Part shown: positions 1 to 64,000 of the stretch, in pieces
Layout: the number at the start of each line of letters is the position of its first letter
How positions within the stretch are numbered: position 1 is the first letter of the stretch
From: an uncultured Chloroflexia bacterium
Lineage (GTDB): Bacteria > Chloroflexota > Anaerolineae > CG2-30-64-16
Direction: 5' to 3'
Length of the DNA: 64,000 nt
NCBI GenBank assembly: GCA_963810095.1
Contig: CAWEMM010000006.1
Coordinates: 1,216,001-1,280,000 of the forward strand
Program-made: the position numbers and the translations under genes
The notes under the pieces: model-generated
What the model saw: the letters and a program-made list of their open reading frames with translations, nothing else
What the model was told of the DNA's origin: nothing
Databases searched by the model: none

Positions 1-90
1 GCCGAATACTACCCCAACTCCCACGACGTGCTGCCCGGCGCGGCACAGGTGCAAGCCCTGCTTGCCAGGACCAGAAGGAGCGAGCCATGA
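1..90 (+). CDS. 3' end of an upstream gene, truncated by the window edge
   Basis: Frame 1 is open (AEYYPNSHDVLPG...RRSEP*); its TGA overlaps the next ATG (ATGA coupling). Confidence 0.55.
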   Translation, partial: AEYYPNSHDVLPGAAQVQALLARTRRSEP

Positions 91-725
91 CGTCGACGTT
101 TGCCGAACTGCAGGAAGCAGTGATTGACGGGCAGAACAAGCTGACCGTCAAGCTGGTTGAACAGGCACTGGCCGAGGGCCAGCCCGCCGGCGACATTCTC
201 AACAAGGGCTTGACGCCGGCCATGGAAGAAGTGGGCCGGCAATTCGAGCTCCGGGAGGTCTTCATCCCCGAGATGATGCTGGCCGCTCGGGCAATGCGGG
301 AGGGCGTGGATGCGCTGAAGCCCTACCTCAAGCAGGGCGACGTGAAGCGGGTCGGCAAGGCGGTCATCGCCACGGTAGAGGGCGACCTGCACGACATCGG
401 CAAGAACCTCGTCATCGTCATGGTCGAGGGCGCGGGCTTCGAGATTGTCGACCTCGGCGTCGACATCCCGGCCGCGGCCATCGTCGAGGCGCTGCGCCGG
501 GAAAAGCCGGACGTGCTGATGCTCAGCGCGCTGATCACGAGCACGCTCAACTACATGCGGACGACGATCCAAACCATCGAGGAAGCCGGCCTGCGCAGCC
601 AGGTCAAGATCCTGGTCGGCGGCGCGCCGGTCACCGAGTCGTTTGCGAAGCAGATCGGGGCAGATGGCTATGCGACCGACGCTGCGGGCGCGGCCCGGGT
701 GGCGCTCCAGGTCATCGGGCAGTAA
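87..725 (+). CDS. Corrinoid (cobalamin-binding) protein, MtaC/MttC/MtbC-like
   Basis: N-terminal cap domain (VFIPEMMLAA) plus B12 motif GDLHDIGKNLV...SAL...VGGA; AAGGAG RBS. Confidence 0.93.
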   Translation: MTSTFAELQEAVIDGQNKLTVKLVEQALAEGQPAGDILNKGLTPAMEEVGRQFELREVFIPEMMLAARAMREGVDALKPYLKQGDVKRVGKAVIATVEGDLHDIGKNLVIVMVEGAGFEIVDLGVDIPAAAIVEALRREKPDVLMLSALITSTLNYMRTTIQTIEEAGLRSQVKILVGGAPVTESFAKQIGADGYATDAAGAARVALQVIGQ

Positions 726-738
726 GGGGAGGTGGACC

Positions 739-1891
739 ATGCTGAGTGAAATGACCCCGCGAGCGGATCGAAGCCGTCTTCAACCACCGGGAACCGGACC
801 GGGTGGCCCTCTACGACATCGTCCACAACATCCCGATCCTGGAACACTTTGCGGGCGAGAAGATCACCGCCGCGAACGCGTTCGACACGTCGCTGCGCGG
901 CATCGGCTGCGCGCTCGACCTGACCCGCTGCATCGCGATCCCCGGCTCGGGCGAACGTGTGCACAGCGCTTCCCAGGGGTTCGAGTACTCGTTCGAGTGG
1001 TGGACGTTCACGATCACGAAGCGGCCGTACCGGGACGCCGCGCACCTTGCCGAGTGCGTGCGCCGCGAAATCGACGGCATTTACGATGCGATGGCCCACG
1101 GGAGGCTGACGGCAGACGCCGCGCTGATCGCGCAGCTCACCGCGTCCGACGCCCAATCGCCCGAGGAGGTGCACGACATCTATGCGAAGATGTGCCGCGC
1201 ACTTCAGCCGTGCGTGCTCATCCACCCCGAGAGCATCGTCGGGCTGACCACGGCCTACGTGCGCGCAGGGTGGGAGCTTTTCATCTACCTGATGGGCGAC
1301 GATCCCGAGCTGGTGGACCGCTGGCTGACCTGCCTGGCCGACTACGAGGTGTGGCGCATCCACAAGATCGCCGACCGCGAGCTGAGCCCGGTGGCCCTGG
1401 TGGCCGACGACCTGGCGGGCAAGGGCGGCCTCTTCTTCTCGCCCAAGTGGCTGCGCAAGCACTGGCTGCCCCACACCCAGCGCTGCATCGACGCGTGGCA
1501 CGAGCACGGCATCAAAGTCGTGTTCCACTCGGACGGCGACAAGATGCTCCTCCTCGACGACCTGGTACAGGCCGGCATCGACGGGATCAACCCCATCGAG
1601 CCAACGTGCAACATGACGGTCGGCGGGGTGAAGAAGCTCTATCCCGACCTGGTGGTGACCAGCATGATCGACTGCGATCAGCTGCTGCCTTTCGGCGAGC
1701 CCGATGAAGTCGAAGCGGCGTGCAAGCAGGCCATCGACGACGGCGCGGCCGGCGGGTCGTTCCTGCTCGGCTCGAGCTCCGAGCTGCACCCCGACGCCAA
1801 GCTTGAAAACTTCCTCAAGATGCGCGAAGTGGCGCTGACGTACGGCCAATACAGCAACAAGGCCAACTGGGGCGCACCGTCCTGGCAGTAG
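739..1891 (+). CDS. URO-D/MtaA-family protein (putative corrinoid-linked methyltransferase); indel near 760
   Basis: MTP(R)ERI..FNHREPDRV start, ADDLAGKGGLFFSP, FHSDG, GIDGINPIEP, GSSSELH. Confidence 0.82.
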
Positions 1892-1916
1892 TTCGCACCA
1901 GCAAAGAGAGGTAAAC

Positions 1917-3155
1917 ATGCAGACCTGGGAAAAACAATACACCATCCTGGCGGAGGACCTCGCCGGCCGCGGGGTCGACGTGGAGGCTGTCAAGGCGGCC
2001 ATCAAGAACCTGGTCATCGAGATGCCTTCCTGGGCGGTCGGCAACTCGGGCACGCGCTACGGCGTGTTTCGCCAGCCCGGCGCCGCACGGACCATCTGGG
2101 AGAAGGTGGACGACTGCGCAGAAATCCAGCGCGTACTGGGCGTCTGCCCCGTCATGGCGAGCCACGTCAACTGGGACAAGACCGACGACGGCCGCTACGA
2201 GCCGGTCCGCGACTATGCGGCGCAGCGCGGGCTGCGCATCGGCACGGTGCACCCGAACACCTTCCTCGGCCAGGAGTACAAATTCGGCAGCGTCTGCAAC
2301 CCGTTCGCCGAAGTGCGCCAACAGACCATCGACCACTTTATCGACTGCGTCCGCATCACCCGCGAGTTCGGCTCCAAGTCTGTCGGTATCTGGCTGGCCG
2401 ACGGCACCAGCTACCCCGGGCAAGACCACCTGCGCAGCCGGAAACACCGGCTCTACGACGGGCTCAAGGCGCTGTACGACGCGCTCGACCCCGACATGAC
2501 CCTCTTCATCGAGTACAAATTCTTCGAGCCGTTCTTCTACACGACGGACCTCCAGGACTGGGGCATGTCGTTCACCATGTGCCAGCGCCTCGGCCCGCGC
2601 GCCAAGGTCCTGGTCGACCTGGGCCACCACGCGTCGGGCGTCAACGTCGAGCATATCGTCTCGATCCTGCTCGACGAGAACAAGCTGGGCGGCTTCCACC
2701 TTAACAACCGCAAGTACGCGGACGACGACCTGATGGCCGGCACGGTCAACCCGCTCGAGCTGTTCCTGATCTTCGACCAGATTGTCGATGCTACGCTCGA
2801 CCCCCACACGGCAGACACGGCCAAGGGCATCACTTACATGCTCGACCAGTCCCATAATATCGAGGGCAGCCTGGAAGGCATTATCCAGTCGGTGATGAAC
2901 ACCCAGACGGCGCACGCCAAGGCCCTGCTGGTCGACCGGGCCGCGCTGCGCGAGGCGCAGGAAGCGGGCGACGTGATCCTCGCGAACCGCACGCTGATGG
3001 CCGCGTATGACACTGACGTCCAGCCCTTGCTCAAGCAGGCCCGCGTCGAGATGGGCCGGCAGCCCGACCCGATCGTCGACTTCCGCGCCTGCGGTTACCT
3101 GCAGCACATTGCCGCCACCCGCACGGGCGCAGGGCTTGGCGCGCTGGGCGGATGA
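1917..3155 (+). CDS. rhaI: L-rhamnose isomerase (RhaI type)
   Basis: IEMPSWAVGNSGTRYG, WLADGTSYPGQ, EYKFFEP, VDLGHH, KYADDDL, MLDQSHN. Confidence 0.88.
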   Translation: MQTWEKQYTILAEDLAGRGVDVEAVKAAIKNLVIEMPSWAVGNSGTRYGVFRQPGAARTIWEKVDDCAEIQRVLGVCPVMASHVNWDKTDDGRYEPVRDYAAQRGLRIGTVHPNTFLGQEYKFGSVCNPFAEVRQQTIDHFIDCVRITREFGSKSVGIWLADGTSYPGQDHLRSRKHRLYDGLKALYDALDPDMTLFIEYKFFEPFFYTTDLQDWGMSFTMCQRLGPRAKVLVDLGHHASGVNVEHIVSILLDENKLGGFHLNNRKYADDDLMAGTVNPLELFLIFDQIVDATLDPHTADTAKGITYMLDQSHNIEGSLEGIIQSVMNTQTAHAKALLVDRAALREAQEAGDVILANRTLMAAYDTDVQPLLKQARVEMGRQPDPIVDFRACGYLQHIAATRTGAGLGALGG

Positions 3156-3165
3156 GGAGGCGGGG

Positions 3166-3489
3166 ATGAAACGCGTCGGCATGACATGGCAGGTCCGCCC
3201 CGAGCACTGGGAGGAATACAAAGCCATCCATCTGAACCCCTGGCCCGAGCTCCTCACCGCCATCCAGGAGCACGGCATCCACAATTACAGCATCTTTGCC
3301 GTCGGCACCCGCGTCTTCGCGTACATGGAGGTCGACGGTGACGATGTCTATGCCGCACTCGGAGCCCTGGCGCAAACCGAGGTCAAGCAGCGCTGGGACG
3401 CCGAGGTAACGCTGTGGGTGGCGCCCGAAGCCGAGGCCGGGAGCGGCATCCAGTTCCTCGAGCTGGAGCGGATCTTCTATTGCCCCTGA
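3166..3489 (+). CDS. rhaM: L-rhamnose mutarotase
   Basis: EEYKAIH..WPEL...GIHNYSIF pattern; GAGGAGG RBS. Confidence 0.85.
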   Translation: MKRVGMTWQVRPEHWEEYKAIHLNPWPELLTAIQEHGIHNYSIFAVGTRVFAYMEVDGDDVYAALGALAQTEVKQRWDAEVTLWVAPEAEAGSGIQFLELERIFYCP

Positions 3490-3496
3490 GGATCAA

Positions 3497-4579
3497 ATGA
3501 ACGCTACCACCCCACCCGCCGCCCGGGCGGCCGAGATGACTTCGCTCGAACGAGTGCAGGCCGTGCTGCGCCGCGAAGAGCCCGACCGCGTCCCTCACTT
3601 CGAGTGGGTGCACGATGCGGGCGTGACCGCAGCACTGACCGGCGGCGGCGCCTATTGGGACCTGGTCGACCGGCTCGACATCGACGGCGTGATGGTGGCG
3701 CCCGCCTACCGCAAGCAGCCGGCCGCCCCGGGCGCGCCCGCGGGCGCCCTGCTCGACGAATGGGGCGTGACCCGCATCGTCGCGCCCGACGGCTATGCGA
3801 TGGTCGTCGAGGACCACACCCCCATTCGCGACGAAGCGACGTTCGCAGCGTGGCAGCCGCCCGATCCTGACGACCCGTATCGTTATGAACCGCTCCGCCG
3901 CACCGTGGCTCGCTTCGGCGGCCGGCGCGCCATCATCCTCCAGATGCGCGACGTGTTCTCGGGCGTACGCGACTGCATGGGCTACGAGCGCGCGCTCGTG
4001 AACATGATCGAAAACCCCGCGTTGGTGACCGCGGTCGTGGAGCAGTGCGTCGACCACTACATCCGGGTGATCCGGCACGCCGCGCCCCTGGGCGTCACGA
4101 TCGTCTTCACGGGCGACGACATCGCGAACGCCCGCGGCCCGCTCTTCTCGCCGCGGCTCTGGCAGAAACTGCTCCTGCCCCACTACCGGCGGTTGGTCGC
4201 CGCCATCCATGACGCCGGCCTGTACCACTGGAAGCACTCGGACGGCAACCTCTACCCGTTCCTCGACAGCATCGTCGACGCAGGCACCGACGGCATCGAT
4301 CCGATCGATCCGATGGGGGGGATGGACCTGGCCACGGTCAAGCAGCGCTACGGGAGCCGGGTCGCGATCAAGGGCAATGTCGACCAGGTCGAGCTGCTCA
4401 CCGGTGGCACGCCCGAGGCCGTCGCCGCAAGCGTGCAGTCGTGCATCGCCGCGGCCGGCAGGGGCGGCGGCTACGTCTGTTCGTCCAGCAATTCGATCCA
4501 CTCGGGCGTGCGCCCCGATCTGTACCGCGCGATGGTCGAAGCCATCCACACCTACGGTCGCTATCCGTTGAGCTGGTAA
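3497..4579 (+). CDS. URO-D/MtaA-family protein
   Basis: MTSLERV...EPDRVP, DEWGV, GDDIA..GPLFSP, KHSDGN, IKGNVD, SSSNSIH. Confidence 0.87.
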   Translation: MNATTPPAARAAEMTSLERVQAVLRREEPDRVPHFEWVHDAGVTAALTGGGAYWDLVDRLDIDGVMVAPAYRKQPAAPGAPAGALLDEWGVTRIVAPDGYAMVVEDHTPIRDEATFAAWQPPDPDDPYRYEPLRRTVARFGGRRAIILQMRDVFSGVRDCMGYERALVNMIENPALVTAVVEQCVDHYIRVIRHAAPLGVTIVFTGDDIANARGPLFSPRLWQKLLLPHYRRLVAAIHDAGLYHWKHSDGNLYPFLDSIVDAGTDGIDPIDPMGGMDLATVKQRYGSRVAIKGNVDQVELLTGGTPEAVAASVQSCIAAAGRGGGYVCSSSNSIHSGVRPDLYRAMVEAIHTYGRYPLSW

Positions 4580-4588
4580 GGGGGAAAT

Positions 4589-6061
4589 ATGCCCAAGTAC
4601 GTCGCCATCGACCTGGGCGCCGAGAGCGGCCGGATCATCGTCGTCACGATGGATGCGGCCGCGGGCTGCGTGGCGCTCGACGAGGTGCATCGCTTTCCCA
4701 ATGGTCCGGTCCAGGTGGGCGGGAGCCTGCACTGGGACGTCTTGCGGCTGTGGAGCGAGATCAAGCTGGGTCTGCGCAAGGCGGCCGCGGCGCATCCCGG
4801 CGAGCTGCGTTCCGTCGCCGTCGACACCTGGGGCATCGACTACGCGCTCCTCGACCGCCGCGGCGCGCTGCTCGGCAACCCCTACGCCTACCGGGACCCT
4901 CGAACGAACGCGGTCTTCGCGCCCGCGGTGGAGAAGGCCGGGCGCTGGGACATCTACCGCCAGAGCGGCGGCGTCCAGTTCATGTCGATCAACACGCTCT
5001 ACCAGCTCTATGCGGCGGCCCTGCAGGGCGACCCGGCCCTGCAGGCTGCCGACACCTTCCTCATGCTGCCCGACCTCTTCGGCTACTGGCTGACCGGCGA
5101 GCGGGCGTGCGAATTCACCGATGCGACGACCACGCAGTTTTATGACGGCGCGGCCCGCCGCTGGGCGACCGGGCTGCTCGACTGCCTCGGGATCCCGACC
5201 GCCATGCTGCCGCCCGTCATCCTGCCCGGCACGCAGCTGGGCGTGCTGCGCGCGGACGTGGCCGAGGAGACCGGGCTGGACCGGCTGCCGGTCATCGCCG
5301 TTGCGGGCCACGACACGGCCTCCGCGGTGGTTGCCGTGCCGGCCGACAGCGGCCACTTCGCCTGGCTGAGCTCGGGCACATGGTCGCTGCTGGGCGGCGT
5401 ATCTGACGAGCCCATCGTGACCGAGCAGGCGCTGGCCTACAACTTCAGCAGCTACGGGGGCGCCGCAGGCCAGTTCCTGCCGTGGAAGAACATCATGGGC
5501 TTGTGGTTGGTCCAGGAGTGCCGGCGGGCGTGGAGCCGCGAGGGGCGCGAACTCTCCTACGACGAGCTGACCGAACTGGCTGCGGCCGCGCCGCCGTTTG
5601 GCTACCGGCTCGACCCGGACGACCCCGCGTTCCTTGCGCCGCCAAACATGCCCGAGGCCATTGCGGCCTACTGCCGGCGCACGGCCCAACGCCCGCCCGT
5701 GGGCCCCGGCGAAACCGTACGCGGGGTGCTCGAGAGCCTGGCCGTGTGCTACCGGCGCACGCTCGAGTGGTTATCTGAGCTGCAGGGGCGGCGGTTCGAC
5801 GCGCTCTACGCCATCGGCGGCGGCACGAAGAACAGCCTCCTGTGCCAGTTCACGGCCGACGCGTGCGGCGTGCCCCTGATTGCAGGCCCGGTGGAAGCCA
5901 CCGCCTTGGGCAACGCCGCGCTGCAGGGCGTGGCGCTGGGGGATTTCGGCTCGCTGGACGAGGCCCGCGGGGTGATTCGCCGCTGCGCCGAAGTGGTCGT
6001 CTATGAACCTGGTGCGGGCGGCGGCTGGGACGAGGCGTACGCGCGGTTCGCCGCTCGTTAG
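4589..6061 (+). CDS. rhaB: Rhamnulokinase (FGGY family)
   Basis: AIDLGAESGR, VDTWGIDY, GHDTASAV, SSGTWSL, KNIMGLW, GPVEATALGN. Confidence 0.92.
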   Translation: MPKYVAIDLGAESGRIIVVTMDAAAGCVALDEVHRFPNGPVQVGGSLHWDVLRLWSEIKLGLRKAAAAHPGELRSVAVDTWGIDYALLDRRGALLGNPYAYRDPRTNAVFAPAVEKAGRWDIYRQSGGVQFMSINTLYQLYAAALQGDPALQAADTFLMLPDLFGYWLTGERACEFTDATTTQFYDGAARRWATGLLDCLGIPTAMLPPVILPGTQLGVLRADVAEETGLDRLPVIAVAGHDTASAVVAVPADSGHFAWLSSGTWSLLGGVSDEPIVTEQALAYNFSSYGGAAGQFLPWKNIMGLWLVQECRRAWSREGRELSYDELTELAAAAPPFGYRLDPDDPAFLAPPNMPEAIAAYCRRTAQRPPVGPGETVRGVLESLAVCYRRTLEWLSELQGRRFDALYAIGGGTKNSLLCQFTADACGVPLIAGPVEATALGNAALQGVALGDFGSLDEARGVIRRCAEVVVYEPGAGGGWDEAYARFAAR

Positions 6062-6104
6062 CAGCAGAGCGGCACTCGCAGGGGAGCAGGGCGGCTCAAA
6101 CGCA

Positions 6105-6159
6105 AGATTTCGAAAATCTCCAAAAATCTATTGACAGATTTCGAAATCTGCAGTAGGGT
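6105..6159 (+). promoter_or_regulatory. Sigma70 promoter with palindromic operators
   Basis: TTGACA (6131)-17 bp-TAGGGT (6154); perfect palindrome CAGATTTCGAAATCTG at 6135-6150; near-copy AGATTTCGAAAATCT at 6105-6119. Confidence 0.8.
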
Positions 6160-6206
6160 GTAAGCGTCAACTTTCACTAATCCACTTGCTCAATCCGCGG
6201 GACCCT

Positions 6207-7912
6207 ATGACCAGCTTCCAGCGACGCCAGCGCCTGTTAAGCCTCCTGCGCGAGCAACCGGGAATCCGCGTTCCCGAGCTCGCCCGGCTCCTTGGCGTCT
6301 CGGAAGCAACCGTCCGCAACGATCTGAATACGCTGGCCGGCGCCGGGCAGATCACCCGGGTGCGCGGGGGCGCGGTGCCGGGCGACGCCAACAGTGTCCC
6401 GGTGCCTGACTACTCGGTGCGGGCTGCGGTCAACGAGTCCGCCAAGCTGCGCATGGCGCGGCTGGGCGGCCGACCTGGTGGAAGATGGGGACGCCATCCT
6501 GCTCGACGCCAGCTCGACTGTCTATCACATGGCCCAGTTCCTCGAAACCCGCCGCCGCCTGACCATCATCACCAACGGCGTCGAGGTCGGCCGTAAGCTG
6601 GCAGCCAACGGCGACCACAAGGTGATCCTGCTGGGCGGCGCGATGCGCCAGGACGGCGCTTCCGTGACCGGCCTGCTGAGCGGCTCGCTGCTGCGCACGC
6701 TCCGCATCAAGCTGGCGTTCCTCTCCTGCGCGGGCTTCGCACTCGACGCCGGCCTCACCGAGGTCGACATCGAAGAGGCGCAGCTCAAGAGCCAGATGAT
6801 CGCCTCCGCAGGCTCGGTCGTCGCGCTGATTGATTCGAGCAAGTTCGGGCGCCTCGCGCTCATGCCGTTTGCCCGCCTCGACCAGGTGTCGCACATCTTC
6901 ACGGACAATGATATCGACGCGGGCTGGGTCGAGCAGCTGCGCCAGGCCGGCGCCACCCTCACCGTCTGCGCCACCAACACGATCTCCACCTTCCCGCCGG
7001 GCGCGCAGGAACAAGAGCACTACCGCATCGGGTTTGCCAACCTGAGCGAGCAGATTCCCTTCGCCGTCGACGTGCGCCGCAGCCTGGAACGGGCGGCCCA
7101 GGATGCCGGAACGGTGGACCTGGTGGTGGCCGACAACCGGCTGGACGGCGAACACGCGATCACGGTCGCCGACCGCCTGCTCGCCCAGGGGCTGGACCTC
7201 CTGATCGAATACCAGGTCGATGCCCAGGCGGGCGAAGTCATCATGAGCCGGTGCCGGGCGGCGGGCGTCCCGGCCGTGGCAGTCGACATCCCGATGTTGG
7301 GCGCCACCTTCTTCGGCGTCGACAACTACCGGGCGGGTTACATGGCCGGCGAGGCGCTGGGCAAGTGGGTCTGCGCCCATTGGGGCGGCGAGCTCGACCG
7401 GCTCTTTGTGCTGGAAGAGCCCCGCACGGGCCAATTTGCAGCCACCCGCATGCGCGGCCAGTTGGAAGGCCTGCAAAACGCGGTCGGGCCGCTGCCCGAA
7501 GAGAAGATCGTGCACGTCGATTGCGGCAACACGGCGGAGACCACTGCAGCCCGGCTGCGGCCCCTGCTGCAAGACCCCACCGTAGCCGGCCTGCACCGGC
7601 TCGCCGCCGTTTCGATCAACGACGACGCTGCGATCGGCGCGATTGCTGCCGCGGCGCGCATTGCGGCGGGCAGCGGACCTCATCGTGGTGGGCCAGGGGG
7701 CCGACCGCCGGGCGCGCGAGGAGCTGCTGCGCCCCGACTCCCGGCTCGTCGGCTCCACTTCCTACATGCCCGAGCGCTACGGCGAGAAACTCATCCCGCT
7801 GGCGCTCAACATCCTGCGGCGCGCGCCCGTGCCGCCGGCGGTTTATGTGGAGCACCACTTCATTACTGCCGAAAACCTGGTCGACTTCTACCCGTCGCGC
7901 CTGCCGGAGTAA
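6207..7912 (+). CDS. DeoR-family regulator fused to an RbsB/LacI-type sugar-binding domain; indels near 6460 and 7660
   Basis: HTH (VSEATVRNDL...RVRGGA), DeoR sensor (ILLDASST, IITN, IDSSKFG), then in frame RIGFANLSE...VDIP...FGVDNY. Confidence 0.82.
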
Positions 7913-7968
7913 TCCGGACGCCGGAAGGCCCTTGCCCGTGTCCGGGCCGAACTGAGCTCGAGGAGACC

Positions 7969-9141
7969 ATGGCCAACCATTGCGAAACGATGACGTCCCG
8001 CGAACGGGTGCACATTGCCCTCAACCACGGCGAGCCGGACCGCGTCCCCATAGACCTGGGCGGCTTTCAGACCGGCATCCACCGCGTGGCCTACGAGGAT
8101 CTGCTCGGGTACCTCGGCGTCGACGAAGCGTTCGAGCTGCGCGACCCCGTCCAACAGTTAGCCGTTCCCTCCGAGCGCATCCTCGAATTGCTCCATGCCG
8201 ACTTCCGCTACGTCACCGCGCACGGGCCGGCCAGCTTCACGGGCGCCATCGAGGAAAACACGCGGGGCGGCAAGCTGTGGTACGACCTGCGCGACGAATT
8301 CGGCGTGGTTTGGTCCATGCCGGCCGACCAGATGCTCTACATGGACATCACGCATCACCCGCTGGCCCACGCAACCCTCGCCGACCTCGAGCGCTATCCC
8401 TGGCCCGACGGTAAGGACCCGACACGGTTCACCGGCGTGCGCGAGAAAGCGCTCGCCCTGCGCCAGCGCACGCCCTATGCGCTCTCGAGTGGGATCAGCG
8501 GCGTCACCTACGAAACCTGTTGGTATTTGCGCGGGCTCGAACGGTGGTTCATGGACATGGTGGAGGACCCCACGTTCTGCGAGGCGCTGATCGATCGCAC
8601 CGCGCAGTACTGGGTCGACTGGATCCCCGGCTTCCTCGCCGAGGTGGGCGATCTCCTGGACGTGATCATGATCGGCGACGACCTCGCGGGGCAGAACGGG
8701 CCGCTTTTCTCGCCCAAGTTCTACCGCCGTGTCGTCCGCCCTCGCCAGCAGCGGGTGGTGGATGCGATCAAGGCACGCACCAACGCCAAAATCTGGTACC
8801 ACACCTGCGGCGACTGCTCGGTCTACATCCCCGACCTGATCGACATGGGGGTGGACATTCTCAACCCCGTGCAGATCAGCGCCCGGGGCATGGACCCGGC
8901 AACGCTCAAGCGCAAGTACGGCGACAACCTGGTGTTCTGGGGCGGCGGCATCGACGCACAGCACATCCTGCCGTTCGCAACCCCCGCCGAGGTGCGCGCC
9001 GAGGTCCGCCGCAATCTCGAAATCTTCCGGCCGGGCGGCGGTTACATCTTCAACAACGTGCACAACATCCAGGCCGGCGTGCCGCCTCAGAACGTAATGG
9101 CCCTGTACGAGGCCGCCTACGAGTTCGGCTTCTACGAATAA
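7969..9141 (+). CDS. URO-D/MtaA-family protein
   Basis: GAGGAG RBS; MTSRERV...EPDRVPIDLG, DEFGV, GDDLAGQNG, YHTCG, LNPVQ, FWGGGID, HNIQ. Confidence 0.88.
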   Translation: MANHCETMTSRERVHIALNHGEPDRVPIDLGGFQTGIHRVAYEDLLGYLGVDEAFELRDPVQQLAVPSERILELLHADFRYVTAHGPASFTGAIEENTRGGKLWYDLRDEFGVVWSMPADQMLYMDITHHPLAHATLADLERYPWPDGKDPTRFTGVREKALALRQRTPYALSSGISGVTYETCWYLRGLERWFMDMVEDPTFCEALIDRTAQYWVDWIPGFLAEVGDLLDVIMIGDDLAGQNGPLFSPKFYRRVVRPRQQRVVDAIKARTNAKIWYHTCGDCSVYIPDLIDMGVDILNPVQISARGMDPATLKRKYGDNLVFWGGGIDAQHILPFATPAEVRAEVRRNLEIFRPGGGYIFNNVHNIQAGVPPQNVMALYEAAYEFGFYE

Positions 9142-9205
9142 AGGCGGCCGCCCAGAACGGCGCGGCGACCTGCCGGCGGGCCGGCAGGAACATGAAGGAG
9201 GGCTG

Positions 9206-10733
9206 ATGACCGAGGAAATGGCCCCGCTGCTGAGCATGAAAGGCGTCAGCCGGCGGTTCCCAGGGGTGCTGGCGCTGGACCACGTCGATTTCGACCTGCG
9301 AGCGGGCGAAGTGCACGCACTGGTAGGCGAAAACGGCGCGGGCAAATCCACGCTGATCAATATCCTCGCGGGGGTGCACCCACCATCCGGCGGCGTGCTC
9401 GAGCTGGCCGGCAAGCCGACAGTGCTGCCCGACCCGGTCAGCGCGCAGCGGGCGGGTATCAACGTCATCTTCCAGGAATTCAACCTGCTGCCCCACCTCA
9501 GCGTCGCGGAGAACATCTTCCTCAACCGTGAGCCGACCCGCGGGCCGCGCATCGATTGGCCGGCCCTCCACCGGCGCACCGCCGAAGTGCTCAAGCAGCT
9601 CAAGATCGACTTGAACCCGCGTACAGTCGTGCGCGAGCTGCCCGTCGCGCAACAGCAGTTGGTCGAGATCGCCCGTGCGCTGGCCTTCGACGCGAAGGTC
9701 GTCGTGATGGACGAACCCACCGCGGCGTTGTCAGAGGTTGAGATCGGCCGGCTGATGGAGCTCGTCCGTTCGCTGGCCGGCCGCGGGGTGGGCGTGATCT
9801 ACGTGTCGCACAAGCTCTCCGAGGTGTTCACGGTGGCAGATCGGATCACCGTGCTGCGCGACGGCAAACGCATCCTCACTGCGCCGCGCAGCGAGCTCAC
9901 CGAGCGCCAGGTGGTCACCGCGATGGTGGGCCGCGAGTTGGCCTATACGAAGTGCCCGCCGCGCCGCCCGGGCGAGCTCGTGCTTTCGGTGCGCGACTCT
10001 TTCCTCGGGCCGGGCCGTTCAGGGCGTGTCGTTTGACCTGGCGGCCGGCGAGGTCGTCGGCCTGGCCGGCCTGATGGGCAGCGGCGGCCTCGAGTTGGTC
10101 GAAGCCCTGTTTGGCTTGCGGCCGATTACGGGCGGCGAGGTCCTGCTCGAGGGCAAGCCGCTGCTCGCGCGGGGCCCGCGCCAAGCCATCCGGGCGGGGT
10201 TGGCGTACGTGCCGGATGACCGGAAGGGCGCGGGCCTCTTGCCCGACCTCTCCGTCCAGCACAACATCAGCATCGGCGTCATCGAGCGACTGCGCCGGGG
10301 CCCGATCATCGACGTGCGGCGGGAGAGCGAGCTGATGACCGAGTACGGCGGGAAACTCTCGATCCGCTATGCGAGCCCGAAGCAGTTCGTCAGCGACCTG
10401 AGCGGCGGGAACCAGCAAAAAGTGATCCTGGCCCGTTCGCTCGCCGAGCAGTGCAAGGTGCTGCTGCTGGCCGAGCCCACCCGCGGCGTCGACGTGGGCG
10501 CGAAGCAGGAGATTTACGCACTCATCGACATGCTGCTCGAGCAGGGCATCGCAATCGTCCTGCAATCGTCAGAACTTCCCGAACTCATTCGGCTGGCCGA
10601 GCGCTGCCTCGTCTTCGCCGGCGGGCAGATGCGCGGCGAGCTGGCGGGCGCCGAGTTCACGCAGCCCAACGTCATGGCCCTCGCCACGGGACTCGATCCG
10701 TCCCACGTCGTGCAGGAAAGTGAGGTGGCATAG
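9206..10733 (+). CDS. Sugar ABC transporter ATP-binding protein (RbsA-like); indel near 10010
   Basis: GENGAGKST, MDEPT, LSGGNQQKV, EPTRGVDVGAK. Confidence 0.9.
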
Positions 10734-11717
10734 GTGGAGCGCATCCGTGCAACCGCGGGGCGGCTCTGGCGCTCGTACAGCGTCGCGGTCGTCGTGATCG
10801 TCTTGGGCGTCATCCTGGCGATCCTGTCGCCCCGGTTCCTGCTGGTCGGCAACTTGCTGAACGTCTTGACGAACGCTTCCGTGATCGCGATCGTTGGCCT
10901 GGGGATGACCCTGGCGATCGCGTCCGGCAACTTCGACTTGTCGGTCGGCGCCACCGCCGCCTTCGCAGCCTGCATTGCCTTCAGCATTGTGCCCGTGCTG
11001 GGTGTTCCGGCCGGGATCCTGGTCGGGCTGCTGGTGGGCGCCGCGATCGGCCTGGCCAACGGCATCATCATCACCGAGCTGCGCGTCAACGCCTTCATCG
11101 CCACGCTGGGCGTCGGCAGCGTCGTGCGCGGGGCCACCCTGCTCTTCACCAGCGGCCGCGACATGTATCTGCAGGGCTACCCCGGCTACAAGGTTCTGTC
11201 GGGCGGGCACATCCTGGGCATCCCCATGCCCGTGATCATGGCGCTGCTGCTGGCCGCGGTGCTGGGCCTCGTCATCGCCCACACCCGCTTCGGCCGCTAC
11301 ATCCTGGCGGTGGGCAGCAACGCCGCGACGGCCCGGCGTTCCGGTGTGCCGGTCAACCGGGTGCTCTGGGGCATCTTTGCGATCGTCGGCGCGACCGCCG
11401 CGCTGAGCGGGCAGATCTACAGCGCCCAGGTGGTGACCGCCAGCGCCCGCATCGCGGTCGGTCTCGAGTTGTCCGCCATCGCGGTCGTCGTCGTGGGCGG
11501 CACTCCGCTCACCGGCGGGCGGGCGTCGCTGATCGGCACCCTGCTCGGCAGCCTGCTGATCGCCATGATCAACAACGGGCTCAACCTGCTGAACGTCTCG
11601 GTGCTCTACCAGCAGGTGACCATCGGCCTGCTCCTCCTGTTCACGCTCGCCATCAGCGTGGAGCGGAAGCGCAAGGTGACCGGTCCCCTGCCGCAACAGG
11701 GCCGGAGGGCGGCATGA
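10734..11717 (+). CDS. Sugar ABC permease (RbsC-like)
   Basis: Hydrophobic; GNFDLSVG, HTRFGRYILAVG, ELSAIAVVVVGG. Confidence 0.9.
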   Translation: MERIRATAGRLWRSYSVAVVVIVLGVILAILSPRFLLVGNLLNVLTNASVIAIVGLGMTLAIASGNFDLSVGATAAFAACIAFSIVPVLGVPAGILVGLLVGAAIGLANGIIITELRVNAFIATLGVGSVVRGATLLFTSGRDMYLQGYPGYKVLSGGHILGIPMPVIMALLLAAVLGLVIAHTRFGRYILAVGSNAATARRSGVPVNRVLWGIFAIVGATAALSGQIYSAQVVTASARIAVGLELSAIAVVVVGGTPLTGGRASLIGTLLGSLLIAMINNGLNLLNVSVLYQQVTIGLLLLFTLAISVERKRKVTGPLPQQGRRAA

Positions 11718-12717
11718 CGACAGCAGCTGACACCCGCAGCAGAGGCAGGCGGACCACTCGCAACTGGGCCCTCTTGTGGGAGAAATACGGCATTACCGCC
11801 GTTCTGGTGGTCGCCTGGATCTTCGCCGCGCTGTTCACGCCGAACTTTGCGACCGTCGACAACCTCGCCAACGTGCTCCGCTCGGCCAGCTTCGTGGGCA
11901 TCGCCGCGGTCGGCATGACGATTGCGATCATCTCCGGGACGTTCGACCTCTCGGTCGGGTCCACCCTCGCGCTGGCCGCGGTGGCATGCGTCTGGACGGG
12001 GTCGCGCTACGGTGTGGTCGCTTCGGTCGCCGCCGGCTTGCTGGCCGGCTTGGCCGTCGGCGCCATCAACGGCCTGCTCGTCCGCGGGTGCGCATCCCCG
12101 CGTTCATCGCAACCCTGGGCATGCTGTTCGTGGTCAGCGGTTTCACGCTGATTCTCACCGGCGGGCAGGCCTACCGCTACAACGCACCAAACTTCGTGTG
12201 GCTGGGCAACGGGGATGTATTGGGGTTCCCCGTGCCGTTCCTCGTTTTTCTGATCTGCGCCCTCTTGGGCGAAGGCGTGCTGCGCCGCACGGTGTTTGGC
12301 CGGCACGTGTTTGCCACGGGCAGCAACCCGACCGCCGCCGAGATCGCAGGCGCACCGGTGCAGCGCATCTCGGGCCTGGTGTTCGTGGTCGTGGGCCTGT
12401 TCGCCGGCCTGGCCGCAGTCCTGCTGGCCGGCCGGTTGTACTCGGCCGGCCCCGGCCTCGAGCCGGGCTTCGAGCTGCGAGTGATCGCAACAGTCGTGCT
12501 CGGTGGCACCCGCTTGCAAGGTGGCCGCGGCGGTATGCTGGGCACCGTGTCGGCCGCTATCCTGTTTGCCACGCTGGCTAACGTGCTGAACCTGTTCCAC
12601 GCCGATGCTTTCTGGCAGCGCGTCGTGGAGGGCCTCGTGCTCCTGCTCGCCCTCTCGATCGAAGGCATCCGGCAGCGAGTCGAGGAGCGCATGAGCCGGC
12701 GCACGCAAGGAGACTAA
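11714..12717 (+). CDS. Sugar ABC permease; indel near 12085
   Basis: GTFDLSVG, IPAFIATLG, TVFGRHVFATG, ELRVIATVVLGG across two frames. Confidence 0.87.
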
Positions 12718-12799
12718 GAAGGAGGTGTACGAACCCCCAAATCGGTCACAATGTCGTGCTTATACAAACGTTCCCACATTCCCCAAGGAGGAAAACAGA

Positions 12800-13787
12800 A
12801 TGTCTCGCAAGGTTTGGATGTTCGTCCTCGTCGCCCTGTTGATCGCGGCCGTCATGCTGACGAGCTGCGCCCCCCAGGCCGCGCCGCAAGCGGCTGCGCC
12901 CGCCGCAAAGAAGAAGATCGGCTTCTCGGTCTACGACATGCAATACGGGTTCTTCCAGGACATGGAGAAGGGCACCCGTGAGGCCGCGCAGGCGGCAGGG
13001 TACGACTACGTGCTGGTCGACCAGAAGTCGAGCGAGTCGACGATGGTCTCCGCGACGCAGGACCTGATCAACCAGGGCATCGAGCGCGCTGATCATCTCG
13101 CCGGTCAAGCCCGATGCCATGGGGCCCCTGGTCGATGCGGCCAAGAAGAAGGGCATCCCGGTCGTGGTCGACGACATCGGCGGCGGCGGCACGGCGTATG
13201 ACGTCATCGTCATCTCGAACAACGCCGAGGGCGGCGTGATGGCGGCCGAGCACCTGGACAAACTGATCCAGAAGACGGGCAACACGTCGAAGAAGGTTGC
13301 GTCGATCACGTGCGACCCGACCGCCGTGTACGCGTGGCAGCGTAACGTCAACTTCGAGAAGAAAATCAAGGAAATGGGCTACACCGTCGTCGCGTCCCTT
13401 AACGGCAACAGCAAGCAGGAAGAAGGCTACCGCCTGATGAAGGACGTCCTGTCGGCGAACCCCGACGTAGCGGGGATCTTCTCCTGCAACGATCCGATGG
13501 CCGTCGGCGCAGCCCAGGCCATCGCCGACAGCGGCAAGAGCGGCGTCAAGGACATCCCGGTGGTTGGCTTCAACGCAGACGAGATCGCGCTGAAGGCCAT
13601 CAAGGAAGGCTCGATGGCCGCCACCGTCCAGCAGATCCCGTACGACATGGGCAAGATGACCGTCGCGTTGGCCACGAAGCTCATGAACGGCGAGAAGCTG
13701 AAGTTCGACAAGGAAGCCGAGCGCGAGATTTACGTCCCCGTGAAGCTCATCACGGCCGAGAACGTGGACACCCTGCTGAAGAAGTAA
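12800..13787 (+). CDS. Sugar ABC substrate-binding lipoprotein; indel near 13085
   Basis: AAGGAGG RBS, lipobox LTSC, KKIGFS, NDPMAVGA, VVGFN, ATVQQ. Confidence 0.88.
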
Positions 13788-13804
13788 GCTCTCTCAGCGT
13801 TAGG

Positions 13805-13841
13805 GCCGCCCGATCATGATTTGGTCGGGCGGCTTTCTTTT
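13805..13841 (+). terminator. Intrinsic terminator
   Basis: GCCGCCCGATCA...TGGTCGGGCGGC stem followed by TTTCTTTT. Confidence 0.8.
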
Positions 13842-13856
13842 GTGGCTGTGGCAGCC

Positions 13857-14498
13857 CTACATGCTCAGCCCCGTCTCGCTGCGCCGCCGGATGATGTAGA
13901 CCGGGACCAGGAGCAGCCAGGCGAAGACGGCCGCATCCACGTTGATCAAGGCGACGCCCGCGGACGCCAGAAACACCAGTGGGGGCAGCAAGAGGTACAG
14001 GCGGACGCTCTTGATCAGGGCCGGCGAGGCTTCCGCAGAAACGAACCGGCGGCGCACCGCGTAGACCCAGAGCCCGGCCAGCGACAGACCCATGCCCGCG
14101 GCTGTGCCTGCGTACAGAATGACCGATGCCGCCTGCAAGCCGTTCGAGAACAGCAGCGTGGTGGGGAAGGGCATAAAGGCAATAAACATGAGGAACAGGA
14201 AGTTCAGGTACATCAGCCGCCGGTCGTACCGCTGGATGTAGCCGTAGCAGCGATGGTGCGCCACCCAGTACAACCCGATGACCCAGAAGCTCACGGCCCA
14301 GCCGAGGACCTTCGGCCAGAGTGCCAGCAGCTGCGGTCCAATGTTCTCCAACCCCTGGGGCAGGCGAATGTCGAGGACCAGCAGGGTGATGGCAATGGCC
14401 ATGACCGCGTCGCTGAAGAAGACAATCCGCTCCAGGCCCAGCGTTGCACCCTCGGGTGCATGGGCTTCTTTGCGTGTGGCGTTGCTCAATTTCGGCAT
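13857..14498 (-). CDS. TMEM175/DUF1211-family membrane protein (K+ channel-like)
   Basis: ERIVFFSDAVMAIAITLLVL, YWVAHHR, FMPFPT. Confidence 0.87.
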   Translation of the reverse strand: MPKLSNATRKEAHAPEGATLGLERIVFFSDAVMAIAITLLVLDIRLPQGLENIGPQLLALWPKVLGWAVSFWVIGLYWVAHHRCYGYIQRYDRRLMYLNFLFLMFIAFMPFPTTLLFSNGLQAASVILYAGTAAGMGLSLAGLWVYAVRRRFVSAEASPALIKSVRLYLLLPPLVFLASAGVALINVDAAVFAWLLLVPVYIIRRRSETGLSM

Positions 14499-14564
14499 CT
14501 ACTCCTCCCAGCCGGCCCCAGTTTAGCACAGGCCCAGCCGCTGCATCCAGCCACGCCGGCCCCC

Positions 14565-14613
14565 CTTCGCGCTTGTGGTCTTCGTCCATCTTCGCGTCTT
14601 CGTGTTCCAAAAC
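14565..14613. repeat. Half copy of the CTTCGYG...GTGTTCCAAA repeat
   Basis: Closely matches 40807-40854; partial inverted copy at 59271-59294. Confidence 0.7.
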
Positions 14614-14704
14614 GCCACGCGCAAAAACCCGAACCGCACCCCCACTCACCGGGTGCTTGCCAGATGCCCCGGTCTGAAGTATACATGGGGGACGGAGGCG
14701 GTGA

Positions 14705-15457
14705 ATGGACGGCGGGCTCGGACGTGCGGCACAGCTCATCTCGAAGGCCAGGCGGGTGGTCGTCCTGACGGGCGCGGGCGTGTCAAAAGAGTCCGGCATC
14801 CCAACCTTCCGGGAGGCGCAAGCGGGGTTGTGGGCCCAGTACGACCCCATGGACATGGCTTCCGAAGCGGGTTTCCGCCGCAATCCAAAGCTCGTCTGGG
14901 AATGGTATGAGTACCGCTTCGGCATGGTGAAGTCCGCACACCCGAACGCCGGTCATCTTGCCATCGCCGAGCTCGAACGCTTGGTGCCCCAGGTCACCGT
15001 CGTCACGCAAAACATCGACGGCCTGCACGCCGCCGCGGGCTCAACCTCCGTGCTCGAGCTCCACGGCAGCATCCAGCGCTACAAGTGTCTCAGCGGCCGC
15101 CACACGGGCTTCTCCCTTGACGACGTGACGGCGCAAACCGAGAGGCCGCCGCGCTGTCCAAAGTGCGGCGATCTGATCCGGCCCGACGTCGTCTGGTTCG
15201 GCGAGTACCTGCCCGCAGACGTGATGCGCCGGGCATACGACGCCAGCGAGCGCTGCGCCCTCATGCTCGTCGTCGGCACCTCGGGGGTCGTGCAGCCCGC
15301 CGCCTCGCTGCCCTACGTCGCCGCTCGCACCGGCGCGCTGGTCGTCGACGTCAATCCGGAGCCGGACGAAATCAGCGACATGGCCGACATCTACTTGCAG
15401 GGCAAGGGCGGCGAAATCTTGCCCCGGTTGCTGCAGGCCATCCGGTCCGCGCATTGA
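14705..15457 (+). CDS. cobB: NAD-dependent protein deacylase (sirtuin)
   Basis: TGAGVSKESGIPTFR, TQNIDGLH, ELHGS, RPDVVWFGE, VGTSG. Confidence 0.92.
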   Translation: MDGGLGRAAQLISKARRVVVLTGAGVSKESGIPTFREAQAGLWAQYDPMDMASEAGFRRNPKLVWEWYEYRFGMVKSAHPNAGHLAIAELERLVPQVTVVTQNIDGLHAAAGSTSVLELHGSIQRYKCLSGRHTGFSLDDVTAQTERPPRCPKCGDLIRPDVVWFGEYLPADVMRRAYDASERCALMLVVGTSGVVQPAASLPYVAARTGALVVDVNPEPDEISDMADIYLQGKGGEILPRLLQAIRSAH

Positions 15458-16462
15458 TGGAGGCGCATGTGAGCCCTGCACCGCCGCCCGTCGCCTGGCT
15501 GCTCGAAGGGCCTCCCTACATCCGCTACCGGACCCGGCGCGACCTGCTGGCCCTACCCGAGGCCGACCCGGAAGTCGCGTCCGACAGGGCGGCCATGCTC
15601 GCCGATCCCGCCGTACAGGCTATCGTCGCGGAGCTTGCGGGCTGGCCCGGGCCGGCCATCAGCAGCCATAAATCGGCTCACCAGTTCTTCCACAAGCTGA
15701 CGTTTCTGGCCGATCTCGGCCTGCGCCGCGACGACCCGGGAATAGCATCGCTGATCGAACGCATCCTGTCCCGCCGCTCGGCTGAAGGGCCATTCGCAAT
15801 TGGAATGAACATCGGCAGCGCGTACGGCGGTTCGGGGCAGGATCAACTCGCGTGGGCGCTGTGTGACACGCCGCTGATCGAGTACGCGCTGCTCAAGCTC
15901 GGCCTGGGCGCCGACCCCGCCGTGGACGCTGCCGGCGAGCACCTGATGGGGCTTGGCCGGACAGACGCGGCGAGCGGGCGCATGGGGTGGCCGTGTGCGG
16001 TGTCCTCGGCCCTCGGCGGCTGGCGTGGGACCTGGTCGCAAAGACGACCCGTGCCCCTTCGCCAACCTTGCCATGCTGCGCATGGCCGCGCAGCACGACG
16101 CCTGGCGCGATGCGGCCGAGACGCGCGCCGGTGCCGAAACGCTGCTCGGCCTCTGGCAAGACAGCCTGACCCGGCATCCCTACATCTTCTATATGGGCCA
16201 CGACTTTCGCAAGCTCAAGGCGCCCTTCGTCTGGTACGACCTGCTGCACGTGCTCGAGGTGCTCACGCAGTTCCCCTGGCTGGCGGGCGACGAGCGGCTG
16301 CGCGAGATGATTGACGTGCTTGCCGGCAAGGCCGACGCGGCGGGCCGCTTCACGCCCGAGTCGGTCTACCAGGCGTGGAGCGGGTGGGACTTCGGCCAGA
16401 AGAAGGCGCCGAGCCGCTGGCTGACGCTGCTGGCGCACCGCATCCTGGCCCGGCAAGGCTAG
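15457..16462 (+). CDS. Conserved hypothetical protein; indel near 16030
   Basis: TGATG coupling to cobB; coding-like across two frames (WLLEGPPYIRYRT...PFVWYDLLHVL...SRWLTL). Confidence 0.65.
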
Positions 16463-16648
16463 GCCCGCCGTGCTCCTCGCGGTCCTGGCAGGCATCGAAA
16501 CGGGCGTCGACGTGGCCCGGGCGCTGCTGCAGCACGCTGACCGTTTCAAAGAAGCTCAGGGCGGCGACCGCGAACAATTCATGAGCGACGAAACCTGGGA
16601 AGCGGCCGCCGGGTGCTTTGACTGGCCAAAATACGAACGAGGTACGCA

Positions 16649-18014
16649 ATGACATCTACATTGATTCGCAACGGGCTTTTGATTCTGCCGGACGGCGAGC
16701 GTGAGGGCGACATTCTGATCGCGGGTGAAACGATCCAGGCGCTGGGCGCAAGCCTCCCGGCTGCCGATCACGTCGTCGACGCGAGCGGCTGCGTGGTGCT
16801 GCCCGGCCTGGTCGATCCGCACACGCACATCGTGCTCGACACGGGCATCTACAAGACGCCTGACGACTGGGAAGTGGGCACGCGCACCGCTGCCTGCGGC
16901 GGGGTGACCACGGTCATCGACTTCGCAACCCAGTTCCCCGGCCAGGACGTGCGAGCGGCGCTCGCCGCGCGCGAGGCGGAGGTCGGCGGGCTCGCGCAGA
17001 TCGACTACGGCCTGCACATGATGCTGACCCAGCTTCCCGAGGACGACGCCGTCCTCGACGGGTGGATGATCGACCTGCTTGACCTGGGCATCAACGCGCT
17101 CAAGGTTTACACGACCTACAAGCCCAACTATTACCAGGCCGACGACGCGCTGCTGCGCGTCTTCCGCGCTGCGGCCGCACACGACGTCGTCGTGATGATT
17201 CACTGCGAGAACGACATGCTGGTCGCTGCGGCGCGTGATGCCCTGGTGAAAGCCGGCAAGACGAGCCTCGCCTATCACGGGCAGGCGCGGCCCGCATTAG
17301 CCGAGGTGGAGGCGGCCAACCGGGCGCTCTTTCTCGGCCGGGCCGCCAACGACCCCACCATCTACGTCGTCCACTGCTCGGCCAGCGGGACGGTGACCGA
17401 GGTCACCCAGGCCGCGGCACGCGGGCAGCGCGCGATCGCCGAGACGACGGTCCAGTATCTAACCCTCGACGAGACGGTGTACACGGGGCCGCACCCGGAG
17501 TGGGGCATCATGCAGCCGCCGCTGCGCGCGCCCGAGGAGAAGGAGAAACTGTGGGCGCAGGTCGTCGCGGGTGAGATCGCCACCATCGGTACAGACCACT
17601 GCGACTATACCATCGCCCAGAAACGCGAGCACACCGAGTTTACCAAGACGCCCGGCGGCATTCCCGGCCTCGAGACGATGCTGCCCCTGCTCGTCACCCA
17701 CGGCGTCGCGGCCGGCCGTATCGGCTGGTCGCGCCTCGCCGAGCTGACCAGCACCAATCCCGCCCGTATTTTCGGGCTGAAGCAAAAGGGTGCGCTCCGC
17801 GTAGGCGGCGATGCGGACGTGGTCATCTACGACCCGCGCGTCCAAACGACTATCCATTCGAGCCGGTTGCACAACCTGTCGGGGTATACGCCTTATGAGG
17901 GGATGACCGTGCAGGGCGCGGTGCGCGACGTGTTCGTCCGCGGCCGGCAACTGGTCGAGAGAGGGAGAATTCCGGCCCGCGCCCCATTGGGGCCGGTTCG
18001 TCAAAGCAGCATAG
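16649..18014 (+). CDS. hydA: Dihydropyrimidinase/hydantoinase (HyuA-like); indel near 17960
   Basis: PGLVDPHTH, GGVTTVIDF, IHCEN, YVVH, PPLR, GTDHC, PGGIPGLE, NPARIFGL. Confidence 0.88.
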
Positions 18015-18050
18015 TGTATGGGGACGGGCTTCGCCCGTCCCCATACACTA
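18012..18050. terminator. Perfect hairpin between convergent genes (REP-like or bidirectional terminator)
   Basis: TAGTGTATGGGGACGGGC-TTC-GCCCGTCCCCATACACTA. Confidence 0.75.
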
Positions 18051-18058
18051 CAGATTCG

Positions 18059-19772
18059 TTAATCTACCCAGAGCGGCACGATCTTGAACTGATCCACGTC
18101 GACCAGGCCCTGGTCGGTCAGCTTGAGGTGCGGGATGACCTCGAGCGCCAGGAAGCTCAGCGCCATGAACGGGTCGTGCAGGTCTGACCCCAGGCTGCGG
18201 GCGGCCGCGATGACCTCGTCGCACCCCCGGCGCACTTCCTGGATCGGTTTGTTCGACATCAGCCCGGCGACGGGCAGCGGCAGCCGCGCCAGGATGCGAA
18301 CGCCGTCTACAACCGCCAGCCCACCGCCCATGTCGGCCACCGCGCCGGCTGCCGTCGTAAGCGACACGTTGTCCACCCCGGCAACGGCAAGGTTGTGGTG
18401 GTCGTGTGCGATGGTCGAGGCGATGGCCCCGCGGCGGATTCCGAGGCCCTGGACGAACCCTTTGCCCATCTGCCCGCTCGCCATGTGCCGCTCGATCACG
18501 GCCATCTTCACGATGTCCTGCTCGTAATCCGGCGTTGCCACGCCCGACTGCGACGGGATTTCGAGGACGCGCTTGTCGGTAATCAGCTGGTTCGGGATCA
18601 CGCCGATCACGTTCGCCCGGCGGCCTTCCGCTGGGATGGTGAAGTTGACCGTGTGCCAGTTGATGTTCATCGAGCCGCGCAGATAGGACGGCCGCTCGGG
18701 CACGTCCAGCGGGCACGATCTTGCCCTCTTCGGCCGCGATCTGGCCGCCGCGGATGACCAGGCGGACGTTGAACTCTTCGGGTTCGTCAAACACGATCAG
18801 GTCCGCCCGGTTCCCCGGCCGGATGCCGCCCCGATCATACATCCGGAACCACTCCGCCGTGTTGAGGGTCGCCATCCGAATCGCCGTCACGAGGTCGACG
18901 CCCGACCGGATCGCGCAGCGTACGAGATAATCCACGCTCCCCTGATCCAGCAGGTCGCCGGGATGGCGGTCGTCGGTGCAGAAGCAGATGCGCCGGGCGT
19001 TGTCCGGCGTAATCATCGGGAGCAAGGTGGCAAGGTTGTGTGCGCCGGTGGCCTCGCGGATAAGGATGTACATGCCCAACCGCAGCTTCTCCAGCGCTTC
19101 CTCGACCGTCATACATTCGTGGTCCGAGCCGATGCCCGCAGCCACGTATGCGTTGAGGTCCTTGCCCGACAGCCCGGGTGCGTGGCCATCCAGCACACGC
19201 GTCCGAAACGCCTCGATCTTGTCCAGGGTGCCCTGGTCCTGGTTCACCACGCCCGGGTAGTTCATCATCTCGCCCAGGCCCAGCACCCACGGGTCGCCCT
19301 GCAGCGAGGCAATGTCCTTCGCCTCGAGATACGCGCCGGCGGTCGCCATGTGGGTGGCGGGGACGCAGGAAGGCACCATCACGAACATGCTCAAGCGGCC
19401 GTACTTCGCCTGGTCGAACATGTAGCGGATACCGTCCAGGCCCAGGACGTTGGTGATCTCGTGCGGATCGGCGACGACCGACGTGACCCCGCGCGGCACC
19501 ACTGCCGCGGCGAACTGGCGCACGCCGACCATCGCGCTCTCGATGTGCACGTGTCCGTCGATCAGGCCGGGGGCCAGGTAGCCGCCCTTCAGGTCGATTT
19601 CCTGCACGCCCGTGTACCCGCCGCCGATGCCGGCGATGCGGGCGTTGTAAATGGCGACGTCGGCCGGATAGATCTCGCCGGAATAGACGTTCACAAGCTT
19701 GGCATTACGAAGGACGATATCGGCCGGCGCCTCGCCGTGAGCGACGCGCACGAGATTACTGAGTTCTGCCAT
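18059..19772 (-). CDS. ade: Adenine deaminase; indel near 18710
   Basis: PGLIDGHVHIES, DPHEI, LGEMMNYPG, DGHAP, SDHEC, CTDDRH, AHDHHN, LPVAGLMS. Confidence 0.93.
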
Positions 19773-19968
19773 GGGCTCCTCCTGACGCAGCGTCACGCGA
19801 TTATATCACACCCACTTCACGGTTCACCCGCCCCACAAAGCCGGTTCTGCGCGAGCCCCTGCCTCGCAGCCCTCTGCCGGCCGCCGCCAAAAACAAATAC
19901 AGGCTCCGCCCTGGAATGCCGGTGAGGCCAGAAAACAAAACCCGGGGTGAATGGACGCGCTTAATCAT

Positions 19969-19997
19969 TTGCCAACAGGCTAAGCTCACGCTACAAT
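19969..19997 (+). promoter_or_regulatory. Sigma70 promoter of the first BMP ABC operon
   Basis: TTGCCA-17 bp-TACAAT. A divergent TGnTATAAT for ade lies on the minus strand near 19800-19808. Confidence 0.65.
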
Positions 19998-20087
19998 CTA
20001 CCGGCGCGACAGGGGCGTTGCGCTCCTCGCAACGCTTCGATCCGATACTCGGGAACACAACTATCCACATCTCTAGGAGGAGTCTCG

Positions 20088-21378
20088 ATGCGTAAGCAGT
20101 TCTGGAGCGTTCTCGCTCTGCTCTTGGTGATCTCCATGATCGCCTCTGCATGTGCCACGCCGGTCACGTCCCCCGCCTCGGGGACGGCGCCGACCGCGGC
20201 CCCCGCTCAATCCCAGCCTACCGCTGCAGCCGCAGCACCGACCGCCGCACCCGCTGCCCAGGGCGGCCTGCAGATCCCCGACGTGCAAGAGGGCAAGTTC
20301 AACGTCGGCGCAATCCTGATCGGCCCCCACGACGATGGCGGTTGGAGCCAGGCGCACTATGACGGCCTGACCTACCTCGAAAAGAACGTGCCGAACACGC
20401 ACGTCGCCTACGTCGAAAACGTGCCCGAGGGCGCAGAGGCCGAGCAGGCCATCCGCGCGCTGGCCCGCAAGGGTTTCAACCTGATCTTCACGACCTCCTT
20501 CGGCTTCATGGACCCGACCGCGGCCGTGGCCGAGGAGTTCCCCGACACGACCTTCATCCACGTGTCGGGCTACAAGACCAACAACAAGAACTTCGGCAAC
20601 CTGTTCGGCGCCATGGAAGACATGAAGTACCTGGCCGGCATGGTTGCAGGCTCGCGCGCCAAGACCGACGGGGTGACACAAGCTCGGCTATATCGCCACC
20701 TTCCCCATCCCCGAAGAACTGCGCCTGGGCAATGCCTTCGCGTTGGGCATGAAGAAGACCTGCCCCGACTGCACCATGGACGTGCGCTGGATCAACTCCT
20801 GGCACGATCCCGTCCTCGAGAAGGAAGCCGCGGCGTCCCTGTTCGATGCCGGCGCGCAGGTGGTCTTCACCGGCGCCGACACCCCGGCCCCGGCCGATGT
20901 TGCGCAGGCCAAGGGCAAGTGGGGCATCACCTATGACTGGGTCGGCTCCTGCAAGGTCGAGCGCTGCCTCACCACCATCTACTGGGACTGGGGCAAGATC
21001 TACTCCAAGGTCGCGCAGGGCGTGATCGACAAGACCTACAAGCCCGGCTTCGACTACTTCGACGCGGACAGCGGCGCCCTGGGCCTCTTCGGCTTCATGG
21101 AAGGCCAGCAGCCCACGAAGGGCATGCAGGATCTGCCCGCCGAAGACATTCAGATGGTCAAGGACACCCTGGCCAAGATGTTGAAGGGCGAGTTCACCCG
21201 CTTCGACGTCTTCTCGGGCCCGATCAAGGACAACAAGGGCAACATCGTGGTCCCGGCCGGCGAGAAGATGACTCAGAATGACCTCGACCAGTTCCCGCCC
21301 GGCGCCAAGGGCCTCGAGTGCAAGTACTGCATGTACTGGTGGGCCGACGGCGTCACCGCCGAACTGCCGAAGCAGTAA
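20088..21378 (+). CDS. BMP-family nucleoside/purine-binding lipoprotein; indel near 20680
   Basis: Lipobox ASAC, GPHDDGGWSQAH, IFTTSFGFMD, SWHDP. Confidence 0.88.
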
Positions 21379-21391
21379 CCCTCACAAGCGA

Positions 21392-21426
21392 AAGAAACCG
21401 GGTTTCTGACAGAAACCCGGTTTCTT
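21392..21426. repeat. Nested palindrome
   Basis: AAGAAACCGGGTTTCTG-A-CAGAAACCCGGTTTCTT; each arm is itself nearly palindromic. Confidence 0.75.
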
Positions 21427-21460
21427 AACCAGGTATTCGCACCAAAGATTGAGGTTCCCC

Positions 21461-23027
21461 ATGCCTGACACCCCATTGGCAGTCGAAATGCGGGGCATCG
21501 TCAAGCGCTTCCCAGGCGTCCTCGCAAACGATCACGTCGATTTTGACCTGTACGAGGGCGAAGTACATGCGCTGCTCGGCGAGAACGGCGCAGGCAAAAG
21601 CACGCTCATGAACGTGCTGGCCGGCATGTACAAGGCCGAGGAAGGCGAGACCCGGGTCTACGGCAAACGCGTCAACCTGAGCTCCCCGCGCGACGCGATC
21701 GCCGCGGGGATCGGCATGGTCCACCAGCACTTCATGCTCGTGCCGTCGCAGACCGTCACCGAGAACATCATCCTCGGCCTGTCGGAATCACGCTTCAGGC
21801 TTCCGATGGCCGAGCTCGACAAGAAGGTGCTGGGCCTGCAGGAGCAGTACGGTCTCAAGGTGGACCCGAAGGCCAAAATCTGGCAGCTTTCCGTCGGCGA
21901 GCAGCAGCGCGTGGAAGTCCTCAAGATGCTCTACCGCGGCGCCAAAGTCCTCATCATGGACGAGCCGACCGCCGTGCTCACCCCACAGGAAGTCGACGAG
22001 TTGTTCGTCACCCTGCGGGCGATGCTGCAGCGCGGCCACTCCATCGTCTTTATCAGCCACAAGCTCGACGAGGTGCGCGCCATCGCCAACCGGGTGACCG
22101 TCCTGCGCCGCGGGCGTTGTGACGGCGGCGGGGGTCACCGCCAAGGGTGCGACCAAGGCTGCAGCTGGCCCAGTTGATGGTCGGCCGCGAGGTCGTCTTC
22201 ACGGTCAAAAAGAAGCCGGCCCAGCCGGGCGACGTCGTGCTCGACCTGCAAGGGCTGTGCGCCGAGAACGATCGCGGCGTGCCGGCGTTGCGCAACTTCA
22301 ACCTGACCGTGCGGGCAGGCGAGATCGTCGGCCTCGCCGGCGTGGCGGGCAACGGACAGAGCGAGCTGGCGCAGGTCGATCACCGGGCTCCGCCTACTGA
22401 CCGCCGGGAAGGTGCACGGTCAACGGCGAGGACCTGACGAACAAGCCGCCGCGGGCCGCGATCCAGCGGCACGTCGCGCACATCCCCGAGGACCGTAACG
22501 GCGTGGGCTCCTCGCCCGGCCTCAGCCTGGCCGAAAACCTGATCATGAAGAACTACCGGTCCGCGCCGATCTCCACCGGCTGGGCGCTCAATCGCAACGG
22601 TGATCCGCAAGCAGGCGACCGAGATCCGCAAGAGCTACGACATTGCCGCGCCCGAACATCGACGTACAGGCCCGTCTGCTGTCGGGCGGCAACCTCCAGA
22701 AGGCCATCCTCGCCCGCGAAATCGGCACGCAGCCGAAGCTCATCATCGCGTGCCAGCCCACCCGCGGCCTGGACGTGGGCGCCATCGAGGCCGTCCATCG
22801 CCACTTGCTCGACGAACGCGAGCAGCGGCACCGCCATCCTGCTCATCTCCGAGGAACTCGACGAGGTCATGTCGCTGGCAGACCGCATCGTCGGCATCTA
22901 CGAGGGGCAGAACATGGGCGAGCTGAGCGCCGAAGAAGCGACGCTCGGCGAGATCGGCCTGATGATGGCGGGCACGCGCCCGGCAGCGAATCTCAGCACG
23001 GCAGGAGCGAACCATGGCAGCAAGTGA
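21461..23027 (+). CDS. Nucleoside ABC ATP-binding protein; several indels
   Basis: GENGAGKST, GMVHQHF, LSVGEQQRVE, GVAGNGQ, LSGGNLQK, QPTRGLD. Confidence 0.87.
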
Positions 23028-24138
23028 GAGCATCCAGGAAGGCGGAGGATTCCACCTGCCGTTCAGCCTCCGCATGGAGCGCCGCCTCGGCACGCCGAAA
23101 TGGCTGCCCGCGGCGACCTCGGTCGGCGCGGTGATCGTCGCGCTGATCATCGGCGGCGTCGTCATCCAGCTCGCGCGGCGGCCAGGCGCTCGCCTCGTAC
23201 GCGCACATCGGCAAGGCTGCGTTCGGCAGCGTCGGGCAGTTCAACGACACGCTCGTCCGGGCCACGCCGCTGATCCTGGTCGGCCTGGCCTGCGCCTCGC
23301 CTTCCGCATGCGCCTGTGGAACATCGGCGCCGAGGGGCAGTTCTTCCTGGGCGCCTGGGGCGCGAGCGCCATCGTCCTGACCCCGGTGCTCTCCGACTCG
23401 GCACCCCGAGTGGCTGATGCTGCGGCACGATGGCGCTGGCAGGTTTCGCGTGCGGCGCGGCGTGGGCCTTCATCCCGGGCTACCTCAAGGCGAAGCTCAA
23501 CGTCAACGAAATCATCACGACGCTGATGCTGAACTACATCGCCACGTCGTGGGTGCTCTTCTGGGTGTTCGGCGCGTGGAGCGAATCCGGGTTCCAGATG
23601 TCGCCGACGTTCCCCAAGAACGCCTGGCTGCCGCGGCTCCTCGACTACGCCAAGTCGTTCAAAGGCTTCGGCGGCCTGACGCTGCACGGCGGCATCCTGT
23701 TCGGGCTGATCGCCGCGGTGATCGTCTACTTCATCATCTACCGCAGCAAGTTGGGCTACGAACTCCGGCTGATCGGCGACAACCCGCGGGCGGCCAAGTA
23801 TGCGGGCGTGAACCTCGTGCGCAACACGGTGCTGACGATGATGCTCTCGGGCGGGCTCGCGGGCCTCGCGGGCATGTCCGAAGTGACGGGCGTCGGTGCA
23901 CCGCCTGCAGGGCGCCATCTCGCCGGGCTATGGATTTACCGGCATCATCATCGCATGGCTGGCGAAGCTGAATCCGTTCGGCGTCGTCCTCGTCTCGATC
24001 CTCTTCGGCGGCCTGATCCAGGCCGGCCGCGAGATCCAGCCCTCGGGCGTGCCCCGCATGCTCCAGGGCATCATCCTGTTCTGCGTGATCGCCAGCGACG
24101 TGCTGCTGCGCTATCGTGTCCGCGTCGTGAGGAGGTAG
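23014..24138 (+). CDS. Nucleoside ABC permease; several indels
   Basis: WNIGAEGQ, VNEIITTLMLNY, GYGFTGIIIAWL. Confidence 0.83.
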
Positions 24139-24143
24139 GCACC

Positions 24144-25118
24144 ATGCTTGACTGGACTATCATCCTCCAGGCCGGCATTGCGTCCGGCACCGTCCTCCTG
24201 TTCGCGGCCCTCGGCGAAATCCTGGCAGAGCGGTCCGGCGTGCTCAACCTGGGCCTCGAAGGCATGATGCTGTTGGGCGCCATGTTCGCGTTCAAGATGG
24301 CGGTTGCCACCGGCAATCCCTGGCTCGGGCTGCTGGTCGCCGCGATCGCAGCGGGCCTGCTGGCGCTGCTGCACGCGATCGTGACCGTCAACTTCCAGGC
24401 CGACCAGGTGGTCAGCGGTCTGGCGGTCAACTTCGTCGGCGTCGGGCTTGGCCATGGTGCTGGGCGAAGGGCTTGAGCAAGGCGGGCGCGGTCTCCGTGC
24501 TGCCCGTCATCACCCTCCCCGTCCTCTCGCAGATCCCGGTGCTCGGCCCGATCCTCTTCACCAACCACAGCCCGCTCGTCTATGTCGGGTACCTCCTGAC
24601 GCCAGCCATCGCGTTCTACGTGAACCGCACCCGGCAGGGCCTGCACCTGCGGGCGGTCGGCGAATATCCCGCCGCGGCGGATGCGCTGGGCATCAACGTT
24701 GCGCGCACTCGCTACATCTACGTCATCGTCGGCGGCATGATGGCCGGCATCGCCGGCGCAAACATCTCGCTTGGCCGTCTCCCCCGGCTGGTTCAGCGAG
24801 TTGACCACGGGCGGCCAGGGCTGGATCGCGGTCGGCCTGGTCATCTTCGCCCAGTGGAACCCGTGGCGGGCGCCGCGGGCGCGTACATGTTCGGCGCGCT
24901 GCGCCGCCTGATCCTCGACCTGCAGGCTCCGCACGATGCTGTTCGGCTTCGCCAACCCGATCTACTACATGCCGAAGCTGAGCTTCTTCCTGCAGATGCT
25001 GCCCTATGCGCTGGTGATCGTCATCCTGGTCATCGGCTCGCGGGAGGCCATGAAGAAGCGCATCGGCGCACCCGCTGCGCTCGGGTTACCGTACGTGCGT
25101 GGGGAGCGCGGGTTGTAG
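24144..25118 (+). CDS. Nucleoside ABC permease; several indels
   Basis: ERSGVLNLGLEG, LRAVGEYPAAAD, MLPY, PAALGLPY. Confidence 0.84.
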
Positions 25119-25146
25119 CGCAGGGAAACAGTCAGTTCCCATGGTC

Positions 25147-25179
25147 ACGTGCCGGGTACTTTCGAAGCGCCCGGCACGT
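25147..25179. terminator. Hairpin between convergent genes
   Basis: ACGTGCCGGGTACTT...AAGCGCCCGGCACGT. Confidence 0.55.
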
Positions 25180-25196
25180 TCGCGTTTGGTCCGCTT

Positions 25197-28100
25197 TCAG
25201 ACCCCCCGCCAGTAATCCAGCCCCGTCGGGCTGCGGCTCGCCCCCAGCTCGCGCAGCAGCGCCTCGCCCGGGCTGCCGATCACCGGCGCGTCGTTCCAGG
25301 ACTTGATTTCCGCCCGCCGCGGCGCGCCCGGCCGGTTCAGGTAGGCTTCCAGCGCTCGCTTCAGCACGTCGACACTCACCTCCGCGGTGCTCAGCCGGGT
25401 GCCGTTGTCCTCGCCCACCAGGGCCGGCGCGCCCCGGTACACGACAAGGTGCGTCGAGGCAACGCGGGCGAAACGAAACGCCGGAGACGGCGCAGCAGGG
25501 GCTCCCGGCCCTTGCCCGGCCTCTGTTCCCTCTGCGACCTCCGTGGCCAGCACCCCCAGGTCCCCGCCGTACAGGTTTGCCGGGTCGAGCGCCGACAACA
25601 GGGTGAGCTGTCGCTGGTGTCCAACCCGCTGCGGGCCCCCCGCAGCGACTCCACGGCCTGCGGCAGCGCGTACTGCACGCCCGACAACCCCTTGACGAAG
25701 TAGCCCCGCCGCACCTCGCCCCGCAGCTCCATCCGCCCCAGCTGCTCCGACAACTCGCCCCAGTTCCACGCCACCTCGCGCGGCCCGTGCAATTCGCGCA
25801 GTGCGTGCTGCGCCTGTGGCTCGTGCCGCCCCTCCCAGAGTCGCGCGCACCGGCGGCTCGGCCGCCGCCTCTTCCGCCCAGCGTCCAGCGCGACTCGAAG
25901 CGGGCGACGATCTCGGGGGTGATGAGGCCGTAGCGTTCGAGCGCGATCTGCACGAAGGCCGCAGCAGCCTCGTCGCTGCGCCGGGCCGGCCCCATGATTG
26001 CCGCCCGGTTCACCAGCGACCACCGCCCACTCCAGCCGTGCTCTGACTGGGCTTCCGCCGCCAGCGCTGCGTGACCAGGCGCTTTTGCTCGCGCATCCGC
26101 TGAGGTGAGGGCCGCGCCGCCGCCGCGCGCCGCCCCATCGGCCGCGGCGGCAGGCGCTGCGCCAGGTCCTCCTCGCAGGCTGCTTGCGGGCCTTGGACCT
26201 GGCGCCTCCTCTCGGGCGGCCAGCACCGCGGCCAGCGCGCTCAGGTCTTCCCCGGTCACCAGGCCGGCCAGCGCCAGCTGGCGCAGGGCCTCGCGCAAGC
26301 CGGCCGCGCTCAGGCCGGCGCCTCCCTGGATGTCGGCAAAGAACGACGGGCCTTCGGACTTCAGATAGGCGAAAACCTCTGCCGCCGGCCCATCGTCGAA
26401 ACCGCCGGGCACGGGTCCGCCAGGAAAAGCGCCCCTTCCCGCCGGGCGACGAAACGCAGGTTCGGGCGGCCCTTCGACCCCGCCCGCGACCCACGCCAAG
26501 TCACCCTTCCGCACCGGGTCGTCAAGGTCGCGCCACGGCTGGCTGATCCCGCGCGCCGGCAGCACCTCGCGCTCCCAGGCGGCGGCCGGCAGCGCCAGCC
26601 CGCGCATCTGGTGCAAGGTCTCGGCCGGCCCGCTGCGTCCGGATGCCGCGCCCGGCCCCACCTGCTGCCAGCCCAGCAGGAACGCCTGGTAGGCCGGCAG
26701 GGGGACCGGCTCCACCTCCCGGCGCAGCAGGTTGAGCGTGCGCCGGTAGACCTGCTCGAAGAGTTGGCGGTCGCAGTACTCGAGCTCCGGACCGCCCGGC
26801 CAGGAAGTGGCCCTGCACGATGGCGCCGCTCGGCGAGGAGTTCGCCCAGGCGTCGCGTCGAGCCAGGCCGGGTCGAAGGCATAGCGGTCGAGGATGGCGG
26901 CAGCGCGTCACCGGCCCCGCCCAGCGCAGCTAGCGGGTAAGGATGCGTGTCGCCGCGTCGTTAACCGTCGAGCGTCCTTCGTCGGGTCCACGCCCTTCGG
27001 TCATTCCGCTCGGGATGCTCGCTGGCTCACCGTCAACGCTCTCCCCGAGAAGGGCGCGGTACTCCTGTGCATACTCCGCGGGGATCCAGCGCGGCACCGG
27101 GCCGCGGGCCGTGGGAATCGGCGAGCGACCGGATCGTGCCCCGGCGCGCCAGCTCGTCGAGCCAGGGGGCGGGGTCGGCAGTGCTGCGCTCCGCAATCTC
27201 GCCGTCGCTCAGGTCGCCGAGCTCGAGCAGGAAGACGCTCAGTTCCTCAGCCGTGCGCACCTTGCGCAGCTCAGACGTGTGCGCCGCGCTGCCCACGACC
27301 GCCTCCACGGCCTCGGGCTTGAGCGGCAGTCGCCCCGATCCCGATCCTTCCAGCAGGTCGTCGACCAGCTCGCGGCGCATGGCCAGCGACTGCAGCTGCT
27401 GCTCGGCCTTCGGCGTGTCCCACTCGTACATGTAGGTGCTGATGAACTTGTAAGCAGGCCGGACGCCAGCGGCGATGGGACACGCGTGTGAACGGGCAGC
27501 ACCTTGACCCGGCCCTCTTCGATCGCGGTCAGCAGGCCGTCCAGGTGCCCCAGGTCCATCACGTCGCGCAGGCAGTCCCGATAGGTCTCGGCCATGATCG
27601 GGAAGTCGGGCACGTTGCGGACGGTGGCCAGCAGGTCGCGGGCCTTCATCCGCTGCAGCCAGAATGGGGTGCGCTTGCGGCCGCGCGACCGCGGCAGCAG
27701 CAGCGCCCGGCCCGCGTTGACGCGGAAGCGCGCGCCGAACACGGCCGAGTTGGGCAGCTCGCGCAGGATGCGCTGCCGCGCCTCGCGCACCGGCATCCCG
27801 CCGACCACGTCCGGCAGCGACGGAGAGGTCGGCGCCGGCAAACGCGGCCTCCCGTGGGACGCCGGTCGCCAGGTTGCCCTGGTCCTGCGCGCCGAGCACG
27901 ACGCCGGGCAGGCGCAGGAGGATGCCGTCGTCGCTGACCATGCTCTCGATCTCGATGCCCGTGCGCTCCTTGAGCGCGTCGACCAGCGCCAGCGCCCACG
28001 CGCCGTTGATGCGGCCCCCGAACGGCGAATGGACCACCACCCGGCGCCTCGCCGACGGCGTCGAAGAAGGTCTCGACGATGATCGTCTCGTCCGAAGAGA

Positions 28101-30408
28101 TGGCGCCCGAGCGCGTCGACCTGGCTTTTGACGTAATCGTACAGGGCGCGGGCGGAGTTGAGATCGAGCGCGTAGTCGCGCTGGAGGTCGGCGACGACGT
28201 CGTCCCGGTCTCGCCGGGACGGGCGGCAATCTGGTCGGCGACCCGGCGGCGCAGCACGCCGATGCGTTCCCCAAGCTCGTACGACCGCCAGGGATAGTCG
28301 CCCTTCCAGAAGGGCATGCGCGGCAGCTGCCCGGCCGCGTCGCCCACGATGACCCGGTCGTCCTCCAGCGCCTCGACGCGCCACACGCTCGACCCGAGCA
28401 TGAACACGTCGCCGGGCCGCGTCTCGAAGATAAACTCCTCGTCGAGCGTGCCCACCCGCGTCTTGCCGTCGGCCAGGTAGACGTCGTAAGCGCCGGTGTC
28501 GGGGATGGTGCCCGGGTTGTTGAGCGCCAGCAGCCGGGTGCCGGGCAAGGCGGCCAGCCGGTTGTTCGTGCGGTCCCAGGCGATGCGCGCTTGAAGCGAG
28601 GCGTGGCCGGGGCCGGGCACATTCTGGAAGCGGCCCGAGACCATGCCGAGAACCTGCTCCCACGCGGTGCGCGACAGGTCACGGTAGGGAGTAGGCGCGG
28701 CGGACGAGCGCAAAGAGTGCGTCCGCGTCCCACTCGTCCACCGCCACGGCCGCAATCACCTGCTGGCTGAGGACGTCGAGCGCGTTAGCGGGCGTCTGGT
28801 CTCCTCCACCGCGCCGTCCAGCATCCCACGCACGACGGCCGCCGCCTCCACCAGGTCCTCGCGGTGCGTCGCGTAGATGCGGCCCTTGCTCGTCTGCCCC
28901 ACGAGGTGGCCCGAGCGCCCGACCCGCTGCAGGCCCTGCGCCACGCTGCGCGGCGCCTGGAGCTGCACGACCAGGTCGACCGCGCCGATGTCGATGCCGA
29001 GTTCGAGCGTGCCGGTCGAGACGAGCGCGGGCAGCTTGCCCGCCTTGAGCGCCTCCTCCATCTCGCGCCGCGACTCCTTCGACATGCTGCCGTGGTGCGC
29101 CTTGATCGGGCCCTCTGCGCCGAGCGCAAAGAGGCCCTTGTCGCGCATCACGCCGCCCGGCGCCAGCACCTCGGTCGAGCCCGGCTCCACCTCCTCCGAG
29201 CGCTCGGCCGCAATCTGCGCGTTGAGCCGGTCGGCCGTGCGCTCGGCCAGCCGGCGGTTGTTGGCGAAGATCAGCGTGGTGCGGTGCCGCATGACGTCGC
29301 CCAGCACCTGGGGAATCACCGACGGCCAGATCGAATCTCCCGGCATGTCACTGAAATCCTCGACCGGCATGACGACCTTCAGGTCAAGCGCCTTCTTATA
29401 GCCCGTGTCGACGATGGTGACAGGGCGCGGCGCCATGCCGCCGCGGGGCGCACCTGCAGGGGCGGGCGTCCTTCGACTGCTTCGCTGCCGGCAGAGGGCG
29501 GGCCTCCTTCGACTGCGCTCGCGCCCGCAGGTGCGGCGCTCGTTGCAGCGGCGCTGTTTGCAGCGGCGCTGTTTGCAGCGGTGCTCGCTCCGCTCAGGAT
29601 GCCCTGCGTATGCGGCTCTTCGGCAGCAGTCGAAGCATCCTGAGCGGAGGGGCTGCCCGCAGGCAGCACCGCAGTCGAAGGATGCGCCCCGGTTGCCTCT
29701 TCCTCCTGCCCGCCCAGGAAGCGCGCCGCCTCTTCCAGCGGCCGGACCGTCGCGGACAGCCCGATGCGCTGGATGCGATGTCCCGCGAAGTGCTCCAGGC
29801 GCTCCAGGCTGAGCGCCAGGTGGACCCCGCGTTTCTCGCCCACGAGCGTGTGGATTTCGTCGACGATGACCGACCGGACGGTCTTGCAGCATGTCGCGGG
29901 CGCGCGGGCTGGTCAGGATCAGATACAGGGACTCGGGGGTCGTGATCAGGATGTGGGGGGGCAGGCGAACCATGGACTGGCGGGCGCCGGCCGGCGTGTC
30001 GCCCGTGCGCACCGCGACCCTCAGCGGCGGCAAGGGGTCCTTGCCCTCCTTGCCATAGCCCAGCCGCTCGGCTTCGGCGCGGATGCCGGCCAGCGGCGCG
30101 CGCAGGTTGCGCTCGATGTCGTTGTTCAGTGCCTTCAGTGGCGAGATGTAGAGCAAGCGCACGCCCTGGTTGCGGGCGCCGTCCTCGGCCGCCAACTCCC
30201 GGTAGATCTCGTCGATCCCCCACAAGAATGCGGTGAGCGTCTTGCCGGAGCCCGTCGGCGCCAGGATGAGCGTGTTATCGCCCCGGGCGATCGCGGGCCA
30301 GCCCTGCGCCTGCGGCGGGGTCGGCCGGCCCAGCGCGCGCTCGAACCAGGCACGCACGGGCGGCGAAAAGAAGGCCAGCGACGAGTCACCGTTCGCGGCA
30401 TTGCTCAT
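25197..30408 (-). CDS. lhr: Lhr-family large DEAD/DEAH helicase; many indels and repeat-derived inserts
   Basis: [87 protein letters not shown]. Confidence 0.87.
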
Positions 30409-30499
30409 GGGCACACACTCACTATCTCAGGGGTCAACAGCGTCCCCATCGTAGCACATGGGTGCTAAGTGGTCAAGCATTTTCTTCGCAGTTAGCCCC

Positions 30500-31309
30500 T
30501 TACTGCGCCTGCACCACGAAGTTGAACGTGCCCGTCTCCCCGTCTGCGTTCTTCTGCACTTCCATGATCAGCTGCGGACTGAAGATGTTGTCGCGGGCGT
30601 TCGCAGGCTCGTCGGGGAAGTACAACTGCGTCGTCAACGTCGGGCCGTTCGGCGGCGTGATCTTCACATGGATATGCCGGGTGCGTCCGGGATAGAGCCC
30701 GGGTGCGACCGTCTCCACCGTATAGCGTCCCTCTGCATCGGTCACCTGGTAGCCGCGCAGCGTGTAGCCCTGGTTGTCGTACTGCCCCTCGCTGTCGGCC
30801 TGCCAGAAGTCCACCCGCGCACCCGGAACGGGCCGGCACTGGGCGTCCAGCACGTACCCTGTAATGGTAAGCTTCGTCCCGCCCATCCCCGGCCGCAGCA
30901 GGTCCGACGACTCGGGCGGGTTCGTTTTGTAATACGGCCCTTCGGTCTGTTCTGGCGTCAGCGTGCCGGGCGTGCAGGCGATGGGAAGGGCAGTGGGCGC
31001 GGGCGGCAGCGTGGGTTCCGGAACGGTCGTCGCGGCCGGCTCGACGGTCGGCGCCGGCGTATCGTAGGCGACCGCAGACGCGGCGGGGTCAAGGGTCGCT
31101 GTCGGACGCGGTTCGTCGCGCGCCGGCGGCATGGCCGGCGCCGCAGTGGCATTCGGGTCCGGCGCCGGTGCGGCCTCGGTGGACCCGGGCGCTTGGGTCG
31201 CAGCGGGGGCTTCCGTGGGAACGGGAACCGTAGCGGTGGGCAGGGCCGTGCACGCCCCCAGCAGCACGACCACCGCCACCAGGCCGGCAAATCTCAACAC
31301 GCTCCGCAT
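30500..31309 (-). CDS. Lipoprotein with Pro/Ala/Thr linker and intradiol-dioxygenase-like domain
   Basis: Lipobox LGAC; TEGPYY, VDFWQADSEGQY, PGLYPGRTRHIH, TTQLYF. Confidence 0.83.
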   Translation of the reverse strand: MRSVLRFAGLVAVVVLLGACTALPTATVPVPTEAPAATQAPGSTEAAPAPDPNATAAPAMPPARDEPRPTATLDPAASAVAYDTPAPTVEPAATTVPEPTLPPAPTALPIACTPGTLTPEQTEGPYYKTNPPESSDLLRPGMGGTKLTITGYVLDAQCRPVPGARVDFWQADSEGQYDNQGYTLRGYQVTDAEGRYTVETVAPGLYPGRTRHIHVKITPPNGPTLTTQLYFPDEPANARDNIFSPQLIMEVQKNADGETGTFNFVVQAQ

Positions 31310-31586
31310 ACCACACCTCTCATAGTAGGATAACGATCGGGCGTGCGCCACAAACGGCAGCATTCGCCCGCCGTCTGCGCCACAAAACCTTCATCCTAGA
31401 TCGCGCATCCGAGCGCGCATGTCAGTGGCACGCGACCCAAGCCCGAGGCACAAGGTCGCGTTCCGGTTCGCCGCAGTCCGCCGGGCTACCCCGCTTTTAA
31501 ATTCACAACAGCGGTTGTCTTACAGCAGTCTTGCGGGTGCAGGGTCAGAATGCCACGACTGCCGCAATCCGTTATGGAGTGGGAAC

Positions 31587-32156
31587 ATGCGACGACTTCG
31601 TTTAATCCTGCCGGTTCTGGCGCTGCTTGTCCTGAGCGCCGTCCTGGCAGCGAATGCATACGCCAGCCCGGAAACGCTGGCAAACTCAGGGCCGAAGAAA
31701 CCGATTCCAACCGCAGGCTGCGTGCCCAGCGGATACCAACCTAAGAAGTGCCCTACGTTCACTCCGACGCCGACCAATACACCCACCAACACGCCGACGA
31801 ACACGCCGACGAGCACACCGACCAATACGCCGACGAATACCCCGACGGACACGCCGACGAACACGCCGACGAATACCCCGACGGACACGCCGACGAGCAC
31901 ACCGACCAATACGCCGACGAATACGCCGACGGACACGCCGACGAGCACGCCGACGAATACCCCGACGGACACGCCGACGAGCACGCCGACCAATACGCCG
32001 ACGAATACGCCAACGGACACGCCGACGAGCACGCCGACGAATACGCCGACGGACACACCGACGAGCACACCAACCAATACGCCGACAAATACTCCGACGG
32101 ACACGCCGACGAGCACGCCAACGAATACCCCGACGGACACGCCAACGCCGGCCTGA
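31587..32156 (+). CDS. Secreted Thr/Pro tetrapeptide-repeat protein
   Basis: GGAG RBS, signal peptide ending AYA, two-Cys segment, then (TPTx) repeats. Confidence 0.7.
31767..32150 (+). repeat. 12-bp coding tandem repeat, ~32 units
   Basis: ACNCCNACN(AAY/AGC/GAC) units with an 84-bp higher-order period. Confidence 0.95.
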
Positions 32157-32301
32157 ACCCGGCTGCAGGTGTCCTGCGCGCCGCCGCTCGAATCCCGGTC
32201 CCGATCGTTCAGACGCTCTTCCAGCCGTGGATTCGAGCACGGCGCCCCTCTCTGGAGCGCCGGCCGCACCCCACACCCCCTCGACGCACAAATTCACGTG
32301 A

Positions 32302-36114
<3,813 letters not shown>

Positions 36115-36183
36115 CGATACGCAAGACCTCAGAACCGTTTTCGAAGTCCTTCGGATTGGTCGTGTTGAAGAGGAGAATGAACC

Positions 36184-37179
36184 ATGGCTGATCTTACTAC
36201 AACCTACATGGGCCTGACCCTCAAGAGCCCGATCGTGCCGTCGGCGTCGCCGCTGTCGAAGTCGGTTGCGGGCATCGCACAGATGGCCGACGCGGGCGCG
36301 GCGGCCGTCACCATGTACTCGCTGTTCGAGGAGCAGATCACCCTCGAGGCGATCTCGCTGCACAACCGGCTGGAGCAGGGCAGCTGGAACTACGCCGAGG
36401 CGCTGACCTACTACCCGAAGGCGAGCGACTACAACCGCGGGCCCGGAAGGCTACCTGGACCTGATCCGCGAGGCGAAGAAGGCCGTGGACGTGCCGGTCA
36501 TCGGCAGCCTGAACGGCATCACGACGGGCGGCTGGATCGACTACGCGCAGAAGATCGAGCAGGCGGGCGCGGACGCGCTCGAGCTGAACGTCTACCTGAT
36601 CCCGACGATGAACGACGAGACCGGCAGCCAGGTCGAGCAGATCTACCTGGACGTGCTGCAGGCCGTCAAGAAGAGCGTGCGCATTCCGGTGGCGATGAAG
36701 CTGAGCCCCTTCTTCTCGTCGATGCCCGAACATGGCGAAGCGGCTGGACGAGGCGGGCGCGGATGCGCTCGTGCTGTTCAACCGGTTCTACCAGCCGGAC
36801 TTCGACCTGGAAGAGCTGACCGTCGACGCCGAACCTGGTGCTGAGCAAGTCGTACGAGATGCGCCTGCCGCTGCGCTGGATCGCGATCCTGTACGGCCAC
36901 CTCAAGGCGAGCATGGCGCTGACGACCGGCGTCCACACGACCGAGGACGTGGTGAAGGCGATCATGGCGGGCGCGGACGTGGTGAACGTGGCGTCGGTGC
37001 TGCTGGAGCAGGGCGCGGGCAAGATCAGCGACCTGACCCTGGGCCTGCGGCAGTGGATGGACGAGCACGAGTACGAGTCGGTGAAGCAGATGCAGGGTGC
37101 GTTGAGCCAGCGCAACTGCCCCGAGCCCGAGATGTTCGAGCGGGCGAACTACATGAAGGTGCTGGGCAGCTGGCACTAA
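36184..37179 (+). CDS. Dihydroorotate dehydrogenase-like FMN protein; indels
   Basis: [50 protein letters not shown]. Confidence 0.85.
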
Positions 37180-37264
37180 CAGTCTATCCGAAAGCCCCCC
37201 TGGCTCGGTCCGAGACCGGCCGGCGCCTTTTCCGATAGATCATAGGCCAGACCTGTCATCCCAA

Positions 37265-37311
37265 AACAACCCCCGCAGCCGCCTGCCAGCCGGCTGCGGG
37301 GGTTGTTGTTT
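37265..37311. terminator. Intrinsic terminator
   Basis: AACAACCCCCGCAGCCG...CGGCTGCGGGGGTTGTT followed by GTTT. Confidence 0.8.
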
Positions 37312-37415
37312 GCGGACGCTGCAACAAGCGCATGCGCGCCACTTATGCCGTAACCACCGGCCTGTGGCCTTGTCGCCGCCGCCGGCTACCCTGATTCGCG
37401 CCCCAGGAGATCATC

Positions 37416-38589
37416 ATGCACGGAGCCTTTGTCATCCCGCCCGACACGCAGCAAGAACTCGTCGAGTTTGCCCGGCAGTTGGTGCGCATCAAAAGCCTCT
37501 CGGGCCAGGAGGGGGAAGTCCTGCGCTTCGTCGAGCAGCGGATGCTGGCGCTCGGCTATGACCGGGTGGTCTACGACGGGATGGGCAACCTGCTGGGCCG
37601 GGTGGGCGACGGACCGCGATCGATCATGTTCGACTCGCACGTCGATACGGTCGACGTGACGGACGCGGAGCAGTGGGAGCTCGAGCCGTTCAGCGGCGCC
37701 GTCGTGGACGGGCTGCTGTACGGCCGCGGCTCCGTCGATATGAAAGCATCGGTTGCCGCCAGTGTCTATGCGGGCGCGCTCGCCAAGGCCGCGGGGCTGA
37801 CGGAGGGCAAGAGCGTCTACGTCTCGTGCAGCGTCTTCGAAGAGGACTGCGACGGCGAGAACCTCAAGCACCTCTTCCACGAGCTTCAGCTCAGGCCGGA
37901 CTGCGTCATCATCTGCGAGCCGTCCTCCAACAAGATCGCGCTCGGTCACAAGGGCAAGGCGCAGATTGCCATCAAGACGCACGGCGTTTCCGCACACGGC
38001 TCGGCGCCCGAGAAGGGCGTCAACGCCATCTACGAGATGGCCGAGATCATCCAGCGGGTGGAACGGACCAACCTGGAGCTGATGAAGATGCCCGGGCCGC
38101 GCCGCACGCTGGTCATGTCGCGCATCACGAGCGTCGCAGCCTCGCTCAACGCCGTGCCCTCCGAGTGCGAGGTGTACCTGGACCGCCGCACCGTGCCCGG
38201 CGAAACGGCAGAGGACATCCGGCGGGAGATCGAAAGCCTCATCGAGGGCAAGAACGCGACCTGGGAGATCGGCGCGCTGGACCGCACCAGTTGGACCGGC
38301 ATGCCCATCCGGTACGAGCCGTTCCACCCGGCCTGGCAGATCAGCCTGGACCACGAGCTGACGCAGCGGTGCATCGCCGCCTATCGCGCCCAATTCGGCG
38401 TCGAACCGGTCGACTTCGACTTCTGGGATTTCAGCACGAATGCGGTGACCCCGGTCAGCCTGGGCATCCCGACGATCGGGTTTGGCCCCGGCGACCACAA
38501 GCTGGCGCACATGCGGAACGAAAACTGCCCGGTCACGCAGATCGTCGACGCGTGCGGCTTCTACGCGCAGCCTCATCGACCACATCTAG
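37416..38589 (+). CDS. ygeY: YgeY-family M20 hydrolase, copy 1; indel near C-terminus
   Basis: FDSHVDTV, GRGSVDMK, EEDCDG, GHKGK, AHGSAPEKG, WDFSTN, GFGPG. Confidence 0.82.
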
Positions 38590-38849
38590 CCGGGCTAAAA
38601 CTGAACTGCATGATGCGGATGGCACCTTTCAGCGTTCGAGGCCAACACCTGTATACGAGCCGCCGGTGCGACGATCAAAGTAGCACCGGCAGCCCCCAAG
38701 AGTACGCAGGTGCATGAAATTATGCCAATTAGGGATTCAATGGAAAGTGTCGGGACCCCCGTAGGGGTGGCATACATATCATAAATATATACACATCCGG
38801 TCGTATCGGCCGCGCAACACCGGGGGGATATGTATACTTTTATGATATG

Positions 38850-40582
38850 GATGCTGTTGGCGAAATGGTTCATGCCGGTGCCAGTGCTGCGAAATGAGAC
38901 ATCCTGGTTGTGGATCGAGGGACGCCGGTCAGCCAGGCGATGACACGTCTCACATTGATGGCAGCGGCCGTGATCAGGTGTTGGAAATGCGTTTTGGCTA
39001 ATCCGCGATAGCGGCTGCGGCGCATATCGAGCTTATCGGTGGCTTGGCCGATGGTTCCTTCGATGCCAGATCGGATGGTATACGCTTCCTTGAATTCGGC
39101 AGTTGCCTGGCGCTGGCGTGCCGCTTGAAGAGCGAGTTGTTGCTCTTTGGGCTGCAAAGTCAAGCCGCGGGGCGTGGACGCACTTTTCGTGCAGCGCGCC
39201 CGGCTTGCGCAGGCCAGACAGTCTTTTTCGCCAAAGTGTACCTGGAGGGTGGGCTTGCCCCGTGGTCCTTTGGCGGGCCACCAGCAGCGGCTGGTTTTGC
39301 CCATCGGACAGATTACGACATGGCGTTCCCAATCAATTTTGAATTGGGTAATATCAAACGCCTGCGGGTCTTGGCGCTGCCAACTCACGTCAGGACGGAC
39401 AGGCCCGAGCAAATCAACGCCGTACTTGTCCTGGCTGCTCACTAACAGTTCGGCGGAGGGATATCCAGCGTCAACGAGGTGTTGGCTGGGCAGAAGTTCC
39501 TTTGTTTCCAGAGCCGCATGAACCCGTTCCACGACCATGTTGTCCTGCTCTGTGGCAGGGGTCGTCTCAACATGCGTGATCAAGTTGGGACGATCCGGCT
39601 CACAGGTCTCAGTCAGATGGACCTTGTAACCGTGCCAGAAGGTCTCGCGCTTGACTGAAGAGCACGCTTCTTCGTCGTAAGGCGAGACGATTGCTTGGCA
39701 GCTGGGTGGGGAGTTCTTCTCGTCTCGCCAGGAAAGGCGGTCGTCTTCCAGGTAATAGTTCTGTATCCACACCCGGCGTAGGGTTTCCACGGCCGGGACA
39801 CGGCGCAGATGATTTGGCGCAGATGCTGCCCACACCTGGCGCAGAAGCTGGGAGCCATCACGGCCGATTTGTTCGGCCAATGCCAGTTGTTCGGCGTCGC
39901 TTCTGGGCAAGCGAAAGCCGGTCGGGCGCTGGCTGTAGCGCTCGAACCAGTCAGGTTGGATGCATGTACGCAGCCAGTCGGGAGCCAACTGCGCTAATAC
40001 ATCCAAAGCGTGGTAGAGCGTTTCGCTGACCAATTCAACCCGGTTCAGCTTGCGCACCGCTGCCACGATATGCGTCGAGTCGGTTCGCTGGCGGGTGCGC
40101 GCTTTGAGCCAGCCACGTTCCTTAAACAGCTTGAGCAGCGCTTCAAATAGCAGGTTCTCTGCCTGACAGCTGATCAAGCGACAGCGGAACTCGCACAATA
40201 CGGAGTAGTGGAAGCCAGCATCGGTGAGTTCGAGACCCAAGGCGTACTTCCAGTCAATGCGACTGCGCACAGCATCCGCAGCTTGCCGATCCGTGAGATT
40301 CTCGGCAAACTGCATGATGGTGACCAATGCCAAGCGCCATGGCGTCTCGCAAGGCTGACCCCGCCGAGGGTAGAAAGCAGCAAATTGCTCGTCGCGAAAC
40401 ACGGTGCCCAACTCGTCACGGAACCGCATGCACCAATTGTCGTCTGGAAACACGGCACGCGCTACTTGCGCCGTTTGCTCTGGAATGGCAAAGTCGTCGC
40501 TCGGCTGGAGACACATCTTTCACCTCCTGCTCGGAGGTTCAATTATACATCGGCACGGCGACTCGAATTCGCCAACAGCATC
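38850..40582 (-). mobile_element. IS1182-family insertion sequence
   Basis: 15-bp TIRs GATGCTGTTGGCGAA (38850) and TTCGCCAACAGCATC (ends 40582); direct repeat ATATG at 38845-38849 and 40583-40587; lower GC than the flanking genes. Confidence 0.92.
38870..40516 (-). CDS. tnp: IS1182-family DDE transposase, intact
   Basis: LTDRQAADAVRSRIDWKYALGL, QRTDSTH, GYKVHLTETC, LVDAGY, RSGIEGT, RYRGLAK. Confidence 0.93.
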   Translation of the reverse strand: MCLQPSDDFAIPEQTAQVARAVFPDDNWCMRFRDELGTVFRDEQFAAFYPRRGQPCETPWRLALVTIMQFAENLTDRQAADAVRSRIDWKYALGLELTDAGFHYSVLCEFRCRLISCQAENLLFEALLKLFKERGWLKARTRQRTDSTHIVAAVRKLNRVELVSETLYHALDVLAQLAPDWLRTCIQPDWFERYSQRPTGFRLPRSDAEQLALAEQIGRDGSQLLRQVWAASAPNHLRRVPAVETLRRVWIQNYYLEDDRLSWRDEKNSPPSCQAIVSPYDEEACSSVKRETFWHGYKVHLTETCEPDRPNLITHVETTPATEQDNMVVERVHAALETKELLPSQHLVDAGYPSAELLVSSQDKYGVDLLGPVRPDVSWQRQDPQAFDITQFKIDWERHVVICPMGKTSRCWWPAKGPRGKPTLQVHFGEKDCLACASRARCTKSASTPRGLTLQPKEQQLALQAARQRQATAEFKEAYTIRSGIEGTIGQATDKLDMRRSRYRGLAKTHFQHLITAAAINVRRVIAWLTGVPRSTTRMSHFAALAPA

Positions 40583-40729
40583 ATATGTATGCCACTCCTG
40601 CTGGCTGAGCCGGTTGTGCAGAGGCATTGTAAAGTGGCAAAAGTCGTGTCGTATCTGAACATGGCCGGTCGCTGACCGTGCCCCGTTTGGCCCGGACGCC
40701 AGCGCATTTCCGGATCGATTGTTAGTAGC

Positions 40730-40852
40730 TTGGAACGCGAAGCCGCGAAGGTGGACGAAGATCGTGAAACGCGAAGTGCGCGAAGCATGCGCGGCACGGC
40801 GGCGGCCTTCGCGCTTCGCGTCTTCGCCACGCTTCGCGGCTTCGTGTTCCAA
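40730..40852. repeat. Long imperfect palindrome with periodic CGCGAAG arms
   Basis: TTGGAACGCGAAGCCGCGAAG...CTTCGCGGCTTCGTGTTCCAA. Confidence 0.8.
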
Positions 40853-40989
40853 ACGCTCGGCGTTCGCGAGATCTTGCACCGTGCCCCGCTCTCAATTCAG
40901 CCTTGACCCAGCGCGCCTCTAAACCAGTCGCAAAATGAGCCTGCCTACACTGCGAGTCCTTGCCACCTTGCGATGAGTTCAGGCATCTG

Positions 40990-41224
40990 TCCGGCTTGTG
41001 GCAGGGCGACATCGCTTTTGCCACTTTTCGATGCTCTATCATTCGCGCCGTATCGCCCAGAGGTGGCATAATAATCATAAAAGTATAAACATCCCAAAGA
41101 ACACAGATCCCCCCGGCGGTGCCCGGCCGGCACGGTGAGATGTTTATATCTTTATGATTATTATGCCACATCCACGGGGGGTCTCGCAAATGCCAATACA
41201 TCCAAAACTGGCAGCTTCTCATGC
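40990..41224 (-). repeat. Right, inverted copy of the ~230-bp hairpin element
   Basis: Hairpin GTGGCATAATAATCATAAA...TTTATGATTATTATGCCAC at 41063-41169; flanks match the left copy. Confidence 0.75.
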
Positions 41225-41536
41225 GCCTAAATGAATCGCACGCTGAAACTGCGACCTGGCGGCCTGCGAGGTCTCCGAGGCCCCGCAGGTCGGGCCGCAA
41301 GTTCATGCGGCCTTTAGTTTAGTCGTAAAATGACCGGGTTGAACTCCGGCGGCCTGCATCGGCCCTGAGCGCAAACCGTGGGGGCGAGGCACCAGAGGGC
41401 GCCTCGCCCTTACATGACCGGGTTTCGTTAGGTGTTCCTAGTCGCCCTAAACGACACATGGCGGACGTTTCGAGGCTGTTCCGAACACCTCTCACGCCCG
41501 CCATGCGACCACAACCTGTTATGGTACCGGCTACCG

Positions 41537-42556
41537 CTATCCTTCGATCTGCTTCACTGCCTCGGCCGGCGACATGTCCGCATAGACCACGGCCATCAGC
41601 CCCGCCATATACTTGTCCATCATCAAGACGTTCGTGTAAATCAGCGGCCGCAGCAAGCTCGTCGTGATTTCCGTATCGGTTACGTCCACGCTGGTCTTGT
41701 AGCGGACCTCGCCGTCGTTGAAGTCGAGTTCGAAATTACCAAGCGCCATGCCGTAGTTCGCCCGGGTGATGAACTCGGCGATGGCAGTCATCTTGTCGGC
41801 CGGCACGTTCAGCGGCAGCACCGAGTAAAACAGGATCTGCTCCACATCGCGCGTGGTCCGGATTTGAGCGTAACAATTCCAACGGCCGCCCTTGCCCTGG
41901 AACGGCAGGCGCACGATGGGCCGCTCGGGCATTTGCTCGAAGCTCCAGCCGTCTTCGGTGAAGAAAGCAGCCACGGCCTCCAGCGCCCGCAAAGGCGAGC
42001 GCGTCTCACCCGACGTGGTTGCCGGCCCCAGCGACAGCTGCGGATTGGTCGGCGTCAGGCGCCCGCCGGCCTCGTCATCGTCCCCCTCGTCGGCCTCATC
42101 TTCATCCATCGCCACCGGCGCGACCGCGGCGACCAGCCGCGCGCCCAGCTCCGCCATGTTATCGTGCAGATACGCAAACACGAGGCGCACTTCCTCAAAA
42201 CGCTCGTCGGCGCCGTTCGCTTCCCAGTGGCAAATCGAGCGGGTTTCGCCCCCGGCGTTCGTAATGCTGAGACGCGTGCAAATCTCGTCCGCACCCGGCT
42301 CACGCTCGCCGTCTCCGAGTGCAAGCACGTCGTTCTTCAGCATGGCTTCGAAAATGCCCGGCACCCGCTCGTCGTCGAGCTGCAGCCGGTAGGTCTCCGC
42401 CGAGCGATCCAGATCGACTATCTTAACAAAAGCTGTCCCGTCGCCGTAGACCGTGATGGACTGGCCGCCCCACACATCGTGGATGTCGTCCAGTTCCACC
42501 TTGGCCGTTCGCCACGTGTCCCGGCTGCCCAGGAAACTTTCGGTTATTGGTTCCAT
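41537..42556 (-). CDS. YbjN-domain protein with uncharacterised N-terminal domain
   Basis: C-terminal EFITRANYGMALGNFELDFNDGEVRYKTS; acidic linker. Confidence 0.78.
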   Translation of the reverse strand: MEPITESFLGSRDTWRTAKVELDDIHDVWGGQSITVYGDGTAFVKIVDLDRSAETYRLQLDDERVPGIFEAMLKNDVLALGDGEREPGADEICTRLSITNAGGETRSICHWEANGADERFEEVRLVFAYLHDNMAELGARLVAAVAPVAMDEDEADEGDDDEAGGRLTPTNPQLSLGPATTSGETRSPLRALEAVAAFFTEDGWSFEQMPERPIVRLPFQGKGGRWNCYAQIRTTRDVEQILFYSVLPLNVPADKMTAIAEFITRANYGMALGNFELDFNDGEVRYKTSVDVTDTEITTSLLRPLIYTNVLMMDKYMAGLMAVVYADMSPAEAVKQIEG

Positions 42557-42713
42557 CTGTCTGCCTCCCACACTCACTTCACGCCGTTCCTTGTGCTACT
42601 TTACCTAACCACACATTAGACTCCGCTCAAGGTATGCCCGGTTCCAATAACAGGTTGCCATAAGGTACTGATAAGGAACCCTGAGAGCAACCTTAAGAAG
42701 CGCGAATTGGTTC

Positions 42714-42774
42714 TTGACATGGCAGCTTGTTCGTGATACTCTGAACACAATTCGTCAGACGACTACCGTCTGAC
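42714..42774 (+). promoter_or_regulatory. Promoter and GntR-type operator
   Basis: TTGACA (42714)-17 bp-TACTCT with extended TG; GTCAGACG-N5-CGTCTGAC at 42754-42774. Confidence 0.78.
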
Positions 42775-42790
42775 ATACAGGACTGCGTCA

Positions 42791-43564
42791 ATGGTGCGCC
42801 GGAACATCCCTCTCGTCGAACAGGTCATCCTCGAGCTCCTCGCCGATATCGACCGGGGCGAATTCGTGCGCTCCAATGGCATGCTGCCCTCGGAAGCCGA
42901 GCTGGCGCAGCATTTCGCGGTCAGTCGCGCCACCGTGCGCGATGCGCTCTCCCGGCTGGAAGCCACCGGCGTCGTGATCCGGCGCCAGGGCGTCGGCACG
43001 TTTGTCAACCCGTTTCTCAGCAAGCATCCCGCCGCCCTACAAGATTGGTTCGAAGAAGCTCACGGCTTTGTCGATGCACTGCGCAATATGGGCCGCAATC
43101 CGGAAATCCTGGTCCAGCGCTCGGTGCTCGAGCCCGCAGGCGAAATGGGCCGCCATCTGCATCTTTCACCCGAGGATCCGGTCATTGTCGTGGAGAAGGT
43201 CATTACGTCGGCCGGCGCACCGTTGATTTATAGCATCAACGCGTCCCCGCTGGCGCTGCTGCCGGCCGAGCTGCAGCCGCAAGGGCCCGCACTGGCGGGC
43301 AGCTGCGAATCGACCTTCCGCTTTCTCGAAGAACACTGCCACTGCCGGGTGCACCATCAGCAAAGCGAAATCCGCTCGGTCTTAACCGGCGACAAGCTGG
43401 CCTCGCTTCTCGCCTGCCGGGCGGGCGACCCGTGTCTGCAGGTCGAAGAGGTCGCCTACAGCGCGGACCTGGCGCCGTTGTTTTACGGCCTGAACCATTT
43501 TCGCGGCGACACGGTCAGTTTTCGGCAGATTCGGCGGCCGACGCTTAGCCTCAGCACGCTTTAG
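42791..43564 (+). CDS. GntR/HutC (UTRA) regulator
   Basis: LPSEAELAQHFAVSRATVRDAL...RQGVGTFV. Confidence 0.9.
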   Translation: MVRRNIPLVEQVILELLADIDRGEFVRSNGMLPSEAELAQHFAVSRATVRDALSRLEATGVVIRRQGVGTFVNPFLSKHPAALQDWFEEAHGFVDALRNMGRNPEILVQRSVLEPAGEMGRHLHLSPEDPVIVVEKVITSAGAPLIYSINASPLALLPAELQPQGPALAGSCESTFRFLEEHCHCRVHHQQSEIRSVLTGDKLASLLACRAGDPCLQVEEVAYSADLAPLFYGLNHFRGDTVSFRQIRRPTLSLSTL

Positions 43565-43661
43565 GCCGTAGGCCCATCTACACTTGCACTCGTCGGGCGA
43601 CACGTGGTGCGCACGCACCGCCGGGTGCGCATGCACCGCTCAGCCAGACCCGGAGGTCCAA

Positions 43662-44924
43662 ATGCAAGAAACCAAAGGGAGAACAGGCGGCAACCCGCCG
43701 CCAGGCCGTTCCATTGGCGATTTTCTGAGCGCGGCGATGACCGTCCTGCTGCCGCTGCTGGCGTTGCTGGCCGCGCTGCTGGTCGGGGCCGTCTTGCTGG
43801 CGCTGCTGGGGGTCAACCCGCTCCCGGCCTACGGCTCAATGGTCAGCGGCGTATTCGGCAGCGTCTCCGGCTTGACCCAGTCCATCGTCAAGGCCACGCC
43901 GCTGCTGCTCGTCGGCCTCGGCATTTGTATCGCCTTCCGGGCCAGCGTGATCAACATCGGCGCGGAAGGGCAGATCATCCTCGGCGCGCTGGCCGCCACG
44001 TGGTTTGCGCTGGCGTTCCGGACGCTGCCCCCGCTGCTCCTCCTGCCCCTCACGCTCATCTTTGGCTTCCTGGGCGGGTCCATGTGGGGGTTCGTGCCCG
44101 GCGTTCTGAAGGCCCGGCTCGGCGTAAACGAAATCCTCAGCACGGTCATGCTGAACGCCATCGCGCTCCAGCTCATGAACGCGCTCATCCGGGGCCCGCT
44201 GATGGACCCCGCCGGGATCAAAGCGGGGACGTTCCTGGCCCAGTCCGAGCGGCTGCCGGAAGCAGCATGGCTGCCGCGGCTCATCCCGCAGACCCTGCTG
44301 CACTCGGGCGCGATCCTCGCGGTGCTGCTGGCCTTCGTGGTGTACATCTTCCTCTGGCGCACGACCATCGGCTATCGGATTCGAGCCGTCGGCTTGAACC
44401 CGGACGCCTCGAAATACGCGGGCATCAGCGTCCCGTTTTACCAGGCGCTGTCGCTGACGCTGGCAGGCGGCTTTGCGGGCCTGGCCGGGGCAGTCGAGGT
44501 TCTCGGCGTGCACCACCGGCTGCTCGAGGGCATTACCTCGAGCTACGGCTTCTCGGGCATCGTAGCCGCCCTCTTCGGCGGGCTGCACCCCCTGGGCACG
44601 ATCCCGGCCTCCTGGCTGTTCGGCGCCCTTCTCGTCGGCGCAGACAAGATGCAGCGCGCCGTGCAGGTCCCGTCCGCGCTGATCGACGTCATGCTCGGCC
44701 TGATCGTGCTGTTCGTGGTCGGCTCGCAACAATGGGCGCGCAAGTGGCAAGCCAAGCGTGCCGCACGGATGGCGTCTGGCAACGCAGGCGCAGCGGGTGC
44801 GCCGGCCGGCGGCGAGACGAGCACCACGCCGCCCAGTTCGCAGCGCGTCACGCCGGTCGTCCAGGCTAACAACTACTCCGGCGCCCCCGCCGGGTCCAGT
44901 GCGCCAGCGCAGGAGGTGGGCTGA
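43662..44924 (+). CDS. Nucleoside ABC permease
   Basis: GGAGG RBS; INIGAEGQ, VNEILSTVMLN, YGFSGIVAALFG. Confidence 0.88.
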   Translation: MQETKGRTGGNPPPGRSIGDFLSAAMTVLLPLLALLAALLVGAVLLALLGVNPLPAYGSMVSGVFGSVSGLTQSIVKATPLLLVGLGICIAFRASVINIGAEGQIILGALAATWFALAFRTLPPLLLLPLTLIFGFLGGSMWGFVPGVLKARLGVNEILSTVMLNAIALQLMNALIRGPLMDPAGIKAGTFLAQSERLPEAAWLPRLIPQTLLHSGAILAVLLAFVVYIFLWRTTIGYRIRAVGLNPDASKYAGISVPFYQALSLTLAGGFAGLAGAVEVLGVHHRLLEGITSSYGFSGIVAALFGGLHPLGTIPASWLFGALLVGADKMQRAVQVPSALIDVMLGLIVLFVVGSQQWARKWQAKRAARMASGNAGAAGAPAGGETSTTPPSSQRVTPVVQANNYSGAPAGSSAPAQEVG

Positions 44925-45856
44925 TGGAACAGGTTCTCACCGTTGCAACCCTGGTCGGTATCCTGTCATCTGCAATCCGTCTCGCGACGCCCTACCTGTT
45001 TGCGGCCATCGGCGAGAACTTCGGCCAGGTCTCCGGCGTCGTCAACCTGGGCGTCGACGGGATCATGCTCCTCGGCGCGTTCGTCGCGATCGCGGTGGCG
45101 CTGGGCACGGGCAGCCTGTGGCTGGGCGTGCTGGCGGCCGTCGTCGTCGGCATCCTCATGGGCCTGCTGATGTCGTTCATCAGCGTGACCCTCAAGGCCG
45201 AGCAGGGCATCAGCGGCATCGGCCTTTACATGTTTGGCCTGGGCCTGTCCGCCCTGCTCTTCAAGGTCTACTTTGGCACCGTCAAGACCATCGTCGGCTT
45301 CCAGCCCATCCGCATCCCGGTTCTGGGCAACATCCCCGTCGTCGGCGAGGTGTTCTTCAACCAGAGCATCGTGGTCTATGCCGCGTTCCTGCTCGTGCCC
45401 GTGGCCTGGCTCATCCTGGAGAAGACGACCTGGGGCCTGAAGCTGAAGGCCGTGGGGCAGAACCCCGCCGCAGCCGACTCGCTCGGCGTCGGCGTCAACC
45501 GCACCCGCTACGTGGCAGTTTGCGTGGGCTCGGCCCTGGCGGGCGTCGCGGGAGCCTCGCTCTCGCTCGCCATGGTCAACCTGTTCCAGGAGAATCTCAC
45601 CGCCGGCATGGGCTTCATCGCAGTGGCCCTGGTCTACTTCGGCGGGTGGAAGCCCGTGGGCATCATGCTCGGCGCCCTGCTGTTTAGCTCGGTGAACGCG
45701 CTGCAGCTGTGGATGCAGGTCCTCGGCGTCGGCATTCCCTCCGACATCGCGGTCATGCTGCCCTACATCCTGACCATCGTCGCCCTGGCCTTCACCGTCA
45801 GCCGCACGCGCCAGCCCGCCACGCTTAACAAGCCCTTCGAAAGAGGGGAAGCCTAG
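44924..45856 (+). CDS. Nucleoside ABC permease
   Basis: SGVVNLGVDG, AVGQNPAAAD, GMGFIAVA, MLPY. Confidence 0.9.
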   Translation: MEQVLTVATLVGILSSAIRLATPYLFAAIGENFGQVSGVVNLGVDGIMLLGAFVAIAVALGTGSLWLGVLAAVVVGILMGLLMSFISVTLKAEQGISGIGLYMFGLGLSALLFKVYFGTVKTIVGFQPIRIPVLGNIPVVGEVFFNQSIVVYAAFLLVPVAWLILEKTTWGLKLKAVGQNPAAADSLGVGVNRTRYVAVCVGSALAGVAGASLSLAMVNLFQENLTAGMGFIAVALVYFGGWKPVGIMLGALLFSSVNALQLWMQVLGVGIPSDIAVMLPYILTIVALAFTVSRTRQPATLNKPFERGEA

Positions 45857-45939
45857 TCAACCCCGCCCGGTGCGGGCCGGCGGGCAGTGCCTGCCGGCCC
45901 GCACCGGGAAAGTGCATTTACCCAACTCAGGAGGAAGGT

Positions 45940-46951
45940 ATGAAGTTTCGTGTTCTGCTCGTCGTCCTTGTCGTTCTTACCGTGCTGATGTCGGCGTGCG
46001 CTGCGCCGGCCCCGGCCCCGGCCGCCGGCGGCGCCACCACCGGCAAGCCGCTCCGCATCGCGGTCGTAATGCCCTCCGCCACCACCGACATGGCCTTCAG
46101 CCAGTCCATGTGGAGCGCGCTGCAGACGATCCAGAAGGAAATGGGCGGACCGTCCGCGGTCGAGCTCAAGTACTCCGAGAACATGTTCAAGGTCCCCGAT
46201 GCTGCCGCCGCCGTCCGCGACTACGCCAGCCAGGGATTTGACATCGTCATCGCCCACGGCTCGCAGTACGGCTCGTCGGTCCAGGAAATCGCCAAGGACT
46301 TCCCGAAGACCGTGTTTGCCTGGGGCACCGACGTCAACACGTTCGGCCTGGCCAACGTGTACGCCTACACCGCTGCCGCCCAGGAAGGCGGCTACGTGAA
46401 CGGCGTCATGGCCGCACTGCTGAGCAAGGCAAAGCAGATCGGCGTGACCGGCCCGGTCGAGGTCGGCGACGCGAAGACCTATATCGACGGCTTCACCCAG
46501 GGTGTGGCCTCGGTCGACCCGAGCATCAAGGTCAACAAGACCTGGACCGGCTCCTTCTCAGACGTGGCGCTGATGACGGAAGCCGCCAAGACGCACATCG
46601 CTTCCGGTGCAGACGCGCTGACCGGCTCCTCGCAGTCGGTCGTCGGCTCCATCGGCGCGGCGAAGGAAAAGGGCAACGTCCTCTGGTTCGGCACCCAGTC
46701 GGACCAGACCTCGGCAGCGCCCTCGATCGTGGTCGCCAGCCAGGTCTATGACTGGGTTCCGCATGCTCAAGCAGATGATCGCGGACCGCGCGAAGGGCAA
46801 GCTGGGCGGCGAAACCTACACGCTGCAGCTCAAGAACGACGGTCTCAAGATGGCGTTCAACCCCCAGTACAAGCTGGCGGACGACGTCAAGAAGGCCGCC
46901 GACCAGGCCATCGCCGACATCAAGAGCGGCAAGGTCACTGTCCAGCCGTAA
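45940..46951 (+). CDS. BMP-family lipoprotein; indel near 46758
   Basis: Lipobox MSAC, DMAFSQ, IAHGSQY, TGSFSD. Confidence 0.87.
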
Positions 46952-46966
46952 CAGAAGGTTTACCTA

Positions 46967-47037
46967 ACCACAAAGACACGAAGACACAAGGTGTCACAAT
47001 GACTTTGAGAAGCGTTGTGTCTTGGTGTCTTTGTGGT
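46967..47037. repeat. Intergenic palindrome with 9-bp-periodic arms
   Basis: ACCACAAAGACACGAAGACACAA...TTGTGTCTTGGTGTCTTTGTGGT. Confidence 0.8.
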
Positions 47038-47062
47038 GAATCCAGGGGTCATGGGAGGCAAC

Positions 47063-48624
47063 ATGGAGCATAAAGGCATTCAGCGCATCGAGATGTGCGA
47101 CATCGTAAAGCGGTTCCCCGGGGTGTTAGCCAACGACCGGGTCTGCTTTGACTTCGTCGCGGGCGAGGTGCATGCCCTGTTAGGGGAAAACGGCGCGGGC
47201 AAGAGCACGCTCATGCGCCAGCTCTATGGCCTCTACCGCCCCGACGAAGGGCAAATCATGATCGACGGGAAGCCGCACGTCTTCCGGTCGCCGGCGGACG
47301 CGATCAAGTCCGGCATCGGAATGATTCACCAGCACTTCATGCTGGTGCCCACGCTCACCGTCACACAGAACGTCGCGCTCGGCCTGAAGTCGACGCGCGA
47401 GCCCGTGACCGACCTGGACAAGGTCGCCGCCCGCATCCGTGACCTCTCCAAAGAATACGGCCTGAAAGTGGACCCAAGCGCATACGTTTGGCAGCTTTCG
47501 GTCGGCGAGCAGCAGCGCGTCGAGATCCTCAAGGCGCTCTATCGCGGGCGCCTGCATGATTATCATGGACGAGCCCACCGCGGTCTTGACGCCCCAGGAA
47601 GTCAAAGACCTGTTCGTCACGGTCAGCGCATGGTGCAGGAAGGCCACGGCCTCGTCTTCATTTCGCACAAGCTCTACGAGGTCATGGCTATCAGCGACCG
47701 CGTGACCGTGCTGCGTGACGGCCGCATGGCGGGCACGAAGCTCGATCGGCGAAGTCACACGCGACGACCTGGTCAAGATGATGGTCGGCCGCGAGATCAA
47801 GCCGCTCGCGCCGCAGCCGATGAATGCCGGCGCGGTGCGGCTGAAGATCGACAACCTGCAGCGCCATGGGCGATCGCGGGGTCGAGGCGCTGCGGTCCGT
47901 CAGCCTGGAAATCCGGGCCGGCGAAATCCTGGGCCTGGCCGGCGTGTCGGGCAACGGGCAGCGCGAGCTGGCGCAGTGCCTGGGCGGGCTTCGCAAGCCG
48001 ACCGCCGGCACCGTCGCCGTCGACGGCAAAGATATTACGGGCGCCTCGATTCAGGAGCGCCTCGCAGCCGGGCTGGCCTATATCCCCGAGGAGCGCATGC
48101 GGGACGGCGCGGTCCGCGAGTTCTCGGTGGAGGAGAACATCTTCCTCCAGGAGCACGGCTCGCCGCAGTTTACGCACGGCATCTTCCTCGACTTCGGCAA
48201 GATGGCCGCCCATGCCAAGCAGCTGGTCAAGCAGTACGCCGTCAAGACGCCGAAGCTTGACACGCCGATCAAGAACCTGTCCGGCGGCAACATCCAGAAG
48301 GTGATCATGGCGCGCGAAGCTGTCGCGCAAGCCCGGCGTGTTGATCGCCGCGCAGCCAACTCGCGGGGTCGACATCGGCGCCAGCGAGTACATTCACCAG
48401 CAGCTGCTCGAGCAGCGAGCCGGCGGCATCGGCGATCGCTGCTGATTTCGGAAGACCTGGACGAGGTGCGCGAGCTGTCCGACCGGATTGCAGTCATGTA
48501 CGAAGGGCGGATCATGGGGATCCTGGACCGAGACGAAGCGACGGTGGAGAAGCTGGGCCTGATGATGGCCGGTGTGTCGGTCACGACGAGCCGGGCGCCG
48601 AAGCGGCGCCGGCCGAAACAGTAG
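47063..48624 (+). CDS. Nucleoside ABC ATP-binding protein; indels
   Basis: GENGAGKST, GMIHQHF, GVSGNGQ, LSGGNIQK, ISEDLDE. Confidence 0.87.
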
Positions 48625-48636
48625 AGGCGTAACACG

Positions 48637-49571
48637 ATGGACTTGACGAAGATCAGCATGGGCGGACAGGCGGCGACCGTTGCCATCCCCCGATGACCGC
48701 TTCGAATACACCCGGGCCGAGAGCATCGCCCACGCCGTGGCGTTGCTCAACGAGCCGGGCGTGCGCGGCCGGGTGCTGGCCGGCGGCACGGATCTCGTGC
48801 TGCTGATGCGCGAGGAACACGACCTGTGCGACCGGGTAGTGGACATGACGCTGATCCCGGAGATGCACGAAATCCGGCGCGAAGGTGACGTAGTCACCAT
48901 CGGCGCGGCCGCGTCGTTCAGCGAGATCATCGACTCGCCCGTGGTGCGCGAGACCGCGCCGCTGCTGGTCGAAGCGTGCCATGCGGTCGGCGCGCCGCAG
49001 ATCCGCAACATGGGCACGCTGGGCGGGAACGTCGCGAATGCCGCCGCGTGCGCCGACTCGCTGCCCGCGCTCGTCTGCCTCGACGCGGTCGCGCACGCCC
49101 TCACGCCCGCCGGCGCCGCTCGAGTGGCCGGTGGCCGACCTCGTGATCCGGCCGAACCAGACCAAGCTGCCGCCGGGCGCGCTGCTGACGGCGCTGAGCT
49201 ACCGCGTGCCTGCGGCGGGCAGCCGGAGCGTCTTTCTCAAGCTGGGCCGGCGCAATGCGATGGCGATCTCCCGCCTGACCGTGGCCGCGCTCGGCCGGGT
49301 GGACGCAGCGGGCAAGGTCGCCGAAGTCCGGCTCGTGCCCGGCTCGGCCACGCCGCAGATCCGGCGCTTTCCCGCAGGCGGAAGCGCACCTGCTCGGGCA
49401 GACCCCCAGCGTCGACGCTGTGCGAGGAGGCGGCGCGGGTGGCGGTGGAGGAGATGCCGGAGATCACCGGCAAGCGCTGGTCGAGCGAATTCAAGGAGCC
49501 CGCGCTGCTCTCCATGGTGGCGCGTGCGCTGCTGCAGGTGTTCGACCTGTCAGGCAAGGGAGGGCGCATGA
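48637..49571 (+). CDS. xdhB: Xanthine dehydrogenase-family FAD subunit; indels
   Basis: LAGGTDL, QIRNMGTLGGNVANA, FLKLGRRNAMAIS. Confidence 0.85.
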
Positions 49572-50081
49572 GGATCGAGTTTACCTTGAACGGGCAGCCC
49601 GTCAGCGTCGAGGCGCCCGCCGCACATCAGCCTGCTGCACCTGCTGCGCGACTATGCTGGGCCTCACCGGCACCAAAGAAGGTTGCGGCGTGGGCGAGTG
49701 CGGCGCGTGCAGCGTGCTGCTGGACGGCAAGCTGGTCAATTCCTGCCTCGTGCTGGCGCCGCAGGCCGGCGGGCGAAACGTCGTGACGATCGAAGGCGTC
49801 CGCGGCGCGGACGGCGGGCCGAACGATCTGCAGCAGAACTTCATCGACCACGGCGCGGTGCAATGCGGCTACTGCATCCCGGGCATGGTGCTGGCGGGCG
49901 AGGCGCTGCTGGCGCAGACCCTGACGCCCAGCCGCGCCGAATCCGCGAGGCGATCGCCGGCAACCTGTGCCGCTGCACGGGCTACCAGCAGATCGTCGAC
50001 GCCATCGAGGCGACGGCCGCCGAGACGGCGAGCGGCAGAACGGGCCGCCGAGCTGACCGCGCGGAGGTGACCCATGGCTGA
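49568..50081 (+). CDS. xdhC: Xanthine dehydrogenase-family 2Fe-2S subunit; indels
   Basis: GTKEGCGVGECGAC, QCGYCIPG, GNLCRCTGY. Confidence 0.87.
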
Positions 50082-52443
50082 ACTGCAAGTACATCGGCAA
50101 GCCCGCGCAGCGGGTCGACGCGCTGGACAAGGTGCTGGGCACGGCCAAGTACGCGGGCGACTATCGGATGCCGGGCATGCTCGTACGCGCGCTGCCTGCG
50201 CAGCGATCTCCCGCACGCGCGCATCGTCCGGCTCGACGTGACCCCGGCGCTGCAGGTGCCCGGCGTCTGCGCCGCGATCACCGGCGAGGACTTCGTCGAG
50301 CACGGCAACTTCGGCTATCCCGGTCGAGGATATGTACATGCTGGCGCACGACCGCGTGCGCTACGTCGGCGACGCGATTGCGGCCGTCGCAGCCGAGAAC
50401 GAAGAGGCGCTCGCCGCCGGGCTGGCCGCGATCATTTGCGAGCTGGAGCCGCTGCCGGGCGTTTTCGACCCCGAAGAGGCGCTCCGGCCCGACGCGCCGC
50501 TGGTCGGCGAGCAGCCCTGGGATTCGCCCGACCGAGCCGCGCGGCAACCTGCTGGTCAAGCACATCGTGCGCAAGGGCGAGCCGGAGCCGATCCTGCGAG
50601 CAGTCCGAGGTCGTGCTGGACGAGCATTACAGCACGGCGCACCAGGAGCACGCCTACATCGAGACCGAAGCTGCGCTGGCCGTGCCCTGGCCCGACGGCA
50701 CCGGCGTCACGGTCTACTCGCCGAGCCAGAGCCCGTTCAACGACCGCAACAACCTGTGCCGGGTGCTGGGGCTCGGCGTGGAAAACGTGCGCGTGATCCA
50801 GCCGCCGGTCGGCGGCGCGTTCGGCGGCAAGGACGACCAGATCTACCAGACGACGGGCCAGGTCGCGAAGCTGGCGCTGCTCACGGGCCGGCCCGGTGCA
50901 GATGAGCTTCCGCCGCGAAGAGTCGATGATCTTCTCGTACAAGCGCAACCCGATGCGGGTGCACATCCGGCTGGGCGCCGACCGCACCGGCCGGCTGCGG
51001 GCGAGCAAGGTCGATCTCGTGGTGGACAGCGGCGCGTACTCCGCCATCACGCCGTTCGTCGCCTGGCGCGGCAACATCCACGCCATGGGCGCCTATCGCT
51101 ACGACGCGTGCCACGTCGACACCCACGTCGCCTACACGAACAACGGGTATACGGGCGCGTTCCGCGGGTTCGGCAACACCGAAACCACGGCCTGCATCGA
51201 GCAAGCCATGGACGAGCTGGCCGACCGCCTGGGCATCGATCCCATCGACCTGCGCCTGACGAACTGCCTGCGCCCCGGCGACGAGACGGCGCACGGCCAG
51301 CGCCTGGGCGACGACGTGGGCCTGGTCGAGTGCCTGGAGCACGTGCGCCGCGTCTCCGATTGGGACCGCAAGCGCAGGGAATACGGGGAGCAAAAGGGCG
51401 GCGGTTCTGCGCGCACTCACAACCCGGCGCGGGATCGGCGTGGCCTGCTTCTTCCACGGCCTGTCGCTCGGCGCGGAAGGCGACGACTTTGCCGTCAGCA
51501 CGATCCAGGTGAACGACGACAACTCGCTTACCTTCACGTCGGGCCTGACCGACTACGGCACCGGCTCGCGCACGGTCTACACCTTGATCGCAGCGGAAGT
51601 GCTGGGCCTCAAGCCGGAACGCTTCCACATGCACCGCCCCGACACGGACACTGCGATCGCCAGCGGTCCCACCGTCGCCTCGCGCGCCACGGTGCTGGGC
51701 GGCAACGCGGTGCGCGTCACGGCCGAACGCCTCAACAGCGTGCTCGGTGAACGCGGCGGCTAACCTCTTCAAGTGCAGCACCGCCCAGGTGCTGCGCGAC
51801 GGCGAGCAGTTCATCGGCCCCCAGGAGGAGCCGGTCTCCTTCGAGGACGTCGTCAAGCACGCCCGCAGCATGGGGCTGGCGCTCTCGGCGCACGGCCGCT
51901 GGGACGCGCCCACCATCCACTGGTCGCTCGAGGACGGCACGGGCAAGCCCTACTTCGCCTATCACTACGGCGCGCAGGTCGCCGAAGTGAGCGTGGACAT
52001 GGGCACGGGCAAGGTGAGCGTTGCAGGCATCTGGGCCAGCCACAACACCGGCACGGTGATCTTCCCGCAGGGGATCCTCGGCCAGCTCTACGGCGGCATC
52101 ACGCAAGGGATCGGCTACGCGCTCATGGAGCGGGTGGACTTCGACAAGGGCTACATCCAGGCGACCAACTTCGACGAGTACCTGATCCCGACCGCGCTCG
52201 ACGTCCCGGACATCGAGGGGCACTTCGTCCAGAAGCCGTTCAGTCCGGGCCCGTTCGGCGCCAAGAACATCGGCGAGCCGGCGCATGGTGCCCACGGCGC
52301 CGGCCATCCTGAACGCCGTCTTCCAGGCGACTGGCAAGCGGGTGCGCGACCTGCCGGCAAACCTGGAGCGCGTGCTGCTGGGTCACGACCTGCGGCAGCG
52401 GGGCTCGGATCGGGCCTGCAAGCTGGGGCTCAAGGCGGGCTGA
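50074..52443 (+). CDS. xdhA: Xanthine dehydrogenase-family molybdopterin subunit; indels
   Basis: KVLGTAKYAGD, QEHAYIE, GGAFGGK, AFRGFG, TVASR, GGITQGIG, GAKNIGE. Confidence 0.87.
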
Positions 52444-52493
52444 ACCGAGACCCGGAGGGCTTCGAATGCCTCCGGGGTCTGCACCTGCGGAAT

Positions 52494-52543
52494 TTGGCAC
52501 GCAGCGAGGATCGTGTATAATACGGGTTGTCAGACATCTGACA
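52494..52543 (+). promoter_or_regulatory. Promoter and GntR-type operator
   Basis: TTGGCA-16 bp-TATAAT (52516); TGTCAGACATCTGACA at 52528-52543. Confidence 0.72.
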
Positions 52544-52577
52544 TCTCTGTATCTTTCTTCACGGTTCTTGATTTGCC

Positions 52578-53348
52578 ATGACCAACGCACCTGGTGTCCG
52601 CCTTCGTGCAGACAACCGGCCCCTCTACATGCAGGCCTCCGACGCGCTGCGCAGCCTGCTGCAGGGCGGCGAGTACGCCATCGGGGCCCGCTTGCCTTCC
52701 GAGCCGGAGCTCGCACAGCGGCTGGGCATCTCTCGGCCGACGCTGCGCGAGGCGCTGCAGACGCTCGAGGAAGAGGGTGCAATCGTTCGCCGGCACGGCG
52801 TGGGCACGTTCGTTGCCGAACCGCGGCCCGTGCTCGACGCCGGGCTCGAGGTGCTCGAAAGCATCGAGCAGATGGCCCGCCGGGGCGGCCTGCACGTCGA
52901 CATGGGCGAGGTCGTCATTGCCGAACGGGTCACGACGGATGAAGAGACCGACGGGCTGGGCCTGGCCGCGCCCGAACCGGCCATTGCCGTCGTCCGGGTC
53001 ATCCTGGCCGAGGGCCAGCGCGGGCTGCAGCCCGTGGCCCACCTGACCGACGTGCTGCCGCAGCGCTTCCTGCGCCGGGCCGATCTCGGCCCTGGCTTTC
53101 ACGGCTCGGTGCTCGACACGCTGCTGGCCCGCGGCTGGCCCAGCCTCTCGCACTCGCGTACCGAGCTTCTCTCGGAAGCGGCCGGCCCCGAGCTGGCCCA
53201 CGCCCTGCATGTCGCGCCGGGTGCGCCGCTGATGAAGCTCGACGCCCAGCTTTTCACAGCAGACGGGCAGATTGCCGATTACTCCATCAGCTATTTCGTG
53301 CCCGGTTCGTTTCGATTTCACGTCGTGCGACGCGTCGCAGGCGCCTAA
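52578..53348 (+). CDS. GntR/HutC (UTRA) regulator
   Basis: LPSEPELAQRLGISRPTLREAL...RHGVGTFV. Confidence 0.9.
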   Translation: MTNAPGVRLRADNRPLYMQASDALRSLLQGGEYAIGARLPSEPELAQRLGISRPTLREALQTLEEEGAIVRRHGVGTFVAEPRPVLDAGLEVLESIEQMARRGGLHVDMGEVVIAERVTTDEETDGLGLAAPEPAIAVVRVILAEGQRGLQPVAHLTDVLPQRFLRRADLGPGFHGSVLDTLLARGWPSLSHSRTELLSEAAGPELAHALHVAPGAPLMKLDAQLFTADGQIADYSISYFVPGSFRFHVVRRVAGA

Positions 53349-53477
53349 CCGGGTGCCCCGCCGAGCGGGCACCCCGCCAAGCGGGCGCACGACGCCGAGC
53401 GAGAACAGCCGCAGCTTCAGTGGTGGGCGCGTCCGCAGCGCTTCGCCCGCCCGATTACAGTGAGGAGAGCCAGAACC

Positions 53478-54708
53478 ATGAGTTCTACCCAACAGCTAGC
53501 CGAAGTCCGCACCCGCGTTAACCAGAGCCGCGACGAAATCCTGCAGTTCCTCCGCGATATCTGCGCCATCCCGTCCATGAATTCCGAGATCGGCCCGGTC
53601 GGCGAGCGCATCCAGCAAGAAATGCGCAAGCTGAACTGGGACGAAGTGCGCTTCGACAAAATGGGCAACACGATCGGCCGCATCGGCGACGGGCCAAAGG
53701 TCATCGTTTACGACTCGCACATCGACACCGTCGGCATCGGCGACCCGAACGAGTGGCCCTGGGACCCCTTTGTGGGCAAGATCGAAGACGGCCGCCTGTG
53801 GGCGCGCGGCGCAGTGGATGAGAAGGGCAGCACGCCCGGCATGGTGCACGGCCTCGCCATCGCCCGCGACCTCGGCCTCCTCGACGGCTACACGGTCTAT
53901 TATTTTGGCAACATGGAAGAATGGTGCGACGGCATCGCGCCCAACACCTTCGCCGAGGTCGATCCGAAGGTGAAGCCCGATTACGTGGTGATCGGCGAGC
54001 CGACCAAGATGAACGTCTATCGCGGCCACAAGGGGCGCATCGAGCTGAAGATCACGGCGTCGGGCCGCTCGGCCCACGCGGCTTCGCACTACCTGGGCGA
54101 CAACGCGGTGTACAAGATGATGGCCGTCATCACCCAAATCCGCGAGCTCGACCGCCGCATGCGGTTCGGCATGGGCTATCACCCCCTGCAGGGTTATCCT
54201 TCCATTGCCGTCACTAACGTGGAAGCCCGCACGGCTTCGCTCAACGCGGTGCCCGATCAGTTCACCATCTACATCGACCGCCGCATCACGAGCAATGAGC
54301 CGCATGACAACGTCATCGAGGTCGTCAAGGGCCTGATCCCCGACTACCTCCAGGACGAGATCCACGTCGAAGAGCTTTTCTATGACACCCCGTCGTACAC
54401 CGGGTTTGTCTTCCCCGTGTCGAAGTACTATCCGGCATGGGTGCTCGAAGACACGCACCCCCTCGTGCACGCGGGGCAGTTGGCCGGGCAGCAGGTTTGG
54501 GGCGCTACGCCCACGCTGGGCAGCTGGGACTTCTCGACGAACGGCACCTATTGGGCAGGCAAGGCCGGCATCCCCTCCATCGGCATGGGGCCCGGCGACG
54601 AAAAGACCGCCCACATGATGAACGAGAACGTGCCGCTGGACGAGGTCGTGGCCTGCGCCGAGTTCTACGCGGCGCTCCCCCAGGCCATCCGGGAGTGCAG
54701 CTGCATAA
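53478..54708 (+). CDS. ygeY: YgeY-family M20 hydrolase, copy 2; terminal indel fuses it to the next ORF in the track
   Basis: YDSHIDTV, RGAVDEKG, MEEWCDG, RGHKGR, WDFSTNG, GMGPG. Confidence 0.83.
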
Positions 54709-54723
54709 GCAGGCTGTTACGTT

Positions 54724-54801
54724 CACAGAAAGGACACGAAGACCAAAGTGCGACTAAGCCCTGCTACCTTGCGCAGCTTTGGTTTTTTGGTCCTTTGTGG
54801 T
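54724..54801. repeat. Intergenic palindrome with ~9-bp-periodic arms (degenerate)
   Basis: CACAGAAAGGACACGAAGACCAAAG...CTTTGGTTTTTTGGTCCTTTGTGGT. Confidence 0.65.
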
Positions 54802-54848
54802 TGAGGTCGAACATCACGGTACCCACACCATTCAGGAGGCATGCATCA

Positions 54849-55829
54849 ATGCGTAGCTTTGCTGGTCGTGACATTCTGTCGCTCAAAGACTTCGAGCGGC
54901 AGGAATTCTTCCGCGTGTTCGACGTCGCCGAACAGATGGAGCCGATCGCGCGCAACCGGCGCAATGTGGACATGTTGAAGGAGAAGACCCTCGTCACCGC
55001 CTTCTACCAGCCCTCCACCCGCACCCGCCTGGCCCATGAAGCGGCCATGCACCGCCTGGGCGGCCACGTCACCGGCTTCTCCGATTCCAAGATGACGCGC
55101 GCGGGCGACTGGTACCAGGAGTCCATCAAGGACACCGTCAAGATGCTGGAGTTCTACGGCGACGTGATCGTGATGCGCCATTTCCAGAAGGGCGCACCGC
55201 AGGAAGCCGCGAAGTGGTCCTCCATCCCCATCATCAACGGCGGTGACGGCTGGGGCGAGCACCCGACCCAAATCCTGACCGACCTGTACACGGTGCTCGT
55301 CGCGCGCAAGCGCATCGACGGCCTGAAGTGGGTCGCAGTGGGCGACATGCGGATGCGCACCATGCACTCGCTGGGCTACGCGCTGAGCCAGTTCGACTGC
55401 CCGGTCACATTCATCGGGCCCTCGGCCGACGCGCTCTTCCCGGGCTCGCCCGACATGAGCATGCCCGCGGAGTACAAGAGCGAGTTCGACCAGTACTCGC
55501 TCAACTACCGCGAAGCGGAGTCCATCGAGCAGGTCATCGCCGACGCGGACGTGATCCTGGTCGAACCCGTCATCCAGCCCGACTACACGCAGGCCCGCCA
55601 GGAAGCCTCGAAAGACCACAGCCTGACGCCGCCGGCCTACAAGATCACCCGCGAGCTGCTGGCCACCAAGGCGAAGTCCGACGCGATCCTGCTCCATTCG
55701 CTGCCGCGCATGGACGAAATCCCGCTCGACGTCGACATCACGAAGTGGTCCCGCTACTGGCAGGAAGCCTACCACGGCGTCGTCATGCGCATGGCCCTGC
55801 TGGCGCTGGTTCTAGGAAAGACGGAATAG
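54849..55829 (+). CDS. ATCase-like carbamoyltransferase
   Basis: AGGAGG RBS; FYQPSTRTR, ESIKDT, HPTQILTD, HSLPR. Confidence 0.85.
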   Translation: MRSFAGRDILSLKDFERQEFFRVFDVAEQMEPIARNRRNVDMLKEKTLVTAFYQPSTRTRLAHEAAMHRLGGHVTGFSDSKMTRAGDWYQESIKDTVKMLEFYGDVIVMRHFQKGAPQEAAKWSSIPIINGGDGWGEHPTQILTDLYTVLVARKRIDGLKWVAVGDMRMRTMHSLGYALSQFDCPVTFIGPSADALFPGSPDMSMPAEYKSEFDQYSLNYREAESIEQVIADADVILVEPVIQPDYTQARQEASKDHSLTPPAYKITRELLATKAKSDAILLHSLPRMDEIPLDVDITKWSRYWQEAYHGVVMRMALLALVLGKTE

Positions 55830-55834
55830 ACGAT

Positions 55835-55896
55835 AACACGAAGACACAAAGGCACTACGACCTTTTAGAACCCTGGTGTCTTTGTGCCTTTGTGTT
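55835..55896. repeat. Intergenic palindrome with 9-bp-periodic arms
   Basis: AACACGAAGACACAAAGGCAC...GTGTCTTTGTGCCTTTGTGTT. Confidence 0.78.
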
Positions 55897-55943
55897 GAAC
55901 GCTATATCCCTTGCAAGACAGACCCATTCAGGAGAAGTATCTG

Positions 55944-56933
55944 ATGCAGACCTACCTTCACGGCCGTGATTTGATTGGCGACCTCGACTTTTCGAAGGAA
56001 GAGGTCGAGACTGTCCTCGACGTTGCCTTCGACCTCAAGCGCAAGCAGGCGCTCCGCGAGCCGCACGCGTACCTCCGCGACAAGGTGCTCGCGATGCTGT
56101 TCTTCTTCAGCAGCACCCGCACCCGCGGCTCCTTCGAAGCCGGCATGGCCCAATTGGGCGGCCACGGGGCATTCATCGAGAGCACCACGACCCAGATCGC
56201 GCACGGCGACACCCCCAAGGAAATCGGCGAGATCTTCGGCCGCTACTTCGACGGCATCGCCATCCGCCACTGCGACTGGCCGATCGGCAACGCCTACCTG
56301 AACGCCGTTGCGGCGGCCTCCCGGGTGCCGGTTCTCAACATGCAGTGCGAGATCTACCACCCGTTCCAGTGCCTCGCCGACCTGATGACCATCATGGAGA
56401 AGAAGGGCCGCGACCTGCGCAAGAAGAAGGTCGTCGTGTCGTGGGCCTACGCCGAGTCCTATCTCAAGCCGATCTCGGTGCCCCAGTCGCTCATCCTGCA
56501 GCTGCCGCGCTTCGGCATGGACGTCACCCTGGCCTACCCGCCCGGCTTCCAGCTCATGCCCGACATCGTCGGCCAGGCCCAGGAGCAGGCGCGCAAGTTC
56601 AAGACCAGCTTCGAGATCGTCGAAGACAACAACGGCATGGACATCGCCTTCAAGGACGCCGACGTGATCTACGCGAAGTCGTGGGGCCCGCTGCTCACCA
56701 CCACGGACAAGACCGAAGGCAAGCGGCTCCAGGACACGTTCAAGAACTGGATCACGGACGAGCGCAAGATGGGCCTGGCCAAGGAAGACGCGATCTACAT
56801 GCACCCGCTGCCCGCAGATCGCAACGTCGAGGTGACGGACGGCGTCATCGACGGTCCTAACTCGGTCGTCTTCGACGAGGCGGAGAACCGCCTCCATGCG
56901 CAGAAGGCCGTCATGGCCTTGACGATGGGCTAA
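55944..56933 (+). CDS. ygeW: YgeW/ArgF'-like carbamoyltransferase
   Basis: SSTRTRGSFE, HPFQCLAD, SWAYAESYLKPISVPQ (YgeW-type loop), MHPLPADR, EAENR. Confidence 0.75.
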   Translation: MQTYLHGRDLIGDLDFSKEEVETVLDVAFDLKRKQALREPHAYLRDKVLAMLFFFSSTRTRGSFEAGMAQLGGHGAFIESTTTQIAHGDTPKEIGEIFGRYFDGIAIRHCDWPIGNAYLNAVAAASRVPVLNMQCEIYHPFQCLADLMTIMEKKGRDLRKKKVVVSWAYAESYLKPISVPQSLILQLPRFGMDVTLAYPPGFQLMPDIVGQAQEQARKFKTSFEIVEDNNGMDIAFKDADVIYAKSWGPLLTTTDKTEGKRLQDTFKNWITDERKMGLAKEDAIYMHPLPADRNVEVTDGVIDGPNSVVFDEAENRLHAQKAVMALTMG

Positions 56934-56943
56934 GAGGTAACAC

Positions 56944-57912
56944 ATGAGCATTTCCGTCACTGAAGGCGCCGGCAAGGTCGCTGTCGTCGCCGTCGGCGGC
57001 AACGCCCTGATCCTGGATAAGCAGCACGAGGATGTGGCGTCGCAGGTCGGTGCAGTCGAAGAGACAAGCAAGCACATTGCCAACATGGTCGAGCGCGGCT
57101 GGAACGTCATCGTGACGCACGGCAACGGCCCGCAGGTTGGCTTCATCCTCCGGCGCAACGAGCTGGCGGCGCACGAAGTGCACAGCACGCCGCTCGACGT
57201 CATCGGCGCAGACACCCAGGGCTCGATCGGGTACATGATCGCCCGCGCGCTGGACAACGAGTTCAGCCGCCGCGGCATCAAGCGCTCGGTCGCCGCCGTG
57301 GTCACCCAGGTGCTGGTCGACCGGGAGGACCCGGGCTTCAAGAACCCGACCAAGGGCATCGGCGGCTTCACGACGAAGGAAAACGCCGAACGGTTCGAGG
57401 CCGAGGGCTGGATGGTGAAGGAAGACGCCGGCCGCGGTTGGCGCCGCATGATCGCCTCGCCCATCCCGCTCGAGATCGTCGAGATCGACGCGATCAAGAC
57501 CCTCATCGCGAATAACTTCATCGTCGTGGGCGTGGGCGGCGGCGGGATCCCGGTCGTCAAGGACGAGCAGGGCAACCTCAAGGGCGTCTTCGCAGTCATC
57601 GACAAGGACCGGGCAAGCGCACTGCTGGCTGCCGAGATGAAGGTCGACGTGCTGCTCATCAGCACCGCGGTCGAGAAGGTCGCGATCAACTTCAACAAGC
57701 CCGATCAGAAGTGGCTGGACGTGATGACGCTGAGCGAGGCCAAGGATCTCTACAAGCAGGGCCACTTCCTCTCAGGCAGCATGGGGCCGAAGATCGAAGC
57801 GATCATCGCCTATCTCGACGCGAACCCGCACGGCAAGGGCCTGATCACCGACCCGCCGCACATCGTCGACGCGCTGGACGGCAAAACCGGCACGTGGATC
57901 GTACACGACTAA
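56944..57912 (+). CDS. arcC: Carbamate kinase
   Basis: AVGGNAL, THGNGPQVG, EDAGRGWRR, GGGGIPV, AVIDKD, GSMGPK. Confidence 0.94.
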   Translation: MSISVTEGAGKVAVVAVGGNALILDKQHEDVASQVGAVEETSKHIANMVERGWNVIVTHGNGPQVGFILRRNELAAHEVHSTPLDVIGADTQGSIGYMIARALDNEFSRRGIKRSVAAVVTQVLVDREDPGFKNPTKGIGGFTTKENAERFEAEGWMVKEDAGRGWRRMIASPIPLEIVEIDAIKTLIANNFIVVGVGGGGIPVVKDEQGNLKGVFAVIDKDRASALLAAEMKVDVLLISTAVEKVAINFNKPDQKWLDVMTLSEAKDLYKQGHFLSGSMGPKIEAIIAYLDANPHGKGLITDPPHIVDALDGKTGTWIVHD

Positions 57913-57922
57913 GAACGAGGCC

Positions 57923-58009
57923 GCCACGAATTACACGAATTCGACGAATTGGACGAGGCGCTCACAAGCCATTATTCGTGAAATTCGCACAATTCGTGTA
58001 ATTCGTGGC
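57923..58009. repeat. Intergenic palindrome with 9-bp-periodic arms (CACGAATT type)
   Basis: GCCACGAATTACACGAATT...AATTCGTGTAATTCGTGGC. Confidence 0.82.
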
Positions 58010-58011
58010 TA

Positions 58012-59266
58012 ATGGGGGTTTCTGTGGACCATGTAAAGTCGCTGAAGTGCCTGATCTGCGGGCGAGAGTACCGGGCGGACGAGGTCGAGTACGTGTGCCC
58101 CGAGCACGGGGACGACGGGATCCTGGACGTACAGTACGACTACGACCTGATCTGTACCCGCCTGTCTCCCGACTCGCTAGCGCAGGACCGGAACAATACG
58201 ATCTGGCGCTACAAGGCGCTCCTGCCCATCGAACCCGACAGCCCCGTCCCCCCGCTCACCGTGGGTTGGACGCCGCTTTACCGGGCCGACCGGCTCGCGG
58301 CCGGCCTCGGGCTCAAGCACGTCTGGGTCAAGGACGAGGGCCGCAACCCGAGCGCATCGTTCAAGGATCGCGCGCAGCGCGGTGGCCGTGGTTAAGGCCC
58401 AGGAGAAGGGTGCAGAGGTCATCACGACCTCGAGCACCGGCAACGCAGGCGCGGCCTTGAGCGCGCTGTGCGCCAGCGTCGGCCAGCCCAACGTCGTCTT
58501 CGTCCCCCAGACCGCCCCAGCCGCAAAGGTCGCACAGCTGCTGGTGTACGGCAGCACGGTCATGCTCGTCCGCGGCAGCTACGACGATGCGTTCGCCCTG
58601 TGCGCACAGGCCGCTAAAGAGTTCGGCTGGTACAACCGCAACACGGGCTACAACCCGTACATGAGCGAAGGCAAGAAGACCGCGTCGCTCGAAATCTGCG
58701 AGCAGCTGGGCTGGGACGCGCCGGACTGGATCGTGGTCTCGGTCGGCGACGGCTGCGTGATCGGCGGCGTGTATAAGGGGTTGTTTGACCTCTACAGCAT
58801 GGGCTGGATCAAGAAGATGCCGAAGATCCTCGGCGTGCAGGCTGCGGGCTCCGCGGCCCTGTATGATGCGTGGGTGAGTGGCATCGACGCGATGGCGATG
58901 CAGCCCATCGAAGCGACGACGGTCGCAGACAGCATCTCGGCCGATCTGCCGGCCGACCGGATCAAGGGCCTGCGCGCCGTCACGGCGACGAACGGCGCTT
59001 ACGTGAAGGTGACCGACGACGAGATCATCGCGGCCATCCCCACGCTGGCCCGTGGGAGCGGCGTCTTCGCCGAGCCCGCCGGCGCGGCCGCCTATGCCGG
59101 CCTGGTGCAGGGCATCAAGGAAGGGCGGATCGGGCCCGACGAGCGAGTCGTGATCCTCTCGACCGGCAATGGCCTGAAGGACATCGCCTCCGCCCGCAAG
59201 TCCGTGTCCGAGCCGTTCGTCGTGGACAAGGACCTGGCGGACGTGAAGCGGGCGCTGGGACGGTAA
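58012..59266 (+). CDS. Threonine-synthase-like PLP enzyme with N-terminal Cys ribbon; indel near 58372
   Basis: CLICG...CPEH, IWRY, NPSASFKDR, SSTGNAG, EGKKT, SVGDG, EPAGAA, STGNGLKD. Confidence 0.85.
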
Positions 59267-59272
59267 CCGGGT

Positions 59273-59800
59273 TTGGAACGCGAAGGGCTCGAAGCTGCCG
59301 GCGTCGTAGTTGTCCGGGCGATCGCGTGGGCGCTGGTGGCGGCCATCGTGATCTGGCTGCTCAGCCTGACGCTCCGCACCAGCAGCGAGATTAACCTGGG
59401 CCGCATCCGGGTCAGCGACCCGGTTCACGAGCTGAACCTGCAGCCGTTTCAGAACAAGGTGCAGCCGCTGCGCAATATGTTGCGCTCGACGAATCCCCGC
59501 CTGCAGCGGACGGCCCGCAACTATCTGTTCGTCGACGTGCTCGGCAACGTGGCCGTCTTCATCCCGCTCGGCGCAGCACTGGGGTGCGCGACGCTGATCG
59601 GCCGGCCCAGGCGCCGCTTCTGGCCCTGGTGGCTGAGCGTAACGGGCGCCGGGCTGTTGCTCAGCTTGTTCATCGAGATCGCCCAACTGGCGATCCCGTC
59701 TCGCGTGACCGACGTCGACGACGTCATCCTGAACACATTAGGAACGGCAGCAGGGGCGCTCCTTGCCTGGGGCCTGTTGCGGTCCATCGGTAAACGGTAA
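59273..59800 (+). CDS. VanZ-family membrane protein
   Basis: NLQPF, GNVAVFIPLG, IEIAQ...RVTDVDDVILNTLG. Confidence 0.8.
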   Translation: MEREGLEAAGVVVVRAIAWALVAAIVIWLLSLTLRTSSEINLGRIRVSDPVHELNLQPFQNKVQPLRNMLRSTNPRLQRTARNYLFVDVLGNVAVFIPLGAALGCATLIGRPRRRFWPWWLSVTGAGLLLSLFIEIAQLAIPSRVTDVDDVILNTLGTAAGALLAWGLLRSIGKR

Positions 59801-59859
59801 CCACAAGACACCCGGATACGAAGGCTAACAAAGCCTTCGTGTCTTCGTGCCTTAGTGGT
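59800..59859. repeat. Intergenic palindrome with ~9-bp-periodic arms (degenerate)
   Basis: ACCACAAGACACCCGGATACGAAGGC...GCCTTCGTGTCTTCGTGCCTTAGTGGT. Confidence 0.7.
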
Positions 59860-59884
59860 AAGCAAGAAAACTGAGGTGCAAGAC

Positions 59885-61344
59885 ATGATCGATCTGACCG
59901 TCCATCCCGATCGCCTCGAGCGCACGGTGAAGCGCGCTCGCGAGCGTAACATTGTCGTCCCGACCCTCAAGCAGATGCAGAACCCGGCGCTGATCCCCGA
60001 CAAGGTCAAGGCCGGCCTGAAGAATGTAGGCTTGTGGGACGTGAACCCGCTGAACCTGTTCCGCATCACCTGGCACAACGAGCCGGTGGCGAAGGGCGGC
60101 GGCTTCGGCGGCGTGAATTACATCGAACTGCCCAAGGCCATCACCGGCGTCGACGCCCGCATCATCGTGATGGTCGGCAAGTGGTTCCCGACCGGCGCGC
60201 ACAAGGTCGGCGCGGCGTTCGGCTGCCTCGTGCCCCGGCTCGTCACCGGCCAATTCGACCCCACGACCCAGAAGGCCGTGTGGCCGTCGACCGGCAACTA
60301 CTGCCGCGGCGGCGCGTACGACTCGGCGCTGCTGGGCTGCCAGTCCATCGCGATCCTGCCGGAAGGCATGAGCAAGGAACGCTTCGAGTGGCTGTCGAAG
60401 GTGGCAGGCGAGGTCATCGCCACGCCGGGCACCGAGAGCAACGTCAAGGAAATCTTTGACAAGTGCTGGGAGCTGCGCCGCTCGGGCCAGGACCTGATGA
60501 TCTTCAACCAGTTCGAAGAGTTCGGCAACGTGCTGTGGCACTACGCCGTCACCGGCGGGGCGTTCGAGGAAGTGCTCCAGAAGGAACTGCGCCCGGGCGA
60601 GCGGCTGGCAGGCTCGGTCTTCACGACCGGCTCGGCCGGCACGATCGACGCCGGCGACTAGCTCAAGGAGCTGTTCCCCGAGAGCAAGCTGGCGGCATCC
60701 GAGGCGCTGCAGTGCCCGACGCTGCTGAGCAACGGCTTCGGCGCGCACCGCATCGAGGGCATCGGCGACAAGCACGTGCCGTGGATCCACAACGTCCGGA
60801 ACACCGACATGGTCATGGCGGTCGACGACGAGGTGCCGGTGCAGATGATCCGCCTGTTCAACGAGCCCGAAGGCAAGAAGTACCTGGCCCAGATGGGCGT
60901 CGAGCAGGGCCTCATCGACCAGCTGCCTTGATTGGCATCTCGGGCGCCGCGAACATCGCGTCGGCGATCAAGATGGCGAAGTGGTACGAGTGGGGCGAGG
61001 GCGACGTGGTCGCCACCGTCCTTACGGACTCCATGGAGCTGTACGGCAGCCGGCTGACCGAGCTGACCGAGGAACGCGGCGAATACACGGCCCGCGACGC
61101 GGCAGTGAGCTACCACCAGTACATCCAGGGCCTGAGCACCGATTACACGGAAGAGCTTACCTACCCCGAGCGCAAGCGGGTGCACAACCTGAAGTACTAC
61201 ACCTGGGTCGAGCAGCAGGGGAAGACCTACGACGAGATCCAGCGCCAGTGGTATCAGAAGGACTACTGGACCTGCGTACACCAGCAGGCCGATGCGATCG
61301 ACGCGCTGATCGAAGAGTTCAACGCCAAGGTCGGGCTGCTGTAA
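59885..61344 (+). CDS. Fold-type II PLP-dependent enzyme; in-frame TAG at 60659 and indel near 60925
   Basis: NLFRITW, FPTGAHKVG, WPSTGNYCRGG, TGSAGT, HRIEGIGDKH, TDSMELY, HNLKYYTWVEQQG. Confidence 0.82.
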
Positions 61345-61353
61345 AACTCGCTG

Positions 61354-61391
61354 GGTTATGCGGGCTCGGCCTCAGTCGAGCCCGCATAACC
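61354..61391. terminator. Hairpin between convergent genes
   Basis: GGTTATGCGGGCTCG...CGAGCCCGCATAACC. Confidence 0.75.
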
Positions 61392-61395
61392 TGTG

Positions 61396-61758
61396 CTATG
61401 GGGCAAGGGTAACGCGCACGAAATTCATAAACTGGCGGAAGCCCGTTACCAGATCCTCGGAGAAGGGTGCAGGCACGACTTGATCCTGGCTGCCCTGATG
61501 GAAATGCCGGGGATAAGTACTCACTTCCCGCCAGGCGGTGTTGGGGAAGTTGTCGTACCGATAGCTGCGGCCGTCGATATGCGAGCGCTCCCAGTGATAG
61601 CCAAACCGTCTATCGAGCTTTCTTGACAGCCAAAGATCTATGTAGCTCCCGTCGAACAGAAAAAGTCGAGCCTTCTCGCCGATGGGTTGGCTATCGATTA
61701 CCAGATCGACAAACTCGATCTCGGCGATCCGCCGAAGATCATCGACGGATAGGCTCAT
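61396..61758 (-). CDS. DUF6516/TumE-like putative toxin
   Basis: YHW...YRYDNFP...STYPRHFH motif; lower GC. Confidence 0.72.
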   Translation of the reverse strand: MSLSVDDLRRIAEIEFVDLVIDSQPIGEKARLFLFDGSYIDLWLSRKLDRRFGYHWERSHIDGRSYRYDNFPNTAWREVSTYPRHFHQGSQDQVVPAPFSEDLVTGFRQFMNFVRVTLAP

Positions 61759-62027
61759 AGACGGGCCAACAGATCCTGAAGCGAATCCTTCTCGTCTTCG
61801 AGGAAATCGAACCGGAAGTAGTCTTCGAAACCCTCAGGCTCATGGAAGCGGCCCGCTTGCACGGCCTGATCGAGTTCCTCGACGGTCTCAAGGCCGTAAC
61901 GTTGAGCAAGCACGAAAAGCTCGCTCTCGACCAAGCGAAGACGGCGTTCAAGGTACACGCGGAGACTCTCGCGCTCCAGTTGTGAGGGTGTGAGATTCAG
62001 ACGCACTGCCACTTCGTCTAACAACAT
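61755..62027 (-). CDS. Putative antitoxin (TumA-like)
   Basis: Small acidic helical ORF (QRYG...EDYFRFDFLE) with ATGA overlap onto the toxin; GGAGG RBS. Confidence 0.65.
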   Translation of the reverse strand: MLLDEVAVRLNLTPSQLERESLRVYLERRLRLVESELFVLAQRYGLETVEELDQAVQAGRFHEPEGFEDYFRFDFLEDEKDSLQDLLARL

Positions 62028-62101
62028 GCGGCCTCCCTGGATCAGTATTCTATTCTTAAGCCTGGCCTGCGTCAATGGGTGACTGTGTCAAGGAGTGGGC
62101 A

Positions 62102-62938
62102 ATGTCGCACATCGAATTCACTCGGTCGGCCCCCGACGGGCAAAAACTGTTCTACCAGGGGTGGCTGCCCCAAGCCGAAGCGAAGGCCGTCGTCTGCCTG
62201 GTCCACGGGCTGGGCGAGCACGCCGGGCGCTACGCCCACGTCGCAGAAGCCCTGAACGCGGCGGGCTATGCCGTGCTCGGGTTTGACCAGCGCGGACATG
62301 GCAAGACGCCGGGCAAACAGGGCGTCACGCCGCCCTTTGACTGCTTGCTGGACGATGTCAGGATGCTGCTCGACGAGGCGGCCCGCCGTTTCTCCACTGC
62401 GAAGCAATTCCTGTACGGCCACAGCATGGGCGGCAACGTGGTCCTCAACTATGCCATTCGCCGCCAGCCCGTCGTCGCCGGCGTGATCGCGACCAGCCCC
62501 GGCCTCCGCACGGCGTTTAAGCCCCCTGCGGCCAAGATTACGGCGGGCAAGGTCCTGTACCGGGTGGCGCCCAACATGGTCATGGCGAACGGATTGGAAC
62601 TGGCCGCCCTCTCGCGCGATCCCGCTGTGATCGCGGCCTACAGTGCCGATCCGCTGGTCCATGACAAGATGTCGGCCCGCCTCGGGCTCGACATCTTGCA
62701 GCAGGGCGAGTGGGCCATCGCCCATGCCGCCGATTTCCCGCCCATCCCGCTTCTGCTCGTCCACGGCACGGGCGACCGCCTGACCTCCGCGCCAGCCACG
62801 GAGGAATTCGCCGGCAAAGTCAAGGGCGATGTGACGCTGAAACTTTGGCCCGGCTGCTACCACGAAACCCACAATGAACCTGAGAAGGCTCAGGTCATTC
62901 AATATATGATCGACTGGCTAAATAAAATGGGCCACTGA
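62102..62938 (+). CDS. Lysophospholipase-like alpha/beta hydrolase
   Basis: HGLGEHAGRY, DQRGHG, GHSMGG, HGTGD, YHETHNE. Confidence 0.9.
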   Translation: MSHIEFTRSAPDGQKLFYQGWLPQAEAKAVVCLVHGLGEHAGRYAHVAEALNAAGYAVLGFDQRGHGKTPGKQGVTPPFDCLLDDVRMLLDEAARRFSTAKQFLYGHSMGGNVVLNYAIRRQPVVAGVIATSPGLRTAFKPPAAKITAGKVLYRVAPNMVMANGLELAALSRDPAVIAAYSADPLVHDKMSARLGLDILQQGEWAIAHAADFPPIPLLLVHGTGDRLTSAPATEEFAGKVKGDVTLKLWPGCYHETHNEPEKAQVIQYMIDWLNKMGH

Positions 62939-63025
62939 TCGAACCGATTGAACTGATTTGCCTGGTAGTGCGGCTTTTGGCCGGTGAGATCAGGAATATC
63001 AGTCAGATCATTCCGATCAGCGTCC
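62932..63025. repeat. Degenerate palindrome with 9-bp-periodic arms (CTGAT type)
   Basis: CACTGATCGAACCGATTGAACTGATT...ATCAGGAATATCAG...ATCAGCG. Confidence 0.55.
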
Positions 63026-63048
63026 TATTCCGCAAGAAGGAGTAGAGC

Positions 63049-64000
63049 ATGTCAGATCTGTTACGCCCGCAGCCCTTCGGCGTTTTGCTCAGGCGCATCC
63101 TGAAGGAATATGAGACGACGGACTCGATCTTCGGGATTCACAAGCAGTTCTTCTACACACCCCAGCCTCATGCGCCGTACGCGGTAGACGACTTCTTCGG
63201 CGACGGAACCCGCACCGGCGGCAAGGGAACGCGGCTGGCGACCCCCATCGGCCCGTCGGCCGGTCCCCACACCCAGCTCAGCCAGAACATCGTGGCGGCC
63301 TGGCTGTGCGGCGGGCGCTTCATCGAGCTGAAAACCGTCCAGATCATGGACGAACTCGAAATTCCCCGGCCCTGCATCGACATGGAGGACGAGGGATACA
63401 ACGTCGAGTGGTCGCAGGAGCTGAAGCTCGAAGAGTCCGCGCAGGAGTACGTCAACGCGTGGGCCTTCCTGCACATCCTGCCGCGCGTGCTCGGTTGGAA
63501 GAACGGCGGCTCGCAGCCGCTTGGCGCGGACGGCACGATCTTCGATATGAGTGTCGGCTACAACCTGCAGGGCATCCTGAGCCCCCGCATGCAGGAGTTC
63601 ATGGGCAAGATGGACGACGCGGGGCCGCAGCTCTGGGAGATCAAGGAGACGCTGCGCCGCGACTTCCCGCAATTCGCCGACATCGAAATCCCCACCCGCA
63701 TGGTCACCAGCATGACGCTCTCCACCATGCACGGCTGCCCGCCCGACGAGATCGAGCGCATCGCGCGCTACATGCTCGAAGAGCGCAAGCTGCACACCAT
63801 TGTCAAGATGAACCCGACCCTGCTGGGCAAGGACGAGGTGCTCGACATCCTGCACAACCATCTCGGCTTCACCGGCATCCACATCCCCGACTCGGTGTTC
63901 GAGCACGACCTGGCGTATCCGAAGGCATTGGCGCTGATCCGGTCGCTGCAGCCGCTCGCGGCCGAGAACAAGCTGGCGTTCGGCGTGAAGCTGAGCAACA
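63049..64000 (+). CDS. ygfK: YgfK-like flavin/Fe-S oxidoreductase, N-terminal part (runs off the window)
   Basis: AAGGAG RBS; TPIGPSAGPHTQLSQNI, GGRFIELKTVQ, RPCIDMEDEGYNVEWS, LSTMHGCPPDEIE, KMNPTLLG. Confidence 0.88.
   Translation, partial: MSDLLRPQPFGVLLRRILKEYETTDSIFGIHKQFFYTPQPHAPYAVDDFFGDGTRTGGKGTRLATPIGPSAGPHTQLSQNIVAAWLCGGRFIELKTVQIMDELEIPRPCIDMEDEGYNVEWSQELKLEESAQEYVNAWAFLHILPRVLGWKNGGSQPLGADGTIFDMSVGYNLQGILSPRMQEFMGKMDDAGPQLWEIKETLRRDFPQFADIEIPTRMVTSMTLSTMHGCPPDEIERIARYMLEERKLHTIVKMNPTLLGKDEVLDILHNHLGFTGIHIPDSVFEHDLAYPKALALIRSLQPLAAENKLAFGVKLSN

Follow-up and report, generated by a model that had tools for sequence, protein, structure and literature searches.

A rhamnose-type catabolic gene island with a putative corrinoid-dependent methyl-transfer module in a Chloroflexota genome

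Results and Discussion

In the 64,000-nucleotide stretch of Chloroflexota DNA analysed here (the window), positions 1-13840 are filled by a gene island that is best explained as the organism's only rhamnose-type catabolic operon, extended by a corrinoid-dependent methyl-transfer module. A sequence-only reading of this DNA had proposed that the module removes methyl groups from O-methylated 6-deoxy sugars via a corrinoid, and this is still the best reading that we can offer, with the chances for and against it evenly balanced.

Organization of the island

The island is co-directional on the + strand and runs from a DeoR-PBP regulator through a corrinoid protein (CP), UroD1, an RhaI-type isomerase, RhaM, UroD2 and an FGGY kinase to a second DeoR-PBP regulator, UroD3, a CUT2 sugar ABC importer and a terminator; all the genes named beforehand (corrinoid protein, three URO-D genes, rha genes, importer and regulator) were recovered with Pfam and NCBIfam on this strand. 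On the ORF map regulator 1 is intact, starting 1.78 kb upstream of the window (L001:18219) and ending at base 86, and its Pfam matches are DeoRC (1.8e-28), Peripla_BP_4 (6.6e-20) and HTH_DeoR (3.9e-14). A PGI gene on the opposite strand marks the upstream boundary of the cluster. From CP to the kinase the coordinates leave intergenic gaps of just 7-30 bp, and by this spacing the island is operon-like. Its features are as follows.

1..86, + strand: regulator 1, 3' end (HTH_DeoR + DeoRC + Peripla_BP_4, about 590 aa)
87..725, + strand: CP, MtaC/MtgC-like corrinoid protein, 212 aa (Pfam B12-binding_2 and B12-binding)
739/755..1891, + strand: UroD1, putative corrinoid methyltransferase (Pfam URO-D 4.3e-11; HSDG motif)
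1917..3155, + strand: RhaI-type, L-rhamnose isomerase-like (TIGR02635 521.7 bits, cut-off 531.35)
3172..3489, + strand: RhaM-like mutarotase (Pfam rhaM 1.2e-22; TIGR02625 55 bits, cut-off 99.6)
3497..4579, + strand: UroD2, putative corrinoid methyltransferase (Pfam; WKHSDGN motif)
4589..6061, + strand: rhamnulokinase-like FGGY kinase (TIGR02627 443 bits, cut-off 528)
6186/6207..7909, + strand: regulator 2, DeoR HTH + DeoRC + PBP (Pfam; two +1 frame slips)
7969..9141, + strand: UroD3, UroD superfamily (Pfam, NCBIfam, alignments)
9206..10733, + strand: two-domain sugar ABC ATPase, CUT2 type (Pfam ABC_tran in both halves; frame slip ~10030)
10734..11717, + strand: ABC permease 1, BPD_transp_2, RbsC/AraH-like (Pfam, NCBIfam)
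11714..12717, + strand: ABC permease 2 (Pfam; frame slip ~12100)
12800..13787, + strand: sugar-binding lipoprotein (SBP), Peripla_BP_4 (Pfam, NCBIfam; frame slip 13082)
13802..13836, + strand: terminator-like hairpin, 15-bp stem (15 pairs) and T tail, closing the cluster

The source organism is a sediment bacterium. URO-D matches number 44 in its 6.13 Mb genome, which averages to about one every 139 kb. Against this background three URO-D genes and CP are packed into 9 kb of the island, and this density argues that the clustering did not arise by chance.

The UroD proteins

The view that the three UroD proteins are not true uroporphyrinogen decarboxylases was borne out by both profile libraries. 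Against Pfam URO-D they reach 42.9-101.9 bits and align to only part of the profile, compared with 351 bits for the top match of the genome, and in NCBIfam they match only MtaA/CmuA/MtbA models. The top fold match of the UroD2 model (pLDDT 90.4) is MtaA (4ay7/4ay8; TM 0.75/0.79), and on these three grounds HemE was ruled out. The HICGN (His-x-Cys) motif of MtaA has a zinc role; at this position UroD1 and UroD2 have HSDG, with Asp in place of Cys, and UroD3 retains His-x-Cys (HTCGD aligned with HICGN). The UroD3 family shows 71-90% identity among the best 120 matches, and UroD3 is a candidate MT2 or third MT1. The ATG of UroD1 at 739 lies behind GGAGG and is followed by a frame slip in the C-run 755-758; homologues of UroD1 begin about 22 aa earlier.

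Rhamnose-type enzymes and importer

The RhaI-type isomerase is the single match of its kind in its own genome. Rhamnose models are by far the top matches of RhaI, the kinase and RhaM, yet all three fall below the NCBIfam equivalog cut-offs (521.7/531, 443/528 and 55/99.6, respectively). No aldolase lies within the cluster, and neither RhaEW nor RhaD was found in the locus. In NCBIfam the SBP of the window is RbsB-like (96.6 bits) rather than RhaS-like (36.5 bits). These sub-threshold scores and the RbsB-like SBP would suit a methylated donor sugar other than a 6-deoxyhexose O-methyl ether, such as an S-methyl or N-methyl sugar or a methylated sugar of another class whose product feeds into RhaI-like enzymes, and thiol chemistry is common among MtaA-type enzymes. 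The lead of the rhamnose models for all three enzymes weighs against such a donor, as does the RhaS-like SBP of the related cluster in G004 (230 bits), and we regard it as quite unlikely.

Conservation of the URO-D/rha linkage

The association of URO-D and rha genes, put forward from this one locus, recurs elsewhere: a UroD2-type gene lies inside or within 13 kb of five of the six rha-type clusters examined (the window, G001, G003, G004 and L063), in two phyla, Chloroflexota and one Firmicute, and in the Firmicute (L063) the genes for RhaI, UroD and rhamnulokinase are consecutive. At the level of gene neighbourhood this establishes a conserved synteny of UroD2-type and rha genes. UroD1 and UroD3 showed no conservation in related rha clusters, and the importer next to one UroD3 orthologue is of the Opp type instead of a sugar importer. 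In G041, whose RhaI cluster is the closest (83% identity), UroD and CP are absent, which indicates that rha genes can do without the UroD/CP module. RhaI is missing from all seven same-genus genomes, as are UroD1 and UroD3, which implies that the island travels as a unit.

About six single-base frameshifts occur in 13.8 kb, two in regulator 2 (at about 6480, and at 7653) and the others in the ABC ATPase, permease 2, the SBP and the UroD1 start. Near-identical public contigs cover only two of these sites, and have one base fewer at 7653 (one contig) and at 13082 (contigs from two studies); since the extra bases are missing there, the genes are probably intact and the frameshifts look like assembly errors. 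A long open frame gives rise to a 915-aa ORF (6394-9141) that resembles a regulator-UroD fusion; it was rejected as an artefact. The frame slips, the 44 URO-D matches that make such neighbours easy to come by and the solitary rha cluster of G041 could be taken to mean that unrelated methyltransferase genes drifted by accident into an ordinary rhamnose operon that is now decaying. This account is largely refuted and very improbable, given that both slips covered by public contigs are one-base assembly insertions, that split domain matches are seen genome-wide, that gaps within the operon are so short and that the linkage spans two phyla.

UroD2-like genes also adjoin FGGY sugar kinases in five phyla. 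Of 26 further loci, at least 9 have such a kinase within 2 kb of a UroD2 homologue, and the two are immediate neighbours in three of four distant-phylum loci. A spirochaete locus (L066) has MTHFR and a pterin-binding protein amid three UroD genes. Esterases (alpha/beta-hydrolase, GDSL) are present in the same sugar/UroD clusters, which suggests decorated sugars as substrates. The module might instead demethylate a non-sugar donor that arrives with rhamnose (for example methanol or the methoxylated aromatic aglycones of plant rhamnosides), leaving the sugar part to the rha genes, in keeping with the aryl methyl ethers, thiols and halomethanes on which all the characterised bacterial UroD-superfamily O-demethylases named in PMC10418091 and PMC3727330 act, and with an MT2 and an activator supplied in trans as in generalist systems. 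Such a donor appears distinctly improbable, however: no rhamnosidase or aromatic-compound gene was found in the cluster with Pfam, the importer is of the CUT2 monosaccharide type, both regulators have sugar-type sensor domains, and the UroD-FGGY pairing recurs across the five phyla with kinases of differing specificities, which points to the sugar itself.

Link between the corrinoid protein and the UroD proteins

CP carries the D-x-H-x-x-G loop (DLHDIG, His-on) and scores 193.7 bits against NCBIfam TIGR02370. Among 120 listed UroD2 relatives, 45, all at 60-66% identity, have B12-binding domains N-terminal to URO-D; these CP::UroD2 fusions belong to the nearest sister clade, and CP is 48% identical over 204 aa, without gaps, to the corrinoid module of one of them (P0019). 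By sequence comparison, the fusions establish the UroD2-CP connection. A modelled complex of CP with UroD1 scored 0.78 (best control, 0.00), a mark met by 51 of 78 solved complexes and by 2 of 108 mismatched pairs. Contact agreement between runs was at least 92%, with a partner pLDDT of at least 81, and in the predicted contact the cobalamin face of CP sits on the top of the UroD1 barrel, at GDDLAG/HSDG. This pass may reflect resemblance to solved corrinoid complexes and is silent on which paralog binds. Together, the fusions and the complex model support corrinoid dependence.

A neighbouring CP is missing for most of the UroD paralogs that occur in sugar clusters, both in the organism's own genome (L087 and L088) and elsewhere (L063, L026 and L080), so that part of the family may have a function independent of corrinoids. 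In the organism's genome, C14:264-278 kb contains four UroD, one FGGY and two SorC genes, and C7:445-460 kb a FucI-like gene, an FGGY gene and two UroD genes, with no CP in either stretch examined. Some or all of the paralogs could then be sugar-modifying enzymes tied to FGGY kinases that work without a corrinoid, with CP acting for a single paralog or in some unrelated reaction; the superfamily includes the corrinoid-free HemE and MetE, which turn up in the fold search, and the Asp replacing Cys in UroD1 and UroD2 fits the same idea. We consider it unlikely in view of the fusions in the sister clade, the passing CP-UroD1 model, the three RACo activators in the genome and the stand-alone CP-sized ORFs in four of five distant genomes where the UroD-FGGY pair is without a neighbouring CP.

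Comparison with known systems

In acetogens and Desulfitobacterium, three-component O-demethylases for aryl methyl ethers comprise MT I, a corrinoid protein, MT II and an activating enzyme (PMC3727330, PMC10418091). As there, a small cap+Rossmann corrinoid protein adjoins genes for UroD-superfamily methyltransferases, in a genome with RACo-type activators and THF-side methyltransferases; this comparison is of gene content. Unlike those systems, the module of the window is part of an operon for the import and catabolism of a sugar, with sugar-type regulators, its MT II and activator are not in cis, and demethylation would presumably release an aliphatic sugar alkoxide in place of a phenolate.

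The methanol:coenzyme M system MtaA/MtaC shares with the island the UroD2 fold, the NCBIfam MtaA/CmuA/MtbA matches and the MtaC/MtgC-like CP, but the NCBIfam scores are far under the family cut-offs (72 vs 235 bits), HICGN is replaced by HSDG in UroD1 and UroD2, and the window has neither MtaB nor a coenzyme M context. CmuA, whose substrate is chloromethane, resembles the close UroD2 relatives in that one polypeptide contains both the UroD-type barrel and the corrinoid module. In those relatives the corrinoid module is N-terminal, whereas CmuA has the opposite domain order, and in the window the two are separate genes.

As a functional counterpart we propose the P450 6-O-methyl-D-galactose demethylase of marine bacteria, which removes a sugar methyl ether and thereby opens the way to catabolism (PMC6292453). 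The P450 depends on oxygen, has an unrelated fold and releases formaldehyde, whereas our proposed system would need no oxygen and would keep the methyl group on the corrinoid. The Chloroflexi-type L-rhamnose regulon comprises a DeoR-family RhaR, RhaM, RhaB, an ABC importer and RhaEW, the last always present in rha loci (Rodionova et al. 2013; PMC3870299). Our locus likewise unites a DeoR-family regulator, ABC importer, isomerase, mutarotase and kinase, but it is without RhaEW or RhaD and its regulators have an extra PBP domain; the words corrinoid and uroporphyrinogen do not occur in the main text of PMC3870299.

Proposed function

A methyl-THF methyltransferase, a RACo-type activator and rhaD had been named as genes to look for upstream. 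With Pfam none was found adjoining the cluster, but all three functions are encoded elsewhere in the genome, which has three RACo activators, pterin-binding methyltransferases and, at C6:58-70 kb, a split MetH-like module (pterin-binding + CP + Hcy S-methyltransferase).

For the sugar O-demethylation reading we infer what the substrate is, which way the methyl group moves, what forms the metal site and how the UroD proteins divide the MT1 and MT2 roles. The CUT2 system would import a methylated 6-deoxyhexose, e.g. 2-, 3- or 4-O-methyl-L-rhamnose, from algal, plant or bacterial glycans, and the two DeoR-PBP regulators would sense it. UroD1 and/or UroD2 would act as substrate-specific MT1, the His/Asp(/Cys) site at the His-x-Cys zinc position of MtaA polarising the ether oxygen and Co(I) of CP accepting the methyl group. 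Freed rhamnose would pass through RhaM, RhaI and the kinase to an aldolase encoded elsewhere. UroD3 or the C6:58-70 kb module might transfer the methyl group of methyl-Co(III) to tetrahydrofolate or homocysteine, and Co(II) formed by oxidation would be repaired by one of the RACo activators. Counting against sugar O-demethylation, cleavage of an aliphatic methyl ether by Co(I) is chemically harder than that of aryl ethers.

That no pathway of this kind has been characterised agrees with the literature searched, in which no corrinoid-dependent sugar O-demethylase was found. If the proposal is correct, methyl groups would be stripped from methylated sugars without oxygen, a reaction not previously demonstrated.

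Gene organization of the island

The source genome is a 6.13-Mb bin of 16 contigs (65% G+C, 88.5% complete); the relatives retrieved in protein searches are Chloroflexota with the labels Caldilineales/Caldilineaceae. Profile scans with Pfam and NCBIfam recovered a single co-directional island on the + strand between positions 1 and 13840 of the window, and therefore the gene content and orientation noticed in the sequence-only reading were confirmed and slightly extended. The island comprises the following features:

start 1.78 kb upstream of the window (examined stretch L001, 18219) to 86, +, regulator 1 (HTH_DeoR, DeoRC and Peripla_BP_4)
87-725, +, MtaC/MtgC-like corrinoid protein (CP; B12-binding_2 and B12-binding, DLHDIG loop)
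739/755-1891, +, UroD1, UroD-superfamily putative methyltransferase
1917-3155, +, RhaI-type isomerase
3172-3489, +, RhaM
3497-4579, +, UroD2, UroD-superfamily putative methyltransferase
4589-6061, +, rhamnulokinase-like FGGY kinase
6186-7909, +, regulator 2, same architecture as regulator 1
7969-9141, +, UroD3, UroD-superfamily putative methyltransferase
9206-10733, +, CUT2-type ABC ATPase
10734-12717, +, two permeases
12800-13787, +, lipoprotein sugar-binding protein (SBP)
13802-13836, terminator-like hairpin

The upstream bound is a PGI gene on the opposite strand, and the intergenic gaps from CP through the kinase, as calculated from the coordinates, measure 7-30 bp. Among NCBIfam models, those for rhamnose isomerase, rhamnulokinase and RhaM gave the best matches to the respective proteins, at 521.7, 443.1 and 55 bits versus equivalog cut-offs of 531.35, 527.95 and 99.6. 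The two regulators have an unusual architecture, in which HTH_DeoR, a DeoRC sensor and a periplasmic-binding-protein-type sugar domain are combined in one polypeptide of ~570-680 aa; this architecture recurs in Chloroflexota rha clusters (L001:18219 to window 86, window 6186-7909, L007:5721-7421, L047:15750-17540 and L099:5091-7127). Elsewhere in the window there are a DDE transposase (38870-40516, - strand; DDE_Tnp_1_6 and DUF772) and a 789-aa ORF (53460-55829, + strand) with M20 peptidase domains and a complete aspartate/ornithine carbamoyltransferase, which could be a genuine fusion protein or the product of two genes that a frame error in the assembly has run together.

Several genes of the island contain frame changes, two in regulator 2 and one each in the ATPase, permease 2 and the SBP. 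In UroD1 a GGAGG precedes the ATG at 739, the frame slips in the C-run at 755-758, and homologues begin about 22 residues before the first in-frame start codon. The slips (755-758, ~6480, 7653, ~10030, ~12100 and 13082) are single-base events spaced about 2 kb apart. When Logan contigs of four public runs, three of them labelled freshwater sediment metagenome, were aligned to positions 6100-13800, one near-identical contig lacked one base exactly at 7653, and one contig from each of two studies lacked one base exactly at 13082. The slips at these two positions are insertions in the assembly; the near-identical contigs cover both, and ~6480, ~10030, ~12100 and the UroD1 start lie outside their coverage. 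Splitting of domain matches between adjacent frames occurs throughout the source genome, the frameshifts of the island look like assembly errors and not decay, and gene calls across this genome will be fragmented. An ORF of 915 aa (6394-9141), which had the appearance of a regulator-UroD fusion, was rejected as an artefact of a frame that stays open over a long distance.

The UroD proteins are not uroporphyrinogen decarboxylases

Were the three UroD proteins true uroporphyrinogen decarboxylases, a role in methyl transfer would fall away. Pfam URO-D matched UroD1, UroD2 and UroD3 at 42.9, 101.9 and 82.1 bits, covering only profile positions ~97-160 to 346, versus 351.3 bits (positions 2-279 and 278-345) for the best URO-D match of the source genome. 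No NCBIfam HemE model matched any of the three at E<=1e-5, and only MtaA/CmuA/MtbA models were matched, so that identification as HemE was rejected. The latter matches were themselves far below the family cut-offs (72 bits for UroD2 and 47.3 bits for UroD3 to TIGR01463, cut-off 235.4; 28.8 bits for UroD1, to the MtbA model only), placing the three outside MtaA/MtbA by score too.

UroD1-3 are 26-28% identical to each other and have in common the motifs ER..A....EPDRV, GDD(L/I)A..G..FSP, H(S/T)(D/C)G and GG(G/S)(Y/F). In the HMMER alignment the HICGN of MtaA corresponds to HSDGN in UroD2, UroD1 has HSDGD, and UroD3 retains the His-x-Cys as HTCGD; we take the His-x-Cys of the MtaA barrel to be zinc ligands. 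In UroD2, H247, D249 and C328, which are invariant among 15 sequences of its family, may constitute a Lewis-acid site. The UroD2 model (pLDDT 90.4) has MtaA (4ay7) as its nearest fold, with TM 0.75/0.79 versus 0.70-0.72 for HemE structures, a margin too small to part MtaA-like from HemE-like confidently. Searches of PDB sequences with UroD2 and UroD3 yielded only weak HemE and MtaA matches, and with UroD1 they yielded no match.

UroD3 belongs to a family of remarkable conservation and patchy occurrence, its best 120 database matches being all 71-90% identical and free of fusions, and the five genomes that have related clusters gave no orthologue above 44% identity. In a different family of the class, a 73%-identical copy follows an Opp-type ABC importer (stretch L101), and the names obtained from the Atlas were 'URO-D family' only. 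UroD3 could be the corrinoid:acceptor methyltransferase (MT2) of the system.

The corrinoid protein is probably linked to at least two UroD proteins

CP has both domains of a corrinoid protein (PF02607, 5.1e-21; PF02310, 9.4e-28), with the D-x-H-x-x-G loop present as DLHDIG. The strongest indication of a link between CP and the UroD proteins comes from gene fusions: 45 of 120 listed UroD2 relatives, 60-66% identical to UroD2, carry an N-terminal corrinoid module, 43 with PF02607 and PF02310 and two more with PF02310. The free-standing CP is 48% identical to the corrinoid module of such a CP::UroD2 fusion over 204 residues without gaps.

For UroD1 the link is a modelled one. The CP-UroD1 complex scored 0.78 versus 0.00 for the best control, a mark that 51 of the 78 solved complexes attained, as did 2 of the 108 mismatched pairs; contact agreement between runs was at least 92% and partner pLDDT at least 81. 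In the model the cobalamin-binding face of CP contacts the top of the UroD1 barrel around GDDLAG and HSDG. The model favours binding; its score may in part reflect a resemblance to corrinoid complexes of known structure. At least two of the three UroD proteins thus appear to be tied to CP, UroD2 through the fusions and UroD1 through the predicted complex.

UroD genes accompany rhamnose and other sugar genes

The UroD2 family was confirmed in 337 of 352 candidate stretches on contigs from one genome per species, and is spread over Chloroflexota, Planctomycetota, Verrucomicrobiota (including Kiritimatiellia and Victivallales), Spirochaetota and Acetivibrionales. Synteny was followed in hand-picked loci by ORF listing and Pfam, with only ORFs above 100-200 aa scanned.

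Gene content of rha-type clusters in other genomes (G-numbers, genomes; L063, examined stretch)
G004: DeoR, CP::UroD2, DeoR/PBP, ABC, two permeases, RhaS-like SBP, alpha/beta-hydrolase, RhaI (76% identity), RhaM, kinase
G001: gene set of G004 with a 5-kb insert
G003: unfused UroD2 divergent from DeoR, DUF455, DeoR-PBP, SBP, ABC, permease, RhaI, RhaM, creatininase, kinase
L063 (Acetivibrionales): LacI, SBP, ABC, permease, GDSL esterase, RhaI (510.7 bits), UroD, rhamnulokinase (438 bits); the stretch examined showed no CP
G041: closest RhaI (83%), in a regulator-ABC-SBP-RhaI-kinase cluster with neither UroD nor CP

A UroD2-type gene was present in five of the six rha-type clusters examined, and a corrinoid module in three of the six; the association of UroD and rha genes, first noticed in this one genome, is therefore conserved in others. 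In three of four loci from distant phyla (L063, L026 and L080) an FGGY kinase of other specificity directly adjoins the UroD2 homologue, and in the fourth (L066) it adjoins a UroD paralog, with MTHFR and a pterin-binding protein among three UroD genes. In a further 26 loci from 23 genomes, the matches listed place FGGY_N no more than 2 kb from the UroD2 homologue at least nine times, for at least 9 of the 11 homologues with 41-45% identity and for 0 of the 15 with 48-66%; the count takes in 150 of 291 matches and is a lower bound, and one locus (L079) was assigned to contig C52 by matching coordinates only. Free-standing CP-sized ORFs (208-237 aa) occur in four of five distant genomes whose UroD-FGGY pairs have no neighbouring CP.

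Creatininase-family genes were also seen in deoxyhexose/UroD clusters, between RhaM and the kinase in G003 (L084:13416-14144) and between the SBP and UroD on contig C7 of the source genome (L088:10204-11028). Genes of esterase type (alpha/beta-hydrolase, GDSL) lie between importer and RhaI in several clusters (L006:18718-19488, L083:2382-3353, L063:8098-8748 and L084:10977-11972), which hints that related clusters handle acylated as well as methylated rhamnose.

Candidate partners elsewhere in the genome

The sequence-only reading had pointed to a methyltetrahydrofolate methyltransferase, a RACE/RamA activator and rhaD as genes to look for upstream. No MT2 or activator was found in or beside the island and no RhaD/RhaEW in the locus, and matches to RACo, Pterin_bind and Aldolase_II were found elsewhere in the genome: three RACo activators away from the island, four Pterin_bind matches at three sites, and seven Aldolase_II matches, none of them in the window (C6:1216-1280 kb). 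Nor was an aldolase present among the ORFs scanned in related rha clusters. At 58-70 kb of the same contig (C6, L086), an Hcy S-methyltransferase (S-methyl_trans), a CP, a 781-aa RACo and a Pterin_bind protein are encoded side by side; this module (C6:58001-70000) has the look of a split MetH-like or core C1 module.

The source genome has 44 URO-D and 22 B12-binding matches. Four neighbourhoods on other contigs were recorded. C7:445001-460000 (L088) encodes a second rhamnulokinase-like protein (49% identity), a fucose-isomerase-like protein, a CUT1 ABC importer, a creatininase, two UroD and LacI; C14:264001-278000 (L087) four UroD, an FGGY kinase, two SorC regulators and an EIIC-GAT sugar permease; and C9:100001-110000 (L089) two UroD and a CP under a PBP-fused hybrid histidine kinase, AraC and a LacI-type regulator. 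C9:520001-540000 (L085), a third corrinoid-related neighbourhood, holds RACo, a 2Fe-2S ferredoxin, MFS, a UroD fragment, DUF1638, a class II aldolase and a GH127-like protein.

The RhaI of the island is the single one in the source genome. None of seven same-genus genomes (75-90% complete) yielded RhaI, UroD1 or UroD3, and therefore the island behaves as one accessory unit; a UroD2 homologue (44% identity) in one of the seven was the sole one found.

A proposed demethylation module for methylated 6-deoxyhexoses

Methyl ethers of sugars, such as methyl-rhamnose, methyl-fucose, 6-O-methyl-galactose and 4-O-methyl-glucuronate, block ordinary catabolism. The best-supported interpretation of the island, which we consider evenly balanced between right and wrong, sees in it an operon for rhamnose-type import and catabolism joined to a corrinoid-dependent demethylation module for methylated 6-deoxyhexoses. 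The module would convert these to free sugar, the methyl group would pass via CH3-Co(III) to folate or homocysteine, and methyl unloading and reactivation would be carried out by trans-encoded MT2 and RACo functions, or by UroD3. This sharpens the earlier proposal of cobalamin-dependent sugar O-demethylation. Gene content, spacing, fusions and synteny were observed and the docking of CP on UroD1 was modelled, and the substrate, the direction of transfer, the Lewis-acid site and the substrate:corrinoid (MT1) and MT2 roles are what we infer. Against this interpretation are the UroD clusters without CP, the rha cluster of G041 free of UroD, the fact that UroD1 and UroD3 are poorly conserved, and the chemistry of aliphatic ethers, which are hard to cleave.

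In the full-text searchable literature, subscription journals and supplements aside, we found neither a corrinoid-dependent carbohydrate demethylase nor UroD-family genes linked with rhamnose or fucose genes. The main text of a rhamnose regulon paper (PMC3870299) contains neither 'corrinoid' nor 'uroporphyrinogen'; the mlp clusters of the Kountz & Balskus preprint concern methyl-sulfur and methyl-selenium chemistry, not sugars; and the Stordalen Mire paper treats methoxylated compounds in general only. The only carbohydrate demethylase that we found in print (abstract of PMC6292453) is an oxygen-requiring P450. The system proposed here would be a corrinoid methyltransferase system turned to a new class of substrate and built into sugar operons.

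It is also conceivable, though we hold it somewhat less probable than the interpretation of the island itself, that UroD2-like proteins paired with FGGY kinases in Chloroflexota, Planctomycetota, Verrucomicrobiota, Spirochaetota and Firmicutes are widespread, unrecognised carbohydrate O-demethylases, independent of oxygen and dependent on corrinoid. If true, methylated sugars in the glycans of algae, plants and bacteria would become accessible in anoxic habitats, the methyl groups would enter the folate/methionine C1 pool, and the ~40 UroD paralogs of the source genome would form a substrate-specific demethylase repertoire, comparable to a glycoside hydrolase repertoire. Such an anaerobic route would account for the use of methyl-sugars by polysaccharide degraders of sediment, soil and gut, would connect glycan breakdown with the C1 pool (methyl-THF, methionine, perhaps also methane precursors), and would provide oxygen-free demethylation catalysts for aliphatic ethers, besides giving a function to very many genes annotated 'uroporphyrinogen decarboxylase'.

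Follow-up and report, generated by a model that had tools for sequence, protein, structure and literature searches.

Two convergent genes in an ordinary catabolic cluster of the chromosome, an M20 peptidase gene (+ strand) and a YbjN-like gene (- strand), are separated by a spacer in which two diverged inverted copies of a hairpin-forming, non-coding repeat of ~220 bases face each other, and the question raised by this locus is what kind of element they represent. The first-pass annotation of the window, meaning the whole 64-kb stretch of DNA analysed, described copies of ~230 bp and offered as candidates a structured RNA or single-stranded DNA (ssDNA) element, the ends of a non-autonomous transposon, or the recombination sites of an invertible segment. 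The answer favoured here, tentatively and with somewhat less than even probability, is an undescribed foldback repeat of MITE/REP-like kind, whose two copies lie tail to tail and whose pairing is maintained at the level of single strands.

Anatomy of the inverted pair

The two copies, referred to as units A and B (Table 1), measure 211 nt (unit A without the insertion sequence, IS, that splits it) and 227 nt (unit B), so that the inverted arrangement first described stands while its ~230 bp is slightly too long. Both units share a layout in which a flank with a TGCCA box is followed by GTGGCATA, a 19-bp helix, a 2x2 internal loop, a helix of 11-12 bp, a loop, and then the mirror image. Their orientation relative to the incoming gene is identical, this being the M20 peptidase gene (+) for one and the YbjN-like gene (-) for the other.

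Table 1. Positions of the two units, their parts and the inserted sequences in the window
Feature	Position	Strand	Remarks
Unit A, left part	38707..38849	+	outer flank 38707-38766, 5' arm 38767-38798, GC-rich loop 38799-38825
Unit A, 3' arm, first 24 nt	38826-38849	+	ends at IS
IS1182-family IS	38850..40582	-	1733 bp, splits unit A
Unit A, right part	40588..40655	+	last 8 nt of 3' arm 40588-40595, then inner flank
Box AAAGTGGCAAAAG in unit A inner flank	40631-40643	+	exact
Centre between units	40656..41002		347 bp, without supported gene
Nested GC-rich hairpin doublet, other repeat family	40675..40888		11-bp direct repeat at both sides
Unit B, intact, inverted relative to unit A	41003..41229	-	inner flank with box at 41015-41027
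Unit B stem arms	41063-41094 and 41138-41169	-	loop 41095-41137, outer flank 41170-41229

Aligned with the reverse complement of unit B, the IS-free unit A is identical in 143 of 214 ungapped columns (67%). The local alignment score of 160 compares with a mean of 24.1 for shuffled sequences (sd 4.1, maximum 40.5) and with 73.5 for the two units in direct orientation; the homology is specific to the inverted orientation and far above chance. The loop, outer flank and inner box are all part of it, as originally described, and it ends at 38707/41229 on the outside, where the boundary is sharp, and at 40655/41003 on the inside. Longer units were considered and rejected because the flanking sequences score at or below the shuffle mean past both boundaries (26.0 versus 26.1 outside; 14.5 versus 17.6 inside, where the halves of the centre are compared). 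A 13-nt inverted match at 38627/41236 is at chance level, since the outer flanks score like shuffles. An identity of 67% is a better fit for old members of a family than for a recent local copy.

Several motifs recur throughout the pair. The four arms align over ~100 nt with gaps only within the first 13 columns, and all of them carry TGCCA and GTGGCATA...ATCATAAA..TATA in identical columns and the GTGGCAWA/TGGCA boxes at equal positions. In unit B, GTGGCATAATAATCATAAA occupies 41063-41081, and the minus strand has it again at 41151-41169, in agreement with the reading of an inverted second copy. The pattern GTGGCATANNNATCATAAA has three matches with up to three mismatches in the 64-kb window, all inside the two units, where 0.08 are expected; none of 100 shuffles reaches three. 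The inner box AAAGTGGCAAAAG, likewise seen at first reading, is exact on opposite strands of the two units, and its sole other match in the window has two mismatches. The recurrence of TGGCA also holds up, with 10 occurrences in the ~475 nt of the units and their edges (21 per kb versus 1.7 per kb elsewhere), and 6 of the 10 occurrences of GTGGCAWA in the window fall within the same sequence.

The spacer took up two other insertions, as junk-tolerant spacers do, and both appear to be later gains: an IS1182-family IS interrupts the 3' arm of unit A, and the centre has acquired a GC-rich hairpin doublet. The IS has perfect 15-bp terminal inverted repeats and a 5-bp duplication, ATATG, at both sides (38845-38849 and 40583-40587). 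Its transposase ORF (40516..38870, minus strand, 548 aa) matches the Pfam families DDE_Tnp_1_6, DUF772 and DDE_Tnp_1 and has a closest database relative that is 92% identical; the closest plasmid relatives of the IS are 52.6% identical and annotated as IS1182 family. Deletion of the IS with one ATATG leaves a 3' arm that is fully complementary to the 5' arm GTGGCATACATATCATAAA (38767-38785), which bears out the proposal that removing the IS restores the hairpin.

The segment bracketed by the units had been described as ~320 bp with no convincing ORF. It is 347 bp long and holds the GC-rich doublet; the absence of a supported gene stands. A Pfam scan of the ORFs at 40520-40879 (-) and 40722-41306 (-) gave no match, and the latter ORF, 194 aa over unit B, had 0 matches at E <=0.001 among 1.84 billion representative proteins, so neither search found a gene or transposase remnant in the centre. 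No promoter-gene arrangement was found there. The arms of the nested doublet, at 40730-40761 and 40821-40852, are GC-rich and 84% complementary, and the direct repeat ACCGTGCCCCG flanks the doublet at 40675-40685 and 40878-40888. This doublet belongs to a second family of long intergenic hairpins in the window, and the source genome does, therefore, carry such repeats.

Two possible products of the units themselves were considered and set aside. A small ORF could begin at an ATG (38830) after the G run of the loop, with an IS-free frame of 36 codons and a homologous frame that is open in unit B too. Identical residues occur only at the stem and box, which are conserved as DNA (in the stretch between these two, 2 of 12 residues are identical by eye), and the corresponding position of unit B lacks a start codon. 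An outward small RNA from unit B as far as a terminator-like hairpin (41292-41313) has no counterpart at the unit A side.

Stem pairing and folding

In the 32-bp AT-rich stem of each unit, a conserved 2x2 internal loop separates a perfect 19-bp helix from a second one. The stem arms have a GC content of 25-31%, versus 65.8% across the window (for unit A, 0.31 in the arm and 0.74 in the loop versus 0.658), and are closed by a GC-rich loop of conserved sequence of 27-43 nt. This loop is conserved above the level of the flanks, at ~20 of 27 positions as counted from the unit alignment. The inverted repeat of unit B spans 37 nt and is 89% complementary.

Between the units, four stem pairs have diverged, each of them with both partners changed. 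Three of them make up the CAT/ATA difference, which the first-pass annotation had already found to be mirrored in both arms, and to these is added a mirrored change from C-G to A-T in the inner helix. The arms differ at six positions in the 5' arms and five in the 3' arms, with the four mirrored pairs among them; the probability of this is 5e-6 with independent sites and ~0.02 with the CAT/ATA triple taken as one event. Two unpaired columns are identical in both units. Arms agree at 29 of 32 positions within a unit and orthologous arms at 26 and 27 of 32 between units, and in the flanks the order is opposite, with agreement at 23 and 29 of 57 positions within a unit and at 35 and 33 of 57 between units. 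Expressed as conservation between the units, the stems reach 81-84% and the flanks 58-61%. Complementarity of the outer to the inner flank is significant in unit B, where 2 of 1000 shuffles reach the score, and unit B is thus a foldback over its entire length that folds as a single rod; the same comparison in unit A is not significant (145 of 1000 shuffles).

All eight folds computed for the two units, on both strands and with RNA and DNA parameters, are stabler than shuffled sequences (z -4.1 to -7.2; -4.4 to -6.8 for DNA parameters). Sense strands fold to -82.2 and -100.9 kcal/mol, versus -70.8 and -88.3 kcal/mol for the respective antisense strands. In the consensus fold the sense strand forms 55 pairs and the antisense strand 44, with 11 G-U cells of the sense strand becoming mismatches on the opposite one. 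Six of the 55 pairs are changed on both sides and none is broken, an absence that is partly built in because the consensus structure was predicted from these same two sequences.

The GC-rich centre would be expected to resist cruciform extrusion from duplex DNA, and the hairpin may therefore matter in single-stranded DNA or transcript, such as the template of the lagging strand or RNA that reads through from the two convergent genes. Either selection or template switching at quasipalindromes could have maintained the pairing, and for the mirrored changes two sequences are unable to separate selection from this palindrome-correcting process.

Relatives, partners and known systems

A lack of further copies had been named at the outset as a refuting outcome, and no such copy was found in the remaining 63 kb of the window or in the collections searched. 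The two-arm pattern returned two loci from 185,579 species-representative genomes, neither with complementary arms, where ~2 were expected by our own estimate. The intact unit B was not returned, so the source genome is absent from this set, and since the collections include neither that genome nor close relatives of it, the lack of further copies does not decide the matter. Plasmid sequences gave no blastn match to the units and neither did phage sequences, the sole phage match being 29 nt outside the units (E = 0.06). A carbamoyltransferase compared with plasmids by tblastn reached 48.4% identity at most. At least one of the stem 10-mers appears in the text of 229 papers, and the 15 matches listed were all primers or unrelated sequences.

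The suggested comparison with Rfam yielded no family at the gathering threshold. A scan of the whole window gave 0 matches, and over 40560-41450 eight matches at E up to 5 were all far under gathering scores: five microRNA-precursor models on the hairpins, one further microRNA, one frameshift element and one lncRNA segment. Neither a promoter nor a terminator is conserved from one unit to the other: promoter-like hexamers in the arms of unit B are missing at the homologous places of unit A, and no U-tract lies downstream of the hairpins. No target-site duplication was found at either unit or at the pair, the only matches being of 4-5 nt, up to 12 nt from the boundaries and none at a boundary. 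Among 179 ORF translations of the window, no transposase, integrase, recombinase or HUH enzyme was found besides the IS1182 transposase, and the window has no Rep, relaxase, Y1 transposase or RAYT-like gene. Indels of 1-2 nt are suspected in the sequence, as many of the genes look frameshifted.

Several known classes share features with the units. Like bacterial MITEs and foldback elements, as generally described, the units are of suitable size, non-coding, intergenic and AT-rich relative to the host; terminal inverted repeats are present in both, and in unit B the arms pair over the whole length. They differ from MITEs in having no target-site duplication. Two copies are known, with no other in the 64-kb window, and the one IS whose ends were compared, the resident IS1182-family element, has ends unlike those of the units on inspection. 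ERIC/IRU and Correia-type elements are imperfect palindromes of ~100-150 nt in transcribed intergenic regions and are thought to form RNA hairpins that act on neighbouring mRNAs; compared by description rather than by sequence, the units are longer and come from a GC-rich organism. REP sequences are short palindromes that have an associated RAYT gene and, on the 5' side, a conserved GTAG, whereas here GTAG adjoins the stem at one of four arms and a RAYT-like gene is missing from the window. REPINs are outlined as REP doublets mobilised by RAYT transposases, and the units resemble REPs and REPINs, so outlined, in being non-coding, extragenic and hairpin-forming and in occurring as inverted doublets with a spacer and no transposase of their own (PMC3116915, PMC3337134). 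Unlike in REPINs, each member of the present doublet is itself a hairpin of ~220 nt, its AT-rich stem being 32 bp and its loop 27-43 nt long, and two copies are known rather than a high copy number.

Other candidates were rejected. Integron attC sites have GTTRRRY-type core sites at the stem base, a length of 57-141 nt and an integrase nearby, whereas the stem base here is GTGGCATA and the window has no integrase. Plasmid hairpins of the Frpo/ssi type form -35/-10 hexamers in their stem and lie in a plasmid leading region; the promoter-like hexamers here are in the arms of unit B only, and the context is a chromosomal catabolic one. Tn3-family ends have a terminal repeat of ~38 bp with a G run starting at the outer tip, and the G/C runs at 38754-38758 and 41175-41180 adjoin the stems and point outwards, so an element with ends at 38707/41229 cannot have them as its outer tips, which speaks against Tn3-family ends and against a Tn3-derived miniature element. 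For dif/Xer sites, DnaA boxes, Fur boxes, sigma-54 promoters and Tn3-type ends, spacing or orientation does not fit the consensus sites on comparison by eye.

Competing explanations and the inserted IS

On the favoured reading, the units would be diverged members of one family, comparable in general type to bacterial MITEs and to intergenic elements of REP/ERIC type, and we infer a mobile origin, family status and action at the single-strand level; two adjacent members are not yet a family. Another reading, rather unlikely in our judgement, is that the 3' regions of both convergent genes contain a structured RNA acting in cis as a stabiliser, processing site or insulator, in which case the inverted pair would offer identical sense sequence to transcripts from either side. 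The shared orientation relative to the gene reading in, the stabler sense strands, the 55 versus 44 pairs with their 11 sense G-U cells, the six two-sided changes with no broken pair and the conserved internal loop are all consistent with such an RNA. Palindromes, however, fold on both strands by construction, the zero of broken pairs owes part of its force to prediction on the same two sequences, no Rfam family reaches its gathering score, the hairpins lack a U-tract, promoter-like hexamers occur in unit B only, and the IS splits unit A, so that at least this copy is dispensable now. The mirrored changes, internal loop and z values thus fit the structured RNA or ssDNA candidate of the first-pass annotation, while Rfam and the unconserved promoter and terminator signals do not. 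An unlikely alternative would make the pair a functionless local inverted duplication, with stems that stay paired only through intramolecular template-switch correction during replication. No more than two copies are known, side by side, the CAT/ATA triple could equal one template-switch event, and template switching at imperfect inverted repeats is described as a well-established cause, in E. coli, of clustered changes that perfect palindromes (PMC7202029). The units resemble the quasipalindrome hotspots of that account, where several bases change together and the arms stay complementary (PMC7202029). Template switching is, however, a mutational mechanism and not an element, and while it accounts for the mirrored changes, it leaves the conserved mismatch, loop and boxes unexplained: the 2x2 mismatch beside the 19-bp helix is kept in both units despite 33% divergence, where unchecked correction should erase it, the asymmetric loop is better kept than the flanks (~20 of 27 positions), and so are the stems.

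It is quite unlikely that the pair is a single non-autonomous transposon of ~590 bp (without the later insertions) with terminal inverted repeats of 211-227 bp carrying several GTGGCAWA/TGGCA sites for a transposase encoded elsewhere. The concentration of GTGGCAWA in the units, the boxes at fixed positions in all four arms and the sharp end of homology at 38707 and 41229 agree with this part of the earlier proposal; the missing target duplication around the pair, the absence of a further copy or cognate transposase in the window, of a gene or transposase remnant inside and of any plasmid or phage match do not, and protein binding to duplex DNA needs no mirrored stem changes. It is very unlikely that the units are folded ssDNA sites, either HUH-type recognition hairpins or hairpins with which an integrated element primes replication or starts transcription. 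Such sites are usually imperfect hairpins in which a mismatch and an asymmetric loop are conserved, a build that the units match, and the DNA-parameter folds are in line with it. Recognition hairpins of HUH enzymes are short, however, and the unit stems are longer; the promoter-like hexamers are not common to both units, and the chromosomal catabolic cluster lacks Rep, relaxase, Y1 transposase and integrase. The last of the original candidates, recombination sites of an invertible segment, has become highly improbable. Inverted repeats do enclose a short non-coding stretch here, but invertible promoter segments have near-identical short inverted repeats and a site-specific recombinase, and usual inversion sites are about ten times shorter than these units, which are only 67% identical over >200 nt; the 64 kb hold no recombinase besides the IS transposase, and the centre contains a nested repeat, with no promoter-gene arrangement.

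A bolder possibility, which must be considered quite unlikely, is a new class of single-strand-active element with a dedicated protein, or a new cis-regulatory RNA module serving both convergent genes. The fixed hairpin architecture (19-bp helix, 2x2 mismatch, second helix, asymmetric GC-rich loop) together with the GTGGCAWA boxes would then be read by a recogniser such as a transposase or nuclease that binds hairpins and has its gene elsewhere in this poorly sampled lineage, or, for the RNA module, the inverted pairing would let it work for either convergent gene. If the units are instead a repeat family of a little-sampled GC-rich lineage, as the favoured foldback-repeat reading holds, they would add one more type of bacterial intergenic palindromic element and provide a clean case for asking whether selection or template switching maintains stem pairing. 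The features most worth testing are the conserved mismatch and the conserved loop. As it stands, the locus is a well-built but isolated pair that would hold little surprise for a specialist.

The position of the IS within the stem of unit A invites a comparison with IS1272, a member of the same IS1182 family, which is outlined as targeting stem-loops, replacing the stem-loop and leaving no duplication (PMC5678879). The resident IS is likewise inside a stem, but it differs from IS1272, so outlined, in keeping the stem and making a 5-bp duplication (PMC5678879). Two plasmid relatives of the resident IS have 6-7-bp duplications of short AT-rich targets, read by eye from their flanks, and no clear palindrome was seen by eye at these targets; the ends of a third plasmid relative could not be reliably located. 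A hairpin preference of the IS, as proof that the stem forms in vivo, was accordingly left neutral, and the insertion into the stem of unit A may reflect a preference for AT-rich DNA.

Homology and stem structure of the two units

Two inverted, non-coding, hairpin-forming AT-rich repeats, units A and B, had been proposed in the first-pass annotation, and the observation of an inverted pair proved to be real by alignment score as well as by stem-pattern and inner-box counts. Once the insertion sequence (IS) and one ATATG are removed, unit A is identical to the reverse complement of unit B at 143 of 214 ungapped columns, and their local alignment scores 160 (shuffles: mean 24.1, sd 4.1, maximum 40.5). 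The score of 73.5 in direct orientation is an echo of the palindromy within each unit. Because flanking scores lie at or below shuffle means both outward (26.0 vs. 26.1) and inward (14.5 vs. 17.6), homology is seen to stop at the unit borders. The stem pattern occurs three times in 64 kb, against 0.08 expected, with all three matches inside the units, and the inner box previously reported as common to both is an exact 13-nt motif in each. The units also hold six of the window's 10 GTGGCAWA boxes.

Positions of the units and of neighboring features in the window
Feature	Position	Strand	Length	Remarks
Unit A	starts 38707, resumes 40588, ends 40655		211 nt without the IS	
Unit B	41003-41229		227 nt	intact; inverted relative to unit A
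IS1182-family IS	38850-40582		1733 bp	apparently intact; perfect 15-bp terminal inverted repeats
M20-family peptidase gene	ORF running to 38717	+		ORF, domain search
YbjN-domain gene	41537-42577	-		ORF, domain search
GC-rich hairpin doublet nested in the centre (40656-41002) between the units	arms 40730-40761 and 40821-40852			84% complementary; CGAAG-type short repeats
Direct repeat flanking the nested hairpin	40675-40685 and 40878-40888		11 bp	
Single arm like those of the nested hairpin	14560-14612			
Related long hairpins	46967-47037; 57923-58009; 59805-59853			

In each unit, a loop of 72-74% GC, 27 nt long in unit A and 43 nt in unit B, separates two 32-nt arms whose GC content is 25-31%. 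Both stems follow one plan, in which 19 bp of perfect helix are followed by two unpaired columns per side, at the same position in either unit, and then by another helix of 11-12 pairs that includes one further non-Watson-Crick column. The four arms and their flanks align over ~100 nt with gaps confined to the first 13 columns, and a TGCCA box lies ~44 nt outside the stem-starting GTGGCATA in all four. Outer and inner flanks are complementary in unit B (score reached by 2 of 1000 shuffles) and not significantly so in unit A (145 of 1000). For two units, two strands and both RNA and DNA parameters, eight folds were computed, and each exceeds dinucleotide shuffles in stability (z -4.1 to -7.2).

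Mirrored stem changes and the search for relatives

The 5' arms of the two units differ at six positions and the 3' arms at five. That mirrored differences preserve pairing, as the first-pass annotation had it, is borne out at four positions changed on both sides, namely the CAT/ATA triple and one C-G to A-T pair. At least four mirrored changes have P = 5e-6 if sites are assumed independent, and P is ~0.02 when the triple is counted as one event. Arms agree better within a unit (29/32) than between orthologous arms (26/32 and 27/32), while flanks show the reverse order. In the 55-pair consensus fold, 41 pairs are unchanged, eight changed on one side, six changed on both and none broken, although the absence of broken pairs is partly built in, the fold having been derived from these two sequences themselves. 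With two sequences only, two readings of this covariation remain: selection for pairing, or palindrome-correcting template switching, which is presented in PMC7202029 as a recognized way in which imperfect inverted repeats mutate. The same 2x2 mismatch, kept in both units despite 33% overall divergence, speaks against unchecked correction, though from two sequences this is no proof.

No relative of the pair was recovered. Rfam gave no match in the whole window at gathering thresholds; relaxing E to 5 for unit B and the centre yielded eight matches, all far under gathering scores and five of them to microRNA-precursor models, i.e., generic hairpins. Neither unit B nor the centre matched any of 72,556 plasmids (blastn), and 40583-41300 matched none of 50,697 phage records inside the units, the sole hit being 29 nt outside them (E = 0.06; two accession numbers of one phage genome). 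Within the window, a two-unit profile and a four-arm profile match nothing but the units themselves. A two-arm pattern of 22 specified bases found two loci in 185,579 representative genomes, with ~2 expected by chance (authors' estimate); both were rejected as relatives, their variable arm positions not being complementary and their sequence being coding-like. The scan missed the window's own intact unit B, which places the source genome outside the collection, and it thus covers other genomes and says nothing on further copies in the source genome. Further copies were absent from the window, plasmids, phages and representative genomes. For a 194-aa ORF that crosses unit B by happenstance, a search of 1.84 billion representative proteins gave no relative.

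Candidate explanations

The reading with most support, still tentative, takes the units as old, tail-to-tail members of a so far undescribed family of foldback repeats of the MITE, REP or ERIC kind. By architecture, foldback MITEs and ERIC/Correia-type RNA-active palindromes are among their nearest known counterparts. So are REPINs, characterized in PMC3116915 and PMC3337134 as inverted REP doublets with a spacer. Inverted termini of the MITE type are present, but a mobile origin has against it that there is no target duplication at the unit ends, no second site, and no partner enzyme in a scan of 179 ORF translations from the window. Tests for membership in Rfam, REP/RAYT, attC, single-strand promoters, Tn3-type ends and invertons were negative. 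An invertible segment, also suggested from the inverted arrangement, is rejected on account of repeats that are 67% identical and of the lack of a recombinase in the window.

A GC-rich palindrome centre hinders cruciform extrusion from duplex DNA. Since the centre here is a GC-rich loop of 27-43 nt, extrusion should be hard, and the hairpin would instead form in single strands, either RNA or replication intermediates. Relative to the gene that reads into each unit, the sense strand has a more stable fold than the antisense strand and also supports more consensus pairs (55 vs. 44), and 11 sense G-U cells would be mismatches on the other strand; this advantage points weakly to RNA. A dedicated RNA gene, however, finds no promoter or terminator conserved between the units, and the promoter-like hexamers in the unit B arms have no unit A counterpart. 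A protein-recognized single-strand element of a new type is improbable, although the mismatch and the asymmetric loop, both conserved, leave room for it together with the GTGGCAWA boxes.

Insertion sequence, second hairpin family and gene context

The IS transposase (548 aa; Pfam DDE_Tnp_1_6, DUF772 and DDE_Tnp_1) is 92% identical to its best database relative, and its best plasmid relatives, at most 52.6% identical, are annotated as IS1182 family. Some members of this family target stem-loops, and IS1272 replaces them without duplication, according to PMC5678879; unlike IS1272 as described there, the IS in unit A keeps the stem and is flanked on both sides by a 5-bp duplication, ATATG. Two plasmid relatives with delimitable ends (L003 and L004) have 6-7-bp duplications of short AT-rich targets, with flanks read by eye; for a third, L005, the termini could not be located with confidence. 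The insertion may therefore stem from a preference for AT-rich targets within a GC-rich genome, and it is not counted as evidence for hairpin formation in vivo.

The second hairpin family has arms of 22-34 nt made of short CGAAG, ACGAAGAC and ACGAATT-type repeats. Its members look REP-like, and the hairpins starting at 46967 and 57923 directly follow stop codons between same-direction genes. The nested and related hairpins indicate that REP-like intergenic hairpins of one family or more are present in the genome. The spacer between the convergent genes that enclose the units has acquired one such hairpin and the IS. The interval that separates unit B from the end of the YbjN-like gene contains two GC-rich stem-loops, 41292-41313 (+) and 41382-41409, the former resembling a terminator on the + strand.

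The M20 peptidase gene probably ends before 38717, as its best full-length PDB relative stops ~7 residues past query residue 382; judging from the sequence, shifting the frame by one base near 38570 would place a stop at 38587-38589. Many genes are split over overlapping frames (38560-38720, 9098-10733, 19965-21378, 23418-25303, 25135-30426), including this peptidase end, ABC ATPases, a Bmp-type binding protein, permeases and an Lhr-type helicase, reflecting either assembly indel errors or widespread pseudogenes. Small indels in the window may thus be errors, which could touch the 1-2-nt gaps of the unit alignment and not the stem substitutions.

Otherwise the window, at 65.8% GC, is ordinary chromosomal DNA with catabolic and transport genes. 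An ORF at 61399-61833 (-) carries a TumE toxin domain (Pfam PF20126, E = 8.5e-11) and is probably a member of a toxin-antitoxin pair. B12-binding and URO-D-like methyltransferase genes open the window (1-9140). A cluster at 48647-59266 comprises xanthine-dehydrogenase-type subunits, two carbamoyltransferases, a second M20 peptidase, a carbamate-kinase-like gene and PLP enzymes, a content that suggests a locus for purine or nitrogen-heterocycle breakdown.
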